The notes below the pieces were generated by a model. It was not told the DNA's origin, did no database searches, and saw only the letters and a program-made list of their open reading frames with translations. The translations under genes were made by a program, and so were the position numbers. DNA of 64,000 nucleotides, from NCBI GenBank assembly GCA_963774935.1, contig CAVZGO010000003.1, positions 389,262-453,261 of the forward strand, read 5' to 3'. How positions within the stretch are numbered: the stretch's first letter is position 1; each line of letters begins with the position of its first letter. Below are positions 1 through 64,000 of this stretch, piece after piece. Source of the DNA: an uncultured Chloroflexia bacterium. GTDB lineage: Bacteria; Chloroflexota; Anaerolineae; Anaerolineales; UBA4823.

Positions 1-52
1 TGAAACCATATTGGTAATCACTAATCTCATCCAACAATTTCGCATCACTCAT
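1..52 (-). CDS. sufB: Fe-S cluster assembly protein SufB, first 17 codons only (gene continues past window start)
   Basis: Minus-strand ATG at 52-50 is preceded by GGAGG. It translates MSDAKLLDEISDYQYGF, and the YxYGF motif is typical of SufB N-termini. It lies 58 nt downstream of sufC. Confidence 0.6.
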   Translation of the reverse strand, partial: MSDAKLLDEISDYQYGF

Positions 53-110
53 TGGGTACCTCCAAAATGAATCACCAACCAGGGACTGTGCATCCTACCT
101 ACCTGGATAT

Positions 111-887
111 CTAGACCGGAGATGCTTCGCCATTCTTCTCGCGCAGCCAATCGTATCCGTGCTCCTCCAAATGCAATGCCAACTCTGGTCCACCTGTCTC
201 AACTATTCTTCCATCCATCATGATGTGCACGTAATCTGGTTTAATGTAATTCAACATACGCTGGTAATGGGTGATCAGTAAAACACCTAATTCCGGTCCT
301 CGCAAAGCGTTTACTCCTTCAGAGACAATTCGCAATGCATCAATATCTAGCCCGGAATCAGTCTCATCCATGATCGCAATTTCAGGTGTCAAAACAGCCA
401 TTTGGAGCACCTCAGCTCGCTTCTTTTCACCCCCAGAAAAGCCCTCATTAAGATATCTACCTGCAAATGAATGATCCATTCTAAGCATATCCATCTTTTC
501 GCGTAAGAGCTTACGAAACTCTGGGATTGTGATACCCTTATCCTGAGGATTTTCCGCACGGCGGCGCGCATTCAAGGCTGTGCGCAAGAAATTAGCTAAT
601 GTAACGCCTGGAATAGCAATCGGATACTGAAAAGCCAGGAATAACCCTAGATGTGATCGCTGATCTGGTTCCAGGTCGACTACGTTTTGACCCTTAAACC
701 AGATCTCGCCATCCGTTATTTCGTAATTCGGATGCCCCATCAAAGTGTAAGCCAGGGTTGACTTTCCGGTGCCGTTCGGTCCCATAATTGCATGGACCTT
801 GCCTTGCTCAACCACCAGATTTACGCCTTTTAATATTTCACGATCTTCCACTTTGACATGCAGGTTTCGAATTACTAATTCGGACAT
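111..887 (-). CDS. sufC: Fe-S cluster assembly ATPase SufC
   Basis: 258-aa ORF with Walker A GPNGTGKST, ABC signature FSGGEKKR and Walker B ILDETDSGLD-like (AIMDETDSGLDID). The length and N-terminal LxIxNLHV pattern are typical of SufC. Confidence 0.9.
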   Translation of the reverse strand: MSELVIRNLHVKVEDREILKGVNLVVEQGKVHAIMGPNGTGKSTLAYTLMGHPNYEITDGEIWFKGQNVVDLEPDQRSHLGLFLAFQYPIAIPGVTLANFLRTALNARRRAENPQDKGITIPEFRKLLREKMDMLRMDHSFAGRYLNEGFSGGEKKRAEVLQMAVLTPEIAIMDETDSGLDIDALRIVSEGVNALRGPELGVLLITHYQRMLNYIKPDYVHIMMDGRIVETGGPELALHLEEHGYDWLREKNGEASPV

Positions 888-972
888 AGTGAATACTCCT
901 TCGGTTAAACAAGAGTAGGAAACGGATGTTGCTCCAAATAATTATGCAAGGGGATTTTCTTAAGACGGGGCA

Positions 973-1001
973 ATTATAGCAAGATATTCAATTTCTGTCA
1001 A
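973..1001 (-). promoter_or_regulatory. Consensus sigma70-type promoter TTGACA-17nt-TATAAT reading toward sufC
   Basis: Minus strand reads TTGACA (1001-996), a 17-nt spacer, then TATAAT (978-973), about 85 nt upstream of the sufC ATG. Confidence 0.5.
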
Positions 1002-1013
1002 TATTTAGTATAA
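1001..1013 (+). promoter_or_regulatory. 13-nt box ATATTTAGTATAA, copy 1 (candidate SufR operator abutting the sufC -35)
   Basis: Exact 13-nt repeat of the sequence at 2411-2423. It overlaps or abuts the -35 element. Confidence 0.3.
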
Positions 1014-1029
1014 ATATCTAATATATTAT

Positions 1030-1037
1030 TGATACAG
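1030..1037. repeat. Target-site duplication TGATACAG (left copy)
   Basis: Perfect 8-bp direct repeat of 2357-2364, immediately outside the IS terminal inverted repeats. Confidence 0.75.
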
Positions 1038-2356
1038 GTTGGTGTAACATTCTTTCTGTAAATTCATGAACCTTAACAAAAACGGTGAGTCAGAGGTATC
1101 CTAAATAGGCGACCAAACCAAACTAGGAGACTGAAATGACTCACCAAAATGATTATAACCTTTCTGCGGGAACGATTGAAGAGATCACCCGAAATGGACT
1201 GGATGCAGTCCCGGAGCTGATGCGGGTACTGCTGAACAACATCATGCAGGTTGAAAGATCCAGGTATCTGCAAGCTGGTGAATACGAGCGGACAGCAGAC
1301 CGGAAAGGGCACGCCAACGAGTACAAGCCAAAAACAGTCAGAACGCGACTGGGAGAGATCACGTTTGCCGTGCCTCAAGTCCGAGAAGGCGGGTTCTATC
1401 CATCGGCCTTAGAAAAAGGGCTGCGCAGCGAGCGAGCCCTGGTCACCACGCTGGCAGAGATGTATGTGCAGGGCGTATCCACCAGAAAAGTCAAGGCCAT
1501 TACTGAAGAGCTGTGCGGGATAGAAGTCTCTGCGATGCAGGTCAGCCGGGCAGCAGCTCAGCTAGACGCAGTATTGCAGGAATGGCGTGAACGACGGCTT
1601 GGGGAAATCACCTATCTGTATGTGGATGCCCGATACGAGAAGGTGAGAGAGGCTGGACAAGTACGCGATGCGGCTGTTTTGGTGGCTTCAGGCATCACGC
1701 CAGCGGGTGAAAGGCAGGTTTTAGGAGTTTCTGTGTCGCTCAGTGAGCATGAAACCCACTGGAAAGCCTTTCTGCAGGGGCTCAAGGATCGTGGCTTGAA
1801 AGGCGTGAAGTTAGTGATCAGCGACGATCATGCCGGTTTGGGAGCGGCCAGACGAGCGGTTTTAGGTAGCGTCCCGTGGCAACGCTGCCAGTTTCATCTG
1901 CAGCAGAATGCGGGTGCATATGTACCCAAGCAAGCCATGCGCATGGAAGTTGCAGCAGATATCCGGTCCATGTTCAATGCCCCGGATCGCAAGACCGCAG
2001 AAGCATTCTTGATGGCTGCAATCCAGAAATATGCTGTTTCAGCTCCAAAATTGTCAGCCTGGTTGGAAGAGAACCTGGCAGAAGGGTTTACAGTATTTGA
2101 CTTTCCACTCGAACATCGAAGGTTGATCCGAACAACGAACAGCCTGGAACGGATCAACAAAGAGATCCGCAGACGTACTCGGGTTGTGGGTGTCTTTCCA
2201 AACGAGGCTTCTTGTTTGAGATTGGTTTCCGCTTTGCTAATGGAGACCAGCGAAGAGTGGCAGATCGGGAAACGTTATTGTGCTGGCAAGTCATTAGATT
2301 GTTAAAGAACTATGGATATTTCTGACTCGAATTTACAGAAAATAGGTTGCGTAATC
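1038..2356 (+). mobile_element. IS256-family insertion sequence (1319 bp)
   Basis: Single transposase ORF with imperfect 28-bp terminal inverted repeats. The left repeat is GTTGGTGTAACATTCTTTCTGTAAATTC and the reverse complement of the right is GATTACGCAACCTATTTTCTGTAAATTC (20/28 identical, inner 13 bp perfect). An 8-bp TSD flanks the element. Confidence 0.85.
1136..2305 (+). CDS. IS256 family (mutator-type) transposase
   Basis: 389-aa ORF. The N-terminal LxELMRxLLNxxMxxER...YERTxxRxGxxNGY-like region, the MYVxGVSTRKV motif and the DxHxGL...CxxH central region are characteristic of IS256 transposases. Confidence 0.9.
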   Translation: MTHQNDYNLSAGTIEEITRNGLDAVPELMRVLLNNIMQVERSRYLQAGEYERTADRKGHANEYKPKTVRTRLGEITFAVPQVREGGFYPSALEKGLRSERALVTTLAEMYVQGVSTRKVKAITEELCGIEVSAMQVSRAAAQLDAVLQEWRERRLGEITYLYVDARYEKVREAGQVRDAAVLVASGITPAGERQVLGVSVSLSEHETHWKAFLQGLKDRGLKGVKLVISDDHAGLGAARRAVLGSVPWQRCQFHLQQNAGAYVPKQAMRMEVAADIRSMFNAPDRKTAEAFLMAAIQKYAVSAPKLSAWLEENLAEGFTVFDFPLEHRRLIRTTNSLERINKEIRRRTRVVGVFPNEASCLRLVSALLMETSEEWQIGKRYCAGKSLDC

Positions 2357-2364
2357 TGATACAG
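2357..2364. repeat. Target-site duplication TGATACAG (right copy)
   Basis: Perfect 8-bp direct repeat of 1030-1037. Confidence 0.75.
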
Positions 2365-2410
2365 AAACCTGATCATTTATATTTCCTGATTAATAATGGT
2401 TGACATGATA

Positions 2411-2423
2411 ATATTTAGTATAA
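2411..2423 (+). promoter_or_regulatory. 13-nt box ATATTTAGTATAA, copy 2 (candidate SufR operator)
   Basis: Exact repeat of 1001-1013. It lies just downstream of a TTGACA at 2400-2405 and upstream of the sufR promoter. Confidence 0.3.
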
Positions 2424-2435
2424 TAATCTTAAATA

Positions 2436-2464
2436 TTGACAAAAAAAACAGGGCATGCTATACT
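2436..2464 (+). promoter_or_regulatory. Sigma70-type promoter TTGACA-17nt-TATACT for the sufR-like gene
   Basis: TTGACA at 2436-2441, a 17-nt spacer, then TATACT at 2459-2464. The ATG is at 2503. Confidence 0.45.
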
Positions 2465-2502
2465 GCTTTATCACATTGAACGAAGGAAAGAAAAGGGTAT
2501 AG

Positions 2503-3156
2503 ATGCAAGGTTTAGGATTCAACGAGAATGCCAGAACCACTCGCGAAAAGGTTCTTCGCACTCTGCTAACCAACCAGCGCTGCACTATTAACGAAATTGC
2601 AGATTCTGTCGAAATTAACCCAATATCGGTGCGCCATCACATTACAAAACTGCAAGCAGATGGTTTGGTTGATTCCGAAGAGGAACGGCATGGTGTTGGT
2701 CGCCCGAGACGGGTCTATTTCTTAACCGAGTCAGGTCGCGAACATTTCCCCACCAGATATTTACGGCTGACCCTTCGGTTATTGGAGCAGTTAAAGGAAA
2801 CAGTTCCCGCGCCAATTGTCAACCAGTTATTCACTCAAATGGCGCATGATCTGACTTCAGAATATGAAACCCACCTGGCAAATTTTTCTTTTGAACAACG
2901 GCTCGACTTGACGAAGAAACTATTGGTCACGGAAGGGTTTGCTGTAGACTGGGAGCGTAAAGGTGACCATTATCAGATTCGTGAAACAAACTGTCCCTAC
3001 TATCATATTGGCCAGGATCATCCCGAAGTATGTTCGGTAGACCAAACTCTCATCTCCACAATGTTGTCTGTACCTGCAGAAAAAATCCAATGTATGCTGA
3101 ACGGCGATGCGCATTGCACCTACCTGATACCAGTAAACACAATAATAAAGGCTTAA
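2503..3156 (+). CDS. sufR: SufR-like winged-helix transcriptional regulator with C-terminal Cys cluster
   Basis: The N-terminal wHTH region (INEIADSVEINPISVRHHITKLQADGLV) is followed by a C-terminal region with four Cys (CPYY...HPEVC...C...HCTYLI). The gene is divergent from sufCB, as in cyanobacterial sufR. Confidence 0.6.
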   Translation: MQGLGFNENARTTREKVLRTLLTNQRCTINEIADSVEINPISVRHHITKLQADGLVDSEEERHGVGRPRRVYFLTESGREHFPTRYLRLTLRLLEQLKETVPAPIVNQLFTQMAHDLTSEYETHLANFSFEQRLDLTKKLLVTEGFAVDWERKGDHYQIRETNCPYYHIGQDHPEVCSVDQTLISTMLSVPAEKIQCMLNGDAHCTYLIPVNTIIKA

Positions 3157-3159
3157 AAT

Positions 3160-3504
3160 ATGTCCCAAACCACCCATCCTAAAGTAGTATGGCAGGCCGA
3201 GGCAACACATCCAGATCTGGTTGAGCCGTTTAAAACTGCCATGCGAGAGGTAGTAGATCCCGAGATCGGATTAAACATTATCGAATTGGGTCTGGTACGA
3301 GATTTGAAGGTGGAGGACGACAAAGCCGAAATCACCATGATCTTAACAACTCCATTCTGTCCGTATGGACCCGCGATGCTTGAGATGACGCGGCAAAAGG
3401 CGGAAAATTTCCTGCAACTTCCGACCACTATCGATATGGGTATGGAAATGTGGGATTTCTCCATGATGGAAGAAGGACAGGGCGGGGACTGGGGATTATA
3501 TTAA
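3160..3504 (+). CDS. DUF59 / SufT-like Fe-S assembly protein
   Basis: EVVDPEIGLNIIELGLV and TTPFCPYG are the DUF59 (MIP18/SufT) hallmarks. The start is 4 nt after the sufR stop. Confidence 0.7.
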   Translation: MSQTTHPKVVWQAEATHPDLVEPFKTAMREVVDPEIGLNIIELGLVRDLKVEDDKAEITMILTTPFCPYGPAMLEMTRQKAENFLQLPTTIDMGMEMWDFSMMEEGQGGDWGLY

Positions 3505-3538
3505 TTTAGAATTTTGAAATTTTATAGATTTTTTAGCA

Positions 3539-3581
3539 GGGCGGCTTGAGCTTTAAGCTCATATTTACGCCCATTTTTTTT
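3539..3581 (+). terminator. Rho-independent terminator after the sufR-DUF59 operon
   Basis: GGGCG...CGCCC stem with an inner GAGC/GCTC pairing, followed by T8 (3574-3581). Confidence 0.6.
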
Positions 3582-3674
3582 AATCCTTGGTAACATAATC
3601 AATAATAATTCTTTTATAATTCTAAATGATCTAATTCTTTAAACCACCCAAAATAGGGGGATAAAATCCTGACT

Positions 3675-5078
3675 ATGAGACGAGAAGATGGTGAAATTTA
3701 TTATCAGGCTCTCGCACAAGCCAGGTTAAATCTGAAACTGGGGATCAACTCCGAAGCGCGGTATTGGGCTCACAGAGCCTTAGCAATCTGCCCGCACTGC
3801 GAAGATCCCTGGCTATTGCTTGCAGCGGTTGGAAGCCCGCGCGCAAGTCTGGATTACCTGGAAGAAGCACTGCGAATTCATCCTGAGAGCCGGCGCGCTC
3901 AACAAGGCATCCTCTGGGCACGCAACCGGTTAATTCAAAGCGCCAGCCCGACTCAAGCCAACATCTATTCTCTAGAGGTCAGGAGCACCAACCTGGTCCT
4001 CAAACCCTCCGTCTATATTCGCCAAAATGAATTTCCACGAACTTACCGGTTACGAAGGTTATCAGCAGGCGCTCTCGCCTTGATAATCATTCTGTCCCTG
4101 CTAATTGGATGGCTATATTTGCCGAAGCTCCACGGTGGTGAGCTTGATTCGCAGGTGGGGATCTTTCTCGACGAGGGCAATACCGTAGAATATCCTACTG
4201 ACAGTTCAACTGTCCCACAGGCAATGGTCGAAACGGGCTTCCAGAATGAGTATTATCTCGATCCCATTTTTCGAAGCTTCTACCTTTTCTTAGGTGGTGA
4301 AGGTGTCCTTGGGAAAGTCATCTCTGATGCTAAGATCGTCGATGGAGTTACCCTTCAGTACACCGAAAATTGCCTGATGGTTTTTGATCTCTCCCAGCCT
4401 GAGACTTCACGCTTCCAGTTAAGCCCCCTGGGCAGGCAGTTAGGTTTTGGCTGGAAGGATGGAGACCCTGCTACAGTTGGTGTACCATTTCGTGAGTTGT
4501 ACGATCATTTAGGAGGTCAAGGATTTGTCGGTAAACCGATAACTGGTATGTTCTACAATCAGGAGAAAAACCGCTATGAACAATATTTTGAGAATTTAGG
4601 TTTTTACCTGGGTGAAGATAGCGGGATGGTCGTTCACTTGCTTCCCTATGGCGCCTGGATGTGCGGATACGATTGCCGGGTGGAAGGCTTAAGTAATGCA
4701 ATTGTTTCAATGCCAACTCTAAGCGCCGAACCCACCTGGACGGAAAATAATCAACAACAAGGACAATCTGAAATCGTAATCCAGGTCCAAACAATGAACT
4801 ATGTAACCCCCCAACAAAAACCATTGGTTGCTGCTAACATTCAAGAAAATGGACAACCCCTCGAAGGTAAATCCCTTCAAGCTACAATTATATTGCCTGA
4901 TGGCAACCAGTCATTGATGTGGATGCCTCCGACAGACCAATCGGGTACAACCCGATTAGAAATCGAACCAATTGATTCTCCAATTGGCAGTATCATTCAA
5001 CTCAAAATTTGTTATCCTGAGAATAATTTTCATCGATTTTGCGCAACAAAAGAATTTATGATTTGGAGTAATCCATAA
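3675..5078 (+). CDS. Membrane-anchored envelope protein: N-terminal TPR-like module, one TM, extracytoplasmic domain with LGFP-like repeats
   Basis: 467 aa with a TM segment at LSAGALALIIILSLLIGWLYL. Two repeats match the pattern F..LGG...LGKxI...QYxEN. The N-terminus is paralogous to the 5963-7072 product. Confidence 0.5.
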   Translation: MRREDGEIYYQALAQARLNLKLGINSEARYWAHRALAICPHCEDPWLLLAAVGSPRASLDYLEEALRIHPESRRAQQGILWARNRLIQSASPTQANIYSLEVRSTNLVLKPSVYIRQNEFPRTYRLRRLSAGALALIIILSLLIGWLYLPKLHGGELDSQVGIFLDEGNTVEYPTDSSTVPQAMVETGFQNEYYLDPIFRSFYLFLGGEGVLGKVISDAKIVDGVTLQYTENCLMVFDLSQPETSRFQLSPLGRQLGFGWKDGDPATVGVPFRELYDHLGGQGFVGKPITGMFYNQEKNRYEQYFENLGFYLGEDSGMVVHLLPYGAWMCGYDCRVEGLSNAIVSMPTLSAEPTWTENNQQQGQSEIVIQVQTMNYVTPQQKPLVAANIQENGQPLEGKSLQATIILPDGNQSLMWMPPTDQSGTTRLEIEPIDSPIGSIIQLKICYPENNFHRFCATKEFMIWSNP

Positions 5079-5171
5079 ACGACGACCATCAGTATCTCCA
5101 CTCATGAATAATCAAATCTGAGAAATTTAATCCACCATCTGGCATGAAAATTGTATTAAAATACAATCATC

Positions 5172-5966
5172 ATGACCTCAACGAACTCTTCTCCTGATAC
5201 ATCGAAATTCACGACAAGTAGACAATCCTTCAGGACATTGATTAGCAACCTGGGAATTGTCGTTTTGGTTGGATTTGTTCTGGCAACATTGTTCACTTTA
5301 TGGACACCAGGCGAGTCTACTAACCAAACAAACCTTCAGTCCCTGGTTTTTTCTCCTTTACCCACTCCTCTGCCAACATCGGGACCTACACCCACCGCGC
5401 GCACGACACCGTTAATCGGTATCGTATCCGGTCACTGGGGACATGATCCGGGATCTGTTTGTGATGATGGGTTGACAGAGGCGGAAGTAAATTTGACTAT
5501 TGCAACAATGGTACAGAAAAAATTTAACGACCTCGGCTACGATGTCGAAATACTAAAGGAATTCGACCCTCGATTACGGAATTACCAGGCAACGGTTCTC
5601 GTCTCAATACACAATGATTCATGTACATACATCAATCCACAAGCCACTGGTTTTAAAGTAGCTGCTGCGCAGGCAAGCCCGGATCCAATACGCGCCACTC
5701 AACTAACATCCTGCTTGCGCTCGAGGTATGGCCAGGTGACAGGATTACCTTTGCACAGCACCAGTGTAACAATCGATATGACCGATTATCATGCATTCGA
5801 TGAAATCGCAAATGACACCACCGCAGCGATTATCGAAACCGGTTTTCTTAACCTCGATCGACAATTTTTAACCAGCCAACCCGATGTCGTCGCTCAAGGC
5901 ATAGTCGATGGCATCCTCTGCTTCCTACATAACGAAACCCTCGCAACCCCTTCAGCAGCACCATGA
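5172..5966 (+). CDS. N-acetylmuramoyl-L-alanine amidase (Amidase_3 family), membrane anchored
   Basis: N-terminal TM segment. Motifs are GIVSGHWGHDPG, EAEVNL, VLVSIHNDS and IIETGFLNL, the zinc-amidase AmiC/CwlD-type pattern. Confidence 0.75.
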   Translation: MTSTNSSPDTSKFTTSRQSFRTLISNLGIVVLVGFVLATLFTLWTPGESTNQTNLQSLVFSPLPTPLPTSGPTPTARTTPLIGIVSGHWGHDPGSVCDDGLTEAEVNLTIATMVQKKFNDLGYDVEILKEFDPRLRNYQATVLVSIHNDSCTYINPQATGFKVAAAQASPDPIRATQLTSCLRSRYGQVTGLPLHSTSVTIDMTDYHAFDEIANDTTAAIIETGFLNLDRQFLTSQPDVVAQGIVDGILCFLHNETLATPSAAP

Positions 5967-7072
5967 TTGACGGGACAGCTTCCTCATATCGCCAGGTCAT
6001 CGAGCAAGCCCGCAAAGCCCTGCGCTCAGGCGATTATCCAGCAGCACGTTATTGGGCTCAACAAGCTATCGGGATCCAGCCAGATAAGGAAGATCCATGG
6101 CTAATCATGGCAGTGGTCGCCAGCCCGCGTGCGAGTATTGAATATCTTCAAAAAGCACTCCAAATAAATCCGCAAAGTAAACGCGCCAGGCACGGGCTTG
6201 AATGGGCACAAAAACGACTGGAGGCTCAACAGACAGCTCCATCGTTATCAGCAACTGATGATTCTAAAACTTCTTCAATACTGGCAGAGACCCAACCGGT
6301 TAAGGCCGTTACCGTCTTAAAATCTCGTCAGATTTCTCCCGAGGCGATTGACAGACAACGATCATCCACTTTACCGTGGATTTTTGCGATCTGTCTCATT
6401 GTGCTAGCGATTATTTCCTGGTTTGGCTTTTCGGTTGTTTCTGCAGCGAAAGAATCTGATCAACTAAATGCTATTGCACAGAACATTGAAAAAGCAACCC
6501 TGACATACACACCAACCGCTACCTCAACCAACACGCCTACACCGACAGAAACACAGACTCCCAGTCCAACAGCAACCAACACTGCTACTTCAACTCCGAC
6601 TGAGACCCCGTTGCCTACCGATACTCCCACCCTGGAGCCACCTACCGAAGCGCCACCAGCAGTTATTGAACCAGTTATTGGTCCTGATGGACCTTTTAGC
6701 ATGCCGGATATCCAGCCTGGCGAGCATTGGGTAGATGTCGACCTTTCTCAACAAATGGTGTTTGCATATGAAGGTAACCAGCTTGTGAATAGCTTCCTGG
6801 TTTCCACAGGTCGAAAACCAACTCCAACAGTTACTGGAACCTTCCGAGTTTATGTGAAATATCGTTATGCTGATATGACCGGCCCTGGCTATAATCTCCC
6901 AGATGTGCCCTACGTAATGTATTTCTACAAAGGTTACGGTCTTCATGGAACATATTGGCATAATAATTTCGGTCATCCGATGAGTCACGGGTGTGTAAAT
7001 TTTCGGACCGAGGACGCGAAGTGGATTTATAATTGGATGAGCGTAGGATCAATCGTTAATGTACACCGCTAA
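5963..7072 (+). CDS. L,D-transpeptidase (YkuD domain) with N-terminal TPR-like module, TM and Thr/Pro linker
   Basis: The C-terminus carries the YkuD catalytic motif (HGTYWHNNFGHPMSHGCVNF). The linker is Thr/Pro-rich (TPTATSTNTPTPTETQTPSPT...). The start overlaps the upstream stop (ATGA). Confidence 0.85.
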   Translation: MIDGTASSYRQVIEQARKALRSGDYPAARYWAQQAIGIQPDKEDPWLIMAVVASPRASIEYLQKALQINPQSKRARHGLEWAQKRLEAQQTAPSLSATDDSKTSSILAETQPVKAVTVLKSRQISPEAIDRQRSSTLPWIFAICLIVLAIISWFGFSVVSAAKESDQLNAIAQNIEKATLTYTPTATSTNTPTPTETQTPSPTATNTATSTPTETPLPTDTPTLEPPTEAPPAVIEPVIGPDGPFSMPDIQPGEHWVDVDLSQQMVFAYEGNQLVNSFLVSTGRKPTPTVTGTFRVYVKYRYADMTGPGYNLPDVPYVMYFYKGYGLHGTYWHNNFGHPMSHGCVNFRTEDAKWIYNWMSVGSIVNVHR

Positions 7073-7097
7073 TTTGTAAATTCAATCGGAACAGAAA

Positions 7098-7517
7098 ATG
7101 ACTCGTAAAGCGATTTTTGAAGGTTTAGTGATTGACGAGCTCGATCGTCCTGTACCAGTAGTCTACATCGGAGATGATCCCTGTTATGTAGTAGATGATT
7201 CTGGTTTTCGGAGACATATTCCATCTGATCATGTCGATCGCCAGGTACTCGACGAGATGCGAAATCAGATCACCGGACACGAAGATATGATTGGTGAACA
7301 AGCTGCTAAGATGATGGGGCAAGATGATATTTTTTCACGAGCAATGATTATGGCTCAATTAAAAAATATTGATGGTCAGATGGACCAGTTATTCGAGACG
7401 GGGATTCCAGAGGACGCTCGTGCTTATATGGGGATGATGGGCTTTCGTATCCGGATCGATCTGCATGGCGATGTACTCGAAATTGAGCAGCCTGGCGTCA
7501 TTGATGAGGGTGAGTAG
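7098..7517 (+). CDS. Hypothetical acidic cytoplasmic protein (139 aa)
   Basis: Clean ORF 25 nt after the transpeptidase gene. No family recognised. Confidence 0.45.
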   Translation: MTRKAIFEGLVIDELDRPVPVVYIGDDPCYVVDDSGFRRHIPSDHVDRQVLDEMRNQITGHEDMIGEQAAKMMGQDDIFSRAMIMAQLKNIDGQMDQLFETGIPEDARAYMGMMGFRIRIDLHGDVLEIEQPGVIDEGE

Positions 7518-7640
7518 TATCCCTTACTAATTTTCCATTGCCAATCTTTACTTCCAAATATCGGTGTTTGAGTTTTTATATCATTCTTATATTGAATTGG
7601 TAAAATTCAATAGTTGTAGTGGTATTGGATTAAAATAAAC

Positions 7641-8486
7641 ATGGAGGAACCTATGATGGCCTCAGATTTTATAATTGATGTTAATGAATCGGACTTTGAG
7701 CTTCAGGTGATTGCTTACTCTGAGCAAAGCCCGGTATTAGTTGATTTTTGGGCTGAGTGGTGTGCACCTTGCCGAATTTTAGGCCCGATCCTTGAAAAGC
7801 TGACCAATGAAGCGCAAGGAAGTTTTAGGATGGCGCGAGTAAATGTTGACGAAAACCCGAATCTTGCTCGCCGATATCAGGTTAGAAGTATTCCTGCCGT
7901 GAAAGTGTTTAGTAATGGAAGGATGGATTCTGAGTTTGTCGGTGTACAGCCTGAGCACAAAATTCGTGAATTCATCAAGGCTTTTGCTCCCAGCCAAAGC
8001 GATCTTGACTTAGAGAAAGGGATTAGTTTACTCAAGCTCGGTCAACCTTTGGCGGCTGAAGGCGCTTTTCGGCAGGTATTAGAAGTCAATCCGGATCAAC
8101 CGTCTGCATTACTTGGATTAGCCAGGAGTCTTGTCCTGCTTGGTGATGTTGGTGAAAGCCTGCTAATTCTTCAGCAGTTCCCTGAGAGCAGGGAATTTTC
8201 CAGCGCCCAAACTTTACTGCCGCTTGTAGAGGCGCTATCTTCTTTCGACCCAAATGCTGTGAATACAGATAATGCACTGGATGCTGCCTATGCACAAGCT
8301 ATTCGTTTAGCAAAACGCGGGAATTATGAAGCCGCACTGGACGGCATGTTAGACATTCTACGACAGGATAAGCGATTTAAAGAAGGTGGGGTTCGAAAAG
8401 TGATCGTAGCACTATTCGAGCTTTTAGGTGAAGAAAGCCCGATTACTCAGGAATATCGTAGTGAACTGGCTTCGGTGCTGTTCTAG
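7641..8486 (+). CDS. Thioredoxin-domain protein with C-terminal TPR region (YbbN/CnoX-like)
   Basis: WAEWCAPCR active site in a thioredoxin fold, followed by about 160 aa of TPR-like helices. Confidence 0.8.
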   Translation: MEEPMMASDFIIDVNESDFELQVIAYSEQSPVLVDFWAEWCAPCRILGPILEKLTNEAQGSFRMARVNVDENPNLARRYQVRSIPAVKVFSNGRMDSEFVGVQPEHKIREFIKAFAPSQSDLDLEKGISLLKLGQPLAAEGAFRQVLEVNPDQPSALLGLARSLVLLGDVGESLLILQQFPESREFSSAQTLLPLVEALSSFDPNAVNTDNALDAAYAQAIRLAKRGNYEAALDGMLDILRQDKRFKEGGVRKVIVALFELLGEESPITQEYRSELASVLF

Positions 8487-8510
8487 TTGATAACCTTTAA
8501 TTAAACAGAC

Positions 8511-8550
8511 GGAGCACTGGTTTGGAAATTCCAAGCCAGTGCTCCGTTTT
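8511..8550. terminator. Bidirectional rho-independent terminator
   Basis: 15-bp stem GGAGCACTGGTTTGG / CCAAGCCAGTGCTCC (14/15 paired) with loop AAATT. It is followed by GTTTT on the plus strand and preceded by a T-rich tract on the minus strand. Confidence 0.7.
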
Positions 8551-8790
8551 CCGTCCAGTTAGGCCGGAAACCCCACCATGCCGTGTGTTGCTAAGTTTTG
8601 AACCTGCTATCGCAGGTTGGGTCTCTCCTAAAGAACTCCGCCTTGGCCGTAGCCTATCGCGTCATTCCTATAAGATTGGGACCCGATTAGTGACTGTTGG
8701 CTCAAAACCGGGTGTGCAGCATCACGCACACAGCAGGGCGATTACTTTATACCATAAAACAAATCCACTGAGTAGATTTAGATTAAAGAT

Positions 8791-9420
8791 CTAAGGGTAA
8801 ACACGCTTAATCGTGCGTGGATACGGGATTGTCTCGCGTATATGGCTTATCCCACAAATCCAGGAAACCGTTCTCTCAATACCCAGGCCAAAACCACTGT
8901 GAGGTACAGAGCCATATCGGCGTAAATCCAGATACCACCTGAAAGCATCAACCGGTAAATTGTGTTCAATCAAACGGGAGTGGAGCAAATCGTAATCTGA
9001 GATACGCTCACTACCACCTATAATTTCGCCATATCCTTCGGGAGCTAACAGGTCAACACTTTTACAAACCTCTGGTCGGCCTGGCCAGGGTTCCATATAA
9101 AATGCTTTTGCAACCGTAGGATAGCCGTAAACGAATACCGGCTTACTGAAACGAGAGGTCAATTCAGTCTCATGTGGTGATCCAAAGTCCATCCCCCACT
9201 CAATATTAAGCAGCTCCTTCTTTTCCGGATCATCAGTCTGCGCAGCAATCTCTTTGAGGATCTCTACCGCATCATCATAAGATATTCTTGGAAATGGTGG
9301 TTCGATCTGCTCTAACACGCTGATATCACGCCCAAGAGACTTCAACTCTGGTAGCCGGTCTCTCAAAACGCGCTTAACAATATGGGTGATGAACTGCTCT
9401 TCCACTTCCATCAGACCCAT
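8791..9420 (-). CDS. asnS: Asparagine--tRNA ligase, C-terminal fragment (frame-broken from 9374-10135)
   Basis: Ends [27 protein letters not shown], the class IIb motif 3. It continues the upstream ORF after a 1-nt shift near 9416-9423. Confidence 0.8.
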
Positions 9421-10135
9421 CCAGATCGCAAAATGCTATCTCAGGCTCAACCATCCAGAACTCTGTTAGATGCCTGCGAGTTTTAGATTTTTCAGCGCGA
9501 AAAGTCGGCCCAAAACAATACACTTTTCCAAAAGCATAAATATTTGCTTCATTATACAATTGCCCGCTTTGAGCGAGATACGCCGCTCCTTCATCGAAAT
9601 AAGCTGTTTCGAATAGAGTTGTCGTTCCTTCACATGCAGCGGGTGTTAATATCGGTGTGTCCATGTTAATAAAACCGTTGGTATCGAACCACTCGCGGAT
9701 CGCACTGATAACAGTCGCCCGTATTCTGAGAATCGCCCACTGGCTTGGCATACGGATCCACAGATGGCGATGGTCAAGGGCAAAATCAACTCCATGCTCT
9801 TTGAGTGCCATCGGGTAATCTTCATTCGCTTGTTGGATGATTTCGACTTGCTTCACACCAATCTCGTAACCACCAGGTATCCCGGGAGCACGTGGATCAG
9901 CTCGAACGCTGCCTGAAATAATAACGGCTGACTCTTGAGGCAATCTCATTAACTGGTCAAATACTTCTGCATCCAGGTCGTTTTTAAAAGCTACACACTG
10001 GATAAACCCATGCCCATCACGAACAAGCAGAAATACCAGCTTCCCCTTGTCAGTGCGGTTGTAAACCCATCCATTAACGGAAACCTCTTGACCGACGAAC
10101 TTATCAATTTCATCTACACGAATTAATTGGCTCAT
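9374..10135 (-). CDS. asnS: Asparagine--tRNA ligase, N-terminal fragment (OB fold plus motifs 1-2)
   Basis: VxGWVxxxRxxGKxxFxxxRDGxG anticodon-binding OB fold, [24 protein letters not shown] motif 2. The last 12 residues or so are out of frame. Confidence 0.8.
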
Positions 10136-10151
10136 TTATCTGTTCTCCTTC

Positions 10152-11924
10152 TCAACCCTCAAGGGCTAACTTGATGTGCAGATCTTTTAGCTGTCCAGGA
10201 TCAGCCGGCGATGGCGCGCCTCCCATAATGTCACGCGCATTCTGATTTTTAGGAAATGCAATCACCTCACGGATATTCGGCTCGTCGGCGAGGATCATCG
10301 TGATACGGTCAATACCAGGCGCAATACCGCCATGTGGTGGTGTACCATATTCAAACGCTTCCAACATATGACCAAACCTCTCCAAGGCGACTTCGGTCGG
10401 CAAGCCAATCAACTTAAATACCTTTTCCTGCAATGATCGTTCATGAATACGTATCGAGCCACCACCAACTTCGTAATTGTTCAGTACCATATCGTACTGC
10501 TGACCACGCGCTTTCCCTGGATCGGTTTCCAACAGATGCAAATCTTCCGTCATCGGGGCTGTAAATAAATGATGGCTTGGATCCCAACGCTGCTCCTCTG
10601 CATTCCAATTTACAAACGGGAAATCGATCACCCAGCAAAATCCTAGCACTTCCGGATCTGCTAAATTCAAACGCTCTGCCAATAATACACGTAGCCGGCC
10701 AAGGGTTTCAAAAACCACTTCGGATCGATCAGCCACGAAAAGTAAGAGATCTCCGTTCTGAGCATCAAACCGTTCGATGATTTGACTTAGTACGTCTGGA
10801 CTGACATACTTTGAAAAAGAAGATCGCTGCTCACCTTCGCTCGTAATCGCCAGATATGCTAATCCCCTGGCACCATGTTTTTGGACGAACTCGGTCAGTT
10901 CATCGATCTGCTTTCGACTGTAATCTCCTAAACCACGCGCATTTATGCCGCGGACATTACCACCAGCTAAAACAGCGGACTGAAAAACTTTGAATCCACT
11001 CTGATCGGCAAGATCGGTTATATTCTGAAGCTCCATCCCATAACGAATATCTGGGTTATCCTTTCCATATCGTTCCATTGCTTCAGAGTAGGTTAATCGC
11101 GGCCATGGTGATGAGAATAAACGTTTATGAGGCACCACCTGGGCAACCAGCCGTGTGAAGAGGTCTTCTGCCAACATCATAACATCTTCACGCTCAACAA
11201 AGGAGATTTCCATATCAAGCTGAGTGAATTCAGGCTGCCGGTCACCACGCTGATCTTCATCTCGGAAGCAACGCGCTATCTGGAAATAACGCTCCACACC
11301 ACCAACCATCAATAGCTGCTTCAATTGCTGTGGCGATTGAGGAAGTGCATAAAATTCACCTGGATGAACGCGTGATGGCACCAGGTAATCCCGAGCGCCT
11401 TCTGGAGTGGTCTTAAATAATATCGGCGTCTCCACCTCGAGAAATTTTCGCTCATCAAGATAATCACGGATAAACTTGACCACTCTGTGCCGCAATTCCA
11501 GGTTTCGGCGCATTTTTTCCCGGCGCAAGTCGAGGTAACGGTATTTCAATCGGAATTGTTCATCGATCTCCTCATCTGCACTGATGAGGAATGGCAGTGG
11601 TTTTGCAGGATTGAGCACAGTAATCTTTATTGACTCGATTTCAATCTCTCCGGTTGCCAGCCGGGGATTTTCCATGCCCGGTTTTCGTCGTCGAACAATA
11701 CCTTCCACCTGCAACACCCATTCCATACGTACTACCCGAAGAATTTCATGGGTATCTGCGGAGATCTCAGGATTAGCGACAATCTGGATCATGCCAAAGC
11801 GATCTCTTAAATCTATAAATGTCACCCCACCGTGATCTCGGCGGCGATGAACCCAACCAGCGAGAATAACGGTTTGGCCAACGTTCTCCGCCCGTAATTC
11901 TCCACATGTATGATTTTTGTACAT
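10152..11924 (-). CDS. aspS: Aspartate--tRNA ligase (bacterial type, 590 aa)
   Basis: [38 protein letters not shown] and GGGSIRIH...[12 protein letters not shown] motifs, with the bacterial insertion domain. Confidence 0.92.
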
Positions 11925-11937
11925 AATTATGCCTCCA

Positions 11938-11969
11938 TAAAAAAACGCCCTACGCGTTTTGCGTCGGGC
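11938..11969 (-). terminator. Strong intrinsic terminator inside the aspS 5' leader (attenuator)
   Basis: Minus strand reads CGCCCGACGC-AAAAC-GCGTAGGGCG (9/10 bp) followed by T7. The T tract ends 2-3 nt before the aspS GGAGG. Confidence 0.65.
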
Positions 11970-12115
11970 GATAAATTGGCTTTTAGCTGATCAGTCCTGC
12001 TTAATTGCCTGAATCAATCAACCCGGCGCTCGATCACCGAGTCATTAGCGTTAGAATTATCCACAATAATAAACAAATTGATTCAAACCAGTATCACAGG
12101 GTTCCATCGCGACAA

Positions 12116-12144
12116 AATTATAGCACGGTCAATGATAATCATCA
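12116..12144 (-). promoter_or_regulatory. Sigma70-type promoter TTGATG-17nt-TATAAT for the aspS-asnS leader
   Basis: Minus strand reads TTGATG (12144-12139), a 17-nt spacer, then TATAAT (12121-12116). Confidence 0.45.
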
Positions 12145-12252
12145 ACTCGTTATATCCGTGCAATCACCAAGATGACTGGTCATCCTTTCATTACATTTAA
12201 AATCCAATTTCGAATTGGGCAAATAAACAATCCAAAATTCTATAAACAAAGA

Positions 12253-13128
12253 TCATGAGCGGTTCACCAATTTCGGTAACCAGGATACAGATGGAGATTT
12301 CCATCGGGTCATTGACTTGCGAGTCTGGTCATAACCCCGTTGAATCAGCTCTTCCCAAGAGCGAAAATCCCACACCGGAACAGGCTCGATTCCGAACAGG
12401 TGAATATATTTCACCTCCACATGGCATGCATCCGCCAGAGCCATTTCAAGCTCTAATTGCCGACGTTGAACCGTGTTCACGAATTTATCAAACATCATTG
12501 ATCTACCATCAGCCTCACCTGAGTACTCTCGGTACTCCGAGACATCCAAGGCAATTACTTCGCTTACATTATGAGCTAGTGCTGCCTCAATTGGTAAATT
12601 GCTAATCACACCACCGTCTATTAATAATTGGCCTTCCTTATGAATAGGAACTATCCAAGGTGGAATCGCTGTAGAAGCCAATACTGCATCGAGAACCGAG
12701 TCATTTAAATTGCTGCCATAAATAACTCGTTTTCCACTATTTAAATCAGTAGATATTATTCTTAACAACACATTGCGGATATCTCGAAAATTTAGATCGG
12801 GTACGAGTCCATGGGAGATAAAAAAATCTCGAATCCGCTGAGAAGGCTCAGACGACGGTCGGTTAAAGAAAGTTCTTAAAGTCAACCATACGTATTTTTG
12901 CGGAAGCAGATCAGCGACTGCGGCATGTCGATAGACCTCTCTCAAGCCAGTTATTGCTTCTTCATTAAAACCGCTCAATGCTAGAAAAGCTGAATTTGCT
13001 GCTCCAATTGAAGTACCCACCAGAATGTCTGCAGTTATCCCTGCCTCAATCAGTGCTTGCAAGGCGCCAACCTGTAAGGCACCTCTGGCACCACCTCCAC
13101 TGAGAACGAAAGCTACTTTCTTTTTCAT
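12253..13128 (-). CDS. Patatin-like phospholipase
   Basis: LSGGGARG oxyanion motif, GTSIG nucleophile elbow and a DGG catalytic Asp motif. Confidence 0.85.
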   Translation of the reverse strand: MKKKVAFVLSGGGARGALQVGALQALIEAGITADILVGTSIGAANSAFLALSGFNEEAITGLREVYRHAAVADLLPQKYVWLTLRTFFNRPSSEPSQRIRDFFISHGLVPDLNFRDIRNVLLRIISTDLNSGKRVIYGSNLNDSVLDAVLASTAIPPWIVPIHKEGQLLIDGGVISNLPIEAALAHNVSEVIALDVSEYREYSGEADGRSMMFDKFVNTVQRRQLELEMALADACHVEVKYIHLFGIEPVPVWDFRSWEELIQRGYDQTRKSMTRWKSPSVSWLPKLVNRS

Positions 13129-13147
13129 AATCTCATTTTACTCTAAT

Positions 13148-13915
13148 CTAGGAATATTGTTTCGATAACAAAGGGGAGAACCAATCATGTCCAATCCGTC
13201 GTAGCTTTACGTAGGTTCGAAAAACATCCAAAAATATCAACTTGAATATGACTGGATGCTTCAAGTAATGAATGTCCACTCTCTCAAGCGCCCAACGATC
13301 ACTTTGTGCAGTAACCAAACCAATTTTCGTACTACAAGCAGTTATAAATTGCGTTGAGGCTAATTCTCTCGCCACTTGATTATACTCACCGTACGGATAT
13401 GCGATATGCTTGACTTTACAACTTAACTCTTTTTCAATTACAATTTTGGATTCTTGGATCTCTTCTTTTATTTTTTCTCGCACTAACTGGTTTAATCGCA
13501 GATGGTTGACTGTATGCACGCCAAACTCAATACCGGAAGCCTGCATTTCCCTAGCTTTTTCCCAATCAATTAGCGGTCTCCTTGGCACCCAAGGTGGTTG
13601 ACCATCCCAGTTATTCATGCTTCCCATGTATCCGCTGACTAAATAAATTGTTGCCGGAAATCCGTAGTGCCTTAGAATTGGAAATGCTTCTGTGTACTGA
13701 CTGAGGAAGCCATCATCAAAGGTCAGAACTACACTTCGCTCAGGGAATCCATCTCCTTTCGCGATTAAATGAGCAATTTCACTCAAGGTTAACACCTGAC
13801 ACTTTTGGGCTTGTAACCAGCTCATCTGCCATGAGAAGAGACGAGCAGAGACCGTTATCGCTGACGAAGACTCCTCTATAGCATGATACATCAGAATAGG
13901 AATTGATTTCTTCAT
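13148..13915 (-). CDS. Polysaccharide deacetylase (NodB/CE4 family)
   Basis: LTFDDGF metal/catalytic motif, HTVNH motif, and a length of about 255 aa. Confidence 0.8.
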   Translation of the reverse strand: MKKSIPILMYHAIEESSSAITVSARLFSWQMSWLQAQKCQVLTLSEIAHLIAKGDGFPERSVVLTFDDGFLSQYTEAFPILRHYGFPATIYLVSGYMGSMNNWDGQPPWVPRRPLIDWEKAREMQASGIEFGVHTVNHLRLNQLVREKIKEEIQESKIVIEKELSCKVKHIAYPYGEYNQVARELASTQFITACSTKIGLVTAQSDRWALERVDIHYLKHPVIFKLIFLDVFRTYVKLRRIGHDWFSPLLSKQYS

Positions 13916-13920
13916 TTTCC

Positions 13921-14268
13921 TTAGTGATTATCAGTTTTCATCCCGGCATGCACTCTCTTATTTGCGATCCAGTTATATATATTTGCCTGCAGAAATCCAA
14001 TACTAAAGCCCAGGACAAACCCATAAAGAAATCCAATGATGCTTCCCAACCAGGTTACCTCGTATCCGATGAAAAATTGGCCTAATAGTGATAAATTAGG
14101 GCCAACGATATCTCCACCCTTTAACACCAACCAGATTGTAGCGAAAAAAATTAATCCCCCAAAGAGCAATCCCAATACGATTCCATTGACTGTGGCGTTC
14201 ATTCGTGTCAGGTGTGAGAGAAGCAGCTGCTCCAGCTCTTTTTCTTCTTTAGTCAGATCCTTAGTCAT
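13921..14268 (-). CDS. Small membrane protein, free-standing paralog of the C-terminal membrane module of the upstream FAD enzyme
   Basis: 115 aa with 3 predicted TM segments. The LLGQFFIGYEVT...GFLYGFVLGFSIGF region aligns with LLGQYFPFYRVT...GFVYGFAVGISFGW in 14261-16123. Confidence 0.55.
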   Translation of the reverse strand: MTKDLTKEEKELEQLLLSHLTRMNATVNGIVLGLLFGGLIFFATIWLVLKGGDIVGPNLSLLGQFFIGYEVTWLGSIIGFLYGFVLGFSIGFLQANIYNWIANKRVHAGMKTDNH

Positions 14269-16123
14269 TAGATTCCTCCTTCATCTCTCCAGACTGCTGA
14301 GCTCCGATGATTTGAGCTTGTGGATCATTAAAATACCCCTGCTGTAACATTAACATTCGTATGATCCGTCGCCGAATAGACCAGAAATACACTTTCACCA
14401 GCAAATTACGCATTGAGGCTAACATCCAGCCAAATGAAATACCTACAGCAAATCCATAAACAAATCCCCACCAGGCATCTGCCACAGTAACCCGATAGAA
14501 CGGGAAATATTGACCCAGCAACCAAAGATAATTCCCCAGGCTTAACTCGGGGTGCAGGCCGAAATAAATAGTAGCAATGACCAGCCCCCCTCCCAATGTC
14601 AAACCAGTAGCCAGGCCGAAAGCCAAAGGATCTAATTTCAACGTTACCTTGGAAAGAATATTATCAGCAATTCGCTTGTAATCTGGAGCACGCTCAGTAA
14701 GGATCTCCTCATGATATTCTTTCTCAGCATTTACTGCCCAGATGTCATGTTGCTCACCGAATAATAGATTTTTGACGGCAAACATTCCGGTTAACATCGC
14801 ATGATCCTGATTGTTATACTTATGCAATCCATTCCGGCCAATAGTTTGGATATTCTCAAGTCCCCCAATGAATTTCTGTAAGACATCCAGGTGCTGTCGA
14901 TAATTTTCTTCATAGACAGGATATGATTTCTCTACCCGATAAACAATACCATCCAACACATCGTTACCTTTTGCTAATCCTATTTGTTCGAGCTCGCGTT
15001 TAGCCAGCTCAATCAGCGCTGCATCATCCATGTCCCAAATCTCATCACCTTCATTGCAGAAATATTCCAAGCCCAGGCTAGATTTGGAAATATCAGGAAC
15101 CATCGCGGGACTCCAATTCTTGAAGTTTTGGATTCGCCCAACTTTCACGCCTGGTTCATGAATATAAATCCAATTATCGTTAAACAAATGCTCTTTATCC
15201 ACGATCAAGCATATTGTCAGGAAATCCCGGTAAGTCAACTGGTTGGCAGCATCCAGCACTTCTTTTGGAGCAGGTGGATCTAGTTTTAAAATCAGCTCCG
15301 TAATGGGCATGCTGGAAATGAAAGCGGAACCTGGGATGATAGTAATTTCACCGTCTTTTATCACCTCTACGCTGGTTACACGGCGCTCATCCCAATTGAT
15401 TCTGCTCACTTTGCTATTGAGAGATACCACCCCACCACGTTCTTCGATCAATTTTTGGACACGTGTCCATAGCATGCCGGGTCCACGGGCAGGATAATAA
15501 AATTCTTCAATTAATGTCTTGATGTTGGTATCTGACTTTACAAACATATTGACGATTGCAGTCTTCAAATCAAGCCCTTTAATTCGCTGCGCTGCCCATT
15601 CAGCGCTCAGTTGCGAAGTTGATATCCCCCAAACTTTTTCAGTATAGGACTTAAAAAATATACGGAACAAACGGCGGCCAAATCGGTTGGTTACCCACTC
15701 TTCGAAGGTGGATTCCTGAGGGTACGGGAACAACTGCCAGCGAATGTAGCTGATCCCAACGAGCAGGCTCTGCCAAATACCTAAGCCAGAGAGTGCATTG
15801 AGCGGTTTTAATGGATAATTGAAAAATTTTTGGTTGTAATAGATTCTTGATAATCGCGGTCTGGTGAGTAATTCATCTCCTAATATTTCGTGCCAGAAGC
15901 GATTCACCTCAACGGATTTGGTAAAAAACCGGTGGCCTCCCATATCAAAATGGTAACCTTTGTAGACTTCTGTTCGTGCAATTCCTCCTACTTTATCGAG
16001 CTTTTCCAGCACAAGGGGTTTAATACCTGCAATAGCAAGCTTGTACGCTGCGGTTAGCCCTGCCGGCCCACCACCGATGATCACCACCGGGTCATCTGCG
16101 TCAATCAATTCGTTGGGACTCAT
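14261..16123 (-). CDS. FAD-dependent oxidoreductase (amine-oxidase / UDP-galactopyranose-mutase-like fold) with C-terminal membrane extension
   Basis: The dinucleotide motif VVIIGGGPAGLTAAYKL...LEKLDKVGG is followed by GGHRFF. The last 130 aa or so are hydrophobic. Confidence 0.7.
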   Translation of the reverse strand: MSPNELIDADDPVVIIGGGPAGLTAAYKLAIAGIKPLVLEKLDKVGGIARTEVYKGYHFDMGGHRFFTKSVEVNRFWHEILGDELLTRPRLSRIYYNQKFFNYPLKPLNALSGLGIWQSLLVGISYIRWQLFPYPQESTFEEWVTNRFGRRLFRIFFKSYTEKVWGISTSQLSAEWAAQRIKGLDLKTAIVNMFVKSDTNIKTLIEEFYYPARGPGMLWTRVQKLIEERGGVVSLNSKVSRINWDERRVTSVEVIKDGEITIIPGSAFISSMPITELILKLDPPAPKEVLDAANQLTYRDFLTICLIVDKEHLFNDNWIYIHEPGVKVGRIQNFKNWSPAMVPDISKSSLGLEYFCNEGDEIWDMDDAALIELAKRELEQIGLAKGNDVLDGIVYRVEKSYPVYEENYRQHLDVLQKFIGGLENIQTIGRNGLHKYNNQDHAMLTGMFAVKNLLFGEQHDIWAVNAEKEYHEEILTERAPDYKRIADNILSKVTLKLDPLAFGLATGLTLGGGLVIATIYFGLHPELSLGNYLWLLGQYFPFYRVTVADAWWGFVYGFAVGISFGWMLASMRNLLVKVYFWSIRRRIIRMLMLQQGYFNDPQAQIIGAQQSGEMKEESND

Positions 16124-16208
16124 ACTATAAATGAAATTATTTAAAGTTCTTTGAGGGCAGCTAATGGATTGCTTTTTTTGCCCAACCGATGTTGATTATT
16201 CCTGAGCA

Positions 16209-17021
16209 TCATTCCCAAGGTACACCACTATACTTCTCGATACCAATCTGCCTAAGAAGCTCGAAGTACTTAGAGAGATGCACTTCCTTCGTCCAGTTTC
16301 GCAAAAAAGATTTGTAAGCATTCTCACCTAGCTGGTTCCGTTTTTCCTGGGATTCACCAAGTGTATTTATTGCCGACCGTAATTCATTCAAATCACAGAA
16401 AATTAATCCCCCACGACTTTCACGCACAACCTCTGGCAGAGCTCCCAAATCACGCACAATGACCGGGGTTTTACGAGCAAAAGATTCCAGCATGGTTATT
16501 CCAAATGTCTCATATGTAATTGAAGGCACCAGCGTTGCGATGGCATGGAAATACAGAGTACCAAGCTCACGTTGGGTTTGAGGACCTAAAAAGGTGATTT
16601 TAGGATTTCCACCCGCCAGCTTCTCAAGCCAAGATTTTTGACTACCTGATCCAGCGATCAGGAGGTGGTAATTGGAAATTTCACGCCACGCTTCGATGAG
16701 GGTCTCCACTCCTTTTATCTTCTCCAATCGCCCCACGAACAAAAAATACGGGTTTGGTATCAGTGGATTTGCGGGTGACTGCCAATCTTCATCAGCACGA
16801 TCAATAAAATAAGGCAACACATCAATGGGTTGGGAAAAACCACGTTTGATATGCATATCAGCACTAAATCGACTGGGAGATAAAAATCGATCCACAAGTC
16901 GCATCATAACGATCCAGCATTCCTGTATACCGCCAGATTTGAGGGGGGCGTTTTCCATAAATGGTACATGGCAGACAATTCGGTTTTTCACAGGCTCTTC
17001 GACCGAATTTCCATAACACAT
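16209..17021 (-). CDS. Glycosyltransferase family 4, C-terminal fragment (frame-broken; true coding starts near 16912)
   Basis: FVGRLEKIKG...LLIAGSG...ETFGITMLESFARKTPVIV is the GT-B/GT4 EX7E region. The first 35 residues or so of the ORF are out of frame. Confidence 0.7.
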   Translation of the reverse strand: MCYGNSVEEPVKNRIVCHVPFMENAPLKSGGIQECWIVMMRLVDRFLSPSRFSADMHIKRGFSQPIDVLPYFIDRADEDWQSPANPLIPNPYFLFVGRLEKIKGVETLIEAWREISNYHLLIAGSGSQKSWLEKLAGGNPKITFLGPQTQRELGTLYFHAIATLVPSITYETFGITMLESFARKTPVIVRDLGALPEVVRESRGGLIFCDLNELRSAINTLGESQEKRNQLGENAYKSFLRNWTKEVHLSKYFELLRQIGIEKYSGVPWE

Positions 17022-17448
17022 GCATGGGGCAAACTAACCAATGCTCATGCGCAGTATATAACTTAACAAATCGAGTGTTTTTTGGCTGCAATTCTAAAAT
17101 CTGTGGACCCAGGAGAGAAATATTATGGAAATGGATCACATCATATGGTTTTTGATCGACAATTTGCTGGATCCTATCTCTATACAGAACCGGTATTCCA
17201 GTTTGCTGGGTAAGCAGCGGACCCCACCAACGATTACTACTTTCTAAACCGTGACGATTTACGTTGGGATGGTCGGAGAACTTGATCTCAGGCTCGGCAG
17301 GATGTTGCAATCGATAAGCATCGATGCAGTGAATCACATCCACCTGGTGACCCTGGTCTCCCAACGCGTGAGCCAGACGGTAGATATACATCGCGTCTCC
17401 GCCAAAACTATACGGTGGGTAGAAAGTAGTCAAATGTAAAAAATTCAT
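16864..17448 (-). CDS. Glycosyltransferase family 4, N-terminal fragment
   Basis: MNFLHLTTFYPPYSFGGD is a typical GT4 N-terminal domain. Start chosen at the internal Met 17448, and the tail after ...RYTGMLDR is out of frame. Confidence 0.7.
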   Translation of the reverse strand: MNFLHLTTFYPPYSFGGDAMYIYRLAHALGDQGHQVDVIHCIDAYRLQHPAEPEIKFSDHPNVNRHGLESSNRWWGPLLTQQTGIPVLYRDRIQQIVDQKPYDVIHFHNISLLGPQILELQPKNTRFVKLYTAHEHWLVCPMHVLWKFGRRACEKPNCLPCTIYGKRPPQIWRYTGMLDRYDATCGSIFISQSI

Positions 17449-17455
17449 AACCGGC

Positions 17456-18628
17456 TTACATGGGTGAAATTTTCTCGAAGACCTCAAGCATCTGATAGGC
17501 AGCCGTTTCCCAGGTTATATCGCTGGTTATTTTCAATCCAGCCTCACTCATCTGTTGGCGTAAGGCATCCGACGATAACACCTCTCTCAGCACTTGTTCT
17601 AACTGAGCTGGATTATGCGGATCAAAATATTTACCTGCAGCGCCTAATACATCCGGAATGGCACTCTCACTGGTAGCTACGACAGGACATCCACATGCCG
17701 CGGCTTCGATTGCTGGTAAGCCAAAACCTTCCATCAAGGATGGCAGCACTACAAGCGTCGCTTGGTTATACAATTGCACTAGATCTTCATCGGAAACATA
17801 TCCTGTAAAGATTGCTTTCTGAGTTATATGTAACTCATCGATCTGGGCACGCAACACGTCAATTTCAGTGAAAAACGTCTCGTGCCTGTCTTCTCCGACC
17901 ATTAGTAAATAGAGGCCTGAGTAAGCCGCGTCTTGAATTATTCGCGCAAAACATTCGATCAGTAATCGTAAATTCTTGTGCGGACCGAATCCACCAACAT
18001 AAACAATTATTCTAGCGTCCTCGGGCAAACCAGCCAGTAATTCCAAATCACCTTTTTTCATAGAGACTAACTTCCGGAAAACTGGTGCACTGGCTTCACC
18101 AACGACAGAAATTGCTTCAGGATTGATGCGAAATGTCTCACTTATCCGCATCCGTGAATATTCCGACACCGTGATAATGGCATTTGCCTGTCGGCGACCA
18201 ACAGCGGACTTGATTTTCCATGCCCAGCGCGCCTTGGTACTGGGCAGAGTAAGGTGAGGATAGCGTTCAGGAATGACATCATGTATCATCAATATTTTCA
18301 TCGCCCGACTAATTACAGGAACAACACTGTAGACTGTTGGAAAGAAAATAATGTCAAATTCGGTAGATGAAAGCGCGCGACTCATTTTCCAGATGTCTCG
18401 CAAATTGCGCCTGCTACCGGCCGATGCAGCATCCACTGTACGTTGACTCGTCTGAACAAATCGGGCTGACATTCCAGGGGGAAGGTCGATGAATTCCACC
18501 GGTGAGTCGAAAACCAGGACATACTGGTTCCGTTTATCAAGATCAGCCACCGCATTCATTAATAACCGCAGTTGTCGGCCATAACCACGGGTGTTGAACC
18601 AGGATGTGGCATCAATTCCAATTCGCAT
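17456..18628 (-). CDS. Glycosyltransferase family 4
   Basis: GT-B fold with YVGGFGPHKN, PSLMEGFGLPAIEAAACGCPVV (EX7E). Confidence 0.85.
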   Translation of the reverse strand: MRIGIDATSWFNTRGYGRQLRLLMNAVADLDKRNQYVLVFDSPVEFIDLPPGMSARFVQTSQRTVDAASAGSRRNLRDIWKMSRALSSTEFDIIFFPTVYSVVPVISRAMKILMIHDVIPERYPHLTLPSTKARWAWKIKSAVGRRQANAIITVSEYSRMRISETFRINPEAISVVGEASAPVFRKLVSMKKGDLELLAGLPEDARIIVYVGGFGPHKNLRLLIECFARIIQDAAYSGLYLLMVGEDRHETFFTEIDVLRAQIDELHITQKAIFTGYVSDEDLVQLYNQATLVVLPSLMEGFGLPAIEAAACGCPVVATSESAIPDVLGAAGKYFDPHNPAQLEQVLREVLSSDALRQQMSEAGLKITSDITWETAAYQMLEVFEKISPM

Positions 18629-18637
18629 GGGTGATAC

Positions 18638-20827
18638 TTAAGGAATGTAATCCCTTGCTTGATCTAAAGTCAGTGGCCCAGCAATAACTTGATAAGTATC
18701 ACCGGTCAAGGTCGGTCCCTTGACGATCCATATCATCCGACCTTGATATGTGTTCAATAATTGATCATGCAAGACCAAATTCTCATCATAAGCATAGACT
18801 GGCAGGTTCTCGCGAAACTCAATTGGATTCCAAACCCAGGCACCAGCATAATCAGGATGGGATTGTCCCTGAATAAGGATCAACCCATTATTAAATAAAT
18901 ATTCTTTGGATAAACTGGCTAAATCTGGTTTCATATCCAGATAATGATAATATTTGTCAAGAGCTCTCCAAGGGAGATAATTTAAAACCGAGAGTACACA
19001 TAGAAGCACAACTGCCAGAATAACACGTACTCTTTGACCAGGCTCAACCCGCTCCTCCAACCGCTGAATGCCACGCACGCTTAAATAAATCAAAGGAATG
19101 ATTGTTAAATACCAATAACGCGCACCAAAATCAGGACCACCACTAAACCAGAATAGACTGTACAGCCCAACCAGAACGATGATGCTAATAATCATCCATC
19201 GGTCCAGCCGTGTCCAACGACCGGCAATTATTCCCAACAATACCAAGATCAAAGATCCCGCTGCCCAACCGAACAGTTCGATATTGATCGAAAAAATATT
19301 CAATGCCGCGTTCAATATGGCCTCAACAGGCTGGTAACCGGGAAGCGGGTCAATCGCCCAATTTAAGCCGCGATCCGCGCCAAAACCCAATGCATACGTA
19401 TTAATACCAAAATAACGCTGGTAGTAATCATTCAGTGGGAATAAAAAAGGATCACCCGTGACAGCACGGTTATATGGCAATACCAGACTGCCAACGACGA
19501 TTGTACTGATAATGAAGAGAATAATCGCAATTGGGCGTTTTTTCGTCCGTAACTCAGATAATAAAACCAAGAATATTATGACAGCTAATGCCAATCCGTC
19601 CATCGGGCGCACCAGACTTAAGACGCCGGTAGCCGCTCCACACACCATGATCCAGGCAATCCTCCCGGTACGAAGCACAACCAATAAGCTGGCGGCTGCC
19701 AGGAGCATAAGTGTGAGCATGAGGGTATGCGACATCCAATTCATGCCCATGTACAGGAACCAGGGAGAGGTACATAATAACAATAAAGCAAGCCTGGCAT
19801 ATAAGGGCTTGAATATTTCCTTAAAGAAAAAAGATGCCAATAGTGTGTTTATCCCTGCCAGGATTGGATTTACCAGCCATGGCAGGCCGATTTTTACACC
19901 TATTGAAAGAACTGCAGGCCATCCTGGTGGAAATGGTGAGTACCACTTTGTATCACGATACGGCACCAGGTAAAGGCGAAAGGCTTCAGGAACTTCAGGA
20001 GCATCTACCAATATTTTCCCCATTGAAAAATACTTCGCCTGGAAAAGATACATCACCTCATCTTGAATATGTGGAAATCCCTGGTAGATGAAATAATTAA
20101 TTCCTGCAGTAAATAAGAACACCCACACCGCAGCAATCACATCGAATTTGTCAACACCCTGGATTGATCTGGCCTGAGTATTTCCCTGAGTAGAAATATT
20201 GCGGTGTATCCAATCGTCAATACCTCGTATCGTATCCTCAGGAAGCACACTGATAGCCAAAATTATGTTCGCTAGATTAATGAGTTGGAGGAATGAGGCG
20301 AATAATAACTCAGACGCATAAAAAACTAAGGAGCGTGATAAAGCTGCACTCGAACCAATAAACAGAACGGAAATTAACAAAATTTGCCATACGGAGAACT
20401 GACTGGTTACCCACGACCACAAGACATGTCTGCGGCGGAGAACTGCAATACTAACACACGTAAGTTGAACCAAGATTACCAGTAAACTAAGTACGGCAAG
20501 TGAGGAAGTAGTGAGTTCACCCAACCGGTAATGTTGGTAATGAATTTTATTGCCTGCATCAATGAGCTGTAAGGCGGCAGCCTGGCCAATGAGCGCTAAT
20601 ACAGTCCATGCCCAAAATATCCTCCACCGATGCGGAGTTGTCAGACCAATTACCAGTATGCCTGCTCCCATTGCAGTGGGCAATAATATGACAGGTCGAG
20701 GCACTCCTGAAATCTGGAAATAATTGGAATTAGTCCAGGCCCAGAGAATAACCGCCAGACCAGTTGCGATGAAGGGCCAACGAAGGTTTTTCAATGATGC
20801 GTTTTCTTCAAGAGGGGAGGGCACCAA
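18638..20827 (-). CDS. Polytopic membrane protein, GT-C-like glycosyltransferase (729 aa)
   Basis: More than 14 predicted TM segments, a DE-containing first large loop (HIQDEVMYLFQAKYF) as in ArnT/PMT-type GT-C enzymes, and a soluble C-terminal domain. Confidence 0.5.
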   Translation of the reverse strand: MVPSPLEENASLKNLRWPFIATGLAVILWAWTNSNYFQISGVPRPVILLPTAMGAGILVIGLTTPHRWRIFWAWTVLALIGQAAALQLIDAGNKIHYQHYRLGELTTSSLAVLSLLVILVQLTCVSIAVLRRRHVLWSWVTSQFSVWQILLISVLFIGSSAALSRSLVFYASELLFASFLQLINLANIILAISVLPEDTIRGIDDWIHRNISTQGNTQARSIQGVDKFDVIAAVWVFLFTAGINYFIYQGFPHIQDEVMYLFQAKYFSMGKILVDAPEVPEAFRLYLVPYRDTKWYSPFPPGWPAVLSIGVKIGLPWLVNPILAGINTLLASFFFKEIFKPLYARLALLLLCTSPWFLYMGMNWMSHTLMLTLMLLAAASLLVVLRTGRIAWIMVCGAATGVLSLVRPMDGLALAVIIFLVLLSELRTKKRPIAIILFIISTIVVGSLVLPYNRAVTGDPFLFPLNDYYQRYFGINTYALGFGADRGLNWAIDPLPGYQPVEAILNAALNIFSINIELFGWAAGSLILVLLGIIAGRWTRLDRWMIISIIVLVGLYSLFWFSGGPDFGARYWYLTIIPLIYLSVRGIQRLEERVEPGQRVRVILAVVLLCVLSVLNYLPWRALDKYYHYLDMKPDLASLSKEYLFNNGLILIQGQSHPDYAGAWVWNPIEFRENLPVYAYDENLVLHDQLLNTYQGRMIWIVKGPTLTGDTYQVIAGPLTLDQARDYIP

Positions 20828-22356
20828 AGGAGAATCAAAAATATTAATACCGCCGAGATTATCCCGAGGGACGAGATGCCTACGGGCATCAAATCATTGT
20901 AGGCACCACCAAACCTGTCAATGGTTTCGAAAACAGGAAAGTTAATCCCTTCACGCATTGTGCGTATGACAGGATTCAACACTCCTAAAGTCTGCTCAAC
21001 ATCGCGATACATCGCCATTGACCATGACTGAAAGACAGATACGATAACAATAGCGCTAACGATCCATCGAGGCAGGCGCATGAGCGTGATTGATATGAGG
21101 ATGAAGAGGAATGGTATCAGTGGAGCAAGATATCGCAATCCGGTATTGAACTGGAGATAAGCAAAATTGTTCGCGCTTGAGAATATTAATAATCCGAGAA
21201 ATAATCCGATGATGAAATTCATTTCCAACCCTGGCAATAGTCGCTTCGAGCCTCGATTCACAAAAGGTGCAGCAAAACCTAGCAGTATTAAAGGACTGGT
21301 AGTGAATAAGCCATACCTGGTATCAAGCAATAGATACACAAGTAATCCCGGTTGAGGCAGACCAAATCCTTGATATCCAAAATCACTGTAGGATGTATCT
21401 GGCATCCAGTATTGGGCGGGTAAGAAAGGATTACCAAAACTCTGCCACTGGTAATACCATAACAAAAAGATGGGGAGCAAAGCTCCTATTATGAAAAAGC
21501 CTGTCAGCCGTGGGATTACTTCCTTAGGATTGCTCTGATGCCCCTTCACAATCCCGTAAATGAACAATCCCACCAGGAATACTACTCCGCTGTAATCAAA
21601 CAGAACCGCCATACCACCTGCCAGCCCAGCCAACAGATATCGCCAACGGTTGTGTAGGTTGATGATTCCATCGGGATTCCATAAAATAATAAATCCAAAA
21701 AAGGAAATCAAGCCCAGCATCAAATTCTGGTTGAGGGTTCCAGTACGGAAAAACACCGGGGTACCAAATGCATATAGCAAAGCTAAGAATAATGCCGTCC
21801 GGTCCACACGGAAAATACTGCGCATCACATAAAAAATCACTACTGCACTAAAAGCTGATACTGGTGCCATACAAAGCATCTGCATTACCATTGCAGCCAT
21901 CGCAAACTTCACATCATAGCCCCTGCGCCATGCCTCAGTATAGAATTGTCGCGCCAAAGGCCACGGAGAGGCATATTGAGGTGGCTCGGTTTGTCCAGCA
22001 GTTACCCTTGCCTGGTTTATCCTCTCGACAACCCAATTTATTCCAGGGCGGAAAATCGTGTAGGGAATAGCCGCTACAAAAGACACACCGGGATTATTGT
22101 TTATATGCCAGCCATAACCAGGTTTTTCAAATATGTCGGGGTGCAAGCCAGCATACTCATCCAGGCGAAAGCTCAGATGATCACCTAGCGCCAGAGCAGG
22201 ATAAATCTCTCGCACTATATTCGTGGCAAAGTGCACGCTGTATATCATCCAGCAGGTAAGGAATAATCGCAGGGCGATTCCATTTGTTGGAATTTTCCAA
22301 GTCTGAATCTCTGGATCAGGTCGACTCAATGAAGCAATCTCGTCTGTCTCAGCCAT
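20791..22356 (-). CDS. Polytopic membrane protein of unknown function (possible GT-C / polymerase-like)
   Basis: Long hydrophobic ORF. Start placed at the internal Met (MAETDEIASL) to limit overlap with the flippase gene. Confidence 0.45.
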   Translation of the reverse strand: MAETDEIASLSRPDPEIQTWKIPTNGIALRLFLTCWMIYSVHFATNIVREIYPALALGDHLSFRLDEYAGLHPDIFEKPGYGWHINNNPGVSFVAAIPYTIFRPGINWVVERINQARVTAGQTEPPQYASPWPLARQFYTEAWRRGYDVKFAMAAMVMQMLCMAPVSAFSAVVIFYVMRSIFRVDRTALFLALLYAFGTPVFFRTGTLNQNLMLGLISFFGFIILWNPDGIINLHNRWRYLLAGLAGGMAVLFDYSGVVFLVGLFIYGIVKGHQSNPKEVIPRLTGFFIIGALLPIFLLWYYQWQSFGNPFLPAQYWMPDTSYSDFGYQGFGLPQPGLLVYLLLDTRYGLFTTSPLILLGFAAPFVNRGSKRLLPGLEMNFIIGLFLGLLIFSSANNFAYLQFNTGLRYLAPLIPFLFILISITLMRLPRWIVSAIVIVSVFQSWSMAMYRDVEQTLGVLNPVIRTMREGINFPVFETIDRFGGAYNDLMPVGISSLGIISAVLIFLILLWCPPLLKKTHH

Positions 22357-23765
22357 GAACGAATCTCTCTCTCCCCACTTACAAAGAGAACAAGTAAATA
22401 AATCAAAACCCCGCAGATAGCCTGTAGCAGCCAGAACAACCTGCCGGATAATAACATCCAAACCAACAATGCCGCTGAAGCCAAGACCGGATGCAAGAGT
22501 GCTTTAATTAACTCAATTCTTGATACTCGCAGATTGTACAAAGTGCCAGCGAGGCTGAACCAAACCAATTCAGAGATGAGGGTAGCTGCCGCGGCTCCAT
22601 TAATTCCATAACGCGGGATTAATGCGAGATTCAAGGACAGATTTATGGTTATTGCGATCCCCGCAGCAATTAAATCCAGGCGCTGCGCACCAGCAGCGGT
22701 TAATGCCTGGCGAAAATTTCCGCGCAGTATGACTATCGTTAAGGACCAGCACAGGATCTGCAAGGCAGGGATTGAGGCGCGATATTTGTCCCCATAAATC
22801 AACATAATAACTGGATCAGCGAGAAAATATAACCCGATGCCAGCCGGCAAAGCGAATAAAGCGGTTAGATGGAGTGACTGGTTTACCAATTCACGATACA
22901 CCGGCGTGTTTTCCTTGAATTGACGAGATAACGCCGGGAACAGACCTGAATAATAAGCAGCAGAGAAGGAGAGTAAGATGGTAACTGGTTTATATGCAGC
23001 GCTGTACCAGCCCACTGCCAGTGCACTCATTAAGTAACCGATCAAAATCGTATCCAGGTTATAACCCATCAACCCCAAACCGTTTGAGATGCCCAATGGA
23101 GCTGCATCTCTTACTATGATAGAGCTCTTAGCCAACCGAAATTTAATTGCTTTCCAGTCATTAGCCAGGATAAATTCCCAACAGAAATAAACAGCCATAC
23201 TAATTTCAGAAGCCAGGCGGATAATCGGTACCCAAAATATGGATGTCGCTCCACGGATAAATATAAAGATGGCTAGTGAAAACACCACCTGGCCCAGGAT
23301 TAAACCAACCGCTACTCTCGGCATGCGTTCTTTGCCCAATGAAGTCCATTTTAAATTCAGGGCTTGAGCAAATAATGTCAAGCCAAACAATATCAGCATT
23401 TTTTCCAACCCAGCCACATCGGGGATGAAAGGAAGCAAAATTAACAGAAGCAGAAAGGACGCACCTGCCATAACTAGCCGCAGGGGAACGATCCGTGAAA
23501 CCAGATCTGGTAAATGATTTCCTTGTGCAACCGACCTGATAGCCCACTGCTCTATTCCGAAATCTGCGATCATTTGAAAATATGTCAACAGTGCAATCGC
23601 CAGCTCGACGACCCCATAAGCGGCAACTCCCAACGTTCGAGCTAGATAAATGAATGCCAGGAAATTCAACATCCTGGCAAAAATATCACCTGCAGTTATC
23701 CAGGCTATATTTTTATAAGGAAATTGCACGCTACCGCCAATTGATAAGCCGAACCCAGTATGCAC
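22326..23765 (-). CDS. Oligosaccharide flippase (Wzx / MOP superfamily)
   Basis: 479 aa with about 12-14 TM segments. The N-terminal pattern ...ARMLNFLAFIYLARTLGVAAYG is typical of polysaccharide biosynthesis (PST) proteins. Confidence 0.7.
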   Translation of the reverse strand: MHTGFGLSIGGSVQFPYKNIAWITAGDIFARMLNFLAFIYLARTLGVAAYGVVELAIALLTYFQMIADFGIEQWAIRSVAQGNHLPDLVSRIVPLRLVMAGASFLLLLILLPFIPDVAGLEKMLILFGLTLFAQALNLKWTSLGKERMPRVAVGLILGQVVFSLAIFIFIRGATSIFWVPIIRLASEISMAVYFCWEFILANDWKAIKFRLAKSSIIVRDAAPLGISNGLGLMGYNLDTILIGYLMSALAVGWYSAAYKPVTILLSFSAAYYSGLFPALSRQFKENTPVYRELVNQSLHLTALFALPAGIGLYFLADPVIMLIYGDKYRASIPALQILCWSLTIVILRGNFRQALTAAGAQRLDLIAAGIAITINLSLNLALIPRYGINGAAAATLISELVWFSLAGTLYNLRVSRIELIKALLHPVLASAALLVWMLLSGRLFWLLQAICGVLIYLLVLFVSGEREIRSWLRQTRLLH

Positions 23766-23767
23766 AC

Positions 23768-24790
23768 TTAATTCGAATTCGAAGCTGTAACGATTAGCAT
23801 GGGACCGATCTTGAGTAGAAGATCCCGGATAATTGGTTTGTCCCGGAATTTATTATAAATATCGACCAACTGTCCCCCGACGCCTCGCATACCACGCCTT
23901 TGCGCTGGCGATATTTCTGGCAAGAATATGTAGAGACTCCGAAAGCCGGCATCTCGCAACAATACCTCTAATTGGGTTCGTGAGAGCAACCGGCGCCTTG
24001 GGGGGATACCACCCTGGCGAGTAACCAATTTCGCCACTACGCTGGCAGGCAATAAGCTGCCTGCCCATATACCTGTTTGAGGATCGGGACCGAGGCTATA
24101 CCGGTTAGGTGTAGTCAAAAATAAATAGCCTGCATCTTTAAGAACCCGACGACATTCACCGAAAGAACTTGCTTGATCTTCTAAGTGCTCGATTGTTGAT
24201 TCACTTCCAATTCGATCAAAGGATTTTTCTGGAAATGGCAGTGCCTCAGCGCAGGCACAGATCAATGGTAAATCCAAGCCTGCTTCGCAAAGTCGCTTCT
24301 TGGCCATAATTAGCCAGCGCAATGCAATGTCTACTCCCACAACCTGCGAATATTTACTCGAAGCAGCTACCAATAAGGAACCTGTCCCACAACCGATTTC
24401 TAAGAAGCTGCTGTTACCAGCTGTTCCTTGACCAGCAGTCCACACCTCCCATTCTGACAACGCAGCCTGGGAACGCCCTTCCCCGGCAAGCACACTGCGT
24501 TTGTATAATCTCGCCTGCTCAGGCGTTACAACTTGTGTGGACTGGTAGTAGAAATCGAGAAAGCTGACGAAATCGTACTGCTCCGATCGCGCTGTCAGGT
24601 AGATTGCTTTCTCTCGATCCGCATCTATGCCAATATAGGAGTCTGGAAACACCCTAAAGTCTGGTATACCCTCTATAATGGGGTAGACCTGCTGGCAAGC
24701 CACGCAGGCGAATTGCTGAGAAGCTTGTAAATCGGCGATCAAGGCGCCTTTACAATGTGGGCAAACAATTTCAACCCCCTTAAATTGCAT
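23768..24790 (-). CDS. Class I SAM-dependent methyltransferase with N-terminal Trm112-like zinc ribbon
   Basis: CPHCKG...CVACQQVYPIIEGIPDF zinc ribbon, then the LEIGCGTGS SAM motif I. Confidence 0.75.
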   Translation of the reverse strand: MQFKGVEIVCPHCKGALIADLQASQQFACVACQQVYPIIEGIPDFRVFPDSYIGIDADREKAIYLTARSEQYDFVSFLDFYYQSTQVVTPEQARLYKRSVLAGEGRSQAALSEWEVWTAGQGTAGNSSFLEIGCGTGSLLVAASSKYSQVVGVDIALRWLIMAKKRLCEAGLDLPLICACAEALPFPEKSFDRIGSESTIEHLEDQASSFGECRRVLKDAGYLFLTTPNRYSLGPDPQTGIWAGSLLPASVVAKLVTRQGGIPPRRRLLSRTQLEVLLRDAGFRSLYIFLPEISPAQRRGMRGVGGQLVDIYNKFRDKPIIRDLLLKIGPMLIVTASNSN

Positions 24791-26803
24791 CTAGTTCCTC
24801 TTCCCTTTCCCTGGTACGCCCGTCAGATACCCGGTCATTTCACCCAACCCCCAAAATAATGATAACAAGATGAGGAATGGGGATGACCGGAGATATTCTT
24901 TAAAATATCGTTTTTTTTGCATCATTTGTCGAGCAGTCCGATAAACCAGTAGAAAAGGTACCAACAGCGAACCAACCAGATAGATAAGCCGTTTTCTGAG
25001 CGGGACCATCCGCACTCGGGTACTGGCAAATAACCTGCCGAACGCGAATCGATCAGCCAGAGCCCCTTTCAAATGAAAACTGCGCTGCTGATGAACCACT
25101 ATGTTCGGCGTAAGCCAGAGTAGATCGCCTTTTCTTTGAAGATACTCATTTACCTCATTCTCGTGAAATTCATCTTTCCATACATCTTTGATTTCATTCA
25201 AAGCCGAACGTTTATAAGTTGCATTTAAGTCCGTCAAGCTGTGCACCAACCCACCTGACAATGGCTTCATATACCGGAGATAGTCAGCAAAATAAACCGC
25301 CCAATTCAGTGCGGAATCAGGGGTCTCTTTTTCAACCGCTCCGCCAATGCCGGAATATGTCTGGTTATGGGATTTCATTATCTGCAAACACCAATCTGGA
25401 TCAGGTATGCAGTGATCTTCAGTGATGGCTACAATACGACCTCCGGACATCTGAACCGCATGACTTCGCAGAGTTGCGTAGGTATAACGACCAGGCAGAA
25501 CTTCGACCGTGATTTGGGGAAATTCACCAGTAATCTCTTTTACCTCCGCCATCCTTTCATCTGAAACCACAATAACTTCTGCACTATATCCATCCAGTGC
25601 AAATCCCTCCAACTGTGAGCGCAAGGCTGCCAGGCAGCGCCGCAGAATCTCTCCGCCCTTCAAAACAACAACGATGATCGAGAGATTTATAACCAATTTA
25701 TTGATATCTTCATGGGATTTACTGGAATCGACAGCAAGTTGAGAATCGGCTTCACTAACACCAAAATTAGGCGTAGCGATTCCGGCTCGCCCATTTTTCT
25801 TCTCATACCAACTGGCTGACTCAGCGATCCGGATGGCGCGCGCCCCATCCGCACCTGTTGCTACCACTGAAGGCAGCCCTGATGCCGCAGATTGGAATTC
25901 GGTGAATTCGGCTATGAAACTTTGCTCCACTATCCAACGATAAGAACGCAGGTGTTCCATCAAAAATACTTTGGGAAAATTGTAAGTTGTTGATCGCGAC
26001 CTGCCGCCTCGATACTCTGCCCATTGGACCTGTGTACGCATCGGGAAACAAGAAATTTGGATGATTCCTTTATAGCCATAAATTTCTAGCAGGAACCTGT
26101 ACCCCTTCCACTCAGTCCAGGAGGCTTGTAGACTTGCAATCCGTCCATCTTGATTACGCAAGAGTAGAAATCCATTGTCTTCAATCCCCTGAAATCCCCA
26201 TATCGCTCCAGATGCAAATCCTTCAGCCTCCACAACGTTTCCGAGGAAGAAGGCTGTCAGGTCAATCAAATGGGTACCGTTATCCCAGAGTGCCCCGCCT
26301 CCCATTACACTCGCTTCGTGCAGCCAGGACTGGCTGTGATCTGCTGCAGTATAACCGGCATAACTGCGAATGTGATCCAGCTCACCAATTCGACCAGATG
26401 CCAGGAGATCGCGAGCCTTCATCACAGAAGGATAAAATCGGTAATTGAAACCTGTCGCCAGGAACCGACCAGCTTGTTGTGCTGCATCAACCATCGATTG
26501 ACATTCAAGACTGCTGCGCGCCAGCGGTTTCTCGCATAACACATGCTTCCCAGCCTGCAGTGCAGCTATCGTGAGCTCTGCATGCGAGTCAGGCGGCGTT
26601 GAGACAACCACAGCATCGATATCATCACTCATCACCAGATCAGCCCACGTGGGCATAACCTCTGCAGAAACAAGCTGCGCTAATTGTTTCGACCGGTTGG
26701 ACTCGATGTCAAACAACGCCACGAGCTGTGCTCCCGGGGTTTGTCGTAAAGCCTTCGCTCTGAGTGTCCCGATACCACCACAACCAATTAAGCCATATCG
26801 CAT
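24791..26803 (-). CDS. Fusion protein: Gfo/Idh/MocA NAD(P)-oxidoreductase + GT-A (family 2-like) glycosyltransferase + C-terminal TM helices
   Basis: The N-terminus has MRYGLIGCGGIG...EKPLA, the Gfo/Idh/MocA pattern. From about aa 370 there is LSIIVVVLKGGEILRRCLAAL...VVSD...ITEDH (GT2-like). The tail is hydrophobic. Confidence 0.7.
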   Translation of the reverse strand: MRYGLIGCGGIGTLRAKALRQTPGAQLVALFDIESNRSKQLAQLVSAEVMPTWADLVMSDDIDAVVVSTPPDSHAELTIAALQAGKHVLCEKPLARSSLECQSMVDAAQQAGRFLATGFNYRFYPSVMKARDLLASGRIGELDHIRSYAGYTAADHSQSWLHEASVMGGGALWDNGTHLIDLTAFFLGNVVEAEGFASGAIWGFQGIEDNGFLLLRNQDGRIASLQASWTEWKGYRFLLEIYGYKGIIQISCFPMRTQVQWAEYRGGRSRSTTYNFPKVFLMEHLRSYRWIVEQSFIAEFTEFQSAASGLPSVVATGADGARAIRIAESASWYEKKNGRAGIATPNFGVSEADSQLAVDSSKSHEDINKLVINLSIIVVVLKGGEILRRCLAALRSQLEGFALDGYSAEVIVVSDERMAEVKEITGEFPQITVEVLPGRYTYATLRSHAVQMSGGRIVAITEDHCIPDPDWCLQIMKSHNQTYSGIGGAVEKETPDSALNWAVYFADYLRYMKPLSGGLVHSLTDLNATYKRSALNEIKDVWKDEFHENEVNEYLQRKGDLLWLTPNIVVHQQRSFHLKGALADRFAFGRLFASTRVRMVPLRKRLIYLVGSLLVPFLLVYRTARQMMQKKRYFKEYLRSSPFLILLSLFWGLGEMTGYLTGVPGKGKRN

Positions 26804-26833
26804 CTAAAGTTTTATCTCCCTTCAATCCATCAT

Positions 26834-28258
26834 TTAGTCTTCTACAACATGGGTGTCAAAAATCTGGCGATAATTCTGCCATTTATGAGCATCGAATTTA
26901 CCAGCCTGGTCCAGACAGTCCACCGCGCAATATGCCATATAGAGGGCGTGGTGGGTATTATCGTGGGCGAACAATCCCTGCCTGCCGAATGATATGACTC
27001 CTGTCTGGTTTCCGACCCATTCATCTATAGCCTGGAAATATGCCTCGTATCCTTTTCGGTATATCGGGTATGCATATCGCAGCCTGCGGACGGTAACACC
27101 CAGAACCTCCGATTTCACTGGAATCCCAGCCAGGTTTAAAGCTCGGCATACCAGCTCTCCTAAATCTGCATTGCTCAATTCCCAGTAGGCATCATCTGGG
27201 TTGCATGGCAATTCCGCACAAATCACCGTACAATCATTTGGTGCGGTGGCGCCCCGGTAATTCTTAGGCTCAGAAAGTCGAGTGATTGGAATGTCGGCGC
27301 CAGGCAAATAATGCGCATCATACTCACTGAATAGAGTCTGATCCAATGTCAGGTAGATAAGAACCATTGATCTGAAATCGATATTACGCGCTGCCCGAAG
27401 TATTGATTCTGGAGGTGCAGGCTGGAGGATACGCGCCAGTGATGTTATCGGGATAGTAGACCAAATCTGGTTTGCGTGGATTTCGGTAATTTCTCCAGAG
27501 TATACATGCCGAACCAGATAACCTGCATCCGAGTGATGGCTGATCGATTCGATTTGGCTGTTAAGCATGACAGAAACACCAGCCGATTGCGCACTCTCCA
27601 ACAATGCATTCGAAATCTGCCCAAAACCATGGCGGGGATAATAGAACTTACCACTCAGCGGAGGACGGTTGCCCGGAAGGGAAGCAAATACTTTACGCGC
27701 CATTTTCCCAAACGATCCCGCTGAGACGCGCCGGAGTGCCTGGACTGCAGATAGTTCATCCGGATCCATCCCCCATATCTTCTGGGCGTACGGAAAGTAA
27801 AAATCTCGGCAGATCGTTTTACCCAGCCCAGACTCCATAACGGTAGCAAAACTCATCTCATTCGCATTGGATGGAAGGTGACCGAGTATTTTTCGCATTA
27901 CATCTCGGGCAACCCCCAGCGTGAAACTTAGCGGCAGATGCACCGCCAGGTCGGCAGGCTTTAGCGGAAAATGTATCCATTTACCCTTTAACAATATCCT
28001 GCCGTGACGCGGCCGGATGAGCAGATCATCACCCAGCACCTGTTTAAGATCAGCCATTACCTGGAGGTCACAGGATGGATGTAACCGGTGGCTGCCGAAA
28101 TCTACCGGTATGCCATCGATCTCAAACGATCCGGCATTACCTCCCACTTGGTCATTTTTTTCCAACACTGTGACTTGAAAATTGTGTTTACGCGCTAACC
28201 GGCTTGCTGCTCCTAAACCCGCTGGCCCTGCCCCTAAGATCACGATATGGGGAATCAT
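26834..28258 (-). CDS. FAD-dependent oxidoreductase, soluble paralog of 14261-16123
   Basis: IVILGAGPAGLGAASRL...LEKNDQVGGN...GSHRLH, the same family signature as the other enzyme but without the membrane tail. Confidence 0.7.
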   Translation of the reverse strand: MIPHIVILGAGPAGLGAASRLARKHNFQVTVLEKNDQVGGNAGSFEIDGIPVDFGSHRLHPSCDLQVMADLKQVLGDDLLIRPRHGRILLKGKWIHFPLKPADLAVHLPLSFTLGVARDVMRKILGHLPSNANEMSFATVMESGLGKTICRDFYFPYAQKIWGMDPDELSAVQALRRVSAGSFGKMARKVFASLPGNRPPLSGKFYYPRHGFGQISNALLESAQSAGVSVMLNSQIESISHHSDAGYLVRHVYSGEITEIHANQIWSTIPITSLARILQPAPPESILRAARNIDFRSMVLIYLTLDQTLFSEYDAHYLPGADIPITRLSEPKNYRGATAPNDCTVICAELPCNPDDAYWELSNADLGELVCRALNLAGIPVKSEVLGVTVRRLRYAYPIYRKGYEAYFQAIDEWVGNQTGVISFGRQGLFAHDNTHHALYMAYCAVDCLDQAGKFDAHKWQNYRQIFDTHVVED

Positions 28259-28863
28259 ATAATATATGGTAGGAACATTTTGGTCCGCCGCTGGTATTCT
28301 GGATATTGCGGGAATGCCTCAACCAGGAGTTTCTCTTCGGCGTTTGCCTGTCGGTAGATCACAATTGCCAGCGGAAGAACTATCAAGACCAGCCAGGAAT
28401 TCAATGCCAGCTCAAGACCCAGAACGAGCAAGAAATCTCCGCTGTAGATCGGGTGGCGGATAAAACGGTAAATTCCAGCATCCACTAACTGTTGATGACT
28501 GAGCACCTGAGCGTCTTCAAGATTGACCCAATTATTACCTAGCTGAATTCGACCAACAATCGCCAGTACCAGACCCAGGGTATAAATCCCAATTCCAATC
28601 ATTCTGATTGCATTCGGATTATCTGTAATGGGAAACAAACTATCAAGAAATAATGTTTGGATGACCAGAAAAACCAGGAAGGCTATTTTGATCACCTTCA
28701 TCAGGTTGCTCAGGCTCCAGGACCAGGGCGTATGCTCAGGCGCTCGTGATCCGGATTGGCGCTTCAACACCTCCCATACGAGCTTATGAATCAACATCCC
28801 AATGAACAGGTATATCTGGTAGAGCTCAGGAATTTCCATCAGACTGCTCTTCTGAGTCCTCAT
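28255..28863 (-). CDS. Isoprenylcysteine carboxyl methyltransferase (ICMT/PEMT) family membrane methyltransferase
   Basis: RHPIYSGDFLLVLG motif in a 5-TM protein. It overlaps its neighbours on both sides. Confidence 0.7.
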   Translation of the reverse strand: MRTQKSSLMEIPELYQIYLFIGMLIHKLVWEVLKRQSGSRAPEHTPWSWSLSNLMKVIKIAFLVFLVIQTLFLDSLFPITDNPNAIRMIGIGIYTLGLVLAIVGRIQLGNNWVNLEDAQVLSHQQLVDAGIYRFIRHPIYSGDFLLVLGLELALNSWLVLIVLPLAIVIYRQANAEEKLLVEAFPQYPEYQRRTKMFLPYII

Positions 28864-29806
28864 AATTCACCAGAGCGTATGAAGGCGCCATACTGCGCTG
28901 AGCCTGACCGATACGCCTTATCACACCATCAGCGACCATGCCTATCATCAAGAACTGGACTCCGACAAACAGCAATAACAATGCGGATGTCGATAGTACT
29001 GGCTGAACCAGCAAATCCCAGCCTTTCGCCGATGAGCGAGCGAATAAAGAGAACACGTCATAAATCGTTTTCAAAACTCCCAATCCACTGAAGAATAACG
29101 CCAGCGGGACAAATATTTTCAACGGATTGAACATCATCGACATACGAAGTATCAGGATCAAAAAATCCATAAAATGCCAGGGAACGATTTTTGAGCGACC
29201 AGTGCGCGGATAGTAATTAATCGGATGGTATACGATATGGTATTGGTCAGCCAGGTATGCCAGGGTGATGGTCGTAGTAAACGAAAAGCGGTTCGACAGG
29301 ATAGAAAAATACTGCCTTGCACATTCGCGCCGGAAAACCCTCAGACCAGAGTTTAGATCCGGTATCGGCTGCTCGGCAATTCGCTGTGCCATCTGGCGCA
29401 ATAGCCAGCGCGCCGGCTGGCGCAGCCCGCTGGGATGGACAATTTCACCTGTTCGTGCGCCTACCACCATGTCTGCAGTCAATAATTTTTCCAATAACTG
29501 TGGAATTTCATCTGCAGGATAGGTGCCGTCAGCATCAATGATGGCAATCGTGTCATGTCTGGCTGCCAGGACACCAATTTTTAATGAAGCCCCATATCCT
29601 TTATTTACCGGATGGCGCAGTAACCGGGCGCCTGCCTTCACCGCTTCGTCGCCAGTCTGATCTGTGGAGCCATCATCTACAACAATAATCTCAAATGCAC
29701 GACCACTACCTATGAGACCATCATGTACCGCGCGTATTTGATTCGCAACGGAATCCTGCTCGTTATATGCCGGGATCACCACACTGACGGGATCGCTTGT
29801 GATCAT
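28826..29806 (-). CDS. Polyprenyl-phosphate glycosyltransferase (GT2; ArnC/GtrB/DPM1-like)
   Basis: VSVVIPAYNE...IIVVDDGSTD...IDADG, plus two C-terminal TM helices. Confidence 0.8.
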   Translation of the reverse strand: MITSDPVSVVIPAYNEQDSVANQIRAVHDGLIGSGRAFEIIVVDDGSTDQTGDEAVKAGARLLRHPVNKGYGASLKIGVLAARHDTIAIIDADGTYPADEIPQLLEKLLTADMVVGARTGEIVHPSGLRQPARWLLRQMAQRIAEQPIPDLNSGLRVFRRECARQYFSILSNRFSFTTTITLAYLADQYHIVYHPINYYPRTGRSKIVPWHFMDFLILILRMSMMFNPLKIFVPLALFFSGLGVLKTIYDVFSLFARSSAKGWDLLVQPVLSTSALLLLFVGVQFLMIGMVADGVIRRIGQAQRSMAPSYALVNYEDSEEQSDGNS

Positions 29807-29824
29807 CCTTATCGTCCTTATGCG

Positions 29825-31330
29825 CTATGGTCTGTCGTAACGCCAGACGTAAATCGTTCCAGCGTTTACACTACCGGGAAACTCATTGATTAAAGAATAA
29901 TCCGTTTGCGCCAACTGCCAAATCTCAGGTTGTACAGCTCGCAAAACTTCAGGGAATGTAATCACCAGCCAGGTACGCTTGTTCTCTGCCATGATACTCT
30001 GAAGATCACTTGCAGACTCTACCTCAATCCATTTCGTAGGATAAAAATCATGATAAGCATAACTGGCGATTCCCGCCGTTGCGACATCGTCGCCTGGCTC
30101 AGCCTGGGTTTCTATGAATGCCATAGCTGAACGAAAATCTTGTTTCGGACCGTAGGCGAAAGGCATGGAAATTGCTGAAACCAGAATCAGGCAAAGGCTC
30201 AATCCCAAGCCCAGCCAGCTCGCTTGCACCGTTGTGAGCCTGAGCCGCTTGCTTAACCACCTGGCAAGCACTGAAACTCCGCGCATGACCACCAGGCTGC
30301 CAAATCCAATGGCGAAGAAAAAGAAGCGCGGCCACAGGTGATGCCCAATTGCAATCGTTATGGCGGCGCCCAGAACCGGTGGAATTAATAAGAGACCAAC
30401 CACTTCAGGAAAGCTTCGCCAGTAACTCCATAAGCCGATGGCAAAGATACCCAACGCCAGGGCAGCGAGCAAGCTGGTAGAGAAACCAACCTGCATGCCA
30501 CGGATAAGCTCCAAAACTGTCCAGATCGGGCTTTTCCACTCGGTCACCACGCTTTCCTGCGTGCCACCGATCACCTGGCGCATCTGGTTGAAGACCGGCG
30601 CGTACAGGATGGCAATCAACAAACCTGAGATCCCAAATCCGGTAAAACCCCGCCAAAAAGATGAACTGGAGCGGTTTTTCCGGCTGATCAAACGAAGCAA
30701 AAAAACCATTCCCTGACCTGCCAGGACAAAAATCATCGTCAGGTGGGTGTAAACACCGAGAGCGGCTGAAGCTGCAAATCCAAGCCAGTAAATCCACTTA
30801 CCCTTCTGCAAGGCGAGGATTAGCAGCCATGATGAGAGTAACGTCCAAAACAGCATCCCTGTGTAGCCCCGCGCGTTCTGGCTGAACCAGAGGTGGTGGT
30901 AGGAAAAAGCCATCAATCCACAAGCCAGCAGCGCTTCTAGCGGCTGGGTGACCAACCGGCCGAAAAGATATAACCCCAGAATGCTGCCTACGCCAAACAG
31001 AACCGCTGGCAACCTGAGCGCCCAGGTGCTTTCGCCAAAAATTGAAAAGGATGCATGCGCCAGAATCGAGTATAGAAAATGCTGGTTCTCTGATTTAAAC
31101 GTGGTGGCAATTTGCGCGTATGGCAGTCTTGCGTAGGTCAGATAGGTGGTCATCTCATCCAACCAGATTCCGCTATCAAGCTGGTAAAGGCGCGCCAGTA
31201 ACGAGATTATGAGCAATAAAACCAGGCTCACGATCAGGATCAGGTGACTGCGCCGGCTCAAGGTTTCAGGCAAGCCTTTTTTCTCGCTTTCCGGAAAATA
31301 GATGCTGGATAAGAGCCGTGATGAGTGCAA
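29825..31330 (-). CDS. GT-C fold membrane glycosyltransferase (family 39/83, ArnT/PMT-like)
   Basis: About 12 TM segments. The first loop motif GIWLDEM and the following LRLPAVLFG pattern are typical of ArnT-like enzymes. Confidence 0.65.
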   Translation of the reverse strand: MHSSRLLSSIYFPESEKKGLPETLSRRSHLILIVSLVLLLIISLLARLYQLDSGIWLDEMTTYLTYARLPYAQIATTFKSENQHFLYSILAHASFSIFGESTWALRLPAVLFGVGSILGLYLFGRLVTQPLEALLACGLMAFSYHHLWFSQNARGYTGMLFWTLLSSWLLILALQKGKWIYWLGFAASAALGVYTHLTMIFVLAGQGMVFLLRLISRKNRSSSSFWRGFTGFGISGLLIAILYAPVFNQMRQVIGGTQESVVTEWKSPIWTVLELIRGMQVGFSTSLLAALALGIFAIGLWSYWRSFPEVVGLLLIPPVLGAAITIAIGHHLWPRFFFFAIGFGSLVVMRGVSVLARWLSKRLRLTTVQASWLGLGLSLCLILVSAISMPFAYGPKQDFRSAMAFIETQAEPGDDVATAGIASYAYHDFYPTKWIEVESASDLQSIMAENKRTWLVITFPEVLRAVQPEIWQLAQTDYSLINEFPGSVNAGTIYVWRYDRP

Positions 31331-32579
31331 TCATGCTGTACCAGTAATAGAAAATATGCATCAGAAATACTGCGAATGTAAAAAAAATGCCGCGCAAACG
31401 GCTGAAATACTGCAGCATATTCATATTTACGATGGCGACTCCCCCGAGAAGGGTCAGCACCCCAAGCCAGTACCAGACCGGTAAGAATGCCAGAACAATG
31501 ATGATATATCCGAAAGCGACGAAGTAAACCCCAATGAAATAAACACTGCGAATAGACAGAGAAAACTTCCCGATGATCAGGAGAGTCAATGCCGCTATGA
31601 GGACAACGACTGGGGGGATTAGCAGCCATTGATTTCCCGAGATTAATCCTAAAAGGATACATCCTGTGGCAAGCGCAGCAGCAGGGAGCGGTCTACAGCC
31701 CGCCTGCTGCCAGGTTGAAGGTTGGTCCCATGCCATCCAATCGATGACCAGCAGGTAAAGGAGGATCGCCAGTGGAAGCAAAACACCATTGGGCAGGACC
31801 AACCCGGCGATCAGCATCCCGACCAGAAGCACGGCTAGCAGTGCAGCAAATCTTTGGGGTAAGGTCAGGTTCAGATCATTTGGCAGCTTGCGATTGCGTA
31901 AAATCAACCGCGTCCAGGGGATTCCCCGGTGCAGTACGTCCGTCTTGATCAGGCCTGCCAGACTCCAGCGTTTCAGGTGCTTCACCTGCAAATCCTTGAG
32001 CAGGCGGATTTCATGTCCGGCAGCTTTCAACCGTGTGCCAAGCTCGATATCTTCAATACTCGGACGGGGGTAGCGGTTAGAATCAAATGCTCCAAGTTCG
32101 AAAAATATAGACTTGCGGATTGCACCGCAGCCGCTCCAGAACGTCGAGGCATTCTGCCGGGCGGATTGATGAACGTAATGATGAGTTAGGTTTTTGTACT
32201 GAGAGAGAAAGCCAGAGTCCTCCGGAGCATCGTCGTATGAGCCGAAGGCTGCGCTGATCCCTGGCTGCATTTCGAACAGCAAGGCAATTTTGATTAACCC
32301 ATCTGCAGGCAGCAGCACATCCGCATCGAGAAAGAGGAGAATCTCACCGACTGCCTGCTGCGCGCCCCGGTTGCGGGCTTCGGCGGGACCATACGGACCG
32401 CCGGTCATCATCACAAGCTGCACAGGGTAATCTCCTGCCACCTGGGATGTTGCATCTGTTGAGCTATCATCGACCACGATGCACTCAAACTTAGCTCCCT
32501 GGCAAGAATAAACAGCCTCCAGGCAACGCCTTAGCGTTGCTCCAGCATTATGTGCCGGAATGATGATGGAGATCTTCAT
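31266..32579 (-). CDS. Glycosyltransferase family 2 with C-terminal multi-TM domain
   Basis: MKISIIIPAHNAGATL...CIVVDDSSTD...LDADV. The C-terminal half is hydrophobic. Confidence 0.8.
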   Translation of the reverse strand: MKISIIIPAHNAGATLRRCLEAVYSCQGAKFECIVVDDSSTDATSQVAGDYPVQLVMMTGGPYGPAEARNRGAQQAVGEILLFLDADVLLPADGLIKIALLFEMQPGISAAFGSYDDAPEDSGFLSQYKNLTHHYVHQSARQNASTFWSGCGAIRKSIFFELGAFDSNRYPRPSIEDIELGTRLKAAGHEIRLLKDLQVKHLKRWSLAGLIKTDVLHRGIPWTRLILRNRKLPNDLNLTLPQRFAALLAVLLVGMLIAGLVLPNGVLLPLAILLYLLVIDWMAWDQPSTWQQAGCRPLPAAALATGCILLGLISGNQWLLIPPVVVLIAALTLLIIGKFSLSIRSVYFIGVYFVAFGYIIIVLAFLPVWYWLGVLTLLGGVAIVNMNMLQYFSRLRGIFFTFAVFLMHIFYYWYSMIALITALIQHLFSGKREKRLA

Positions 32580-32911
32580 TTAGAAGTCCAATACAGCAAG
32601 ACGAAGGAGATACAGAAACAAAGAGTAAATTCTAGGATGCAAATAAAACGGCGCGCTCCGCCCTGCCGTCGGAATAATCTCATTTTCTTCCAGCTCGGCT
32701 CAATTTTCCAAGGCGCCCGACCAGGCCATTTTTGGTTATTTGTGCATGCATGAATCACGCCAAATAACCATTGGCGTGATTCAAAACAATCTTTACTTAT
32801 AACCTCAATCTTATCTCAGACAGAGGGAAATTCCCGAAATCCATCCACCGTCCACGCTGGTCAGAATTGAATTCGTTGCTCCTCACTATCAAAGAGCTTT
32901 CGAAAGCCCGT

Positions 32912-34144
32912 TTAAGGCTTAATGGCAACGGAACAGGTCATATTCCATTTCAAGCGCTCATCGATTTGATCTAAATCCGAATAAACGTTATAGGTAATAT
33001 CACCCTGCCGGTTTTCTCCCACCGTGCTGATGGATTGTACTGTGCCAATGAAATTGATATCCGGCAGGGCGTCAAACGTAATCGTGGTAGGGTCACCCAC
33101 GCCGATGCGCACGATGTTAAGCTCGGTCAGGTCTGTTGTCTCTACGAGCCAGTTGGCAAAATCAGCCACCAACAATACCGGTACCCCGGGACCAACATAC
33201 TCGCCAACCTTGAGATCCAAAGAAGCGACCGTCCCGGTAAAAGGCGCCCGCAATTCCATGTTAAGCAGCGACGCCTGCGCCGCAGCAAGCATTGCTTCTG
33301 CATTGGCGACCTGAGCTTGCGCTAAAGCAACCTCATTCGGATCTGGGCCGTTCTTCAGGATTTCATAACGGCGCTCCACCTCAGCTTGTTTCGCCATGGC
33401 AACTGCCAGATCTGCTTCCGCCTGGCTGATGCGCGACTCGCTCGGCCCGCCGATCAGGGAGTTGTATTTTCTTAAGGCTCCATCGTATTCTTTCTCGGCT
33501 TGAGAGAGTTTACTTAACAGCGAAGCGCGCGTCAGGCTGTCATCCGTCTTGTTTTCATAGGGCCGGTAAGCTTCCTGAGCCGCTCTCAACTTTTTATCCG
33601 CCAGATCCAGGTTGGCTTTTGCCACGTCAATATCTGTCTGGTTCACGACACCTGTTTGCAGGTTCTGTAAGGCGTTTTGTGCATCCGCCACGGCCTGGGG
33701 GACATTGGCTAAAGCCTGAAGCGCTTCGGCTGCCCGTAACGGCGCTTCATCATATAGTGCTTTCAAAGCCTGCTGGGCAATAATCAAATCTAGCTGTGCA
33801 GAAGTCACAGACGCCTGAGCCTGCTCCTGATTGCTTAAGTGCGCCATGATCTGACCTGGCTTTACCTCCTGGCCTTCATTTACAAGGATTTCAGAGACTA
33901 AACCACCCGTATTAAAGCTCAGATTGACATAATTCGCTGGAACCATCTTACATTCAGCAGCTACCATATTTGGATTCAGCGTTGCCAGCGCCTTCGGCGT
34001 CTCCTGCCCAGCCTGCTGCTGGGCTGCCGGAGTTTGCCCTTGAACATTTTGCGGCGCGGCAGGCATGTTCAGATTCCAAACAACCAGGAATATGATGATC
34101 ACAACTACCGCCAAAACAGATACGATTATCGCAGCTCGTTTCAT
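32912..34144 (-). CDS. HlyD-family periplasmic adaptor (MacA/DevB-like membrane fusion protein)
   Basis: N-terminal TM segment, a long Ala/Gln-rich coiled coil, and lipoyl/beta-barrel motifs (GQEVKPGQIMAHL, APFTGTVASLDLKVGEYV). Confidence 0.8.
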   Translation of the reverse strand: MKRAAIIVSVLAVVVIIIFLVVWNLNMPAAPQNVQGQTPAAQQQAGQETPKALATLNPNMVAAECKMVPANYVNLSFNTGGLVSEILVNEGQEVKPGQIMAHLSNQEQAQASVTSAQLDLIIAQQALKALYDEAPLRAAEALQALANVPQAVADAQNALQNLQTGVVNQTDIDVAKANLDLADKKLRAAQEAYRPYENKTDDSLTRASLLSKLSQAEKEYDGALRKYNSLIGGPSESRISQAEADLAVAMAKQAEVERRYEILKNGPDPNEVALAQAQVANAEAMLAAAQASLLNMELRAPFTGTVASLDLKVGEYVGPGVPVLLVADFANWLVETTDLTELNIVRIGVGDPTTITFDALPDINFIGTVQSISTVGENRQGDITYNVYSDLDQIDERLKWNMTCSVAIKP

Positions 34145-34226
34145 TTTTTCTTCTCTCCCAAAAATCTATTACATTAAGTCCTCAGAACGAAACCGAGGTC
34201 CATAATTTCCTTAACCAAATTGTCGC

Positions 34227-36614
34227 TTACTCATAAGCCAGCACTTCGCGCACAGACAGACGTACCGCCCGGCGGGATGGGAAAACACTGGCGATCAAAG
34301 CCAGGAAGATTACCACTACCAGCCATAACAGCGCGCCACCAGTGGAGAATGTGAACTGCAGCGATTCCTGTAAGAACCCCTGACCAATCACATTACCCAT
34401 GAGCCAGCTCAGTGGAAATGCCAACAGCAAACCGATCAGCCAGCTTAAGATGCCAATCACAGCGGCTTCAACGATCACAATCTGCATCACAGAGCCGTTG
34501 GTTGCTCCAACCGCCCGCATCACACCGATCTCCCGGGTGCGTTCGAGGACATTCAAGCTCATCGTGCCGGACAAGCCCAATCCACCGACTACGGTGAGCA
34601 AAACCGCCATCATCATTAAGAACACGAAAATCACACTGTACTGGCTAACCATCGATTCGCGCAGCTCTCCGACTGTAGATGTAGATCCTACTCGTAAACC
34701 AGCTCGCTCAAAATTCTCATCCAATTGCAGGGCGGTCTGCTGCCGCTGTTCCTCGGTCTCTGCATTTGTGCGGATATACACCGCCCCTGCCAGCCCATAG
34801 CGGCCGGTGCTGCGCGAAAAATCTGCCTGGTTGATGTACGCTATCGGCCCGCTTAACACCGAGCGCGCGATCCCCACTACTTCTGCCTGGATTTCTTTAT
34901 CGCCGGTATTCAGCAGGATCTGGCTGCCTATCTTGAGCTTTGGGTCGTAGTCCAGCACATCGGTGTTGATCACTACCGTATTTTGATCGGTCGGTTCCAA
35001 CCAACGTCCGGCAAGCAGACTGGGGTTGATCAGCTCGGTATCCGGCGGCAATGCCAGCAGCATCAGGCTTTCGCTCTCGGAGCCATCCTCCAGCTTGACC
35101 CGGGCATTGATACCATCCCATGTTTCTGCCGTTTCGACCTGAGGTGATTGCTGAACCTCATTAGCTATTTGTTCAATCCGGTAAGCACGGCTGAAATAGA
35201 CCACCAGATCAAAGCCATAATAACTCATAGACTGATCCATCGTGCGGTTCAGCCCGGCATAAACACTGCTGACTGCAATGAAGATCGCGCTGCCAATCGA
35301 GAGCGCTAACAAGGTAAGCGTCAGGCGCCCCTTCTGGCGGAAGGTGTTTCTCAAGGACAGCAGGACAGGCCTGGGCAAACCGCGCAGATTTCCGATCAAC
35401 CGGTCAAAATTACTCTGACCAAAACGCGTTTTTGACAGCCCATAATCACTGATAGCTTCTCGCACGCTGAGCCGTACTCCAATAAGGATGGGCAGGGAGG
35501 CAGCCAGCACCGGCACCCCCAGGCTGAGGATCATCTGTATTGTGCGGATGAGCTGCGGTGTGCCAAAGTTGGTGATATCGAAATTAATGATGCGCATTAA
35601 GATGAGCACCATCACGCGCGTTCCCAGTTTGCTGATCGGAACAGCAATGAAGTATGCAATCAGCCCGATCATCAGTACGTAGATGGTGTACATCCAATAC
35701 ACCTGCCAGGAGCTCGCTCCTACCGCCTTCATAATCCCGATCTGGCGGATCTGTTGGGTGATCAATGCAGAGATGGTGTTGATCACCAGCAAGCCGCTGA
35801 CCAGAAGAATGACTACACCCATGATGCCTAATATCGACACCATTGGCGTCATGTAAGGCTCGAACCACAGGCGACCAGGATTGGTCAGCACAACCGAATA
35901 GACCATCCGGTCGCCTTTGCGGAGCTTCTCGGCAACCCGGTCGGCGACTTCAATCACCTGCTGGGGATTTTTGCTTTTGTTTTCAGTGGTGAACAAAAGC
36001 TGGTTGTAGGTCGTGGGATAACCCAGATTTGCCAGTGTTTCGAATGTGATGTACCCGCTCGCCTGACCGGTGAAGATGCCCGAGGGGATATTGATATCGT
36101 GCGCCAGTCCGCTGATGGTCAGGGTGCGGGTTTTACCATCCGGTGTTTCGATCACCAGATCATTTCCCAGCCTGGCGTTGATCATATTCATGGAGGACCG
36201 CTCGACGATGATTTCATCTTTGCCGGGCGGCCAGGCGCCAGCCTGGGAGATAATTTTATTAACTCGAATATCCTTAAAATCTGGAATCACCAGCAAGCGC
36301 ATGGTCTGCCAGCTGTTCGGCCCGGTTTTCGCCTGGACATTCAGGTTAAAGCGTCCTTCAACATTATCCACCCCGTTCACATTGCTGATGACGCGCACCA
36401 GATCATCGTCAAAAGGCGCAGTGAACATTAATGCGCTGGCAGGGTTGACGGCGGCATACGCCGCGGGCAGCTCGCGCGAGATGATAGCGTAGGCGCCTGC
36501 CACCATGCCGATGGCAGCCACGCCCACCGCAATGGAGAGCACCACCAGGAGGGTGCGCGTCTTATTGCTCCACAGGTCCCGGAGAACTTTACGCCAGCGA
36601 GGGGTAATTATCAT
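34227..36614 (-). CDS. ABC transporter permease with two FtsX domains (MacB/DevC-like, 795 aa)
   Basis: N-terminal WRKVLRDLWSNKTRTLL, two MacB-type extracytoplasmic domains, and two FtsX 4-helix bundles. Confidence 0.8.
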   Translation of the reverse strand: MIITPRWRKVLRDLWSNKTRTLLVVLSIAVGVAAIGMVAGAYAIISRELPAAYAAVNPASALMFTAPFDDDLVRVISNVNGVDNVEGRFNLNVQAKTGPNSWQTMRLLVIPDFKDIRVNKIISQAGAWPPGKDEIIVERSSMNMINARLGNDLVIETPDGKTRTLTISGLAHDINIPSGIFTGQASGYITFETLANLGYPTTYNQLLFTTENKSKNPQQVIEVADRVAEKLRKGDRMVYSVVLTNPGRLWFEPYMTPMVSILGIMGVVILLVSGLLVINTISALITQQIRQIGIMKAVGASSWQVYWMYTIYVLMIGLIAYFIAVPISKLGTRVMVLILMRIINFDITNFGTPQLIRTIQMILSLGVPVLAASLPILIGVRLSVREAISDYGLSKTRFGQSNFDRLIGNLRGLPRPVLLSLRNTFRQKGRLTLTLLALSIGSAIFIAVSSVYAGLNRTMDQSMSYYGFDLVVYFSRAYRIEQIANEVQQSPQVETAETWDGINARVKLEDGSESESLMLLALPPDTELINPSLLAGRWLEPTDQNTVVINTDVLDYDPKLKIGSQILLNTGDKEIQAEVVGIARSVLSGPIAYINQADFSRSTGRYGLAGAVYIRTNAETEEQRQQTALQLDENFERAGLRVGSTSTVGELRESMVSQYSVIFVFLMMMAVLLTVVGGLGLSGTMSLNVLERTREIGVMRAVGATNGSVMQIVIVEAAVIGILSWLIGLLLAFPLSWLMGNVIGQGFLQESLQFTFSTGGALLWLVVVIFLALIASVFPSRRAVRLSVREVLAYE

Positions 36615-36649
36615 TTTAGTGGAACACAGTAGTTTAAGATCCGGTTGTT

Positions 36650-37954
36650 TTAAGGACGGCCAGGCAATGGTGTGTCTGTCGGTCTGTTCGGCGGTGCTGT
36701 ATCAGTAGGTGATCCCGATGGTGGTCTTGGTGTGCGGATTCCACGCGTGGGTGTAGGAGTTACCAGGGTAATTTTCACCCAGTTATCTTCATCCACCGCC
36801 AGGTGCGGCTGCGCAAATAGCGACAAACCGTTGATCACCATTACCCAATCACCCTTGATGAATTTTGCATTTTCCGGCTCGACGACTATGACCAGCTCGA
36901 TCACTTCGCCCGGGCTCACCATCGGCTTGCCTGGCTCGGTGGCAAACTTGATCTCTACACCGTCTTTCTTCATCAAGGGCTGCAAAATCTGGTTGTTACC
37001 GGTCGACCACAGGAAAAGCTGGTCCCAGCCGCAGTTCGTGTTGTTCTTCACCATCCATGTGGCTGTCGCTTCCTCAAGCGGAGGGCTGCCGCTGCCAATA
37101 ATTGTGCCAGCCTCCGGCACCAGGGTGGGCCCGGAGACGATCTCAAAGCTGGTGGACGACAGGTCCTGGCAGCTGGCAATGCCAGCCGTGGCGGTTTGAG
37201 CGACACTCAACACCTGGGCGGTGGCTTCTTCAAATGCCTGCTGGGTGGTGCGCGCTTCCGCTGCTGCAGTCAGGACCAACTGGGCGGTTTGAGTTAGTTC
37301 TTCATTCTTGACGATTGCCGCAGCGGTGGCGTAGGTATCGGATACCGTCGCCAGGTTTTGCACTGCCGTGGAGAGCGAGTTCTGGCGCGCCGTGGCGAGG
37401 GCTGATTCCTGAGCAGCCTGAGCATTTTGCCAGCGCTGGATGGTCATATAGGTCATACCGATCAAAACCAGTATCGCCAGCACCAGCAATACCATCCACC
37501 AGTTCCTGCCGCGCTTTGACGCGCCAAGCTGTTCGTAGTGGTTCAATGCCTGCTCATGAAGCTGGCTGGTCAGGTCCTCGTCATCACCGATCAAAGGTAT
37601 GGCGGCTTCAGCAACCAGATCGGGCTCTTGCTCGATCAGGACCGGCCTGCTTGGGCGCTCGCTGCTCCTGCGAGCGGCTGCTCCGCGCCTGCCAATCGGT
37701 TCGGCAAAAAGCTCAGCAGGAATACTGCCCTCGCCTGAGTTGGCATATACCACGCATTCGCGAAAATTCTCACTCAAGCAGTAGCCTTGCTGGTAGGCGC
37801 CTGCCACGGAAGGCGGCGGTTTCAGCAGATGACAGCAGTTCCGCTCATCTGCTACTCCAACATGGGTCTGCGGATCACTCTGCATCCCCAAAAATGGGCA
37901 GCTGACTGACCTCGGGTTATTCTGGCTGGGATTTGTTCCTGGCTGTTTATCCAT
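36650..37954 (-). CDS. Single-pass membrane protein of unknown function: Cys-motif N-domain, TM, NBR1-like Ig domain, Pro-rich tail
   Basis: 434 aa. The N-domain reads CPFLG...NCCH...C...C, the TM is WWMVLLVLAILVLIGMTYMTI, the extracytoplasmic ATWMVKNNTNCGWDQLFL segment resembles the NBR1/FW Ig-like domain, and the C-terminus is TPTPTRGIRTPRPPSGSPTDTAPPNRP. Confidence 0.5.
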   Translation of the reverse strand: MDKQPGTNPSQNNPRSVSCPFLGMQSDPQTHVGVADERNCCHLLKPPPSVAGAYQQGYCLSENFRECVVYANSGEGSIPAELFAEPIGRRGAAARRSSERPSRPVLIEQEPDLVAEAAIPLIGDDEDLTSQLHEQALNHYEQLGASKRGRNWWMVLLVLAILVLIGMTYMTIQRWQNAQAAQESALATARQNSLSTAVQNLATVSDTYATAAAIVKNEELTQTAQLVLTAAAEARTTQQAFEEATAQVLSVAQTATAGIASCQDLSSTSFEIVSGPTLVPEAGTIIGSGSPPLEEATATWMVKNNTNCGWDQLFLWSTGNNQILQPLMKKDGVEIKFATEPGKPMVSPGEVIELVIVVEPENAKFIKGDWVMVINGLSLFAQPHLAVDEDNWVKITLVTPTPTRGIRTPRPPSGSPTDTAPPNRPTDTPLPGRP

Positions 37955-37998
37955 CGATCCATCCTATATGAACTGGATAATACCTATTGTTATTTAAA

Positions 37999-39084
37999 TT
38001 ATACATTCGAAGCATCGACTAAAATTTTCCAATAATTACGTGCTTCGTCAAACTGACCTGCGCTTTCAGCTTTCTCTGCCCTGTAGGTTACTTCATCTAG
38101 TATGATTTTGTATATGACCTCTCGAGCCTGTTTGTCCCTGGGAGCGTTGATTAATTCCTGACGTAAGCGGGGGACTGCCTGGCCGGGTGAATTCAAGATC
38201 GCCCGGATGCGCTGCCGAACCTGGCGGATATCCACCCCATCAACGATCTCTGCTTCGACCGGAACAGCCTCACTCTGGGGAGCCTCGGTTTGGACAGGTT
38301 CCGGCTGAGCAGCCGTAGCTGCTGGTTCTTTGAGCTGGTCACCCACGATGCGACCATCCATCAGAAATATCGTCCGGGCTACCCGTTTTACAATATCCTG
38401 GTCATGGGTGACCATGATGATCGTCTTGCCTTGTTGCACCAGGTGTTCAAATAAATCAAAGATTGACTGGGCTGTTTTTGAATCCAGGTTCCCCGTCGGC
38501 TCATCAGCCACCAGCATCGGGGGATCATTAGCCAAGGCGCGTGCAATCGCCACCCTTTGCTGCTGCCCACCAGATAGAGCGGATGGCAATTTTGCGGCCT
38601 GGTCGCCAAGCTCCACCTGATCTAACAGATGATAGGCGCGCTCTTTTCTCTGGCGTAGTGGATATTTGTGGCAAAAATCCATTGGCAGCATGACGTTTTC
38701 GATTACGGTCAGCGTTGGCAGTAATTGAAAAAATTGGAATACCACACCAACATTGGTGCCGCGCCATTTTGCCATTTGGCCTTCAGACAACTTATGAATT
38801 GGTAAGCCACCGATGGTCACTTCGCCTGCAGTTGGACGATCAATGCCCGTGACCATATTCATCAAGGTTGATTTGCCGCTGCCCGATTTACCCACCACCG
38901 CCAGGAATTCCCCAGGATCGACGCGCAAATTGATGCCTTTTAAAGCCGTATAGCGACCTGCCGCGCCTTCATAGATCTTCACCACATTATGAAGATCCAC
39001 GAATGCCGGGCGGCGCGGCTTTGATCGACCATCCTGGGGCAGTTTCACTGTACGCATGGTCTGGGCAACTGGAATTTGTACCAT
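37999..39084 (-). CDS. ABC transporter ATP-binding protein (MacB/LolD/DevA-type) with a C-terminal extension of about 100 aa
   Basis: Walker [10 protein letters not shown], signature [15 protein letters not shown], Walker [13 protein letters not shown], then an Ala/Pro/Glu linker and a helical tail. Confidence 0.85.
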
Positions 39085-39240
39085 TTTTACTTTACGATCT
39101 CTCTACATTAATTACAAAATAACTACCTGGTTGCTATTATATGTTGCAATTTACCATAACCAGCGTTTAAATTCAGTAAAAAACTCAATTTCTTCAATGA
39201 ATCTTTACAAAATTCAACGAACCTGACCGGATACAGCCTG

Positions 39241-39290
39241 GAAATCAAAACAAATGAGTGGGCAGCGGTTGTACCGCTGCCCACTCATTT
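39241..39290 (-). terminator. Rho-independent terminator after the sigma/anti-sigma operon
   Basis: Perfect 17-bp stem AAATGAGTGGGCAGCGG / CCGCTGCCCACTCATTT with a 5-nt loop, followed on the minus strand by GTTTTGATTTC. Confidence 0.75.
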
Positions 39291-39311
39291 TACACGCTGG
39301 CGATGCTTGAC

Positions 39312-40487
39312 TTATGGCCGTGTGGTTGGAGGGCTCGGCGTGGTTATGATTGGCCGTGGGCGCTGGTTCGGGCGCGGGGTTTGAGTAATTTGCGGCAGCC
39401 GCGTGGCGATATCTACCAGTGTCGGGTAAATGGTCGGCCAGAGGGTTTGTAAGCGTGGGAGCTCAGGAGTGATAGTAAATATCATGCTCGGATCACCAAT
39501 AAATGTCGCGATCAGTGTTGGCAACTGCCCGATGTTTGAGTACACCGTAGGTGTACCGCGATAATCCGGCGGAGTAGCTTCCGTAGACGATGGCGGTGTG
39601 TAGGTGTACATCGGGTAAGCCGTCATGGTCTCTGAAATCCAGCCAGGCAGGGTTGGATTCAGAACCGGATAATTGGGCAGGCTCGCCAATACATCACGAA
39701 CGACCTGGCGCGCTTCCCGCGAAACCTGCAAGGCTTCGTCGATGATCTCGCGCAGATCGATCGGAACTTCTCCAGATAAGGCAGACAATCGATCCTCATT
39801 GACACCAAGAGTCTGCTCGATTTCCTGAACAAAAGCCACCTCAGCCCGTTGGAAGGTCTGTGGATCCTGTCCAGCAAATTCACTCAACGCGGCAACATGG
39901 ACTTTGTAGTTATCTAAAGCAACAGGAATCTCACCATCCAGATTGAGCGCAGTCAGCGTTTCGACTTCATAGATGCGGTTATTTGCAGCCGCAAGATGAA
40001 CCTGACCTGCACCTAAGCTAGAGCTGAAAATACTCAGCCGTACATTTTCAGCGAATAACTTAGCCGGGTACAACGTTTCTCCTGGCAACGCCTGAGCAGA
40101 AACTGTAAATACTCCTCCAGCCAAAATGACAACGATCAGAAGCGTGACGATCACTGGAATGAGTGCACGACTCGAGAATATGTTAAGCCAGCTCGGATTT
40201 TTGGAAGCTGCCCCAGGCTGAGACGACCGGTGCTGGGTTTGCACTCGTCGTGATTTCGAAGTATCGTAACCCGCAAGGAATTTCATTAAACGAGCCTTGC
40301 TGGCATGTCGAAATTCCTTCGGCGCGCCGATTTTTTCTACCGATTGCAAGCGCATCGCCAAATTAAGCAGGGGTTCCAATTCTTCACGCTGCTCTGGATA
40401 CTGGTCCAGGCATTCCTCCAGAGTTGCTTTTCCGGATTGGATATCTCTCAAACATTGATCAAGAAGATTCTCATTAGATATATTCAT
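39312..40487 (-). CDS. Putative anti-sigma factor (single TM, extracytoplasmic domain, Pro-rich tail)
   Basis: It starts 15 nt after the ECF sigma gene. The N-terminal LEECLDQYPEQREELEPLL helix pattern is seen in DUF5667-type anti-sigma proteins. The TM is LIPVIVTLLIVVILAGGVF. Confidence 0.55.
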   Translation of the reverse strand: MNISNENLLDQCLRDIQSGKATLEECLDQYPEQREELEPLLNLAMRLQSVEKIGAPKEFRHASKARLMKFLAGYDTSKSRRVQTQHRSSQPGAASKNPSWLNIFSSRALIPVIVTLLIVVILAGGVFTVSAQALPGETLYPAKLFAENVRLSIFSSSLGAGQVHLAAANNRIYEVETLTALNLDGEIPVALDNYKVHVAALSEFAGQDPQTFQRAEVAFVQEIEQTLGVNEDRLSALSGEVPIDLREIIDEALQVSREARQVVRDVLASLPNYPVLNPTLPGWISETMTAYPMYTYTPPSSTEATPPDYRGTPTVYSNIGQLPTLIATFIGDPSMIFTITPELPRLQTLWPTIYPTLVDIATRLPQITQTPRPNQRPRPIITTPSPPTTRP

Positions 40488-40502
40488 TATTATTGCTTTC
40501 CT

Positions 40503-41057
40503 TTATTCGCTGCTCAGCAGGTTATTCAAGGCTGCTAAAGCGCGATGCTGGATCATTCGACAGCTACCTTCATTTTTTCCAAGAATGTGCGCGATCTCGG
40601 CGTGGCTCAGATCTTCTACAAAGCGGAGGACAATCACCTGTTGCTGTTCAGAGGACAAAGACAATATTGCATGCGTAAGTTTTGCCATATCCTCATTCCG
40701 GATTACCTCACTCAGTGCAGTCGCAGGAGACTTCTCGCGTAGCTCCACATAAACTTCCTGGATCGATTCGCTTTGCGTCCGCTGCCGCCGGTGGTGGTCG
40801 ATGACCACATTATGGGCTATCCGGTACAGCCAGCTTTTAAACGGATGGCCAAAATCTCGATATCCTGGCAGAGCTTCCCATGCCTTGATGAACACATGCT
40901 CGGTGAGGTCTTCAGCATCCTGCTGGTGCCCGGTGCGGTAGTAGATATACCGGTATATGGCATCCAGGTTTTGGGAGTAAAGCTCGCCAAAAGCATCTGT
41001 ATCGCCGGCTACAGCTCGATCCACAAGACTGCGCTCATCTTGATTCGGTGGCACCAT
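40503..41057 (-). CDS. ECF-type RNA polymerase sigma-70 family factor
   Basis: 184 aa with region 2 (DAEDLTEHVFIKAW, YRIAHNVVIDHHR) and region 4 (LSSEQQQVIVLRFVEDLSHAEIAHILG). Confidence 0.85.
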   Translation of the reverse strand: MVPPNQDERSLVDRAVAGDTDAFGELYSQNLDAIYRYIYYRTGHQQDAEDLTEHVFIKAWEALPGYRDFGHPFKSWLYRIAHNVVIDHHRRQRTQSESIQEVYVELREKSPATALSEVIRNEDMAKLTHAILSLSSEQQQVIVLRFVEDLSHAEIAHILGKNEGSCRMIQHRALAALNNLLSSE

Positions 41058-41290
41058 CTGGCTGGTATTCTCCTGGTTCGATCAGTCTGATTCCCTCAAC
41101 CAAACCGGGTAAATTATACCGCCATTCAATGCCATTAAATTGCAGTTGCATTCGTTTTTGCAACTCTCTTTGGGATGACCTGGCGATTGGAGCGATTTCA
41201 TGCTTCACCGCCAGGCCATCCCTGGCATTGAGCCAACAAGTCACTATTCTTAAGGTGCGATTTTACTGATCTACCGTGTGTAGCCGCCGA

Positions 41291-42274
41291 TTACTTGAAG
41301 CGGATCATCGGTAGTTGAACCTTGTAAGGTTGCGCAGTGATGGAAGAAATCACACCGATTGGATTCATACCAATCGCTGAGAAGACTGGCTCACTGGTGA
41401 AGGCAGATAGACCTTCAGATTTTACGATGCCTGCGGCTGCCGGTCCACCGACAGGTGTCAGGCTGAGGTGATAGGTTGTCGCTGCCTTGGCATGTACCAG
41501 GATGATATACGCGCCCGTCTCAGGAGCAGTGAAGCCGATCGCTTCGGTTGCCGTCCCAGGATTGACGCTTTGCTGGTCGGGCTCATCAAAGTTATTGGGG
41601 TACCAGACGTATAAATCTGCATCACCCGATGTGATGGTCAGCGTCGCATTGACTGCCTGCCCAGCCTGGTAGTTCACCAGGTAAGGGACCAGGGCAACGC
41701 CGCTGGTGCTGGCTTGATCCTTGGTCAGGCTGGCGAAGTCGATCGCGTTAGCTGAAAGCATGGATCGGTTGTACTCGGCATCGGCAACAACGACTGCGAC
41801 GAAGTGAACGCCGTCAGCCGAGGCAAGGGTCCAGGGGTATTCTGCCTGGAATGGCACCCATCCAGTCGAGCGACCCTGGCTGTAGACATCCTGCCCGGAG
41901 ACACGCTTGACCGACCATTCCCGCACCCACATCCATGCAACTGCACCGCTGTTGTCGCTGGCCTGGATATGGAGGGTGACATTCGGATTCGTCAGGACAT
42001 CCGCATCGCCGATTTTCACGCTGTCAACTACCGGGCGAACATGATCATCGCCTACCGGTGTCTGAACCAGGTAAATGGTATCCTTCACCGTAAAAATTCC
42101 GGGTTCAGCGGTTGGGTCGCGTGGATCACTGAAGGTTACAAGCGCCTGGTTGGTGACTGCTACCCGTGTGGAAAGATCCACACCCTGGGCAATCTTGACA
42201 TTGAAGGTCAGGTCTACCTCTTCCTGAGGGTTCACAGTCAGATTCCACGTTAAGGTCTTAACGCAGGATCCCAC
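41291..42274 (-). CDS. Secreted DUF11 repeat protein, C-terminal fragment with pre-peptidase C-terminal (PPC)-like domain (frame-broken)
   Basis: KTLTWNLTVNPQEEVDLTFNVKI completes a DUF11 repeat begun in 42250-42975. The C-terminal ATLTITSGDADLYVWYP is PPC-like. Confidence 0.6.
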   Translation of the reverse strand: MGSCVKTLTWNLTVNPQEEVDLTFNVKIAQGVDLSTRVAVTNQALVTFSDPRDPTAEPGIFTVKDTIYLVQTPVGDDHVRPVVDSVKIGDADVLTNPNVTLHIQASDNSGAVAWMWVREWSVKRVSGQDVYSQGRSTGWVPFQAEYPWTLASADGVHFVAVVVADAEYNRSMLSANAIDFASLTKDQASTSGVALVPYLVNYQAGQAVNATLTITSGDADLYVWYPNNFDEPDQQSVNPGTATEAIGFTAPETGAYIILVHAKAATTYHLSLTPVGGPAAAGIVKSEGLSAFTSEPVFSAIGMNPIGVISSITAQPYKVQLPMIRFK

Positions 42275-42975
42275 ACGCCAGCGTGGCTCTGCGATCCGAC
42301 CTGGAACTCGAGCTGCGCCGGAATGGCATCGACCACTTCCACGACCTTGCTGGTGACATCACTGTTGATCACCTGGATGGTATACGTCAGGGTCTCACCA
42401 GGAGCCAGGAAGCGCTGTGAAGCACTTTTATAAGCGTTCAATGGCTGAGGAGTCGGCAGCAGGTTGACGACAGCAACAGGATAGTTGAATAAACCACCAC
42501 CGGTCTCTACACCAACGATAGAAACGGTCGCTGCGTTCACGGTGAGCGTCTCCTGGGTAACCACTACTGCCGGTTTGGCAGTGAAAACCAGGTCCGCCAC
42601 AGTGTGCGCCGGGACAAGGAACGGAGTCCACTCCACAGTATTATTGTTGGCGTGATAGATGCAGGGCTGGAAAGAAATCGCCGCGCAGGCAACAAAGGTC
42701 ATTTCTGACGGAAGAATATCCACCACATTGGCAGTTGCCGCTTCGTCGCTGTTGTTTTCCAGATGGATCGTGTAATTTACGGTTTCTGTTGGGAAAATTG
42801 CCGACTTATCCGCTGTCTTAAGTGAGACGAATGGGACCGCGGTCTCGGATTGGGCAGCCGCCGGGCTCTGTGCTGAAAAGGCGCTTGAGAACAAGACTGC
42901 CAGCACCAGGGCTGCAGATATGAAGAAAAGTGTTAGCCGGTTACTTGAATGCATTGGTCCTCCTATTTTCACCAA
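42250..42975 (-). CDS. Secreted DUF11 (conserved repeat domain) protein, N-terminal fragment with signal peptide
   Basis: Signal peptide LTLFFISAALVLAVLFSSAFSAQ. DUF11 patterns are TVNYTIHLENNSDEAATANVVDILPSEMTFV and LTYTIQVINSDVTSKVVEVVDAIPAQLEF. Confidence 0.65.
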   Translation of the reverse strand: MVKIGGPMHSSNRLTLFFISAALVLAVLFSSAFSAQSPAAAQSETAVPFVSLKTADKSAIFPTETVNYTIHLENNSDEAATANVVDILPSEMTFVACAAISFQPCIYHANNNTVEWTPFLVPAHTVADLVFTAKPAVVVTQETLTVNAATVSIVGVETGGGLFNYPVAVVNLLPTPQPLNAYKSASQRFLAPGETLTYTIQVINSDVTSKVVEVVDAIPAQLEFQVGSQSHAGVWDPALRP

Positions 42976-43138
42976 GAATCATCATTTGCCTTAAAGCTAA
43001 GGCTTCCAACAAATATAACGAAATTAGTATAGTTTCGTCACTATTAATTTTTATTAGATTTTTATGTCGTTGGAAATAATAACCGATAGGTGGAACCGGG
43101 CAGCTCCACCGAAAGCATCACCGGTCAGATTTACGCAC

Positions 43139-43885
43139 TCATAGATAGGGCAATAACTCGCGAGCGATTACCTGAATTAACAACATTCGTGAATTTGTTA
43201 GATAAAAGTGGTCTCCCGGAAACATGCGCACGCTTGTCGGAATGGTCGTCTGTTCCTGCCAGGCTTGAAGGCTCTGGCGAGTCACATAATGATCGGACAG
43301 GCCACCAAGGGCACATATCGGAAAATCGAATGGCGGCTCTGGTTGATAGACATAGGTCTCACAAATGGTAAAATCGGCTCTCAAAATCGGGACTACCAGG
43401 TCGCGCAGCTCATCGTTTTGGAGCACATCTTCCGGCGTGCCGTTGAGTGTTCGCAGTCTCTCAACAAACTGATCATGTGGCAGGGTATGAATCGGCTCAT
43501 CGGTATCAGGCAATTGCGGCGCGGTATGCCCCGAGACAAACATGTAGAGAGGTGATGCTCCATTATTCCTACGCAGCCAGCGCGCCAGCTCAAAACTGAC
43601 CAGTGCACCCATACTGTGACCAAAAAAAGCAAACGGTTTGTCGAAATACGGGTTAAGAGCATTCCCGGCCTCTTGTATTAACTTTGGAAGGTCCAGCATC
43701 AATGGCTCAGCGATTCGAGTCCCATGGCCGGGGTACTGCACGGGGCACACCTCGATGGAATCGGGTAGTAGATTAGCCCATTGATAATACATCGACGCAG
43801 GAGCACCAGAATATGGGAAGCAAAATAATCGTAATTTTGCATTCGGATTTGCTTTTGGAATGGTTAGCCAGGAGCTGCTTTTCAT
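43139..43885 (-). CDS. Type II thioesterase (alpha/beta hydrolase)
   Basis: LFCFPYSGA, GHSMGA nucleophile elbow and a C-terminal GDHFY motif. The start overlaps the NRPS stop (ATGA). Confidence 0.9.
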   Translation of the reverse strand: MKSSSWLTIPKANPNAKLRLFCFPYSGAPASMYYQWANLLPDSIEVCPVQYPGHGTRIAEPLMLDLPKLIQEAGNALNPYFDKPFAFFGHSMGALVSFELARWLRRNNGASPLYMFVSGHTAPQLPDTDEPIHTLPHDQFVERLRTLNGTPEDVLQNDELRDLVVPILRADFTICETYVYQPEPPFDFPICALGGLSDHYVTRQSLQAWQEQTTIPTSVRMFPGDHFYLTNSRMLLIQVIARELLPYL

Positions 43886-44490
43886 CGCATCTCCTCCAAC
43901 AGCGCACGCACATGATCCATGTAAATCCCAGCCCAGCGCTCGATGGTTGTGCGGTCATGCAAACCGCGGCTGTATAACAGGCGCAGGCTCAACTGACCTC
44001 CGTTCACAATTGCGACCACATAAAGCTTGCTGCTCCGGCGGCTATCAGGGTTTTGTTCCGCACCCGAGAATTCTGGTGCCAGTTCCAACGCAGTCTCTTG
44101 CGCCCCATCTGCACTGTTTCGCTGATTTTCCATCACCTGACCATCCGGGGTAGACACCTCCGGAATGCCAGGTATCTCTACGCCAGTTTGGTCGAACTGT
44201 CCAAGATAGTTAAAATTGATATCCGGTTGGGGTATATTCGATAGGGTTTGCCTTACATATTGATCTTCACAAAGGTATCGCAGCAGCCCATAACCAATTC
44301 CGCGATTAGGCACCTGGTGAACTTGCCGCGAAATTTCATGCAGCAATTGTGCATTCCCCTTTGCAGACTGGAGCTCAAAATACACCGGAAAGATGCTGGT
44401 AAACCAGCCCAGAGATCGAGACAGGTCAGCCCCTTCCAATGCTGTACCTGGTATTTCCTCCCTGCCATGTCCTTCCAATTCAACCAACAA
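43882..44490 (-). CDS. NRPS gene C, fragment 4: C-terminal half of the epimerisation domain
   Basis: E-domain core motifs EGHGRE, LGWFTSIFPV, GIGYGLLRYL and FNYLGQFD. Confidence 0.85.
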   Translation of the reverse strand: MLVELEGHGREEIPGTALEGADLSRSLGWFTSIFPVYFELQSAKGNAQLLHEISRQVHQVPNRGIGYGLLRYLCEDQYVRQTLSNIPQPDINFNYLGQFDQTGVEIPGIPEVSTPDGQVMENQRNSADGAQETALELAPEFSGAEQNPDSRRSSKLYVVAIVNGGQLSLRLLYSRGLHDRTTIERWAGIYMDHVRALLEEMR

Positions 44491-44816
44491 GCCTGTTTGG
44501 TCGCCTGGGATCCAGCGAATGTTTGCACCAACGCCAGCAACAACGCGTCATATACCCGGCAGTTATAAAAACCCGGCAGACGGTGCAGCAGCAAAGCCGT
44601 CTCTTCAGCAGTCAGGGATACGGTAACATCATCCGTATTCCCGTATACGTTTAAGCCGTCTGGATGATCAAGCGGTAAAGCTGTTATGTTTCGACCAGAT
44701 ATCCCAGCCCAGTAATCCAATTCGTCGTGAATTTCAGATGAATTGGCATAGTTCCTGCAGCCGGTTTGCCCAGGCTTGATAAGAAATGGTTTTAGGAGGT
44801 AGTTTGACTTCTCCAC
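44253..44816 (-). CDS. NRPS gene C, fragment 3: middle of the epimerisation domain (true coding about 44492-44750)
   Basis: YANSSEIHDELDYW...LPLD...TAEETALLL...YDALLLALVQTF matches the E-domain region between E2 and E4. Both ends of the ORF are out of frame. Confidence 0.75.
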   Translation of the reverse strand: MEKSNYLLKPFLIKPGQTGCRNYANSSEIHDELDYWAGISGRNITALPLDHPDGLNVYGNTDDVTVSLTAEETALLLHRLPGFYNCRVYDALLLALVQTFAGSQATKQACWLNWKDMAGRKYQVQHWKGLTCLDLWAGLPASFRCILSSSLQRGMHNCCMKFRGKFTRCLIAELVMGCCDTFVKINM

Positions 44817-47800
44817 CTGCCATCAGGTACAGGTAGGTGGTCTGGAAATCTTCCATGAAGATGCGCATGGACACCCCATCCGTGACCAGATGATGGAATA
44901 CAAACAGCAGCCGCCCAGGAGCTTGCTCACCCAGCTTGAAATACACCACTCTAATCAAAGGTGGTTGATCAAGCTGCAGCTCTGCCTGGATCGCCGCCGC
45001 CTGGGCTTCAAGAACTGCCGGTTGATCAGCTGCGGGTATGCCAGATAAATCGATTACCCGGAAAGGCACTGGACATGCCGCCTCAACCGATTGCTGCCAC
45101 TCGCCATCCACCAGCTCGAACTTTGCTCGCAGCTGGTCATGATGGGATAGCAAATGATCCAGAGTTTTTTGAATAATTTCGAGATTTATTCCAGACCAGA
45201 CCTTCAGAAAGATCGAGGTATTGAAATGCGCCGGTGCATCTGCATGGTGTTCGAAGAACCAGCGCTGCACCGGTGTAAGATTGACCTGACCACTGACCAT
45301 CTCCTGCTGCGCAAAGCCTGCCTCAGCCTTCTGTAGCGCTGTCATCAGGTCCTTGAGTACCGGGTGCTCAAATAATAAGCGATAGCTGATCTGAAAACCA
45401 GCCTGTTTTGCACGTGAGACGAGCTGGATGCTCAAGATTGAGTCGCCACCCAGCTCAAAGAACTGATCTCCCAGACCCACCCGCTCGACGCCCAGCAGCT
45501 GTGCCCACAGGCCAGCCATCGACTGCTCCTCAGGCGTCTGCGGGGGCTCGAACGGCTTCTCGATTGCCATTCGGGCTTGCTCTGGCACTGCCATTGCCAG
45601 TAAAACCGCACGGTCAATTTTGCCATTGGTTGTCAATGGAAAAGATTCCATCAAAATGAACGATGCTGGAACCATATAATCGGGCAGCTTCTCACTCACG
45701 TGTTTGCGCAATTCAAGGGCTTGCAAATTCTCGCTGCCTTTCTTCGCCACCAGATATGCCACCAGACGCTTATGACCACCATCCTCACGAGCAAGAACAA
45801 CTGCCTCGTGTACCCCGGGAAATTGGACGATTACACTTTCAATCTCGCCTAATTCCACACGAAAGCCGCGAATCTTCACCTGGTGGTCGATGCGCCCCAG
45901 GTATTCGATATCTCCATCTGGCAGGTAGCGCGCCAGATCGCCTGAACGATAAACACGCTGGTCAGACGACCGGCCAAACATTCCCGGAACAAAGCGCTGG
46001 TCGGTCAGCTCTTGCCGGTTGAGATAGCCCCTTGCCACACCCGCCCCACCAACAAAGAGCTCACCGGGTACGCCAATGGGTACAGGCTGGAAAGACTGAT
46101 CCAGGATGTACACCTGCAAATCGGGGATTGCCTCACCAATCACGCTGCCAGGAGCTGTATCCAAATCCCGCACGTAAATAGGGCGATAAGTGACATGGAC
46201 GGTTGTTTCGGTAATTCCATACATATTTACAAGCTGTGGCTTCTGATCGCCATGGCGTTCAAACCATGGCTTTAAGCTCTGCAGCTCCAGGGCTTCACCG
46301 CCAAAGATGACATAGCGAAGTGCCAGGTCTGGACATACGCCAGAAGCCTCCTCCGCACGAATGAGCTGCCTGAAGGCAGAAGGCGTCTGGTTGAGCACCG
46401 TTACCCCTTCCTGGCAGAGGAGATCATAAAAAGCGTCTGTTGAACGACTGACCAGGTAGGGCACAACCACCAGACGACCGCCATAAAATAACGCACCCCA
46501 TATCTCCCAAACAGAGAAGTCGAAGGCATAAGAGTGGAACAATGTCCAGACGTCAGCAGGTCCAAAGTGGTACCAGTCATCTGTGGCGTAAAACAACCTG
46601 ACCACGTTCGCATGCGTGATCATGCAGCCCTTCGGTTTCCCGGTGGAACCAGACGTATAAATGACATACGCCAAGTTTTCAGGCTTCACTCCGCTGTCGA
46701 GATTGCCAGGATCGATTTCTCCGCCGGTTTCCTGTACTATCTTCTCCCAATCCGTGTCCATGCAAACCAATTGAGCGCTGGTTTGCACCAGATTTGCTAA
46801 CATGCTCGCTTGGGTAATGAGCACAGACGGTTGTTCAGACCCACCAAAGGATTGCTGTGCGCGTGAGTAATCTTCAACGATAAAGGCCAGCCGGCTTGCC
46901 GGATAGGCGGGGTCAAGTGGAACATACGCGCCACCTGATTTTAAGATGCCCAGGATGGCTACCACCACGTCTAAATTCCTCTCAAGGTAGATACCCACCA
47001 GCGATTCGGGACCAACCCCAAGTGATTTCAGATAATGTGCCAGGTGATTAGCGCGTTGGTTTAGCTCAAGATAGGTGAGGCTGACAGCTTCGAATGTGGC
47101 TGCGATTGATTGAGGTGTTTTTAGAACTTGCTCCTCCACCCACTGATGAATGCAACGATCGGATCTATAGGTTGAATGGGGAATATTCCATTCTTCGAGA
47201 AGTTGCCGCTGCTCAGTCGCGGTCAGCATGGGAATCTCCACCAGGCGGCGCGAGACATAGGATGGCATTGCCTCTAATAAAGTACTCAGGTGGCTCATCA
47301 TTCGTTGGATCGTAGCTGGATCAAACAACTGTGCGTCGTAGGAAATTTTGATGAGCATCTCCTCGCCGGGTACAGCTACCACCGTCAATGGGAAATTGGT
47401 ATACGATACAGAGGATCCACCCTCGATATTGACGCTGCTTTTCCCGCCAGTCTGTAACGCGCCGGCGGGGATATTCTCGAAAACCAGCAAACTGTCGAAA
47501 AGCGGTGTACCGCGTGGTACCTGGCTCCACCCCTGGATTTGCACGAGCGGGGTATATTCATAATGCCGGATCTCCACCTGCTCATTCTGAAGCTGCCTTA
47601 ACCACTCGCCTAGCGGTGCTTCGCGGTCAACTTGTACACGGAACGGTAACGTGTTAATGAATAAGCCAATCATATTCTCTGAGCCAGCCAAATCCACTGG
47701 TCGACCAGATACGGTGACACCAAAAACGACATCTTCTTCCCCGCTGTAACGGCTTAGCAAGATAGACCAGGCACCCTGCACCAGGGTATTAAGGGTAATC

Positions 47801-48420
47801 CTCTGCTGTCGCGCCATCATCACCAGGTTGGTGGAGGCTTTCTCGTTGAGTTGCACCTCGATCTCTTTAAACTCAGGTTCATCGGTCAAGGCTAACGGAT
47901 TCAAGCGTGTCACCGATAATGGTGTAGGCGCGCTGAAACCTGCCAGCTTCTTACGCCAGAATCCTTCACTGGCCGTCAGATCCTGGCGTTTTAACCAGAC
48001 GATATAATCTCGATAAGGCCGGCTTTCTGGCAATTGTGGATCAATGCCAGCGACGAGGCTGTTATAGGTGATTAAGATATCCCGCATCAGAAGGGGAATT
48101 GACCAGCCGTCTAACAAGATATGGTGATGACAGACAACTAGCTGATATTCTTCATCACCCGTGCGCAGTACGGCTATACGCAACAAGGGCGGTTTGGTAA
48201 GCAAAAATCCGCGTATACGTTCCTGATGTATATACTGCTCAAGGCGTGAGTGCTGCTCTTCTTCGTTGAACTGTCTCCAATCATGCTCCTCAAAAGGCAG
48301 TTGAACCTGTTTATAGACTACCTGCACTGGTTCCTTTACATTTTCTGAGACGAAAGCAGTTCGCAGAATTGGGTGGCGGTCGATTGTCCTTTGCCAGGTC
48401 TGTCTGAAAAAGGGGTACAT
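44734..48420 (-). CDS. NRPS gene C, fragment 2: condensation (rest) - adenylation (Thr code) - thiolation - epimerisation (N-half)
   Basis: Domain motifs are HHILLDGWS (C), YTSGSTGKPKG...NMYGITETT...GELFVGGAGVARGY...LPLTTNGKIDR (A), FFELGGDSI (T) and TPVQRWFF, HHLVTDGVSMRI (E). Confidence 0.9.
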   Translation of the reverse strand: MYPFFRQTWQRTIDRHPILRTAFVSENVKEPVQVVYKQVQLPFEEHDWRQFNEEEQHSRLEQYIHQERIRGFLLTKPPLLRIAVLRTGDEEYQLVVCHHHILLDGWSIPLLMRDILITYNSLVAGIDPQLPESRPYRDYIVWLKRQDLTASEGFWRKKLAGFSAPTPLSVTRLNPLALTDEPEFKEIEVQLNEKASTNLVMMARQQRITLNTLVQGAWSILLSRYSGEEDVVFGVTVSGRPVDLAGSENMIGLFINTLPFRVQVDREAPLGEWLRQLQNEQVEIRHYEYTPLVQIQGWSQVPRGTPLFDSLLVFENIPAGALQTGGKSSVNIEGGSSVSYTNFPLTVVAVPGEEMLIKISYDAQLFDPATIQRMMSHLSTLLEAMPSYVSRRLVEIPMLTATEQRQLLEEWNIPHSTYRSDRCIHQWVEEQVLKTPQSIAATFEAVSLTYLELNQRANHLAHYLKSLGVGPESLVGIYLERNLDVVVAILGILKSGGAYVPLDPAYPASRLAFIVEDYSRAQQSFGGSEQPSVLITQASMLANLVQTSAQLVCMDTDWEKIVQETGGEIDPGNLDSGVKPENLAYVIYTSGSTGKPKGCMITHANVVRLFYATDDWYHFGPADVWTLFHSYAFDFSVWEIWGALFYGGRLVVVPYLVSRSTDAFYDLLCQEGVTVLNQTPSAFRQLIRAEEASGVCPDLALRYVIFGGEALELQSLKPWFERHGDQKPQLVNMYGITETTVHVTYRPIYVRDLDTAPGSVIGEAIPDLQVYILDQSFQPVPIGVPGELFVGGAGVARGYLNRQELTDQRFVPGMFGRSSDQRVYRSGDLARYLPDGDIEYLGRIDHQVKIRGFRVELGEIESVIVQFPGVHEAVVLAREDGGHKRLVAYLVAKKGSENLQALELRKHVSEKLPDYMVPASFILMESFPLTTNGKIDRAVLLAMAVPEQARMAIEKPFEPPQTPEEQSMAGLWAQLLGVERVGLGDQFFELGGDSILSIQLVSRAKQAGFQISYRLLFEHPVLKDLMTALQKAEAGFAQQEMVSGQVNLTPVQRWFFEHHADAPAHFNTSIFLKVWSGINLEIIQKTLDHLLSHHDQLRAKFELVDGEWQQSVEAACPVPFRVIDLSGIPAADQPAVLEAQAAAIQAELQLDQPPLIRVVYFKLGEQAPGRLLFVFHHLVTDGVSMRIFMEDFQTTYLYLMAGGEVKLPPKTISYQAWANRLQELCQFI

Positions 48421-48547
48421 CCAATGGACCGGTTAAACGAGCAGCGAGCAATTCAATATAGAGTCCTGCACTCGGCTCGAACAAACTATGAAACAGCATC
48501 CCTTGCTGCATCGGTGACAGCGGGTAAATATTTTCTACATTTTCCAT
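48311..48547 (-). CDS. NRPS gene C, fragment 1: start codon and C1 motif of the condensation domain (true coding about 48410-48547)
   Basis: MENVENIYPLSPMQQGMLFHSL... The frame is lost in the CCCCTTTTT run at 48408-48416 and continues in 44734-48420. Confidence 0.75.
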   Translation of the reverse strand: MENVENIYPLSPMQQGMLFHSLFEPSAGLYIELLAARLTGPLDVPLFQTDLAKDNRPPPNSANCFRLRKCKGTSAGSL

Positions 48548-48552
48548 TGGAT

Positions 48553-49647
48553 CTATCCCTTTTCGATTGGGTTAGTTGTGTATCCCCATTCATCGAAACA
48601 ACGCTGCCAGTTAGCAGCAATCTCTTGACGTAGCGGTTCTGCGATTGGTTTGTGGGTGTTTTTTTTGTAATCCGAAACCTGTTCTGTATATTGCTGGAAT
48701 CTGGGAAGTGCTTCTTGAAAGCCTGGCAAGCCCAATTTTTCATAAATCAACTTCATCTGTTGGATCGGATCTTTTTCCACTTCCTCAAATTGTACATCTA
48801 CCAGGTTCCCTGCCGATATGAGATCTCGTTGCAAAAAGTATGCATCGTACATATCCTTATACCGGCGAAGAATACCAGATACCACACTACCATCCTTTGG
48901 ATTTTGAAGATAAGCTCCTGCAACTGCTGTATTGTATAACTTCATCGTGGATTGAAATACGATAAAAGGATTGCGATGGATATGAATAAATCTCGCATCT
49001 GGATACAACTCTAATATCAGTTTTATCCGCGCAGTGTGAGTCGGAGATTTCATAACCAGAGGTTTGTGATATCTGACAGTTAACTTACGCATAAATAAAT
49101 CCAAGGCTAACTGCCAGCGTTGTGCATCTTTAACATCAGCATGCTCAAATGTGAGAAAGCGATCATAATCAGCTTCATAACGAGGGAACATCCAGGCAAT
49201 CGCTGGTGATCGAAGGCATAATACAGCTATGCCCGCTTCATCCTCACCTGGACTTCGATAAGTGACCTGCATATTGTCCATTGGCCGGCTGGTTGGGCCT
49301 GCATCTCCAGCCATCTTTTCGACTACCGGTTCCCGTGTTAAGAATGTGAATGGTCGAGAGACCTCAAATAGATTTGGGTAAGCAAATTGAGGGTCCCTGG
49401 CAAATAGCTCATGCACCAGAGTGGTGCCGTTACGCCAGTGACCCAGGATAAAGATTGGCTGTTCGATGGTAGCCTTAGCTATCTCAGATTGGTAACTTCT
49501 CTTTTCGTTGCGGTAGTACCATGAATTCATCAGGCTGAACATTGTGACCTGAGAAAATCGACCGAAATACTGCCGGTCAATTGAGAATTTAACCTCCTTC
49601 AGCAGCCGTGTCCAATCACTCCATCGAAATCCAGTCAAAGCATTCAT
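48553..49647 (-). CDS. PAPS-dependent sulfotransferase family protein
   Basis: P-loop-like 5'-PSB motif ILGHWRNGTT and the KSPTHTARI...FIHIHRNPFIVFQS (3'-PB) pattern. It is 364 aa and ends 5 nt before the NRPS gene C start. Confidence 0.75.
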   Translation of the reverse strand: MNALTGFRWSDWTRLLKEVKFSIDRQYFGRFSQVTMFSLMNSWYYRNEKRSYQSEIAKATIEQPIFILGHWRNGTTLVHELFARDPQFAYPNLFEVSRPFTFLTREPVVEKMAGDAGPTSRPMDNMQVTYRSPGEDEAGIAVLCLRSPAIAWMFPRYEADYDRFLTFEHADVKDAQRWQLALDLFMRKLTVRYHKPLVMKSPTHTARIKLILELYPDARFIHIHRNPFIVFQSTMKLYNTAVAGAYLQNPKDGSVVSGILRRYKDMYDAYFLQRDLISAGNLVDVQFEEVEKDPIQQMKLIYEKLGLPGFQEALPRFQQYTEQVSDYKKNTHKPIAEPLRQEIAANWQRCFDEWGYTTNPIEKG

Positions 49648-49735
49648 ACGTGATAATACCTTCCTATTACGCGGTCCTTTATTAGTCTACACTCATTTTG
49701 TCTCTGAATGTGAACCTATGGTAATTAATATGGGA

Positions 49736-52700
49736 TCATTCATCCGAAGAGGATGAATCGATCGCACCTAAGATATTTTTAAAATCCTCATCGCTCCAGC
49801 CGAATTCATCCTGGTCAGATTGCTCCATTAAAGCAGAACCTGGACCGGATTCAGCAGTCACTTGCCCTTGCGAGCTTAGTTGAGCTTCATCAACCAATTC
49901 AGCCAAACCGGCAACGGTCGGCGCTTCAAACAAATGGCGCGGAGATAACTGAAGTCCTGCCTCATTCGCCCGGGCAATAACCTGAATCGCCAGAATTGAA
50001 TCTCCACCCAGCTCGAAGAAGTTGTCCTCAACACTGATCGTAGGTCTTTCCTCATTCGGCTGGTATGCTAATACCTCCCCCCAGATCGATGCCAACATAA
50101 GCTCGTTTGCACTTTGCGGTGCAATATATGGAGATGTGATCGATAATCCTGCTTGCTCAGGAACAGGTAAAGATTTTCGATCAACCTTTCCATTCGGAGT
50201 GAGAGGTAATTCCTTGATGAATAAGAAGATCGCTGGAATCATGTATTCAGGCAACCTGTTGCGCAGGTGAGCCTTTAATTCATCCGCGGAAACCTGCGTC
50301 TCAATCCGATTCTCATTCGAGACGACATAAGCGACAAGCCGTTTTATGCCCGGGGAATCCTCTCTAACGAGCACGACCGAAGTACGTACTCCGGGATGGG
50401 TAGATAACTCAAACTCGATCTCGCCTAGTTCGATGCGGAAGCCGCGGAGTTTCACCTGTTGATCTGCTCGTCCTAAATATTCCAAATTGCCATCCGGCAG
50501 GAAACGACCCAGGTCTCCAGTCCGGTACATGCGCTCTCCGGGAACACCAGAGAATGGATTTAATACGAATTTTTCCTGGGTCAGGTCAGGGCGGTTGAGG
50601 TAGCCTCTCGCCAACCCGATACCAGCCAAATAGATTTCGCCTCTTACACCTTGAGGTACAAGTTGACCATGTGCGTCCAGAACATAAACCTGCATATTCG
50701 GAATAGGATGCCCAATCGGGATACTTGTCGCGTTTCTCGGGACCCCGATCAAGCCAAGGTGATCATTCTCATCAACTCCAACCTCTATTGGAAAATAAGT
50801 CGGACCGATTGTGGCTTCTGTCGGTCCATACGCATTGAACATGTTCCGTCCAGGCGCCCAGCGTTGTGCAATTTCTATCGAGCATGCTTCACCTGCAGAA
50901 ATTAGCGTCTTGAAGGAAGGTAAATTACGAGCAAAAATCTCCGGGTCAAGCACACGCAGCAGTGATGGAGGGATGGTTGCCACGGTCACTTCTTGGTCCT
51001 GCATGACCTTGAGCAAATCCGGCAGCGAGCCTAAAACCTCGTTGCTGGTCAGCACCAAACATGCTCCAGAGAGTAATGCCATGAAGGTCTCGGAGATTGA
51101 CGCATCGAAGCTAAAGGACGCAAATTGAAGAACCTTATCACTGGCTTTAACCCCAAACCCATTAATCTGCTGTTCCACCAGGTTGGTCAAACCAGCATGT
51201 TGCAGCATAACTCCTTTCGGTCGCCCTGTAGAACCGGATGTGTAAATCACATACGCAAGATTCTCCCCTGTAGCAATAACTGATTGTGTTTCCAAGCCCT
51301 CGATGTTTTTCGAAACATTTGCCCAATTCCGATCAAGACACACAATGTGAATATCATTCTTGACCGATTCTGGCAATCGCTCAATCAGATTCTGATGAGT
51401 TAAGAGAAGTGGAGTTTGGGAGTCCTCCAGCATATATGCCAACCGCTCGGGTGGATACGCAGGATCTAGCGGCAAATACGCTCCGCCAGCCTTCAAAATA
51501 CCCAATAAACCGATCACCATGTCCAGGGATCTTTCGATGCAGATTCCTACAATAGTCTCTGGTCCAACACCTTGGCTCCGCAAGTAAGATGAAAGTAAAT
51601 CAGCGTGCTGGTTTAACTCAGCATAAGTGAGCGATTCGGTAAAACCGCCCGGCGGATCTTTTTCAGTTGTTGGAAGCGCAAATACCACTGCAGGGGCATT
51701 CGGCGTAAGCGCAGTTTGAGCCTCGAATAATTCGTGCACGCACTGCCCACTCAGCGGACCACCTGTGGTTTGGCTCCATTGATTAAGGATCAGCTCTCTT
51801 TCCGCTGGTGTGACCATACTGAGCTCTGTCACAGGAAGATCGGGATCTTTTAGAGCACCGTCAACCAATTGAGAAAAATGCAATGCCAATCGCTCAATCG
51901 TAGAGCGCTCGAATAAATCTGTGTTAAATTCTAACGAGCATGATAAAGAAGTATCATTCAGTCGATCACCATTACCAACAGGTGTCTCAACCACTGTTAA
52001 AGTCAAATCAAATCGTGCCACCCCTTCATATAATTCTACAGGCTGGACACTTATATCTGAGGTGAGTCCCTGGTACGATTGAGGCGCATTCTGCAGCACC
52101 AGCATCACCTGGAAAAGCGGATGGTAACTCATGTCCCGAGCAGGATTTACTGCATCAACCAGCATCTCAAATGGCACATCTTGATGAGCGTAAGCGCCTA
52201 AAGCAGTTTCTCGCACTCGCCGTAACAATTGCCGGAAGTCAGGTGCACCAGAGAGATCACCCCTAATGACCAGTGTATTTACAAAAAAGCCGAGTAAATG
52301 CTCAATCTCTGAACGCGTTCGGTTGGCGATCGGAGTACCTACTGCAAACTCATCCTGCCCGGTGTAGCGATAGAGCAGCAGCTGGAAGGCTGCCATCAAC
52401 GTCATGAATAGAGTTGCCCCTTCTTGATGTGTTAGCGCTTTAAGTTGTGCGGTTTGTTCCGGTGAAATTTCAAATGTAATCTGTCCACCAGTGTATGTTT
52501 GCACTGGAGGGCGTGACCTGTCGATCGGGAGCTCTAGAACAGGTGGTAGACCAGCTAATTGTTTCTTCCAGTATTCAAGCTGGTTTTCGAGAATTTCACC
52601 TTGCAACCAGCTTCTTTGCCAGGCAGAATAATCACTGTACTGAATTGGTAATTCATCCAGCTTCAATAGTGGACTAATTTGCGAGCTATCTTTTTCTTGC

Positions 52701-55700
52701 AGGAACCTGGAATAAAAAATCAGCAGCTCTTGCATGAATATATTCAACGACCAGTCATCCGAGATGATGTGATGGGTATTCAGAAGGATAGTATGTTGGT
52801 CTTCTGAAGTCTGGATGATGCATAAGCGTGTTAATGGCCCAATAGCCAGATCGAAAGGACGCAGGGCAGATTCCAGCGCTAACTGTTCCGATTGGTCAAG
52901 GCGTTGCGTTTCAGGCAATCCGCTGAGATCATGGAACTCAAGCTGTACATCCATCTCAGTAAGTACAAGCTGGTAGGGCACTCCGGCAATAGACTTAAAA
53001 ACTGTTCGCAAGATCTCATGGCGCTGGGTAAGCTGCGTCAGTGCTGCTTTTAGCGCTTCCATATCCAGAAAGCCAGTAAGCTGCAGCGCAACCGGTATGT
53101 TGTACAATGGACTGTTCGGGTTTAATTGATCAAGCACCCACAATCGCTGTTGTGCATACGAAAGCAGTGCCGGTTTTACGGGTAGTCCGGTCGACGCATT
53201 GCGTTCAAGCGCCTGGATCGGTGGTGCAACAATGCCCATGGCGGAGCGGCGGGCAATGTCAATCTGGTTAGCCAATCCCGCAACCGTAGGCGTCTCAAAC
53301 AGGCTACGCAATGGGAGCTCAATTCCAAATGCATCTCGCACGCGTGAGATAACCTGGGTAGCCAGCAGCGAGTGGCCACCCAGATCGAAGAAATTATCAA
53401 GTACACCGACTTGTTCTAAATGCAGGATATCTCTCCAGAGATTGGCGATGATTTCTTCTTCAGGTGTGCGCGGCAGGACAATTCCAGCCCGCGCCGCCGA
53501 CAAATCCGGCTGTGGCAGCGCCTTGCGATCCACCTTCCCATTGGCAGTCAATGGCAATGCTTCCAAAATGACAACTGCGGCAGGAACCATGTAGTCTGGT
53601 AATTTTTGTTGGAGGCTCTGGCGCAGCCCAGATATCAGTTCCTGTTGGTTCGATCCCATATTATCCGGATTTAACACAAGATAAGCCACCAGGTTCTTAG
53701 TGCCACCTTCTTCCCAAACCCAAACAACATTCTCCTTGATCCAGGAATATTGGGCAATCAAAGCTTCAATTTCGCCAAGCTCGACGCGAAAACCGCGCAC
53801 TTTGACCTGAAAATCTATACGTCCAAGACAATCCAGGTTACCATCGTGTCGATATCGAACCAGATCACCAGTGCGATAAAGCCGGGCTCCCGGTTCATTT
53901 GTGAAAGGATTCGGAATAAATTTCTCGGCGGTCAATTCGGGTCGATTTAAATAACCGCGCCCAACCCCTAAGCCGCCAATATAAAGCTCACCATGCACTC
54001 CTACGGGTACAGGCTGCATGTGCGAATCCAGGACGTACAACTGGGTGTTGATGATCGGTTTACCGATAGGAATCACACCGCCTTTATATCGAATCAGGCT
54101 GTCTGGTGGCGCCCAATATACACAACAACCAACTACTGTCTCTGTTGGCCCATATTCATTGACTAAAGCTGTATCCGGAGCATTGTTAATCCAAAAGCGG
54201 ATATGTTCAGGGGTCAGGTTTTCACCGCCAATGATAAAAGCATGGGTGCGTCCAGCCGCTTGATCGGGTCTAAGCTGTTCCCCGAGTAGCTGGAGGTGAG
54301 CCGGGGTTATCTTCACCAGGCTGTACGGCTCAGACGTTTGCTCTGCATCTCGACGAAGGGTTGCCCCCAGCAATTCGACCCCTAATCCTTCCGGTAGAAT
54401 TTTAACTTCTCGACCAGAAACCAGTGGCGAAAACAGACTGGTAATCGTCAGATCGAATGAAATTGATGAGTGAACCGGAGAACCTTGACCTTCTTCTAAT
54501 GGATATGCTGTTTGACACCAGGTGAGGTAGTTAACCAATCCACGATGAACGATCATCGCCCCCTTTGGCCGGCCGGTTGATCCAGATGTGTAAATTACAT
54601 AAACCAGGTTGTCAGGCTCTGTGATGCAGTCTAAATTGTCGCCCGGTTCGAACTCCAAGAACGGCCATTCCTGATCCAGACACAGGATTGCTGGTTTTCC
54701 AGGCTCGACAGCCTCCACCATGTTTGAGGAATTGAGATCAAATCGTGTTAGCAAGCTGGAATGGGTGATTAAAACAGCCGCTTGTGAATCCTCCAGCATA
54801 AACGATAGTCGCTCACTCGGATAGGTCGGATCCAAAGGCACATAAGCGCCACCAGCTTTTAAGACCGCCAGGATCGACACCACCAGCTGAGGAGAGCGCG
54901 GCAGACATAAACCTACCAAAACCTCTGGTACGATCCCCAACTTGCGCAAATGCCGTGCCAGTCGATTGGCAGCCTGGTTTAACTCATGGTAGGTCCATGT
55001 TTCTTCTACAGACTTGCCATCTATTTCTTCTAAATAGCGTAAAGCAACAGCCTGTGGTGTACGGTCAACTTGCAGCTCGAATAATTGGTGTGCGCACATG
55101 TCGCTGGGATAAGGCGCGGCGGTCTGGTTCCATTCCACCAGAATTTGTTGCATCTGCTTATCGGTTAGAATCGGTAAACGCGAAACGCTCATGTCAGGAT
55201 TGGATACTATTCCACCTAAAAGCAACTCAAAATTACCCAGCATTTGATCGATGGTTGCATCATCGAATAAATCGGTGTTATATTCCAATGCCCCACCAAG
55301 CTGACCTTCATCCTCAGCCATAAACAGCGTCAAATCAAACTTGGCTGTCCCGCTATGTGTATCAACCGGTTGCACCTGCAAATCTAAATCAGGCAATCCT
55401 AGTGCGCTGCTCTGTGCAGCTTGAAGGACAAACATCACCTGGAATAATGGGCTGTGACTCAGGTTGCGCTCTGGTTGCAGGGCATCAACAACCATCTCAA
55501 AAGGAACATCCTGATGAGCATAGGCGTTTAATGCACCCTGACGTGTGCGGCTTAGTAATTCGCGAAAAGATGGCTCGCCACCCAGGTCAGCCCGCAGGAC
55601 AAGTGTATTGACAAAAAAGCCAATTAATCCCTCAAGCTCCGCACGCGTTCGGTTGGCAATGGGTGTGCCAATTGCAAGATCCTCCTGACCACTGTAGCGG

Positions 55701-57013
55701 TGAAGCAATACTTCAAAAACAGAGAGAAGTGTCATGAAGAGGGTTGCATTTTCGCTCTGTGATAACGCTCGTAATTTCTTGGTCAGGTCAGAAGAAAGCT
55801 TAAAAGTGCGAAAATTGCCATCAAAAGTTTGCATGGACGGCCGCGGGCGGTCCGTAGGCAGCTCCAATAAAGGTGGTAGACCCCTAAGCTCTTGTTTCCA
55901 ATAGCTGAGCTGATTGTCTAGCACTTCGCCTTGCAGCCACTCCCTCTGCCAGGCAGCAAAATCTGGATATTGGACAGGCATTGCAGGCAAAGGATATGGT
56001 CGTTGATTGACCAGGGAATCATAAAGTGCCACCATCTCGCCAACGAGAACATTTGATGACCAGTTATCGCCGATGATGTGGTGCATCGTCAATAACACCA
56101 GCGTCTCTTGTTCGCCCAACCGGACCAGGCTGGCACGGAATAAAGGACCAGCGGATAGGTTGAATGGTCTCTGCGCTTCTTCCTGGGTAATGCGAAGCAC
56201 TTCCTGTTCCCGCTTGTCATCGGGCAGATGACTGATATCCATTCGGAAAATATTCACTGGCTTCAACTCTGCCAGAGGTGTAATCACTTGTATCGGGATT
56301 CCATTAATCGTACTGAATGCTGTTCGTAATGCTTCATGTCGTTGAACCAGTAAATTCAAACTTTGCACTAAAATTTGCTCATCAAGCTCCCCCACCAGAC
56401 GGATGGCTTCGGGTAAATTGTAGAATGGGCTATCCGGTTCGAGTTGGTCAAGAAACCATAGACGCTGCTGGGCAAAAGAAAGGGGAACTGGATCGACTGG
56501 CAGCCCCGTCAGGGGGTTGCGGGGTAGCGGACTTAACGCAGGAATATGGAGTTCCTCCGGCTGGGCATATTCCATTACCTCAATTTGCTCAGCCAGCCGG
56601 ATTATGGTTGGAGATTCAAATAAATTGCGCAATGGCAAATCAACATTAAACACTTCGCGTAATCGAGAAACTAGCTGTGTAGCGAGAAGAGAATGCCCAC
56701 CAAGCTCAAAGAAATTATCGTTTACGCCAATCTTTTGAATGCCTAAAATCTGGCCCCATACATCCACCAACATCTCCTCTACAGGTGTGTGCGGTGCAAC
56801 ATAGGCGTTCGCCAATGTTCGCTCGCTCCAATCAGGACGATGGGTTTCAGTTAATGCGCGACGGTCTACTTTTCCACTCGGGTTTAACGGTAATGAGTTC
56901 CAAAAACACAAACGCCGAAGGCACCATATAATCCGGCAGGTGTTCTTGTAAATAGCGGCGCAGCGTACCTGTCGTCGGTTTATCCAGGCTTGGATCAGGC
57001 ACCACATAAGCAA
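49736..57013 (-). CDS. NRPS gene B, fragment 2: T-C-A(Asn code)-T-C-A(Tyr-like code)-T (true coding from about 56895; the ORF N-terminus is out of frame)
   Basis: Three FFxLGG(H/D)S T motifs, two LCL C domains (SFAQQRLWFLDQ/HHIIGDNWS; SYAQQRLWVLDQ/HHIISDDWS), two A domains (YTSGSTGRPKG, NEYGPTE / NAYGPTE, GKVDRK) and an acidic C-terminal tail. Confidence 0.9.
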   Translation of the reverse strand: MLMWCLIQAWINRRQVRCAAIYKNTCRIIWCLRRLCFWNSLPLNPSGKVDRRALTETHRPDWSERTLANAYVAPHTPVEEMLVDVWGQILGIQKIGVNDNFFELGGHSLLATQLVSRLREVFNVDLPLRNLFESPTIIRLAEQIEVMEYAQPEELHIPALSPLPRNPLTGLPVDPVPLSFAQQRLWFLDQLEPDSPFYNLPEAIRLVGELDEQILVQSLNLLVQRHEALRTAFSTINGIPIQVITPLAELKPVNIFRMDISHLPDDKREQEVLRITQEEAQRPFNLSAGPLFRASLVRLGEQETLVLLTMHHIIGDNWSSNVLVGEMVALYDSLVNQRPYPLPAMPVQYPDFAAWQREWLQGEVLDNQLSYWKQELRGLPPLLELPTDRPRPSMQTFDGNFRTFKLSSDLTKKLRALSQSENATLFMTLLSVFEVLLHRYSGQEDLAIGTPIANRTRAELEGLIGFFVNTLVLRADLGGEPSFRELLSRTRQGALNAYAHQDVPFEMVVDALQPERNLSHSPLFQVMFVLQAAQSSALGLPDLDLQVQPVDTHSGTAKFDLTLFMAEDEGQLGGALEYNTDLFDDATIDQMLGNFELLLGGIVSNPDMSVSRLPILTDKQMQQILVEWNQTAAPYPSDMCAHQLFELQVDRTPQAVALRYLEEIDGKSVEETWTYHELNQAANRLARHLRKLGIVPEVLVGLCLPRSPQLVVSILAVLKAGGAYVPLDPTYPSERLSFMLEDSQAAVLITHSSLLTRFDLNSSNMVEAVEPGKPAILCLDQEWPFLEFEPGDNLDCITEPDNLVYVIYTSGSTGRPKGAMIVHRGLVNYLTWCQTAYPLEEGQGSPVHSSISFDLTITSLFSPLVSGREVKILPEGLGVELLGATLRRDAEQTSEPYSLVKITPAHLQLLGEQLRPDQAAGRTHAFIIGGENLTPEHIRFWINNAPDTALVNEYGPTETVVGCCVYWAPPDSLIRYKGGVIPIGKPIINTQLYVLDSHMQPVPVGVHGELYIGGLGVGRGYLNRPELTAEKFIPNPFTNEPGARLYRTGDLVRYRHDGNLDCLGRIDFQVKVRGFRVELGEIEALIAQYSWIKENVVWVWEEGGTKNLVAYLVLNPDNMGSNQQELISGLRQSLQQKLPDYMVPAAVVILEALPLTANGKVDRKALPQPDLSAARAGIVLPRTPEEEIIANLWRDILHLEQVGVLDNFFDLGGHSLLATQVISRVRDAFGIELPLRSLFETPTVAGLANQIDIARRSAMGIVAPPIQALERNASTGLPVKPALLSYAQQRLWVLDQLNPNSPLYNIPVALQLTGFLDMEALKAALTQLTQRHEILRTVFKSIAGVPYQLVLTEMDVQLEFHDLSGLPETQRLDQSEQLALESALRPFDLAIGPLTRLCIIQTSEDQHTILLNTHHIISDDWSLNIFMQELLIFYSRFLQEKDSSQISPLLKLDELPIQYSDYSAWQRSWLQGEILENQLEYWKKQLAGLPPVLELPIDRSRPPVQTYTGGQITFEISPEQTAQLKALTHQEGATLFMTLMAAFQLLLYRYTGQDEFAVGTPIANRTRSEIEHLLGFFVNTLVIRGDLSGAPDFRQLLRRVRETALGAYAHQDVPFEMLVDAVNPARDMSYHPLFQVMLVLQNAPQSYQGLTSDISVQPVELYEGVARFDLTLTVVETPVGNGDRLNDTSLSCSLEFNTDLFERSTIERLALHFSQLVDGALKDPDLPVTELSMVTPAERELILNQWSQTTGGPLSGQCVHELFEAQTALTPNAPAVVFALPTTEKDPPGGFTESLTYAELNQHADLLSSYLRSQGVGPETIVGICIERSLDMVIGLLGILKAGGAYLPLDPAYPPERLAYMLEDSQTPLLLTHQNLIERLPESVKNDIHIVCLDRNWANVSKNIEGLETQSVIATGENLAYVIYTSGSTGRPKGVMLQHAGLTNLVEQQINGFGVKASDKVLQFASFSFDASISETFMALLSGACLVLTSNEVLGSLPDLLKVMQDQEVTVATIPPSLLRVLDPEIFARNLPSFKTLISAGEACSIEIAQRWAPGRNMFNAYGPTEATIGPTYFPIEVGVDENDHLGLIGVPRNATSIPIGHPIPNMQVYVLDAHGQLVPQGVRGEIYLAGIGLARGYLNRPDLTQEKFVLNPFSGVPGERMYRTGDLGRFLPDGNLEYLGRADQQVKLRGFRIELGEIEFELSTHPGVRTSVVLVREDSPGIKRLVAYVVSNENRIETQVSADELKAHLRNRLPEYMIPAIFLFIKELPLTPNGKVDRKSLPVPEQAGLSITSPYIAPQSANELMLASIWGEVLAYQPNEERPTISVEDNFFELGGDSILAIQVIARANEAGLQLSPRHLFEAPTVAGLAELVDEAQLSSQGQVTAESGPGSALMEQSDQDEFGWSDEDFKNILGAIDSSSSDE

Positions 57014-59861
57014 CTAATCGTTTATCATCCTTGGTAACCTCAATGGCTGCAACCGCTGCTTCTTTGACTCCCAGATAGGCCCCCAGCAGTGCCTCGATCT
57101 CGCCAGGCTCAATTCTAAGCCCTCGGATTTTGAGCTGATCATCCATGCGGCCGAGGAACTCGATATTTCCATCTGGTAAATACCGCGCCATATCACCTGT
57201 GCGGTATAACCTGTCTGGCTCTGAGCTAAATGGATTCTGTATAAACTTCTCAATATTCAGTTCTGATCGGTTGTTGTAGCCACGTGCCACACCCGGACCA
57301 CCGATAAATAACTCACCTGGCACCTGCACAGGACAAAGCTGCAAATGACGATCCAGGATATATAACCGTGTATTCGCAAATGCTTTGCCAATCGGAACCA
57401 GTTGATCGGGTGAGAGGTTATGGATAGACCCCTCAAAATAAGTGCTATCTATAGTGGTCTCAGTTAAGCCAAATGAATTAATTAATCGGGTTTCTGGACC
57501 AATAAACTGGCTAAATTTGTGATATTCACCGACATACCAGGCATCCGATCCGCATACCAACAACCGCATGAAATCCAATCGCCCGCCTGTTTTTTCCAGG
57601 TATTGGATCAAGTTTCTGAGCACCGCGGGGACAAACTCAGCAATGTCTATTTGCTCTTCCAGCATCAAAGGGTAGAGTTTTTCAGGTGCAAGCAACCACT
57701 CACGCGGACAGAGCACTAATTTCTCACCTGAACACAACCCTCGTACCAGATCGCCGGAGAACACATCAAATGTGAAATTAGCCATTTGGAGGTGGGACGA
57801 AACCCTGCTCAAGGCATAATCTTTTTCCCACGCCAGATACTGGTTAACCAGGCTGTGGTGCTCTACCATAACCCCCTTTGCCTGACCAGTCGACCCGGAG
57901 GTATAAGTCATATAGACCAGGTCATGCGGATCAGGTCTTTTATATTGGACGTTAATCGATTTATTATCAGCCGCGATTTGGTTCCATTCCTGGTCTACCT
58001 TAACCAGATGAATACTTTGGGGGAATCGATCAGCGATGTGGGCTTGCAGTAACACCAAAGGCTTTTTCCTTGGCATCAGATGGCCTGCGTCCTCGAGAAT
58101 AAAAGCCAGGCGATCCTGGGGCGCTAATGGATCTAACGGCAGATATGCACCACCCGCTTTCAGGATACCCAGCAAGCTGGTTATCATAGACATCAGGTGG
58201 TCTGATGAACGCTCGAAACAAATACCAACAACTGAATTTGGCCCCACTCCCAGATTTATGAGATATGATGCTAGAATTTCAGCACGTTGATCCAACTCGC
58301 GATATGTTATTTCCACGCGCGGCTGGTTATTTATTGCTGGTATCACCACCGCTACCTGATCAGGAACACGCTTGGCTTGAATGGCTACCAATTCATGCAC
58401 CAGCATCTGTCGCCGATCTATGCTGCCGTATCCAGGCTCTAGAAATTCATCGAACGTGTCATTCCAGGTAACAAGAAGCTGAGTTTGTTCTTCACCGGTC
58501 AGCATTGGGAGAAGTGCAATCGATTGATCGGGATTGGCGACTGCTGCTTCCAATATCATCTGCCAGTGAGACAGCATTCGCTTGATTGTTGCTTCCTCAA
58601 ATAGATCAATATTGTACTCAACCGAGGCGTGTAATCCCTCACGTCCATCAGAAAGCGAGAATGTAATGTCAAATGTTGAGGTACCGCTGTGCACATCGAT
58701 CGACTCCATCCGTATTCCAGGTAGGTCAGTCCCGTGCACGGGTGCGTTTTGTAATATGAACATCACCTGGAACAGAGGATTGTGGCTCATGTCCCGCTCG
58801 ATCTGGAGTTGTTCTACCACAACCTCAAAGGGCACATCCTGATGTGCGTAAGCTTCCAGGGTAACTTCCTTCACCCGGTGCAGCAGCTCTCGAAAAGTTG
58901 GCTCGCCAGCAAGGTCTGTCCGCACCACAATGGTGTTGATGAATACCCCGATCAGAGCTTCCAATTCAGCTCGATTGCGATTGGCAATCGGAGCACCAAC
59001 GCAAACATCCTCCTGCCCTGTGTATCGATAGAGCAGCACCTGGAAGGCGGTCAGTAAGGTCATGAACAATGTCGCGCCTTCCTGCTGAGTCAAGGCTTTC
59101 AGGCGGTCCATCAATGCTCGCGGTATCACTACCGATGTGTCTGCTCCGCGGCTGGTCAACACCGCCGGTCGTGGATGATCGCTAGGCAATTCCAGCACCG
59201 GTGGATTACTCCCCAGGCGACTCTTCCAATAAGCTATTTGCTCTTCAAGCACCTCACCTGTCAGCCAACCTCGTTGCCATTCAGTGTAATCTGCGTACTG
59301 GATTGCCAATTCCGGCAGAGGCGACGGATATCCAGCGGCAAAAGCCGCGTATAACGTCGAGAGCTCATAAATAAGCACACCCATTGACCAGCCATCCGAA
59401 ACGATATGGTGCATGGTCATGAGGGCGATATGATCCTGCTCATCTAATCGAAGCAAAGTGACACGCAAAAGTGGACCGTTCGCCAGGTCGAATGGTTGGC
59501 GTGCTTCTTCATTAGCCAATTGCATCGCTTCATCCATGCGAGCTGCTTCTGCTTGACCGCGCAGATCAATAATTGGAATACGAAGCACTAACGCCGGATG
59601 AATAACCTGAACTGGTTGACCGTCGATCGTGGATAAGGTTGTGCGCAGTGCTTCATGCCGGGCTACGATTTCGTTTAATGCACGCTCAAGCACATCTGAA
59701 TCAAGCTGCCCATATAATCTGACAGCAGAAGGAATATTGTAGAACGGGCTTCCCGGGTCAAACTGGTCCAGGAACCAAAGGCGCTGCTGGGCATATGATG
59801 CGGGAAAGACGAAGACCTCATCCTCGCTATCGAAAGAGGTTAGCTCTAGTGTGTCACTCAA
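56847..59861 (-). CDS. NRPS gene B, fragment 1: C-A(Orn-like code)
   Basis: SYAQQRLWFLDQ and HHIVSDGWS (LCL C domain). The A domain has YTSGSTGQAKG, FTFDVFSGD and NSFGLTETT. The frame is lost at about 56897 within the A10 motif (FVFLE|SLPLNPSGKVDR). Confidence 0.9.
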   Translation of the reverse strand: MSDTLELTSFDSEDEVFVFPASYAQQRLWFLDQFDPGSPFYNIPSAVRLYGQLDSDVLERALNEIVARHEALRTTLSTIDGQPVQVIHPALVLRIPIIDLRGQAEAARMDEAMQLANEEARQPFDLANGPLLRVTLLRLDEQDHIALMTMHHIVSDGWSMGVLIYELSTLYAAFAAGYPSPLPELAIQYADYTEWQRGWLTGEVLEEQIAYWKSRLGSNPPVLELPSDHPRPAVLTSRGADTSVVIPRALMDRLKALTQQEGATLFMTLLTAFQVLLYRYTGQEDVCVGAPIANRNRAELEALIGVFINTIVVRTDLAGEPTFRELLHRVKEVTLEAYAHQDVPFEVVVEQLQIERDMSHNPLFQVMFILQNAPVHGTDLPGIRMESIDVHSGTSTFDITFSLSDGREGLHASVEYNIDLFEEATIKRMLSHWQMILEAAVANPDQSIALLPMLTGEEQTQLLVTWNDTFDEFLEPGYGSIDRRQMLVHELVAIQAKRVPDQVAVVIPAINNQPRVEITYRELDQRAEILASYLINLGVGPNSVVGICFERSSDHLMSMITSLLGILKAGGAYLPLDPLAPQDRLAFILEDAGHLMPRKKPLVLLQAHIADRFPQSIHLVKVDQEWNQIAADNKSINVQYKRPDPHDLVYMTYTSGSTGQAKGVMVEHHSLVNQYLAWEKDYALSRVSSHLQMANFTFDVFSGDLVRGLCSGEKLVLCPREWLLAPEKLYPLMLEEQIDIAEFVPAVLRNLIQYLEKTGGRLDFMRLLVCGSDAWYVGEYHKFSQFIGPETRLINSFGLTETTIDSTYFEGSIHNLSPDQLVPIGKAFANTRLYILDRHLQLCPVQVPGELFIGGPGVARGYNNRSELNIEKFIQNPFSSEPDRLYRTGDMARYLPDGNIEFLGRMDDQLKIRGLRIEPGEIEALLGAYLGVKEAAVAAIEVTKDDKRLVAYVVPDPSLDKPTTGTLRRYLQEHLPDYMVPSAFVFLELITVKPEWKSRPSRIN

Positions 59862-59869
59862 AGTTGGTT

Positions 59870-62800
59870 CTACTCCGTATCAGACTTATGATGAGCAGAA
59901 GGATCCATTGTTAAACCTTCCGTTGTCTGCCGCATCCTGTGTTTGTCTCGAGAGACCCGTTGTATCGATGGCGCCGCTGCAGCAGCCCCGCTGTTTTGTA
60001 ATCTTTCGATTTCGGGAAGCATACCGGCAACAGTCGGATTCTCAAATAATGCCCGCAGAGGAAGCTCAACCTGAAATTTTTCCCTTACACGGGCTAAGAA
60101 TTGTGTCGCCAGAAGAGAGTGCCCTCCTAGCTCAAAGAAATTATCATGGATGCTCACCGGAGAGGGATCATCCCACGGAATACCAAGCAGTTCAGCGCAG
60201 ATTTGACATAACTGTCGCTCAGCATCATTTCGGGGAGCCTCATAAACAGATTGGAGTCGCTCTCGTCCCTGTGTTGGCATTGAGATGCGTGCCAGTGCCT
60301 TCCGGTCAACTTTCCCGCTTGGCGATAACGGCATCACTTCTAACAGCTTGAACGCAGAGGGCAGCATATAATCAGGCAAAATTTGGCGCAGATGCTCAGT
60401 CAGGGCATTGACCAAGTCCACTTCAATAAGACTGAAAGGTGGAGGGGTGGTATTCTCCAATTCCTCCTGGTTTTGCCCTTCATTTGCCGTTGTAAAAGTA
60501 TTATCCAGGCTACTCGATTCAGAGCTACTCCCTTCAAGTTGCGAATCTACCTGTTCCGGGATTACAAAAGCCACCAGACGCTTATCTCCTGGAGTATCTT
60601 CCTTGACAATTACTACCGCATCTCTCAAACGCCATTTTCCAAGGTTACCACCCGCCAGCGATCCTTCAAACTGGCGTAATCCAGCCTCGATTTCTCCAAG
60701 CTCAATCCGGAAACCGCGTACCTTCACTTGCTGGTCAATGCGACCTAAAAATTCAATATTGCCATCTGCACGATACCTTACAAGATCTCCAGTTCGATAT
60801 AACCGGTCACGAGGAGAGACTTTTCTACCATATTTTCGCAAATAACCGATATATGGGTCAGGTATAAATTTTTCTGCCGACAAATCCGCACGGTTCAGGT
60901 AGCCACGCGCCAGGCTGATGCCACCGATAAATAACTCACCCGGAACACCTATAGGTACAGCCTCGAGGTGCTGGTCCAGTACGTAGACACGAGTATTCGA
61001 GATGGGTTTACCAATGGTCGGATCCCGTGGATCAGATGGATCACATAGGGCTGCAGATGCGCACACAGTTGTTTCAGTAGGTCCATACGCATTAAAGAAT
61101 TTTCTGCCCGGCGCCCACCGAGAAACAATTTCATGTGTACACGCCTCACCAGCAGCAATGACTGTTCGCAATGATGGTAAGGCTTGTTTCGAGACCAGAT
61201 CCTCGGGTATAACGCTCAAAAATGATGGCGGTAAGGTAACAGTTGTTACTTCATGTTCAAGGAAAACCCGCATCAGCTCCAGCCCATTGGATAATACATC
61301 TTGTGCTGCCAGGACCAGGGTAGCCCCATTGGCTAATGCCATGAATGTCTCCCAGACAGATGCATCGAAGGAAAATGGTGAAAATTGCAGCACACGGCTT
61401 CGGCTGTCGATTTCGAAGGTCTTACGCTGCCATTCTACAAGATTGCATAATCCCTGGTGGCGAAGAAGCGTCCCTTTTGGTTTTCCGGTCGAGCCAGAGG
61501 TATAGATGACGTAAGCGAGATTATCCATCGTGACAACGGCATCAAGGTTACTGGTTGAATTTCCATCATGGATTTGTCTCACAGTGCGATCTATCATCTC
61601 CCAATCCTGGTCAATACACACCACTGTAGGGGGGTTCCAGGCTGCTGACTGCACTTGAATTTGAGGAGCAGCACTCTCGTGTGGGTCAATCGGCTGTTTA
61701 CCGGTTTCAACGATGAGCGCACTGATCTGCTCTCGTAATCTCTCTTGGGTGAGCAATACCGATACCTTCGAATCCTGCAGCATATAGATCAATCGGTCAG
61801 CCGGATAGGTTGGGTCCAATGGAAGGTATGCCCCGCCGGCTTTCAATACCCCCAGGATGCCAACAATCATATCCATTGAACGCTCAGTTGAGATACCCAC
61901 CAGGGTTTCCTGACCTATCCCCAGTGTTTGAAGATAACGGGCGAGAGTATTGGCGCGTTGATTTAATTCTCCATAACTCATACGCTGAACATCCTGCGTA
62001 GTAAGCCCTCGATATACAAGTGCCAATACATCTGGAGCAGCGTCAGCATGAGCCTCAAATAATTTGTGAATCACCTGATTCTCAGAATATGGTGCCTCGG
62101 TTTGATTCCACTCCACGAACAGGATTTGCCGTTCGGTCTCGCTTAACATAGGCAATCGGGAGACTGGCTTGTCAGGTTCCGCTATCGCATGGATTAAAAG
62201 CTGTTCGAAATGCCCCAGCAGGCGCTGAATGGTTTGCTCATCGTATAAATCGATGTTGTATTCCAAAGAACCGCCAATTCCGGTATCTGACTGGTTTATC
62301 GACATCAATAAATCATATGCCGCCGACCCACCATGAGCATCCAGTGGTCTGAGCTCAAGATCCGGCAAAGCCTGGCTTTTCAAGGGTACTTCTTGCCAAT
62401 CGAATCCTACCTGGAAAAGTGGTGTATAGCTCAGGTTTCGTTCTGGCTGTAATGCCTCTACCAGCATTTCGAATGGCAAATCCTGATGAGCAAAAGCGCC
62501 CAGTGCAGTCTCGCGGACTCGCTGCAATAGTTCCCGAAAATTAGGTTCGTCTGAAAGATCCGCTCGAAGAACCAGCGTGTTCACAAAAAAGCCGATCAAA
62601 TCCTCGATTTCTGGTCGGGTACGGTTCGCGATCGCTGAACCAACACAAATATCGTCCTGACCACTGTAGCGATAAAGAAGGGTTTGGAAGATTGCAAGTA
62701 ACAACATATACGTTGTCACGCCTTCTTTTCGACTTAATTCAAGAATCTCTTGGCTGAGTTTCTCAGGAAACTGGAATGATATCGATGCTCCCCGTGATGT

Positions 62801-64000
62801 TTTCAATGCAGGTCGTGGCCGGTCTGTAGGCAGGTCAAGTAATGGAGGACTGCCTGTTAATTGCGCTTTCCAATAGGATAGCTGGCGGTCCAATTCCGCT
62901 CCGCTCAACCAGTTGCGTTGCCAGGCAGCAAAGTCAGCATACTGGATTGTAAGGGGTGGTAACACAATGTCGGCTCCGCTTCTGAATGCTGAGTAGGTCG
63001 CTCCAACTTCACGCACAAGGATTCCCAATGACCAACCGTCAGCTACGATATGATGGAGAGTGAAAACCAATACATATTCCACCCTACCCGCTTCATAATT
63101 CAATCGGAGCAGCAATGCACGAGCTACTGGCCCTGTTGCCAGATTAAATGGCTTTTGCACTTCCTGGCGGATTAATTCCATCACCTCAGGGCTTTGTTCC
63201 GGTATCAGATCAGATGAGCCCATTTGAACATCAACTAAAGGCAGTCGAGTCTCTCCTTGTGCAGAGATGATCTGGACTGGAACACCAGCCTGGCTTGAAA
63301 AGGATGTGCGCAGGGCTTCGTGTCGCTGGATAATGGCACTAATCGCGTTCTCTAACGCAGCGACATCCAGGTATCCACGAATATGAACGGCTGCAGGAAT
63401 GTTATATGAAGTATTGCCGGGATCAAGCTGATCCAGGAACCACAATCGCTGTTGAGAAAAGGACAATGGTGGAGGAGTAACAGGTAATCCTGTTTCAGGA
63501 TCACGAGGCAGGATCTCGATTCGTTCTTCCTTCCTTGCTTCCTGACCAGTCGCGTTTCGCACCACAGCTGCCATACCGGCAATGGTCGGGGCTTCAAAAA
63601 TGCTGCGGAGGGGTAATTCAACTTTAAAGGTCTGGCGTAAACGTGAAAGAAGCTGTGTCGCCTTCAGAGAATGTCCACCCAGATCAAAGAAGTTGAGGTT
63701 TACACTGGAGGCTTCCACGCCAAGCACTTCATACCACAGACCTGAAATGATTTCTTCCTCGGCGTTGCGTGGCAGAACGACTTCTCCTTCATGCGCTTCC
63801 TGATACTCTGCTTCAGGTGCGGGAAGGGCTGCAAGTACGCGGCGGTTCACTTTCCCGTTTGGTAGGCGTGGGAGCTCATCCATCAAGACAAATGCTGATG
63901 GGAGCATATAATCTGGTAATTTTTCCGCCAGTCGGATACGCAATGTCTGACTTATCGCTGCGCTATCTGATGACATGATATTGGTTTCAAAATATGCTAC
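59870..64000 (-). CDS. NRPS gene A (3' part; continues beyond window): ...A(end)-T-C-A(Phe code)-T
   Basis: The reading frame is open to the window edge (VAYFETNIMSSD...LPDYMLPSAF is an A8-A10 region). Domain motifs are FFDLGGHSL (T), SFSQQRLWFLDQ/HHIVADGWS (C), YTSGSTGKPKG/FDASVWE/NAYGPTETT (A) and FFELGGHSL (T). Confidence 0.9.
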   Translation of the reverse strand, partial: VAYFETNIMSSDSAAISQTLRIRLAEKLPDYMLPSAFVLMDELPRLPNGKVNRRVLAALPAPEAEYQEAHEGEVVLPRNAEEEIISGLWYEVLGVEASSVNLNFFDLGGHSLKATQLLSRLRQTFKVELPLRSIFEAPTIAGMAAVVRNATGQEARKEERIEILPRDPETGLPVTPPPLSFSQQRLWFLDQLDPGNTSYNIPAAVHIRGYLDVAALENAISAIIQRHEALRTSFSSQAGVPVQIISAQGETRLPLVDVQMGSSDLIPEQSPEVMELIRQEVQKPFNLATGPVARALLLRLNYEAGRVEYVLVFTLHHIVADGWSLGILVREVGATYSAFRSGADIVLPPLTIQYADFAAWQRNWLSGAELDRQLSYWKAQLTGSPPLLDLPTDRPRPALKTSRGASISFQFPEKLSQEILELSRKEGVTTYMLLLAIFQTLLYRYSGQDDICVGSAIANRTRPEIEDLIGFFVNTLVLRADLSDEPNFRELLQRVRETALGAFAHQDLPFEMLVEALQPERNLSYTPLFQVGFDWQEVPLKSQALPDLELRPLDAHGGSAAYDLLMSINQSDTGIGGSLEYNIDLYDEQTIQRLLGHFEQLLIHAIAEPDKPVSRLPMLSETERQILFVEWNQTEAPYSENQVIHKLFEAHADAAPDVLALVYRGLTTQDVQRMSYGELNQRANTLARYLQTLGIGQETLVGISTERSMDMIVGILGVLKAGGAYLPLDPTYPADRLIYMLQDSKVSVLLTQERLREQISALIVETGKQPIDPHESAAPQIQVQSAAWNPPTVVCIDQDWEMIDRTVRQIHDGNSTSNLDAVVTMDNLAYVIYTSGSTGKPKGTLLRHQGLCNLVEWQRKTFEIDSRSRVLQFSPFSFDASVWETFMALANGATLVLAAQDVLSNGLELMRVFLEHEVTTVTLPPSFLSVIPEDLVSKQALPSLRTVIAAGEACTHEIVSRWAPGRKFFNAYGPTETTVCASAALCDPSDPRDPTIGKPISNTRVYVLDQHLEAVPIGVPGELFIGGISLARGYLNRADLSAEKFIPDPYIGYLRKYGRKVSPRDRLYRTGDLVRYRADGNIEFLGRIDQQVKVRGFRIELGEIEAGLRQFEGSLAGGNLGKWRLRDAVVIVKEDTPGDKRLVAFVIPEQVDSQLEGSSSESSSLDNTFTTANEGQNQEELENTTPPPFSLIEVDLVNALTEHLRQILPDYMLPSAFKLLEVMPLSPSGKVDRKALARISMPTQGRERLQSVYEAPRNDAERQLCQICAELLGIPWDDPSPVSIHDNFFELGGHSLLATQFLARVREKFQVELPLRALFENPTVAGMLPEIERLQNSGAAAAAPSIQRVSRDKHRMRQTTEGLTMDPSAHHKSDTE

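What the first reader, a model, noticed from the sequence alone, without database searches (positions are those of the whole stretch)
48553..49647. Sulfotransferase gene wedged inside the NRPS operon: candidate sulfated nonribosomal peptide
A 364-aa protein with PAPS-binding-type motifs (ILGHWRNGTT; KSPTHTARI...FIHIHRNPFIVFQS) lies 88 nt after NRPS gene B. It ends 5 nt before the start of NRPS gene C, so it is almost certainly co-transcribed. Gene B's last module has a Tyr-like code and gene C activates Thr, so a phenolic or aliphatic hydroxyl is available for O-sulfation. Sulfated NRPs are rare. Established examples include the glycopeptide A47934 (StaL), sulfazecin and some aeruginosins/cyanopeptolins. 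None that I know of comes from this lineage.
Basis: partly seen in the sequence, partly recalled or inferred. Interest (0 to 1): 0.6.

Follow-up and report, generated by a model that had tools for sequence, protein, structure and literature searches.

The report
Tailoring sulfotransferase inside a peptide-synthetase operon
A real, intact sulfate-adding enzyme gene sits between two genes of a giant peptide-making assembly line in an uncultured Chloroflexota bacterium, and it belongs to an unstudied enzyme branch that travels with such assembly lines in several phyla, so the product is probably a sulfated (most likely tyrosine-sulfated) lipopeptide that nobody has isolated.

Summary
A 364-aa ORF lies on the minus strand at 48553-49647, 88 nt after one NRPS gene and 5 nt before the next. 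It is a Sulfotransfer_3 (PF13469) enzyme with invariant PAPS-binding motifs. Its confident model is closest to mycobacterial Stf9 and Stf1, not to StaL.

The gene is under purifying selection (dN/dS 0.07-0.12), and the genome encodes a PAPS synthase. The wider family is widespread and mostly not next to NRPS or PKS genes. The well-supported branch holding this protein is different: 8 of 12 species-representative loci and 8 of 8 metagenome look-ups sit directly beside NRPS genes.

Every sulfotransferase-bearing cluster with at least two readable adenylation domains has a Tyr-like module. None of 12 related clusters without the sulfotransferase shows one. Tyrosine O-sulfation of a roughly 67-kb hybrid PKS-NRPS product is therefore the best reading. 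The target and the timing are inferred, not shown.

Caveats: the downstream NRPS gene carries single-base frame breaks in this assembly.

The same cluster also has a CurM-type sulfotransferase domain built into an NRPS module, outside the window.

The scan has noted this kind of thing before on other DNA (KSB1, Calditrichota).

The parts
48553..49647 (-). Stand-alone PAPS-type sulfotransferase gene (364 aa, PF13469 Sulfotransfer_3). 5'-phosphosulfate loop G69-H-W-R72-N-G74-T75-T76; K200-S201-P202; 3'-phosphate motif R225...S233.
49648..49735 (-). 88-nt spacer between the NRPS gene B stop and the sulfotransferase ATG. It has an AGGAAGG Shine-Dalgarno-like run 11 nt before the ATG and no promoter or terminator above shuffle expectation.
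49736..57013 (-). NRPS ORF (gene B, 2425 aa as listed): T-C-A(DLTKIGEVG, Asx-like)-T-C-A(DASTIAAIG, Tyr-like)-T. The last carrier has the GGDSI motif (at 50011), and no E domain follows. It is joined upstream to 56847-59861 by a frame break near 56899.
50597..51727 (-). Adenylation domain of the Tyr-like module (code DASTIAAIG+K), the proposed source of the sulfated residue.
43882..48547 (-). NRPS gene C: DCL-type C (YPLSPMQQGM) - A(DFWNIGMVH, Thr) - T(GGDSI) - E. It starts 5 nt after the sulfotransferase stop. In this assembly it is broken by extra bases near 48411, 44751 and 44509; it is intact (1553 aa) in the relative L001, whose sulfotransferase is 98% identical.
43139..43885 (-). Stand-alone thioesterase (PF00975, 248 aa). 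It overlaps the end of gene C by 4 nt and is the only thioesterase in the cluster.
56847..64000 (-). Further upstream NRPS modules inside the window: A(Phe, DAWTIAAVC) and an Orn-like A. The assembly line continues about 46 kb beyond the window end.
32912..42975 (-). Conserved accessory block that follows the cluster in relatives: DUF11/CLIPPER secreted protein (41291-42975, one frame break), ECF sigma (40503-41057), DUF5667 protein (39312-40487), ABC ATPase (37999-39084), 434-aa protein, FtsX permease (34227-36614) and HlyD-type adaptor (32912-34144).
   Evidence: for the ORFs; Pfam labels from the collinear relatives L001, L090, L092 and L093

Best explanation
The gene encodes an active PAPS-dependent O-sulfotransferase. 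It is a dedicated tailoring enzyme of the surrounding hybrid PKS-NRPS assembly line. That line comprises a loading ACP, two PKS modules and about 15 NRPS modules, spans about 67 kb, and is the only NRPS cluster in this Chloroflexota genome.

The gene is transcribed with the synthetase genes and is probably translationally coupled to the next one. PAPS comes from a bifunctional ATP-sulfurylase/APS-kinase encoded elsewhere in the genome.

The most likely acceptor is the phenolic hydroxyl of the Tyr-like residue loaded by the module encoded immediately upstream. That would give a sulfotyrosine-containing lipopeptide, which is then exported by the adjacent ABC/FtsX/HlyD system.

Shown: enzyme family, intact cofactor motifs, fold, purifying selection, conserved linkage to NRPS genes across phyla, co-occurrence with Tyr-like modules, and presence of PAPS synthesis.

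Inferred: the acceptor atom, whether sulfation occurs on the carrier-bound intermediate or on the released peptide, and that the cluster is expressed.
For: Enzyme family and cofactor site:
- PF13469 scores 116.7 bits against a cut-off of 27.
- G69, H70, W71, R72, G74, T75, K200, S201, P202, R225 and S233 are invariant in 34 homologues.
- These residues align to the PRSGST / KSP / RHPY..S motifs of OLS and CurM ST and of Stf9.
- The AlphaFold model has pLDDT 92.1. Its best fold matches are Stf1 and Stf9 (TM up to 0.72), followed by tyrosylprotein sulfotransferases.

Selection:
- dN/dS is 0.12 against L001 and 0.07 against L002.

Linkage to NRPS genes:
- The protein falls in a 33-row branch with 99% SH-aLRT support.
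- In that branch 8 of 12 species-representative loci are NRPS-adjacent, against 4 of 68 outside it (Fisher p=7e-6).
- All 8 metagenome look-ups in the branch show NRPS genes directly upstream.
- A KSB1 relative carries a PAPS synthase inside the same cluster.

Link to a Tyr-like module:
- A DAST[IV]A[AG][IV]x module (DAAT in one locus) is present in all 17 sulfotransferase-bearing clusters with at least two readable A domains.
- It is absent from all 12 thioesterase-related clusters that lack the sulfotransferase.
- Thr modules are not universal.

Cofactor supply and transcription:
- The genome's own PAPS synthase is at C7:335591-337324.
- The spacers contain no terminator or promoter above shuffle expectation.
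Against: - There is no chemical or expression evidence.
- The Tyr assignment of the DAST code rests on my recollection of the Stachelhaus code. My three exact-string searches of the held papers for the DAST code found no paper, and no specificity predictor was available.
- The sulfotransferase-bearing clusters share ancestry (a recurring Asx-Tyr-Thr tail), so the co-occurrence counts are not independent events.
- In the clusters lacking the sulfotransferase only one or two modules were visible.
- A catalytic base could not be assigned. The position near CurM Glu60 / TPST Glu99 varies between E and Q in the family.
- The gene's GC content (44%) is lower than that of its neighbours (49-52%).
- The PAPS synthase lies on another contig of a binned genome.
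Confidence: 0.6

Rival explanations
1. It is a tailoring sulfotransferase of the same product, but it acts on a different hydroxyl: the Thr loaded by gene C, a beta-hydroxyl left by the KS-AT-KR module, or another hydroxylated residue.
For: Gene C loads Thr and starts 5 nt after the sulfotransferase. Thr is the last module before the sulfotransferase in L046, L097, L099 and L127. A KR-only PKS module exists upstream. The best structural relatives, Stf1 and Stf9, are not known as phenol-specific enzymes.
Against: Thr modules are missing from the visible part of several sulfotransferase-bearing clusters (L090, L008, L052, L098, L179). The Tyr-like module is always there. The cluster has a second, built-in CurM-type sulfotransferase domain that is better placed to act on a chain hydroxyl.
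Confidence: 0.2
2. Sulfation is activating rather than decorative. The sulfate ester serves as a leaving group for elimination, cyclisation or release, as in CurM ST-TE or SulN with the SulM TE, and is absent from the final product.
For: The assembly line ends in T-E with no built-in release domain, and only a stand-alone thioesterase follows. In L090 and L093 the sulfotransferase and thioesterase genes abut or overlap. SulN-type trans sulfonation of a carrier-bound intermediate before thioesterase chemistry is documented (PMC11298585).
Against: The protein is only distantly related to CurM and OLS ST (14-16% identity). The sulfotransferase-thioesterase adjacency is not conserved: an MFS gene intervenes in L097-L099. 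An aryl sulfate on Tyr is a poor leaving group for such chemistry. The thioesterase is an ordinary PF00975 type.
Confidence: 0.08
3. The cluster is decaying in this organism. The sulfotransferase is intact, but the synthetase genes are pseudogenes, so no sulfated peptide is made here.
For: There are frame breaks at about 56899, 48411, 44751 and 44509 in the window.
Against: The breaks are single-base or two-base indels. Most, but not all, lie in short homopolymer runs. They are private to each of two assemblies that share about 97% DNA identity, and L001 has its own, different breaks. The short-read relative L002 and L001 both lack the extra base at 48411. The sulfotransferase is under purifying selection.
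Confidence: 0.07
4. It is a housekeeping lipid or glycan sulfotransferase (some databases annotate homologues as the Stf3-type sulfomenaquinone enzyme) that merely lies among NRPS genes.
For: Sources name several homologues 'omega-hydroxy-beta-dihydromenaquinone-9 sulfotransferase' or 'NodH'. Most of the broad family lies outside NRPS/PKS clusters, some members beside UbiA-like or HMG-CoA-reductase genes.
Against: The position between or right after NRPS genes is conserved in Chloroflexota, Bacteroidota, Acidobacteriota, Calditrichota, Ignavibacteriota and KSB1. The 5-nt spacing to gene C also argues against it. The genome has other sulfotransferases in a glycan cluster for such roles.
Confidence: 0.05

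Closest known systems
Mycobacterial sulfotransferases Stf9 (M. avium, PDB 2Z6V) and Stf1 (M. tuberculosis, PDB 2ZQ5)
   Same: They are the best sequence and fold matches (profile E=3e-18 and 3e-15; Foldseek probability 1.0, TM up to 0.72). They share the PF13469-type core and the same PAPS loops.
   Different: Identity is only 16-18%. They are not encoded in NRPS clusters, and their substrates differ or are unknown. There is no orthology.
StaL / Teg12-14 glycopeptide sulfotransferases
   Same: They are stand-alone PAPS-dependent enzymes that O-sulfate a phenolic residue of a non-ribosomal peptide.
   Different: They belong to a different family (Sulfotransfer_1). Here PF00685 scores below its cut-off (18.5 against 22). 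No StaL-like chain appears in the PDB sequence hits or in the top 50 fold hits.
AerL sulfotransferases of cyanobacterial aeruginosin clusters
   Same: They are accessory stand-alone sulfotransferase genes in NRPS clusters. aerL2 presence correlates with sulfation of the phenolic Hpla unit (PMC10744761).
   Different: They come from a different phylum, and no cyanobacterial protein appears among the 120 best homologues. The sequence relationship to AerL was not tested.
SulN of the sulfazecin pathway
   Same: It is a stand-alone sulfotransferase encoded with NRPS genes that acts in trans on a carrier-bound intermediate (PMC11298585). This is a possible mode of action here, given the gene's place between two synthetase genes.
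   Different: SulN N-sulfonates diaminopropionate to set up beta-lactam formation. Here O-sulfation is expected, and the timing is unknown.
CurM / olefin-synthase ST domains (PDB 4GBM, 4GOX) and the OciA-type built-in sulfotransferase domains of cyanopeptolin synthetases
   Same: They share the fold and PAPS motifs. The same cluster contains a true CurM-type domain (E=6.7e-60) built into an NRPS module. Built-in sulfotransferase domains in NRPSs are documented for oci (PMC2533009).
   Different: The gene studied here is free-standing and only distantly related (14-16% identity). It does not form an ACP-ST-TE unit.
Tyrosylprotein sulfotransferases (TPST1/2; bacterial RaxST)
   Same: They are the second tier of fold matches (E about 1e-6) and carry out peptide-tyrosine O-sulfation chemistry.
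   Different: TM is only about 0.45. The catalytic Glu position is not conserved in this family. Their substrates are ribosomal.

Membership tests
PAPS-dependent sulfotransferases, Pfam PF13469 (Sulfotransfer_3) | Profile match above the curated cut-off over the whole domain | tested here: met
   116.7 bits against a cut-off of 27; profile positions 1-215 of 216
PAPS-dependent sulfotransferases, Pfam PF13469 (Sulfotransfer_3) | 5'-phosphosulfate-binding loop (xRxGTT/ST after the first strand) | tested here: met
   G69-H-W-R72-N-G74-T75-T76 has G69, H70, W71, R72, G74 and T75 invariant and T76 at least 90% conserved. It aligns to PRTGTT of Stf9 and PRSGST of OLS and CurM ST.
PAPS-dependent sulfotransferases, Pfam PF13469 (Sulfotransfer_3) | 3'-phosphate-binding motif (Arg ... 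Ser about 8 residues on) and the KSP strand | tested here: met
   K200, S201, P202, R225 and S233 are invariant. They align to DKSPTY and RHPY..ES of CurM and OLS.
PAPS-dependent sulfotransferases, Pfam PF13469 (Sulfotransfer_3) | Sulfotransferase alpha/beta fold | tested here: met
   Model pLDDT 92.1, pTM 0.91. The 50 listed fold matches, which include all 44 with E<=0.001, are all sulfotransferases or the sulfotransferase-fold enzyme retinol dehydratase.
PAPS-dependent sulfotransferases, Pfam PF13469 (Sulfotransfer_3) | Identifiable catalytic base (His or Glu) next to the acceptor | tested here: inconclusive
   The residue near the CurM Glu60 / TPST Glu99 position (E95) is E or Q in the family. 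The invariant residues H70, H79, E135 and E137, and the nearly invariant H204, are candidates. No model coordinates were available to measure distances.
PAPS-dependent sulfotransferases, Pfam PF13469 (Sulfotransfer_3) | PAPS available in the cell | tested here: met
   A PUA_2 - ATP-sulfurylase - APS-kinase protein of 577 aa lies at C7:335591-337324. It is on another contig of the binned genome.
StaL/Teg-type glycopeptide sulfotransferases (PF00685, Sulfotransfer_1) | Membership of PF00685 and close similarity to the StaL or Teg structures | tested here: not met
   PF00685 scores 18.5 bits, below its cut-off of 22. There is no StaL or Teg chain among the PDB sequence hits at E<=1 or the top 50 fold hits.
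CurM/OLS activating ST domains | High similarity to 4GBM/4GOX and an in-cis carrier-ST-TE architecture | tested here: not met
   Profile E is only 3.7e-5 to 2.4e-8, with 14-16% identity, and the gene is free-standing. By contrast, the built-in domain of the same cluster scores 6.7e-60.
NRPS-associated branch of the Stf-like family (uncharacterised; defined here) | Falls inside the supported branch whose members lie directly beside NRPS genes | tested here: met
   The branch has 33 rows and SH-aLRT 99. NRPS-adjacent: 8 of 12 representative loci and 8 of 8 metagenome look-ups.
NRPS-associated branch of the Stf-like family (uncharacterised; defined here) | Co-occurrence with a Tyr-like (DAST-type) adenylation domain | tested here: met
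   Present in the window (DASTIAAIG) and in all relatives with at least two visible A domains. The Tyr reading of the code is recalled, not verified.
Tyrosylprotein sulfotransferases (TPST/RaxST) | Close fold match and a conserved catalytic Glu | tested here: not met
   TM about 0.45 and 13-16% identity. The Glu position is not conserved.

The most novel reading that the evidence does not exclude
The sulfate is not a simple decoration put on the finished peptide. Instead the free-standing enzyme would work on the assembly line itself. It would sulfate the carrier-bound Tyr or peptidyl intermediate at the unusual junction where an epimerase-type carrier (GGDSI) meets a D-donor-type condensation domain with no epimerase between them. 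Alternatively it would install a sulfate that is later used as a leaving group or handle for release in a line that has no built-in release domain. Together with the second, built-in CurM-type domain (T-ST-C), this would make on-line sulfation a recurring but unstudied step of non-ribosomal peptide synthesis in uncultured phyla.
Probability: 0.12. Interest if true: 0.7.

Novelty: new member of a known kind. Interest (0 to 1): 0.45.

Why it matters
Sulfated non-ribosomal peptides are few, and the characterised tailoring sulfotransferases come from a handful of actinomycete, proteobacterial and cyanobacterial pathways.

This gene marks an uncharacterised Stf-like branch that is tied to NRPS clusters in at least six mostly uncultured phyla. 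My one three-term search of the held papers (Chloroflexota, NRPS, sulfotransferase) found no paper for Chloroflexota.

If the prediction holds, it would give:
- a simple genomic marker (this sulfotransferase plus a DAST-type module) for mining sulfotyrosine lipopeptides;
- a new peptide-tyrosine sulfotransferase for biocatalysis;
- a first product class for a widespread orphan cluster family with a conserved sigma/anti-sigma and exporter block.

Tried and rejected
- StaL-like membership: rejected.
- Promoter and terminator scan of the spacers: nothing above the shuffled expectation.
- Literature look-ups of the DAST specificity code by exact string (three variants): no paper.
- Search for 'Chloroflexota + NRPS + sulfotransferase': no paper.
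- 'Sulfotransfer_3' in papers: no title or abstract among the 11 hits concerned an NRPS-linked sulfotransferase; the full texts were not read.
- Short-query tblastn for extracting adenylation codes was too insensitive. I replaced it with a small HMM built from the cluster's own domains.
- Clustering of the neighbours of the 80 representative loci showed no single conserved partner for the broad family: NRPS in 14, PPTase in 11, UbiA-like in 11, MFS in 9, thioesterase in 8, HMG-CoA reductase in 8. A single housekeeping role for the whole family is therefore not supported either.
- An N-terminal docking domain as the explanation for residues 1-60: rejected, because that helical region is conserved in non-NRPS members too.
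Full report
**Observation**

The ORF is real and sits at exactly the stated coordinates, but on the minus strand. It encodes 364 aa and contains the quoted strings.
- The upstream NRPS ORF stops at 49736, which leaves an 88-nt spacer.
- The sulfotransferase stop is at 48555-48553.
- An ATG at 48547 opens MENVENIYPLSPMQQGMLFH, the first motif of a condensation domain, so the 5-nt gap is right.
- The spacers hold no promoter-like or terminator-like site beyond what shuffled sequence gives. Shine-Dalgarno-like runs precede both starts, so co-transcription and coupling are plausible.

**What the protein is**

- Pfam gives Sulfotransfer_3 (PF13469) at E=2.4e-33. Sulfotransfer_1 falls below its cut-off, and NCBIfam has no model for it.
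- Against solved structures, by sequence, it finds only Stf9 (2Z6V), Stf1 (2ZQ5) and, weakly, the OLS and CurM ST domains.
- In an alignment of 34 homologues the cofactor elements are invariant: G69-H-W-R72-x-G74-T75, K200-S201-P202 and R225...S233. They line up with the corresponding loops of Stf9, OLS and CurM ST.
- An AlphaFold model built on that alignment is confident (pLDDT 92.1, pTM 0.91).
- Its best fold matches are Stf1 and Stf9 (TM up to 0.72). Tyrosylprotein sulfotransferases come next, then the OLS and CurM ST domains. StaL-type enzymes are not among the top 50.
- I could not assign a catalytic base. The residue near the CurM/TPST glutamate position varies between E and Q.
- The gene is under purifying selection: dN/dS is 0.12 against a relative with 98% protein identity and 0.07 against one with 87%.
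- Its GC content (44%) is somewhat below that of the flanking synthetase genes (49-52%).

**Where it sits**

- The window is C3:389262-453261 of a 3.3-Mb, 13-contig binned genome.
- The RpoB core is 74% identical to a Caldilineaceae genome and 70% to an Anaerolineae genome, against 59-65% for a cyanobacterium, an acidobacterium and an armatimonadete.
- All condensation domains of the genome lie in one cluster, C3:433149-492370.
- Reading outwards from the window, the line is:
  - carboxyltransferase
  - loading ACP
  - KS-AT-DH-ER-KR-ACP
  - C-A(Tyr-like)-T
  - KS-AT-KR-ACP
  - about 13 further NRPS modules with three E domains
  - the sulfotransferase
  - DCL-A(Thr)-T-E
  - a stand-alone thioesterase
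- A DUF11/CLIPPER protein, an ECF sigma, a DUF5667 protein and an ABC/FtsX/HlyD exporter follow.

**Frame breaks**

- Gene C and one upstream junction are out of frame in the window.
- I compared the window with L001, a metagenome contig with 97% DNA identity over 21 kb. The two differ by 15 short indels, most of them at short homopolymer runs. Each assembly has its own frame-breaking indels, and gene C is intact (1553 aa) in L001.
- A short-read contig of a more distant relative (L002) also lacks the extra base at 48411.
- I therefore read them as long-read assembly errors.

**Is it a cluster enzyme or a housekeeping one?**

- The family is large: 2885 hits among the scored candidates and at least 569 in species-representative genomes.
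- Of the 80 best representative loci only 12 have NRPS or PKS genes within 10 kb. The others have varied neighbours.
- On a tree, the window protein falls in a 33-row branch with 99% SH-aLRT support.
  - That branch holds 8 of the 12 NRPS/PKS-adjacent loci.
  - Within it 8 of 12 representative loci are NRPS-adjacent. A ninth has only the accessory genes on a short contig.
  - Outside it only 4 of 68 loci are adjacent, all four to PKS genes (Fisher p=7e-6).
- All eight metagenome members that I looked up lie directly after, or between, NRPS genes.
- The relatives at 56-60% identity share the whole downstream block: thioesterase, DUF11 protein (absent in L090), sigma, DUF5667 protein and exporter.
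- More distant members from Chloroflexaceae, KSB1 and a third, unnamed metagenome contig are followed instead by MFS, thioesterase and PPTase genes, plus MbtH in two of the three.
- The KSB1 cluster also contains its own PAPS synthase.
- The window's genome encodes a PUA-ATP-sulfurylase-APS-kinase protein in a glycan cluster on contig C7.

**Likely acceptor**

- In every sulfotransferase-bearing cluster where at least two adenylation domains are visible, one of the last three modules has a DAST[IV]A[AG][IV]x code (DAAT in one).
- It often sits in a recurring Asx-Tyr-(X)-Thr tail. Thr modules are not universal.
- As a contrast I fetched the 80 closest metagenome relatives of the cluster's thioesterase.
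  - The two with a sulfotransferase and readable modules have a DAST module.
  - The twelve with readable modules but no sulfotransferase have none.
  - One of those twelve has Asn followed by DAAFVAAIG, a more hydrophobic code.
- This favours the Tyr-like residue as the target.
- Limits:
  - The clusters are related by descent.
  - Few modules are visible in the loci without a sulfotransferase.
  - The reading of DAST as Tyr (one change, W239S, from the Phe code also present in this cluster) rests on my memory of the Stachelhaus code and could not be confirmed in the held papers.

**Mode of action**

Whether sulfation happens on the carrier-bound chain or after release cannot be told from sequence.
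- SulN sulfonates a carrier-bound intermediate (PMC11298585).
- StaL acts after release (established knowledge).

The gene's place between the Tyr-like module and the next gene is compatible with either.

**Comparison with known systems**

- Functionally it resembles StaL/Teg and AerL. aerL2 presence correlates with sulfation of phenolic Hpla (PMC10744761).
- By family it is not StaL-like. It is a member of an uncharacterised NRPS-linked branch of the Stf9/Stf1-like sulfotransferases.
- I rate it a new member of a known kind, namely a tailoring sulfotransferase of a peptide cluster.
- The scan has described the same kind of gene before on other DNA: KSB1 (e1-698760) and Calditrichota (e1-5023130). 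I reached the same reading from my own data before seeing those notes.

**Seen in passing**

- The same assembly line has a true CurM-type sulfotransferase domain (E=6.7e-60 to 4GBM) built in as A(Ile/Val-like)-T-ST-C, outside the window.
- The carrier of the Tyr-like module has the GGDSI motif typical of carriers that feed E domains, and the next C domain is of the D-donor type, yet no E domain lies between them. The same is true in three relatives.
- Two consecutive modules look like an exact tandem duplicate: their adenylation cores (135 aa shown) are identical and the ORFs recur at a 3261-nt offset.

Noticed in passing
L088:4947-5969 (minus strand; G000:C3 about 476193-476858; outside the window, about 23 kb beyond its end): A second sulfotransferase in the same cluster. 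It is a CurM/OLS-type ST domain (E=6.7e-60 to PDB 4GBM) built into an NRPS protein as A(DAFFMGVTF, Ile/Val-like)-T(GGDSL)-ST-C. What it sulfates is open, because the preceding module looks aliphatic. The scan has noted the same layout elsewhere (e1-4826288, e1-2079281, e1-5254878).
   Followed up: partly
window 48526-50011: The carrier of the Tyr-like module has the GGDSI core typical of carriers that feed epimerase domains. The next C domain has the D-donor type C1 motif (YPLSPMQQGM). No E domain lies between them, only the sulfotransferase gene. The same E-less junction occurs in L001, L092 and L093, while L090 has an E domain there.
   Followed up: partly
L086:3999-12059 (G000:C3:456263-464329): Two consecutive NRPS modules (code DTEDIGTVV) look like an exact tandem duplicate. 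Their adenylation cores (135 aa shown) are identical, and the opposite-strand ORFs recur at a 3261-nt offset. This is either a very recent duplication or an assembly collapse or expansion.
   Followed up: no
window about 56899, 48411, 44751, 44509, 42259: Single-base or two-base indels, most of them in short homopolymer runs, break NRPS and DUF11 reading frames. The 97%-identical contig L001 has different breaks at other sites. This points to long-read consensus errors in both assemblies.
   Followed up: partly
L095:9591-11324 (G000:C7:335591-337324) and neighbours: A bifunctional PAPS synthase (PUA_2, ATP-sulfurylase, APS kinase) lies in a glycan cluster with another sulfotransferase (PF13469/PF00685), two NeuB-type synthases, a cytidylyltransferase and a Gfo/Idh/MocA oxidoreductase. 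This suggests a sulfated nonulosonic-acid-type surface glycan.
   Followed up: no
L098:18590-20299: In a KSB1 relative the NRPS-sulfotransferase cluster carries its own PAPS synthase gene, together with MbtH, a carnitine-type acyltransferase, a thioesterase and a PPTase.
   Followed up: no
L048:5553-7867: A Cytophagia contig has two tandem paralogues of this sulfotransferase after MFS, thioesterase and PPTase-like genes. This fits doubly sulfated products in some relatives.
   Followed up: no
loci L037, L041 and others: Outside the NRPS branch, family members recur beside UbiA-like prenyltransferase genes (11 loci, e.g. the Opitutus locus L037) or HMG-CoA reductase genes (8 loci, e.g. the Lentibacter locus L041). 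This hints at sulfated isoprenoid lipids.
   Followed up: no
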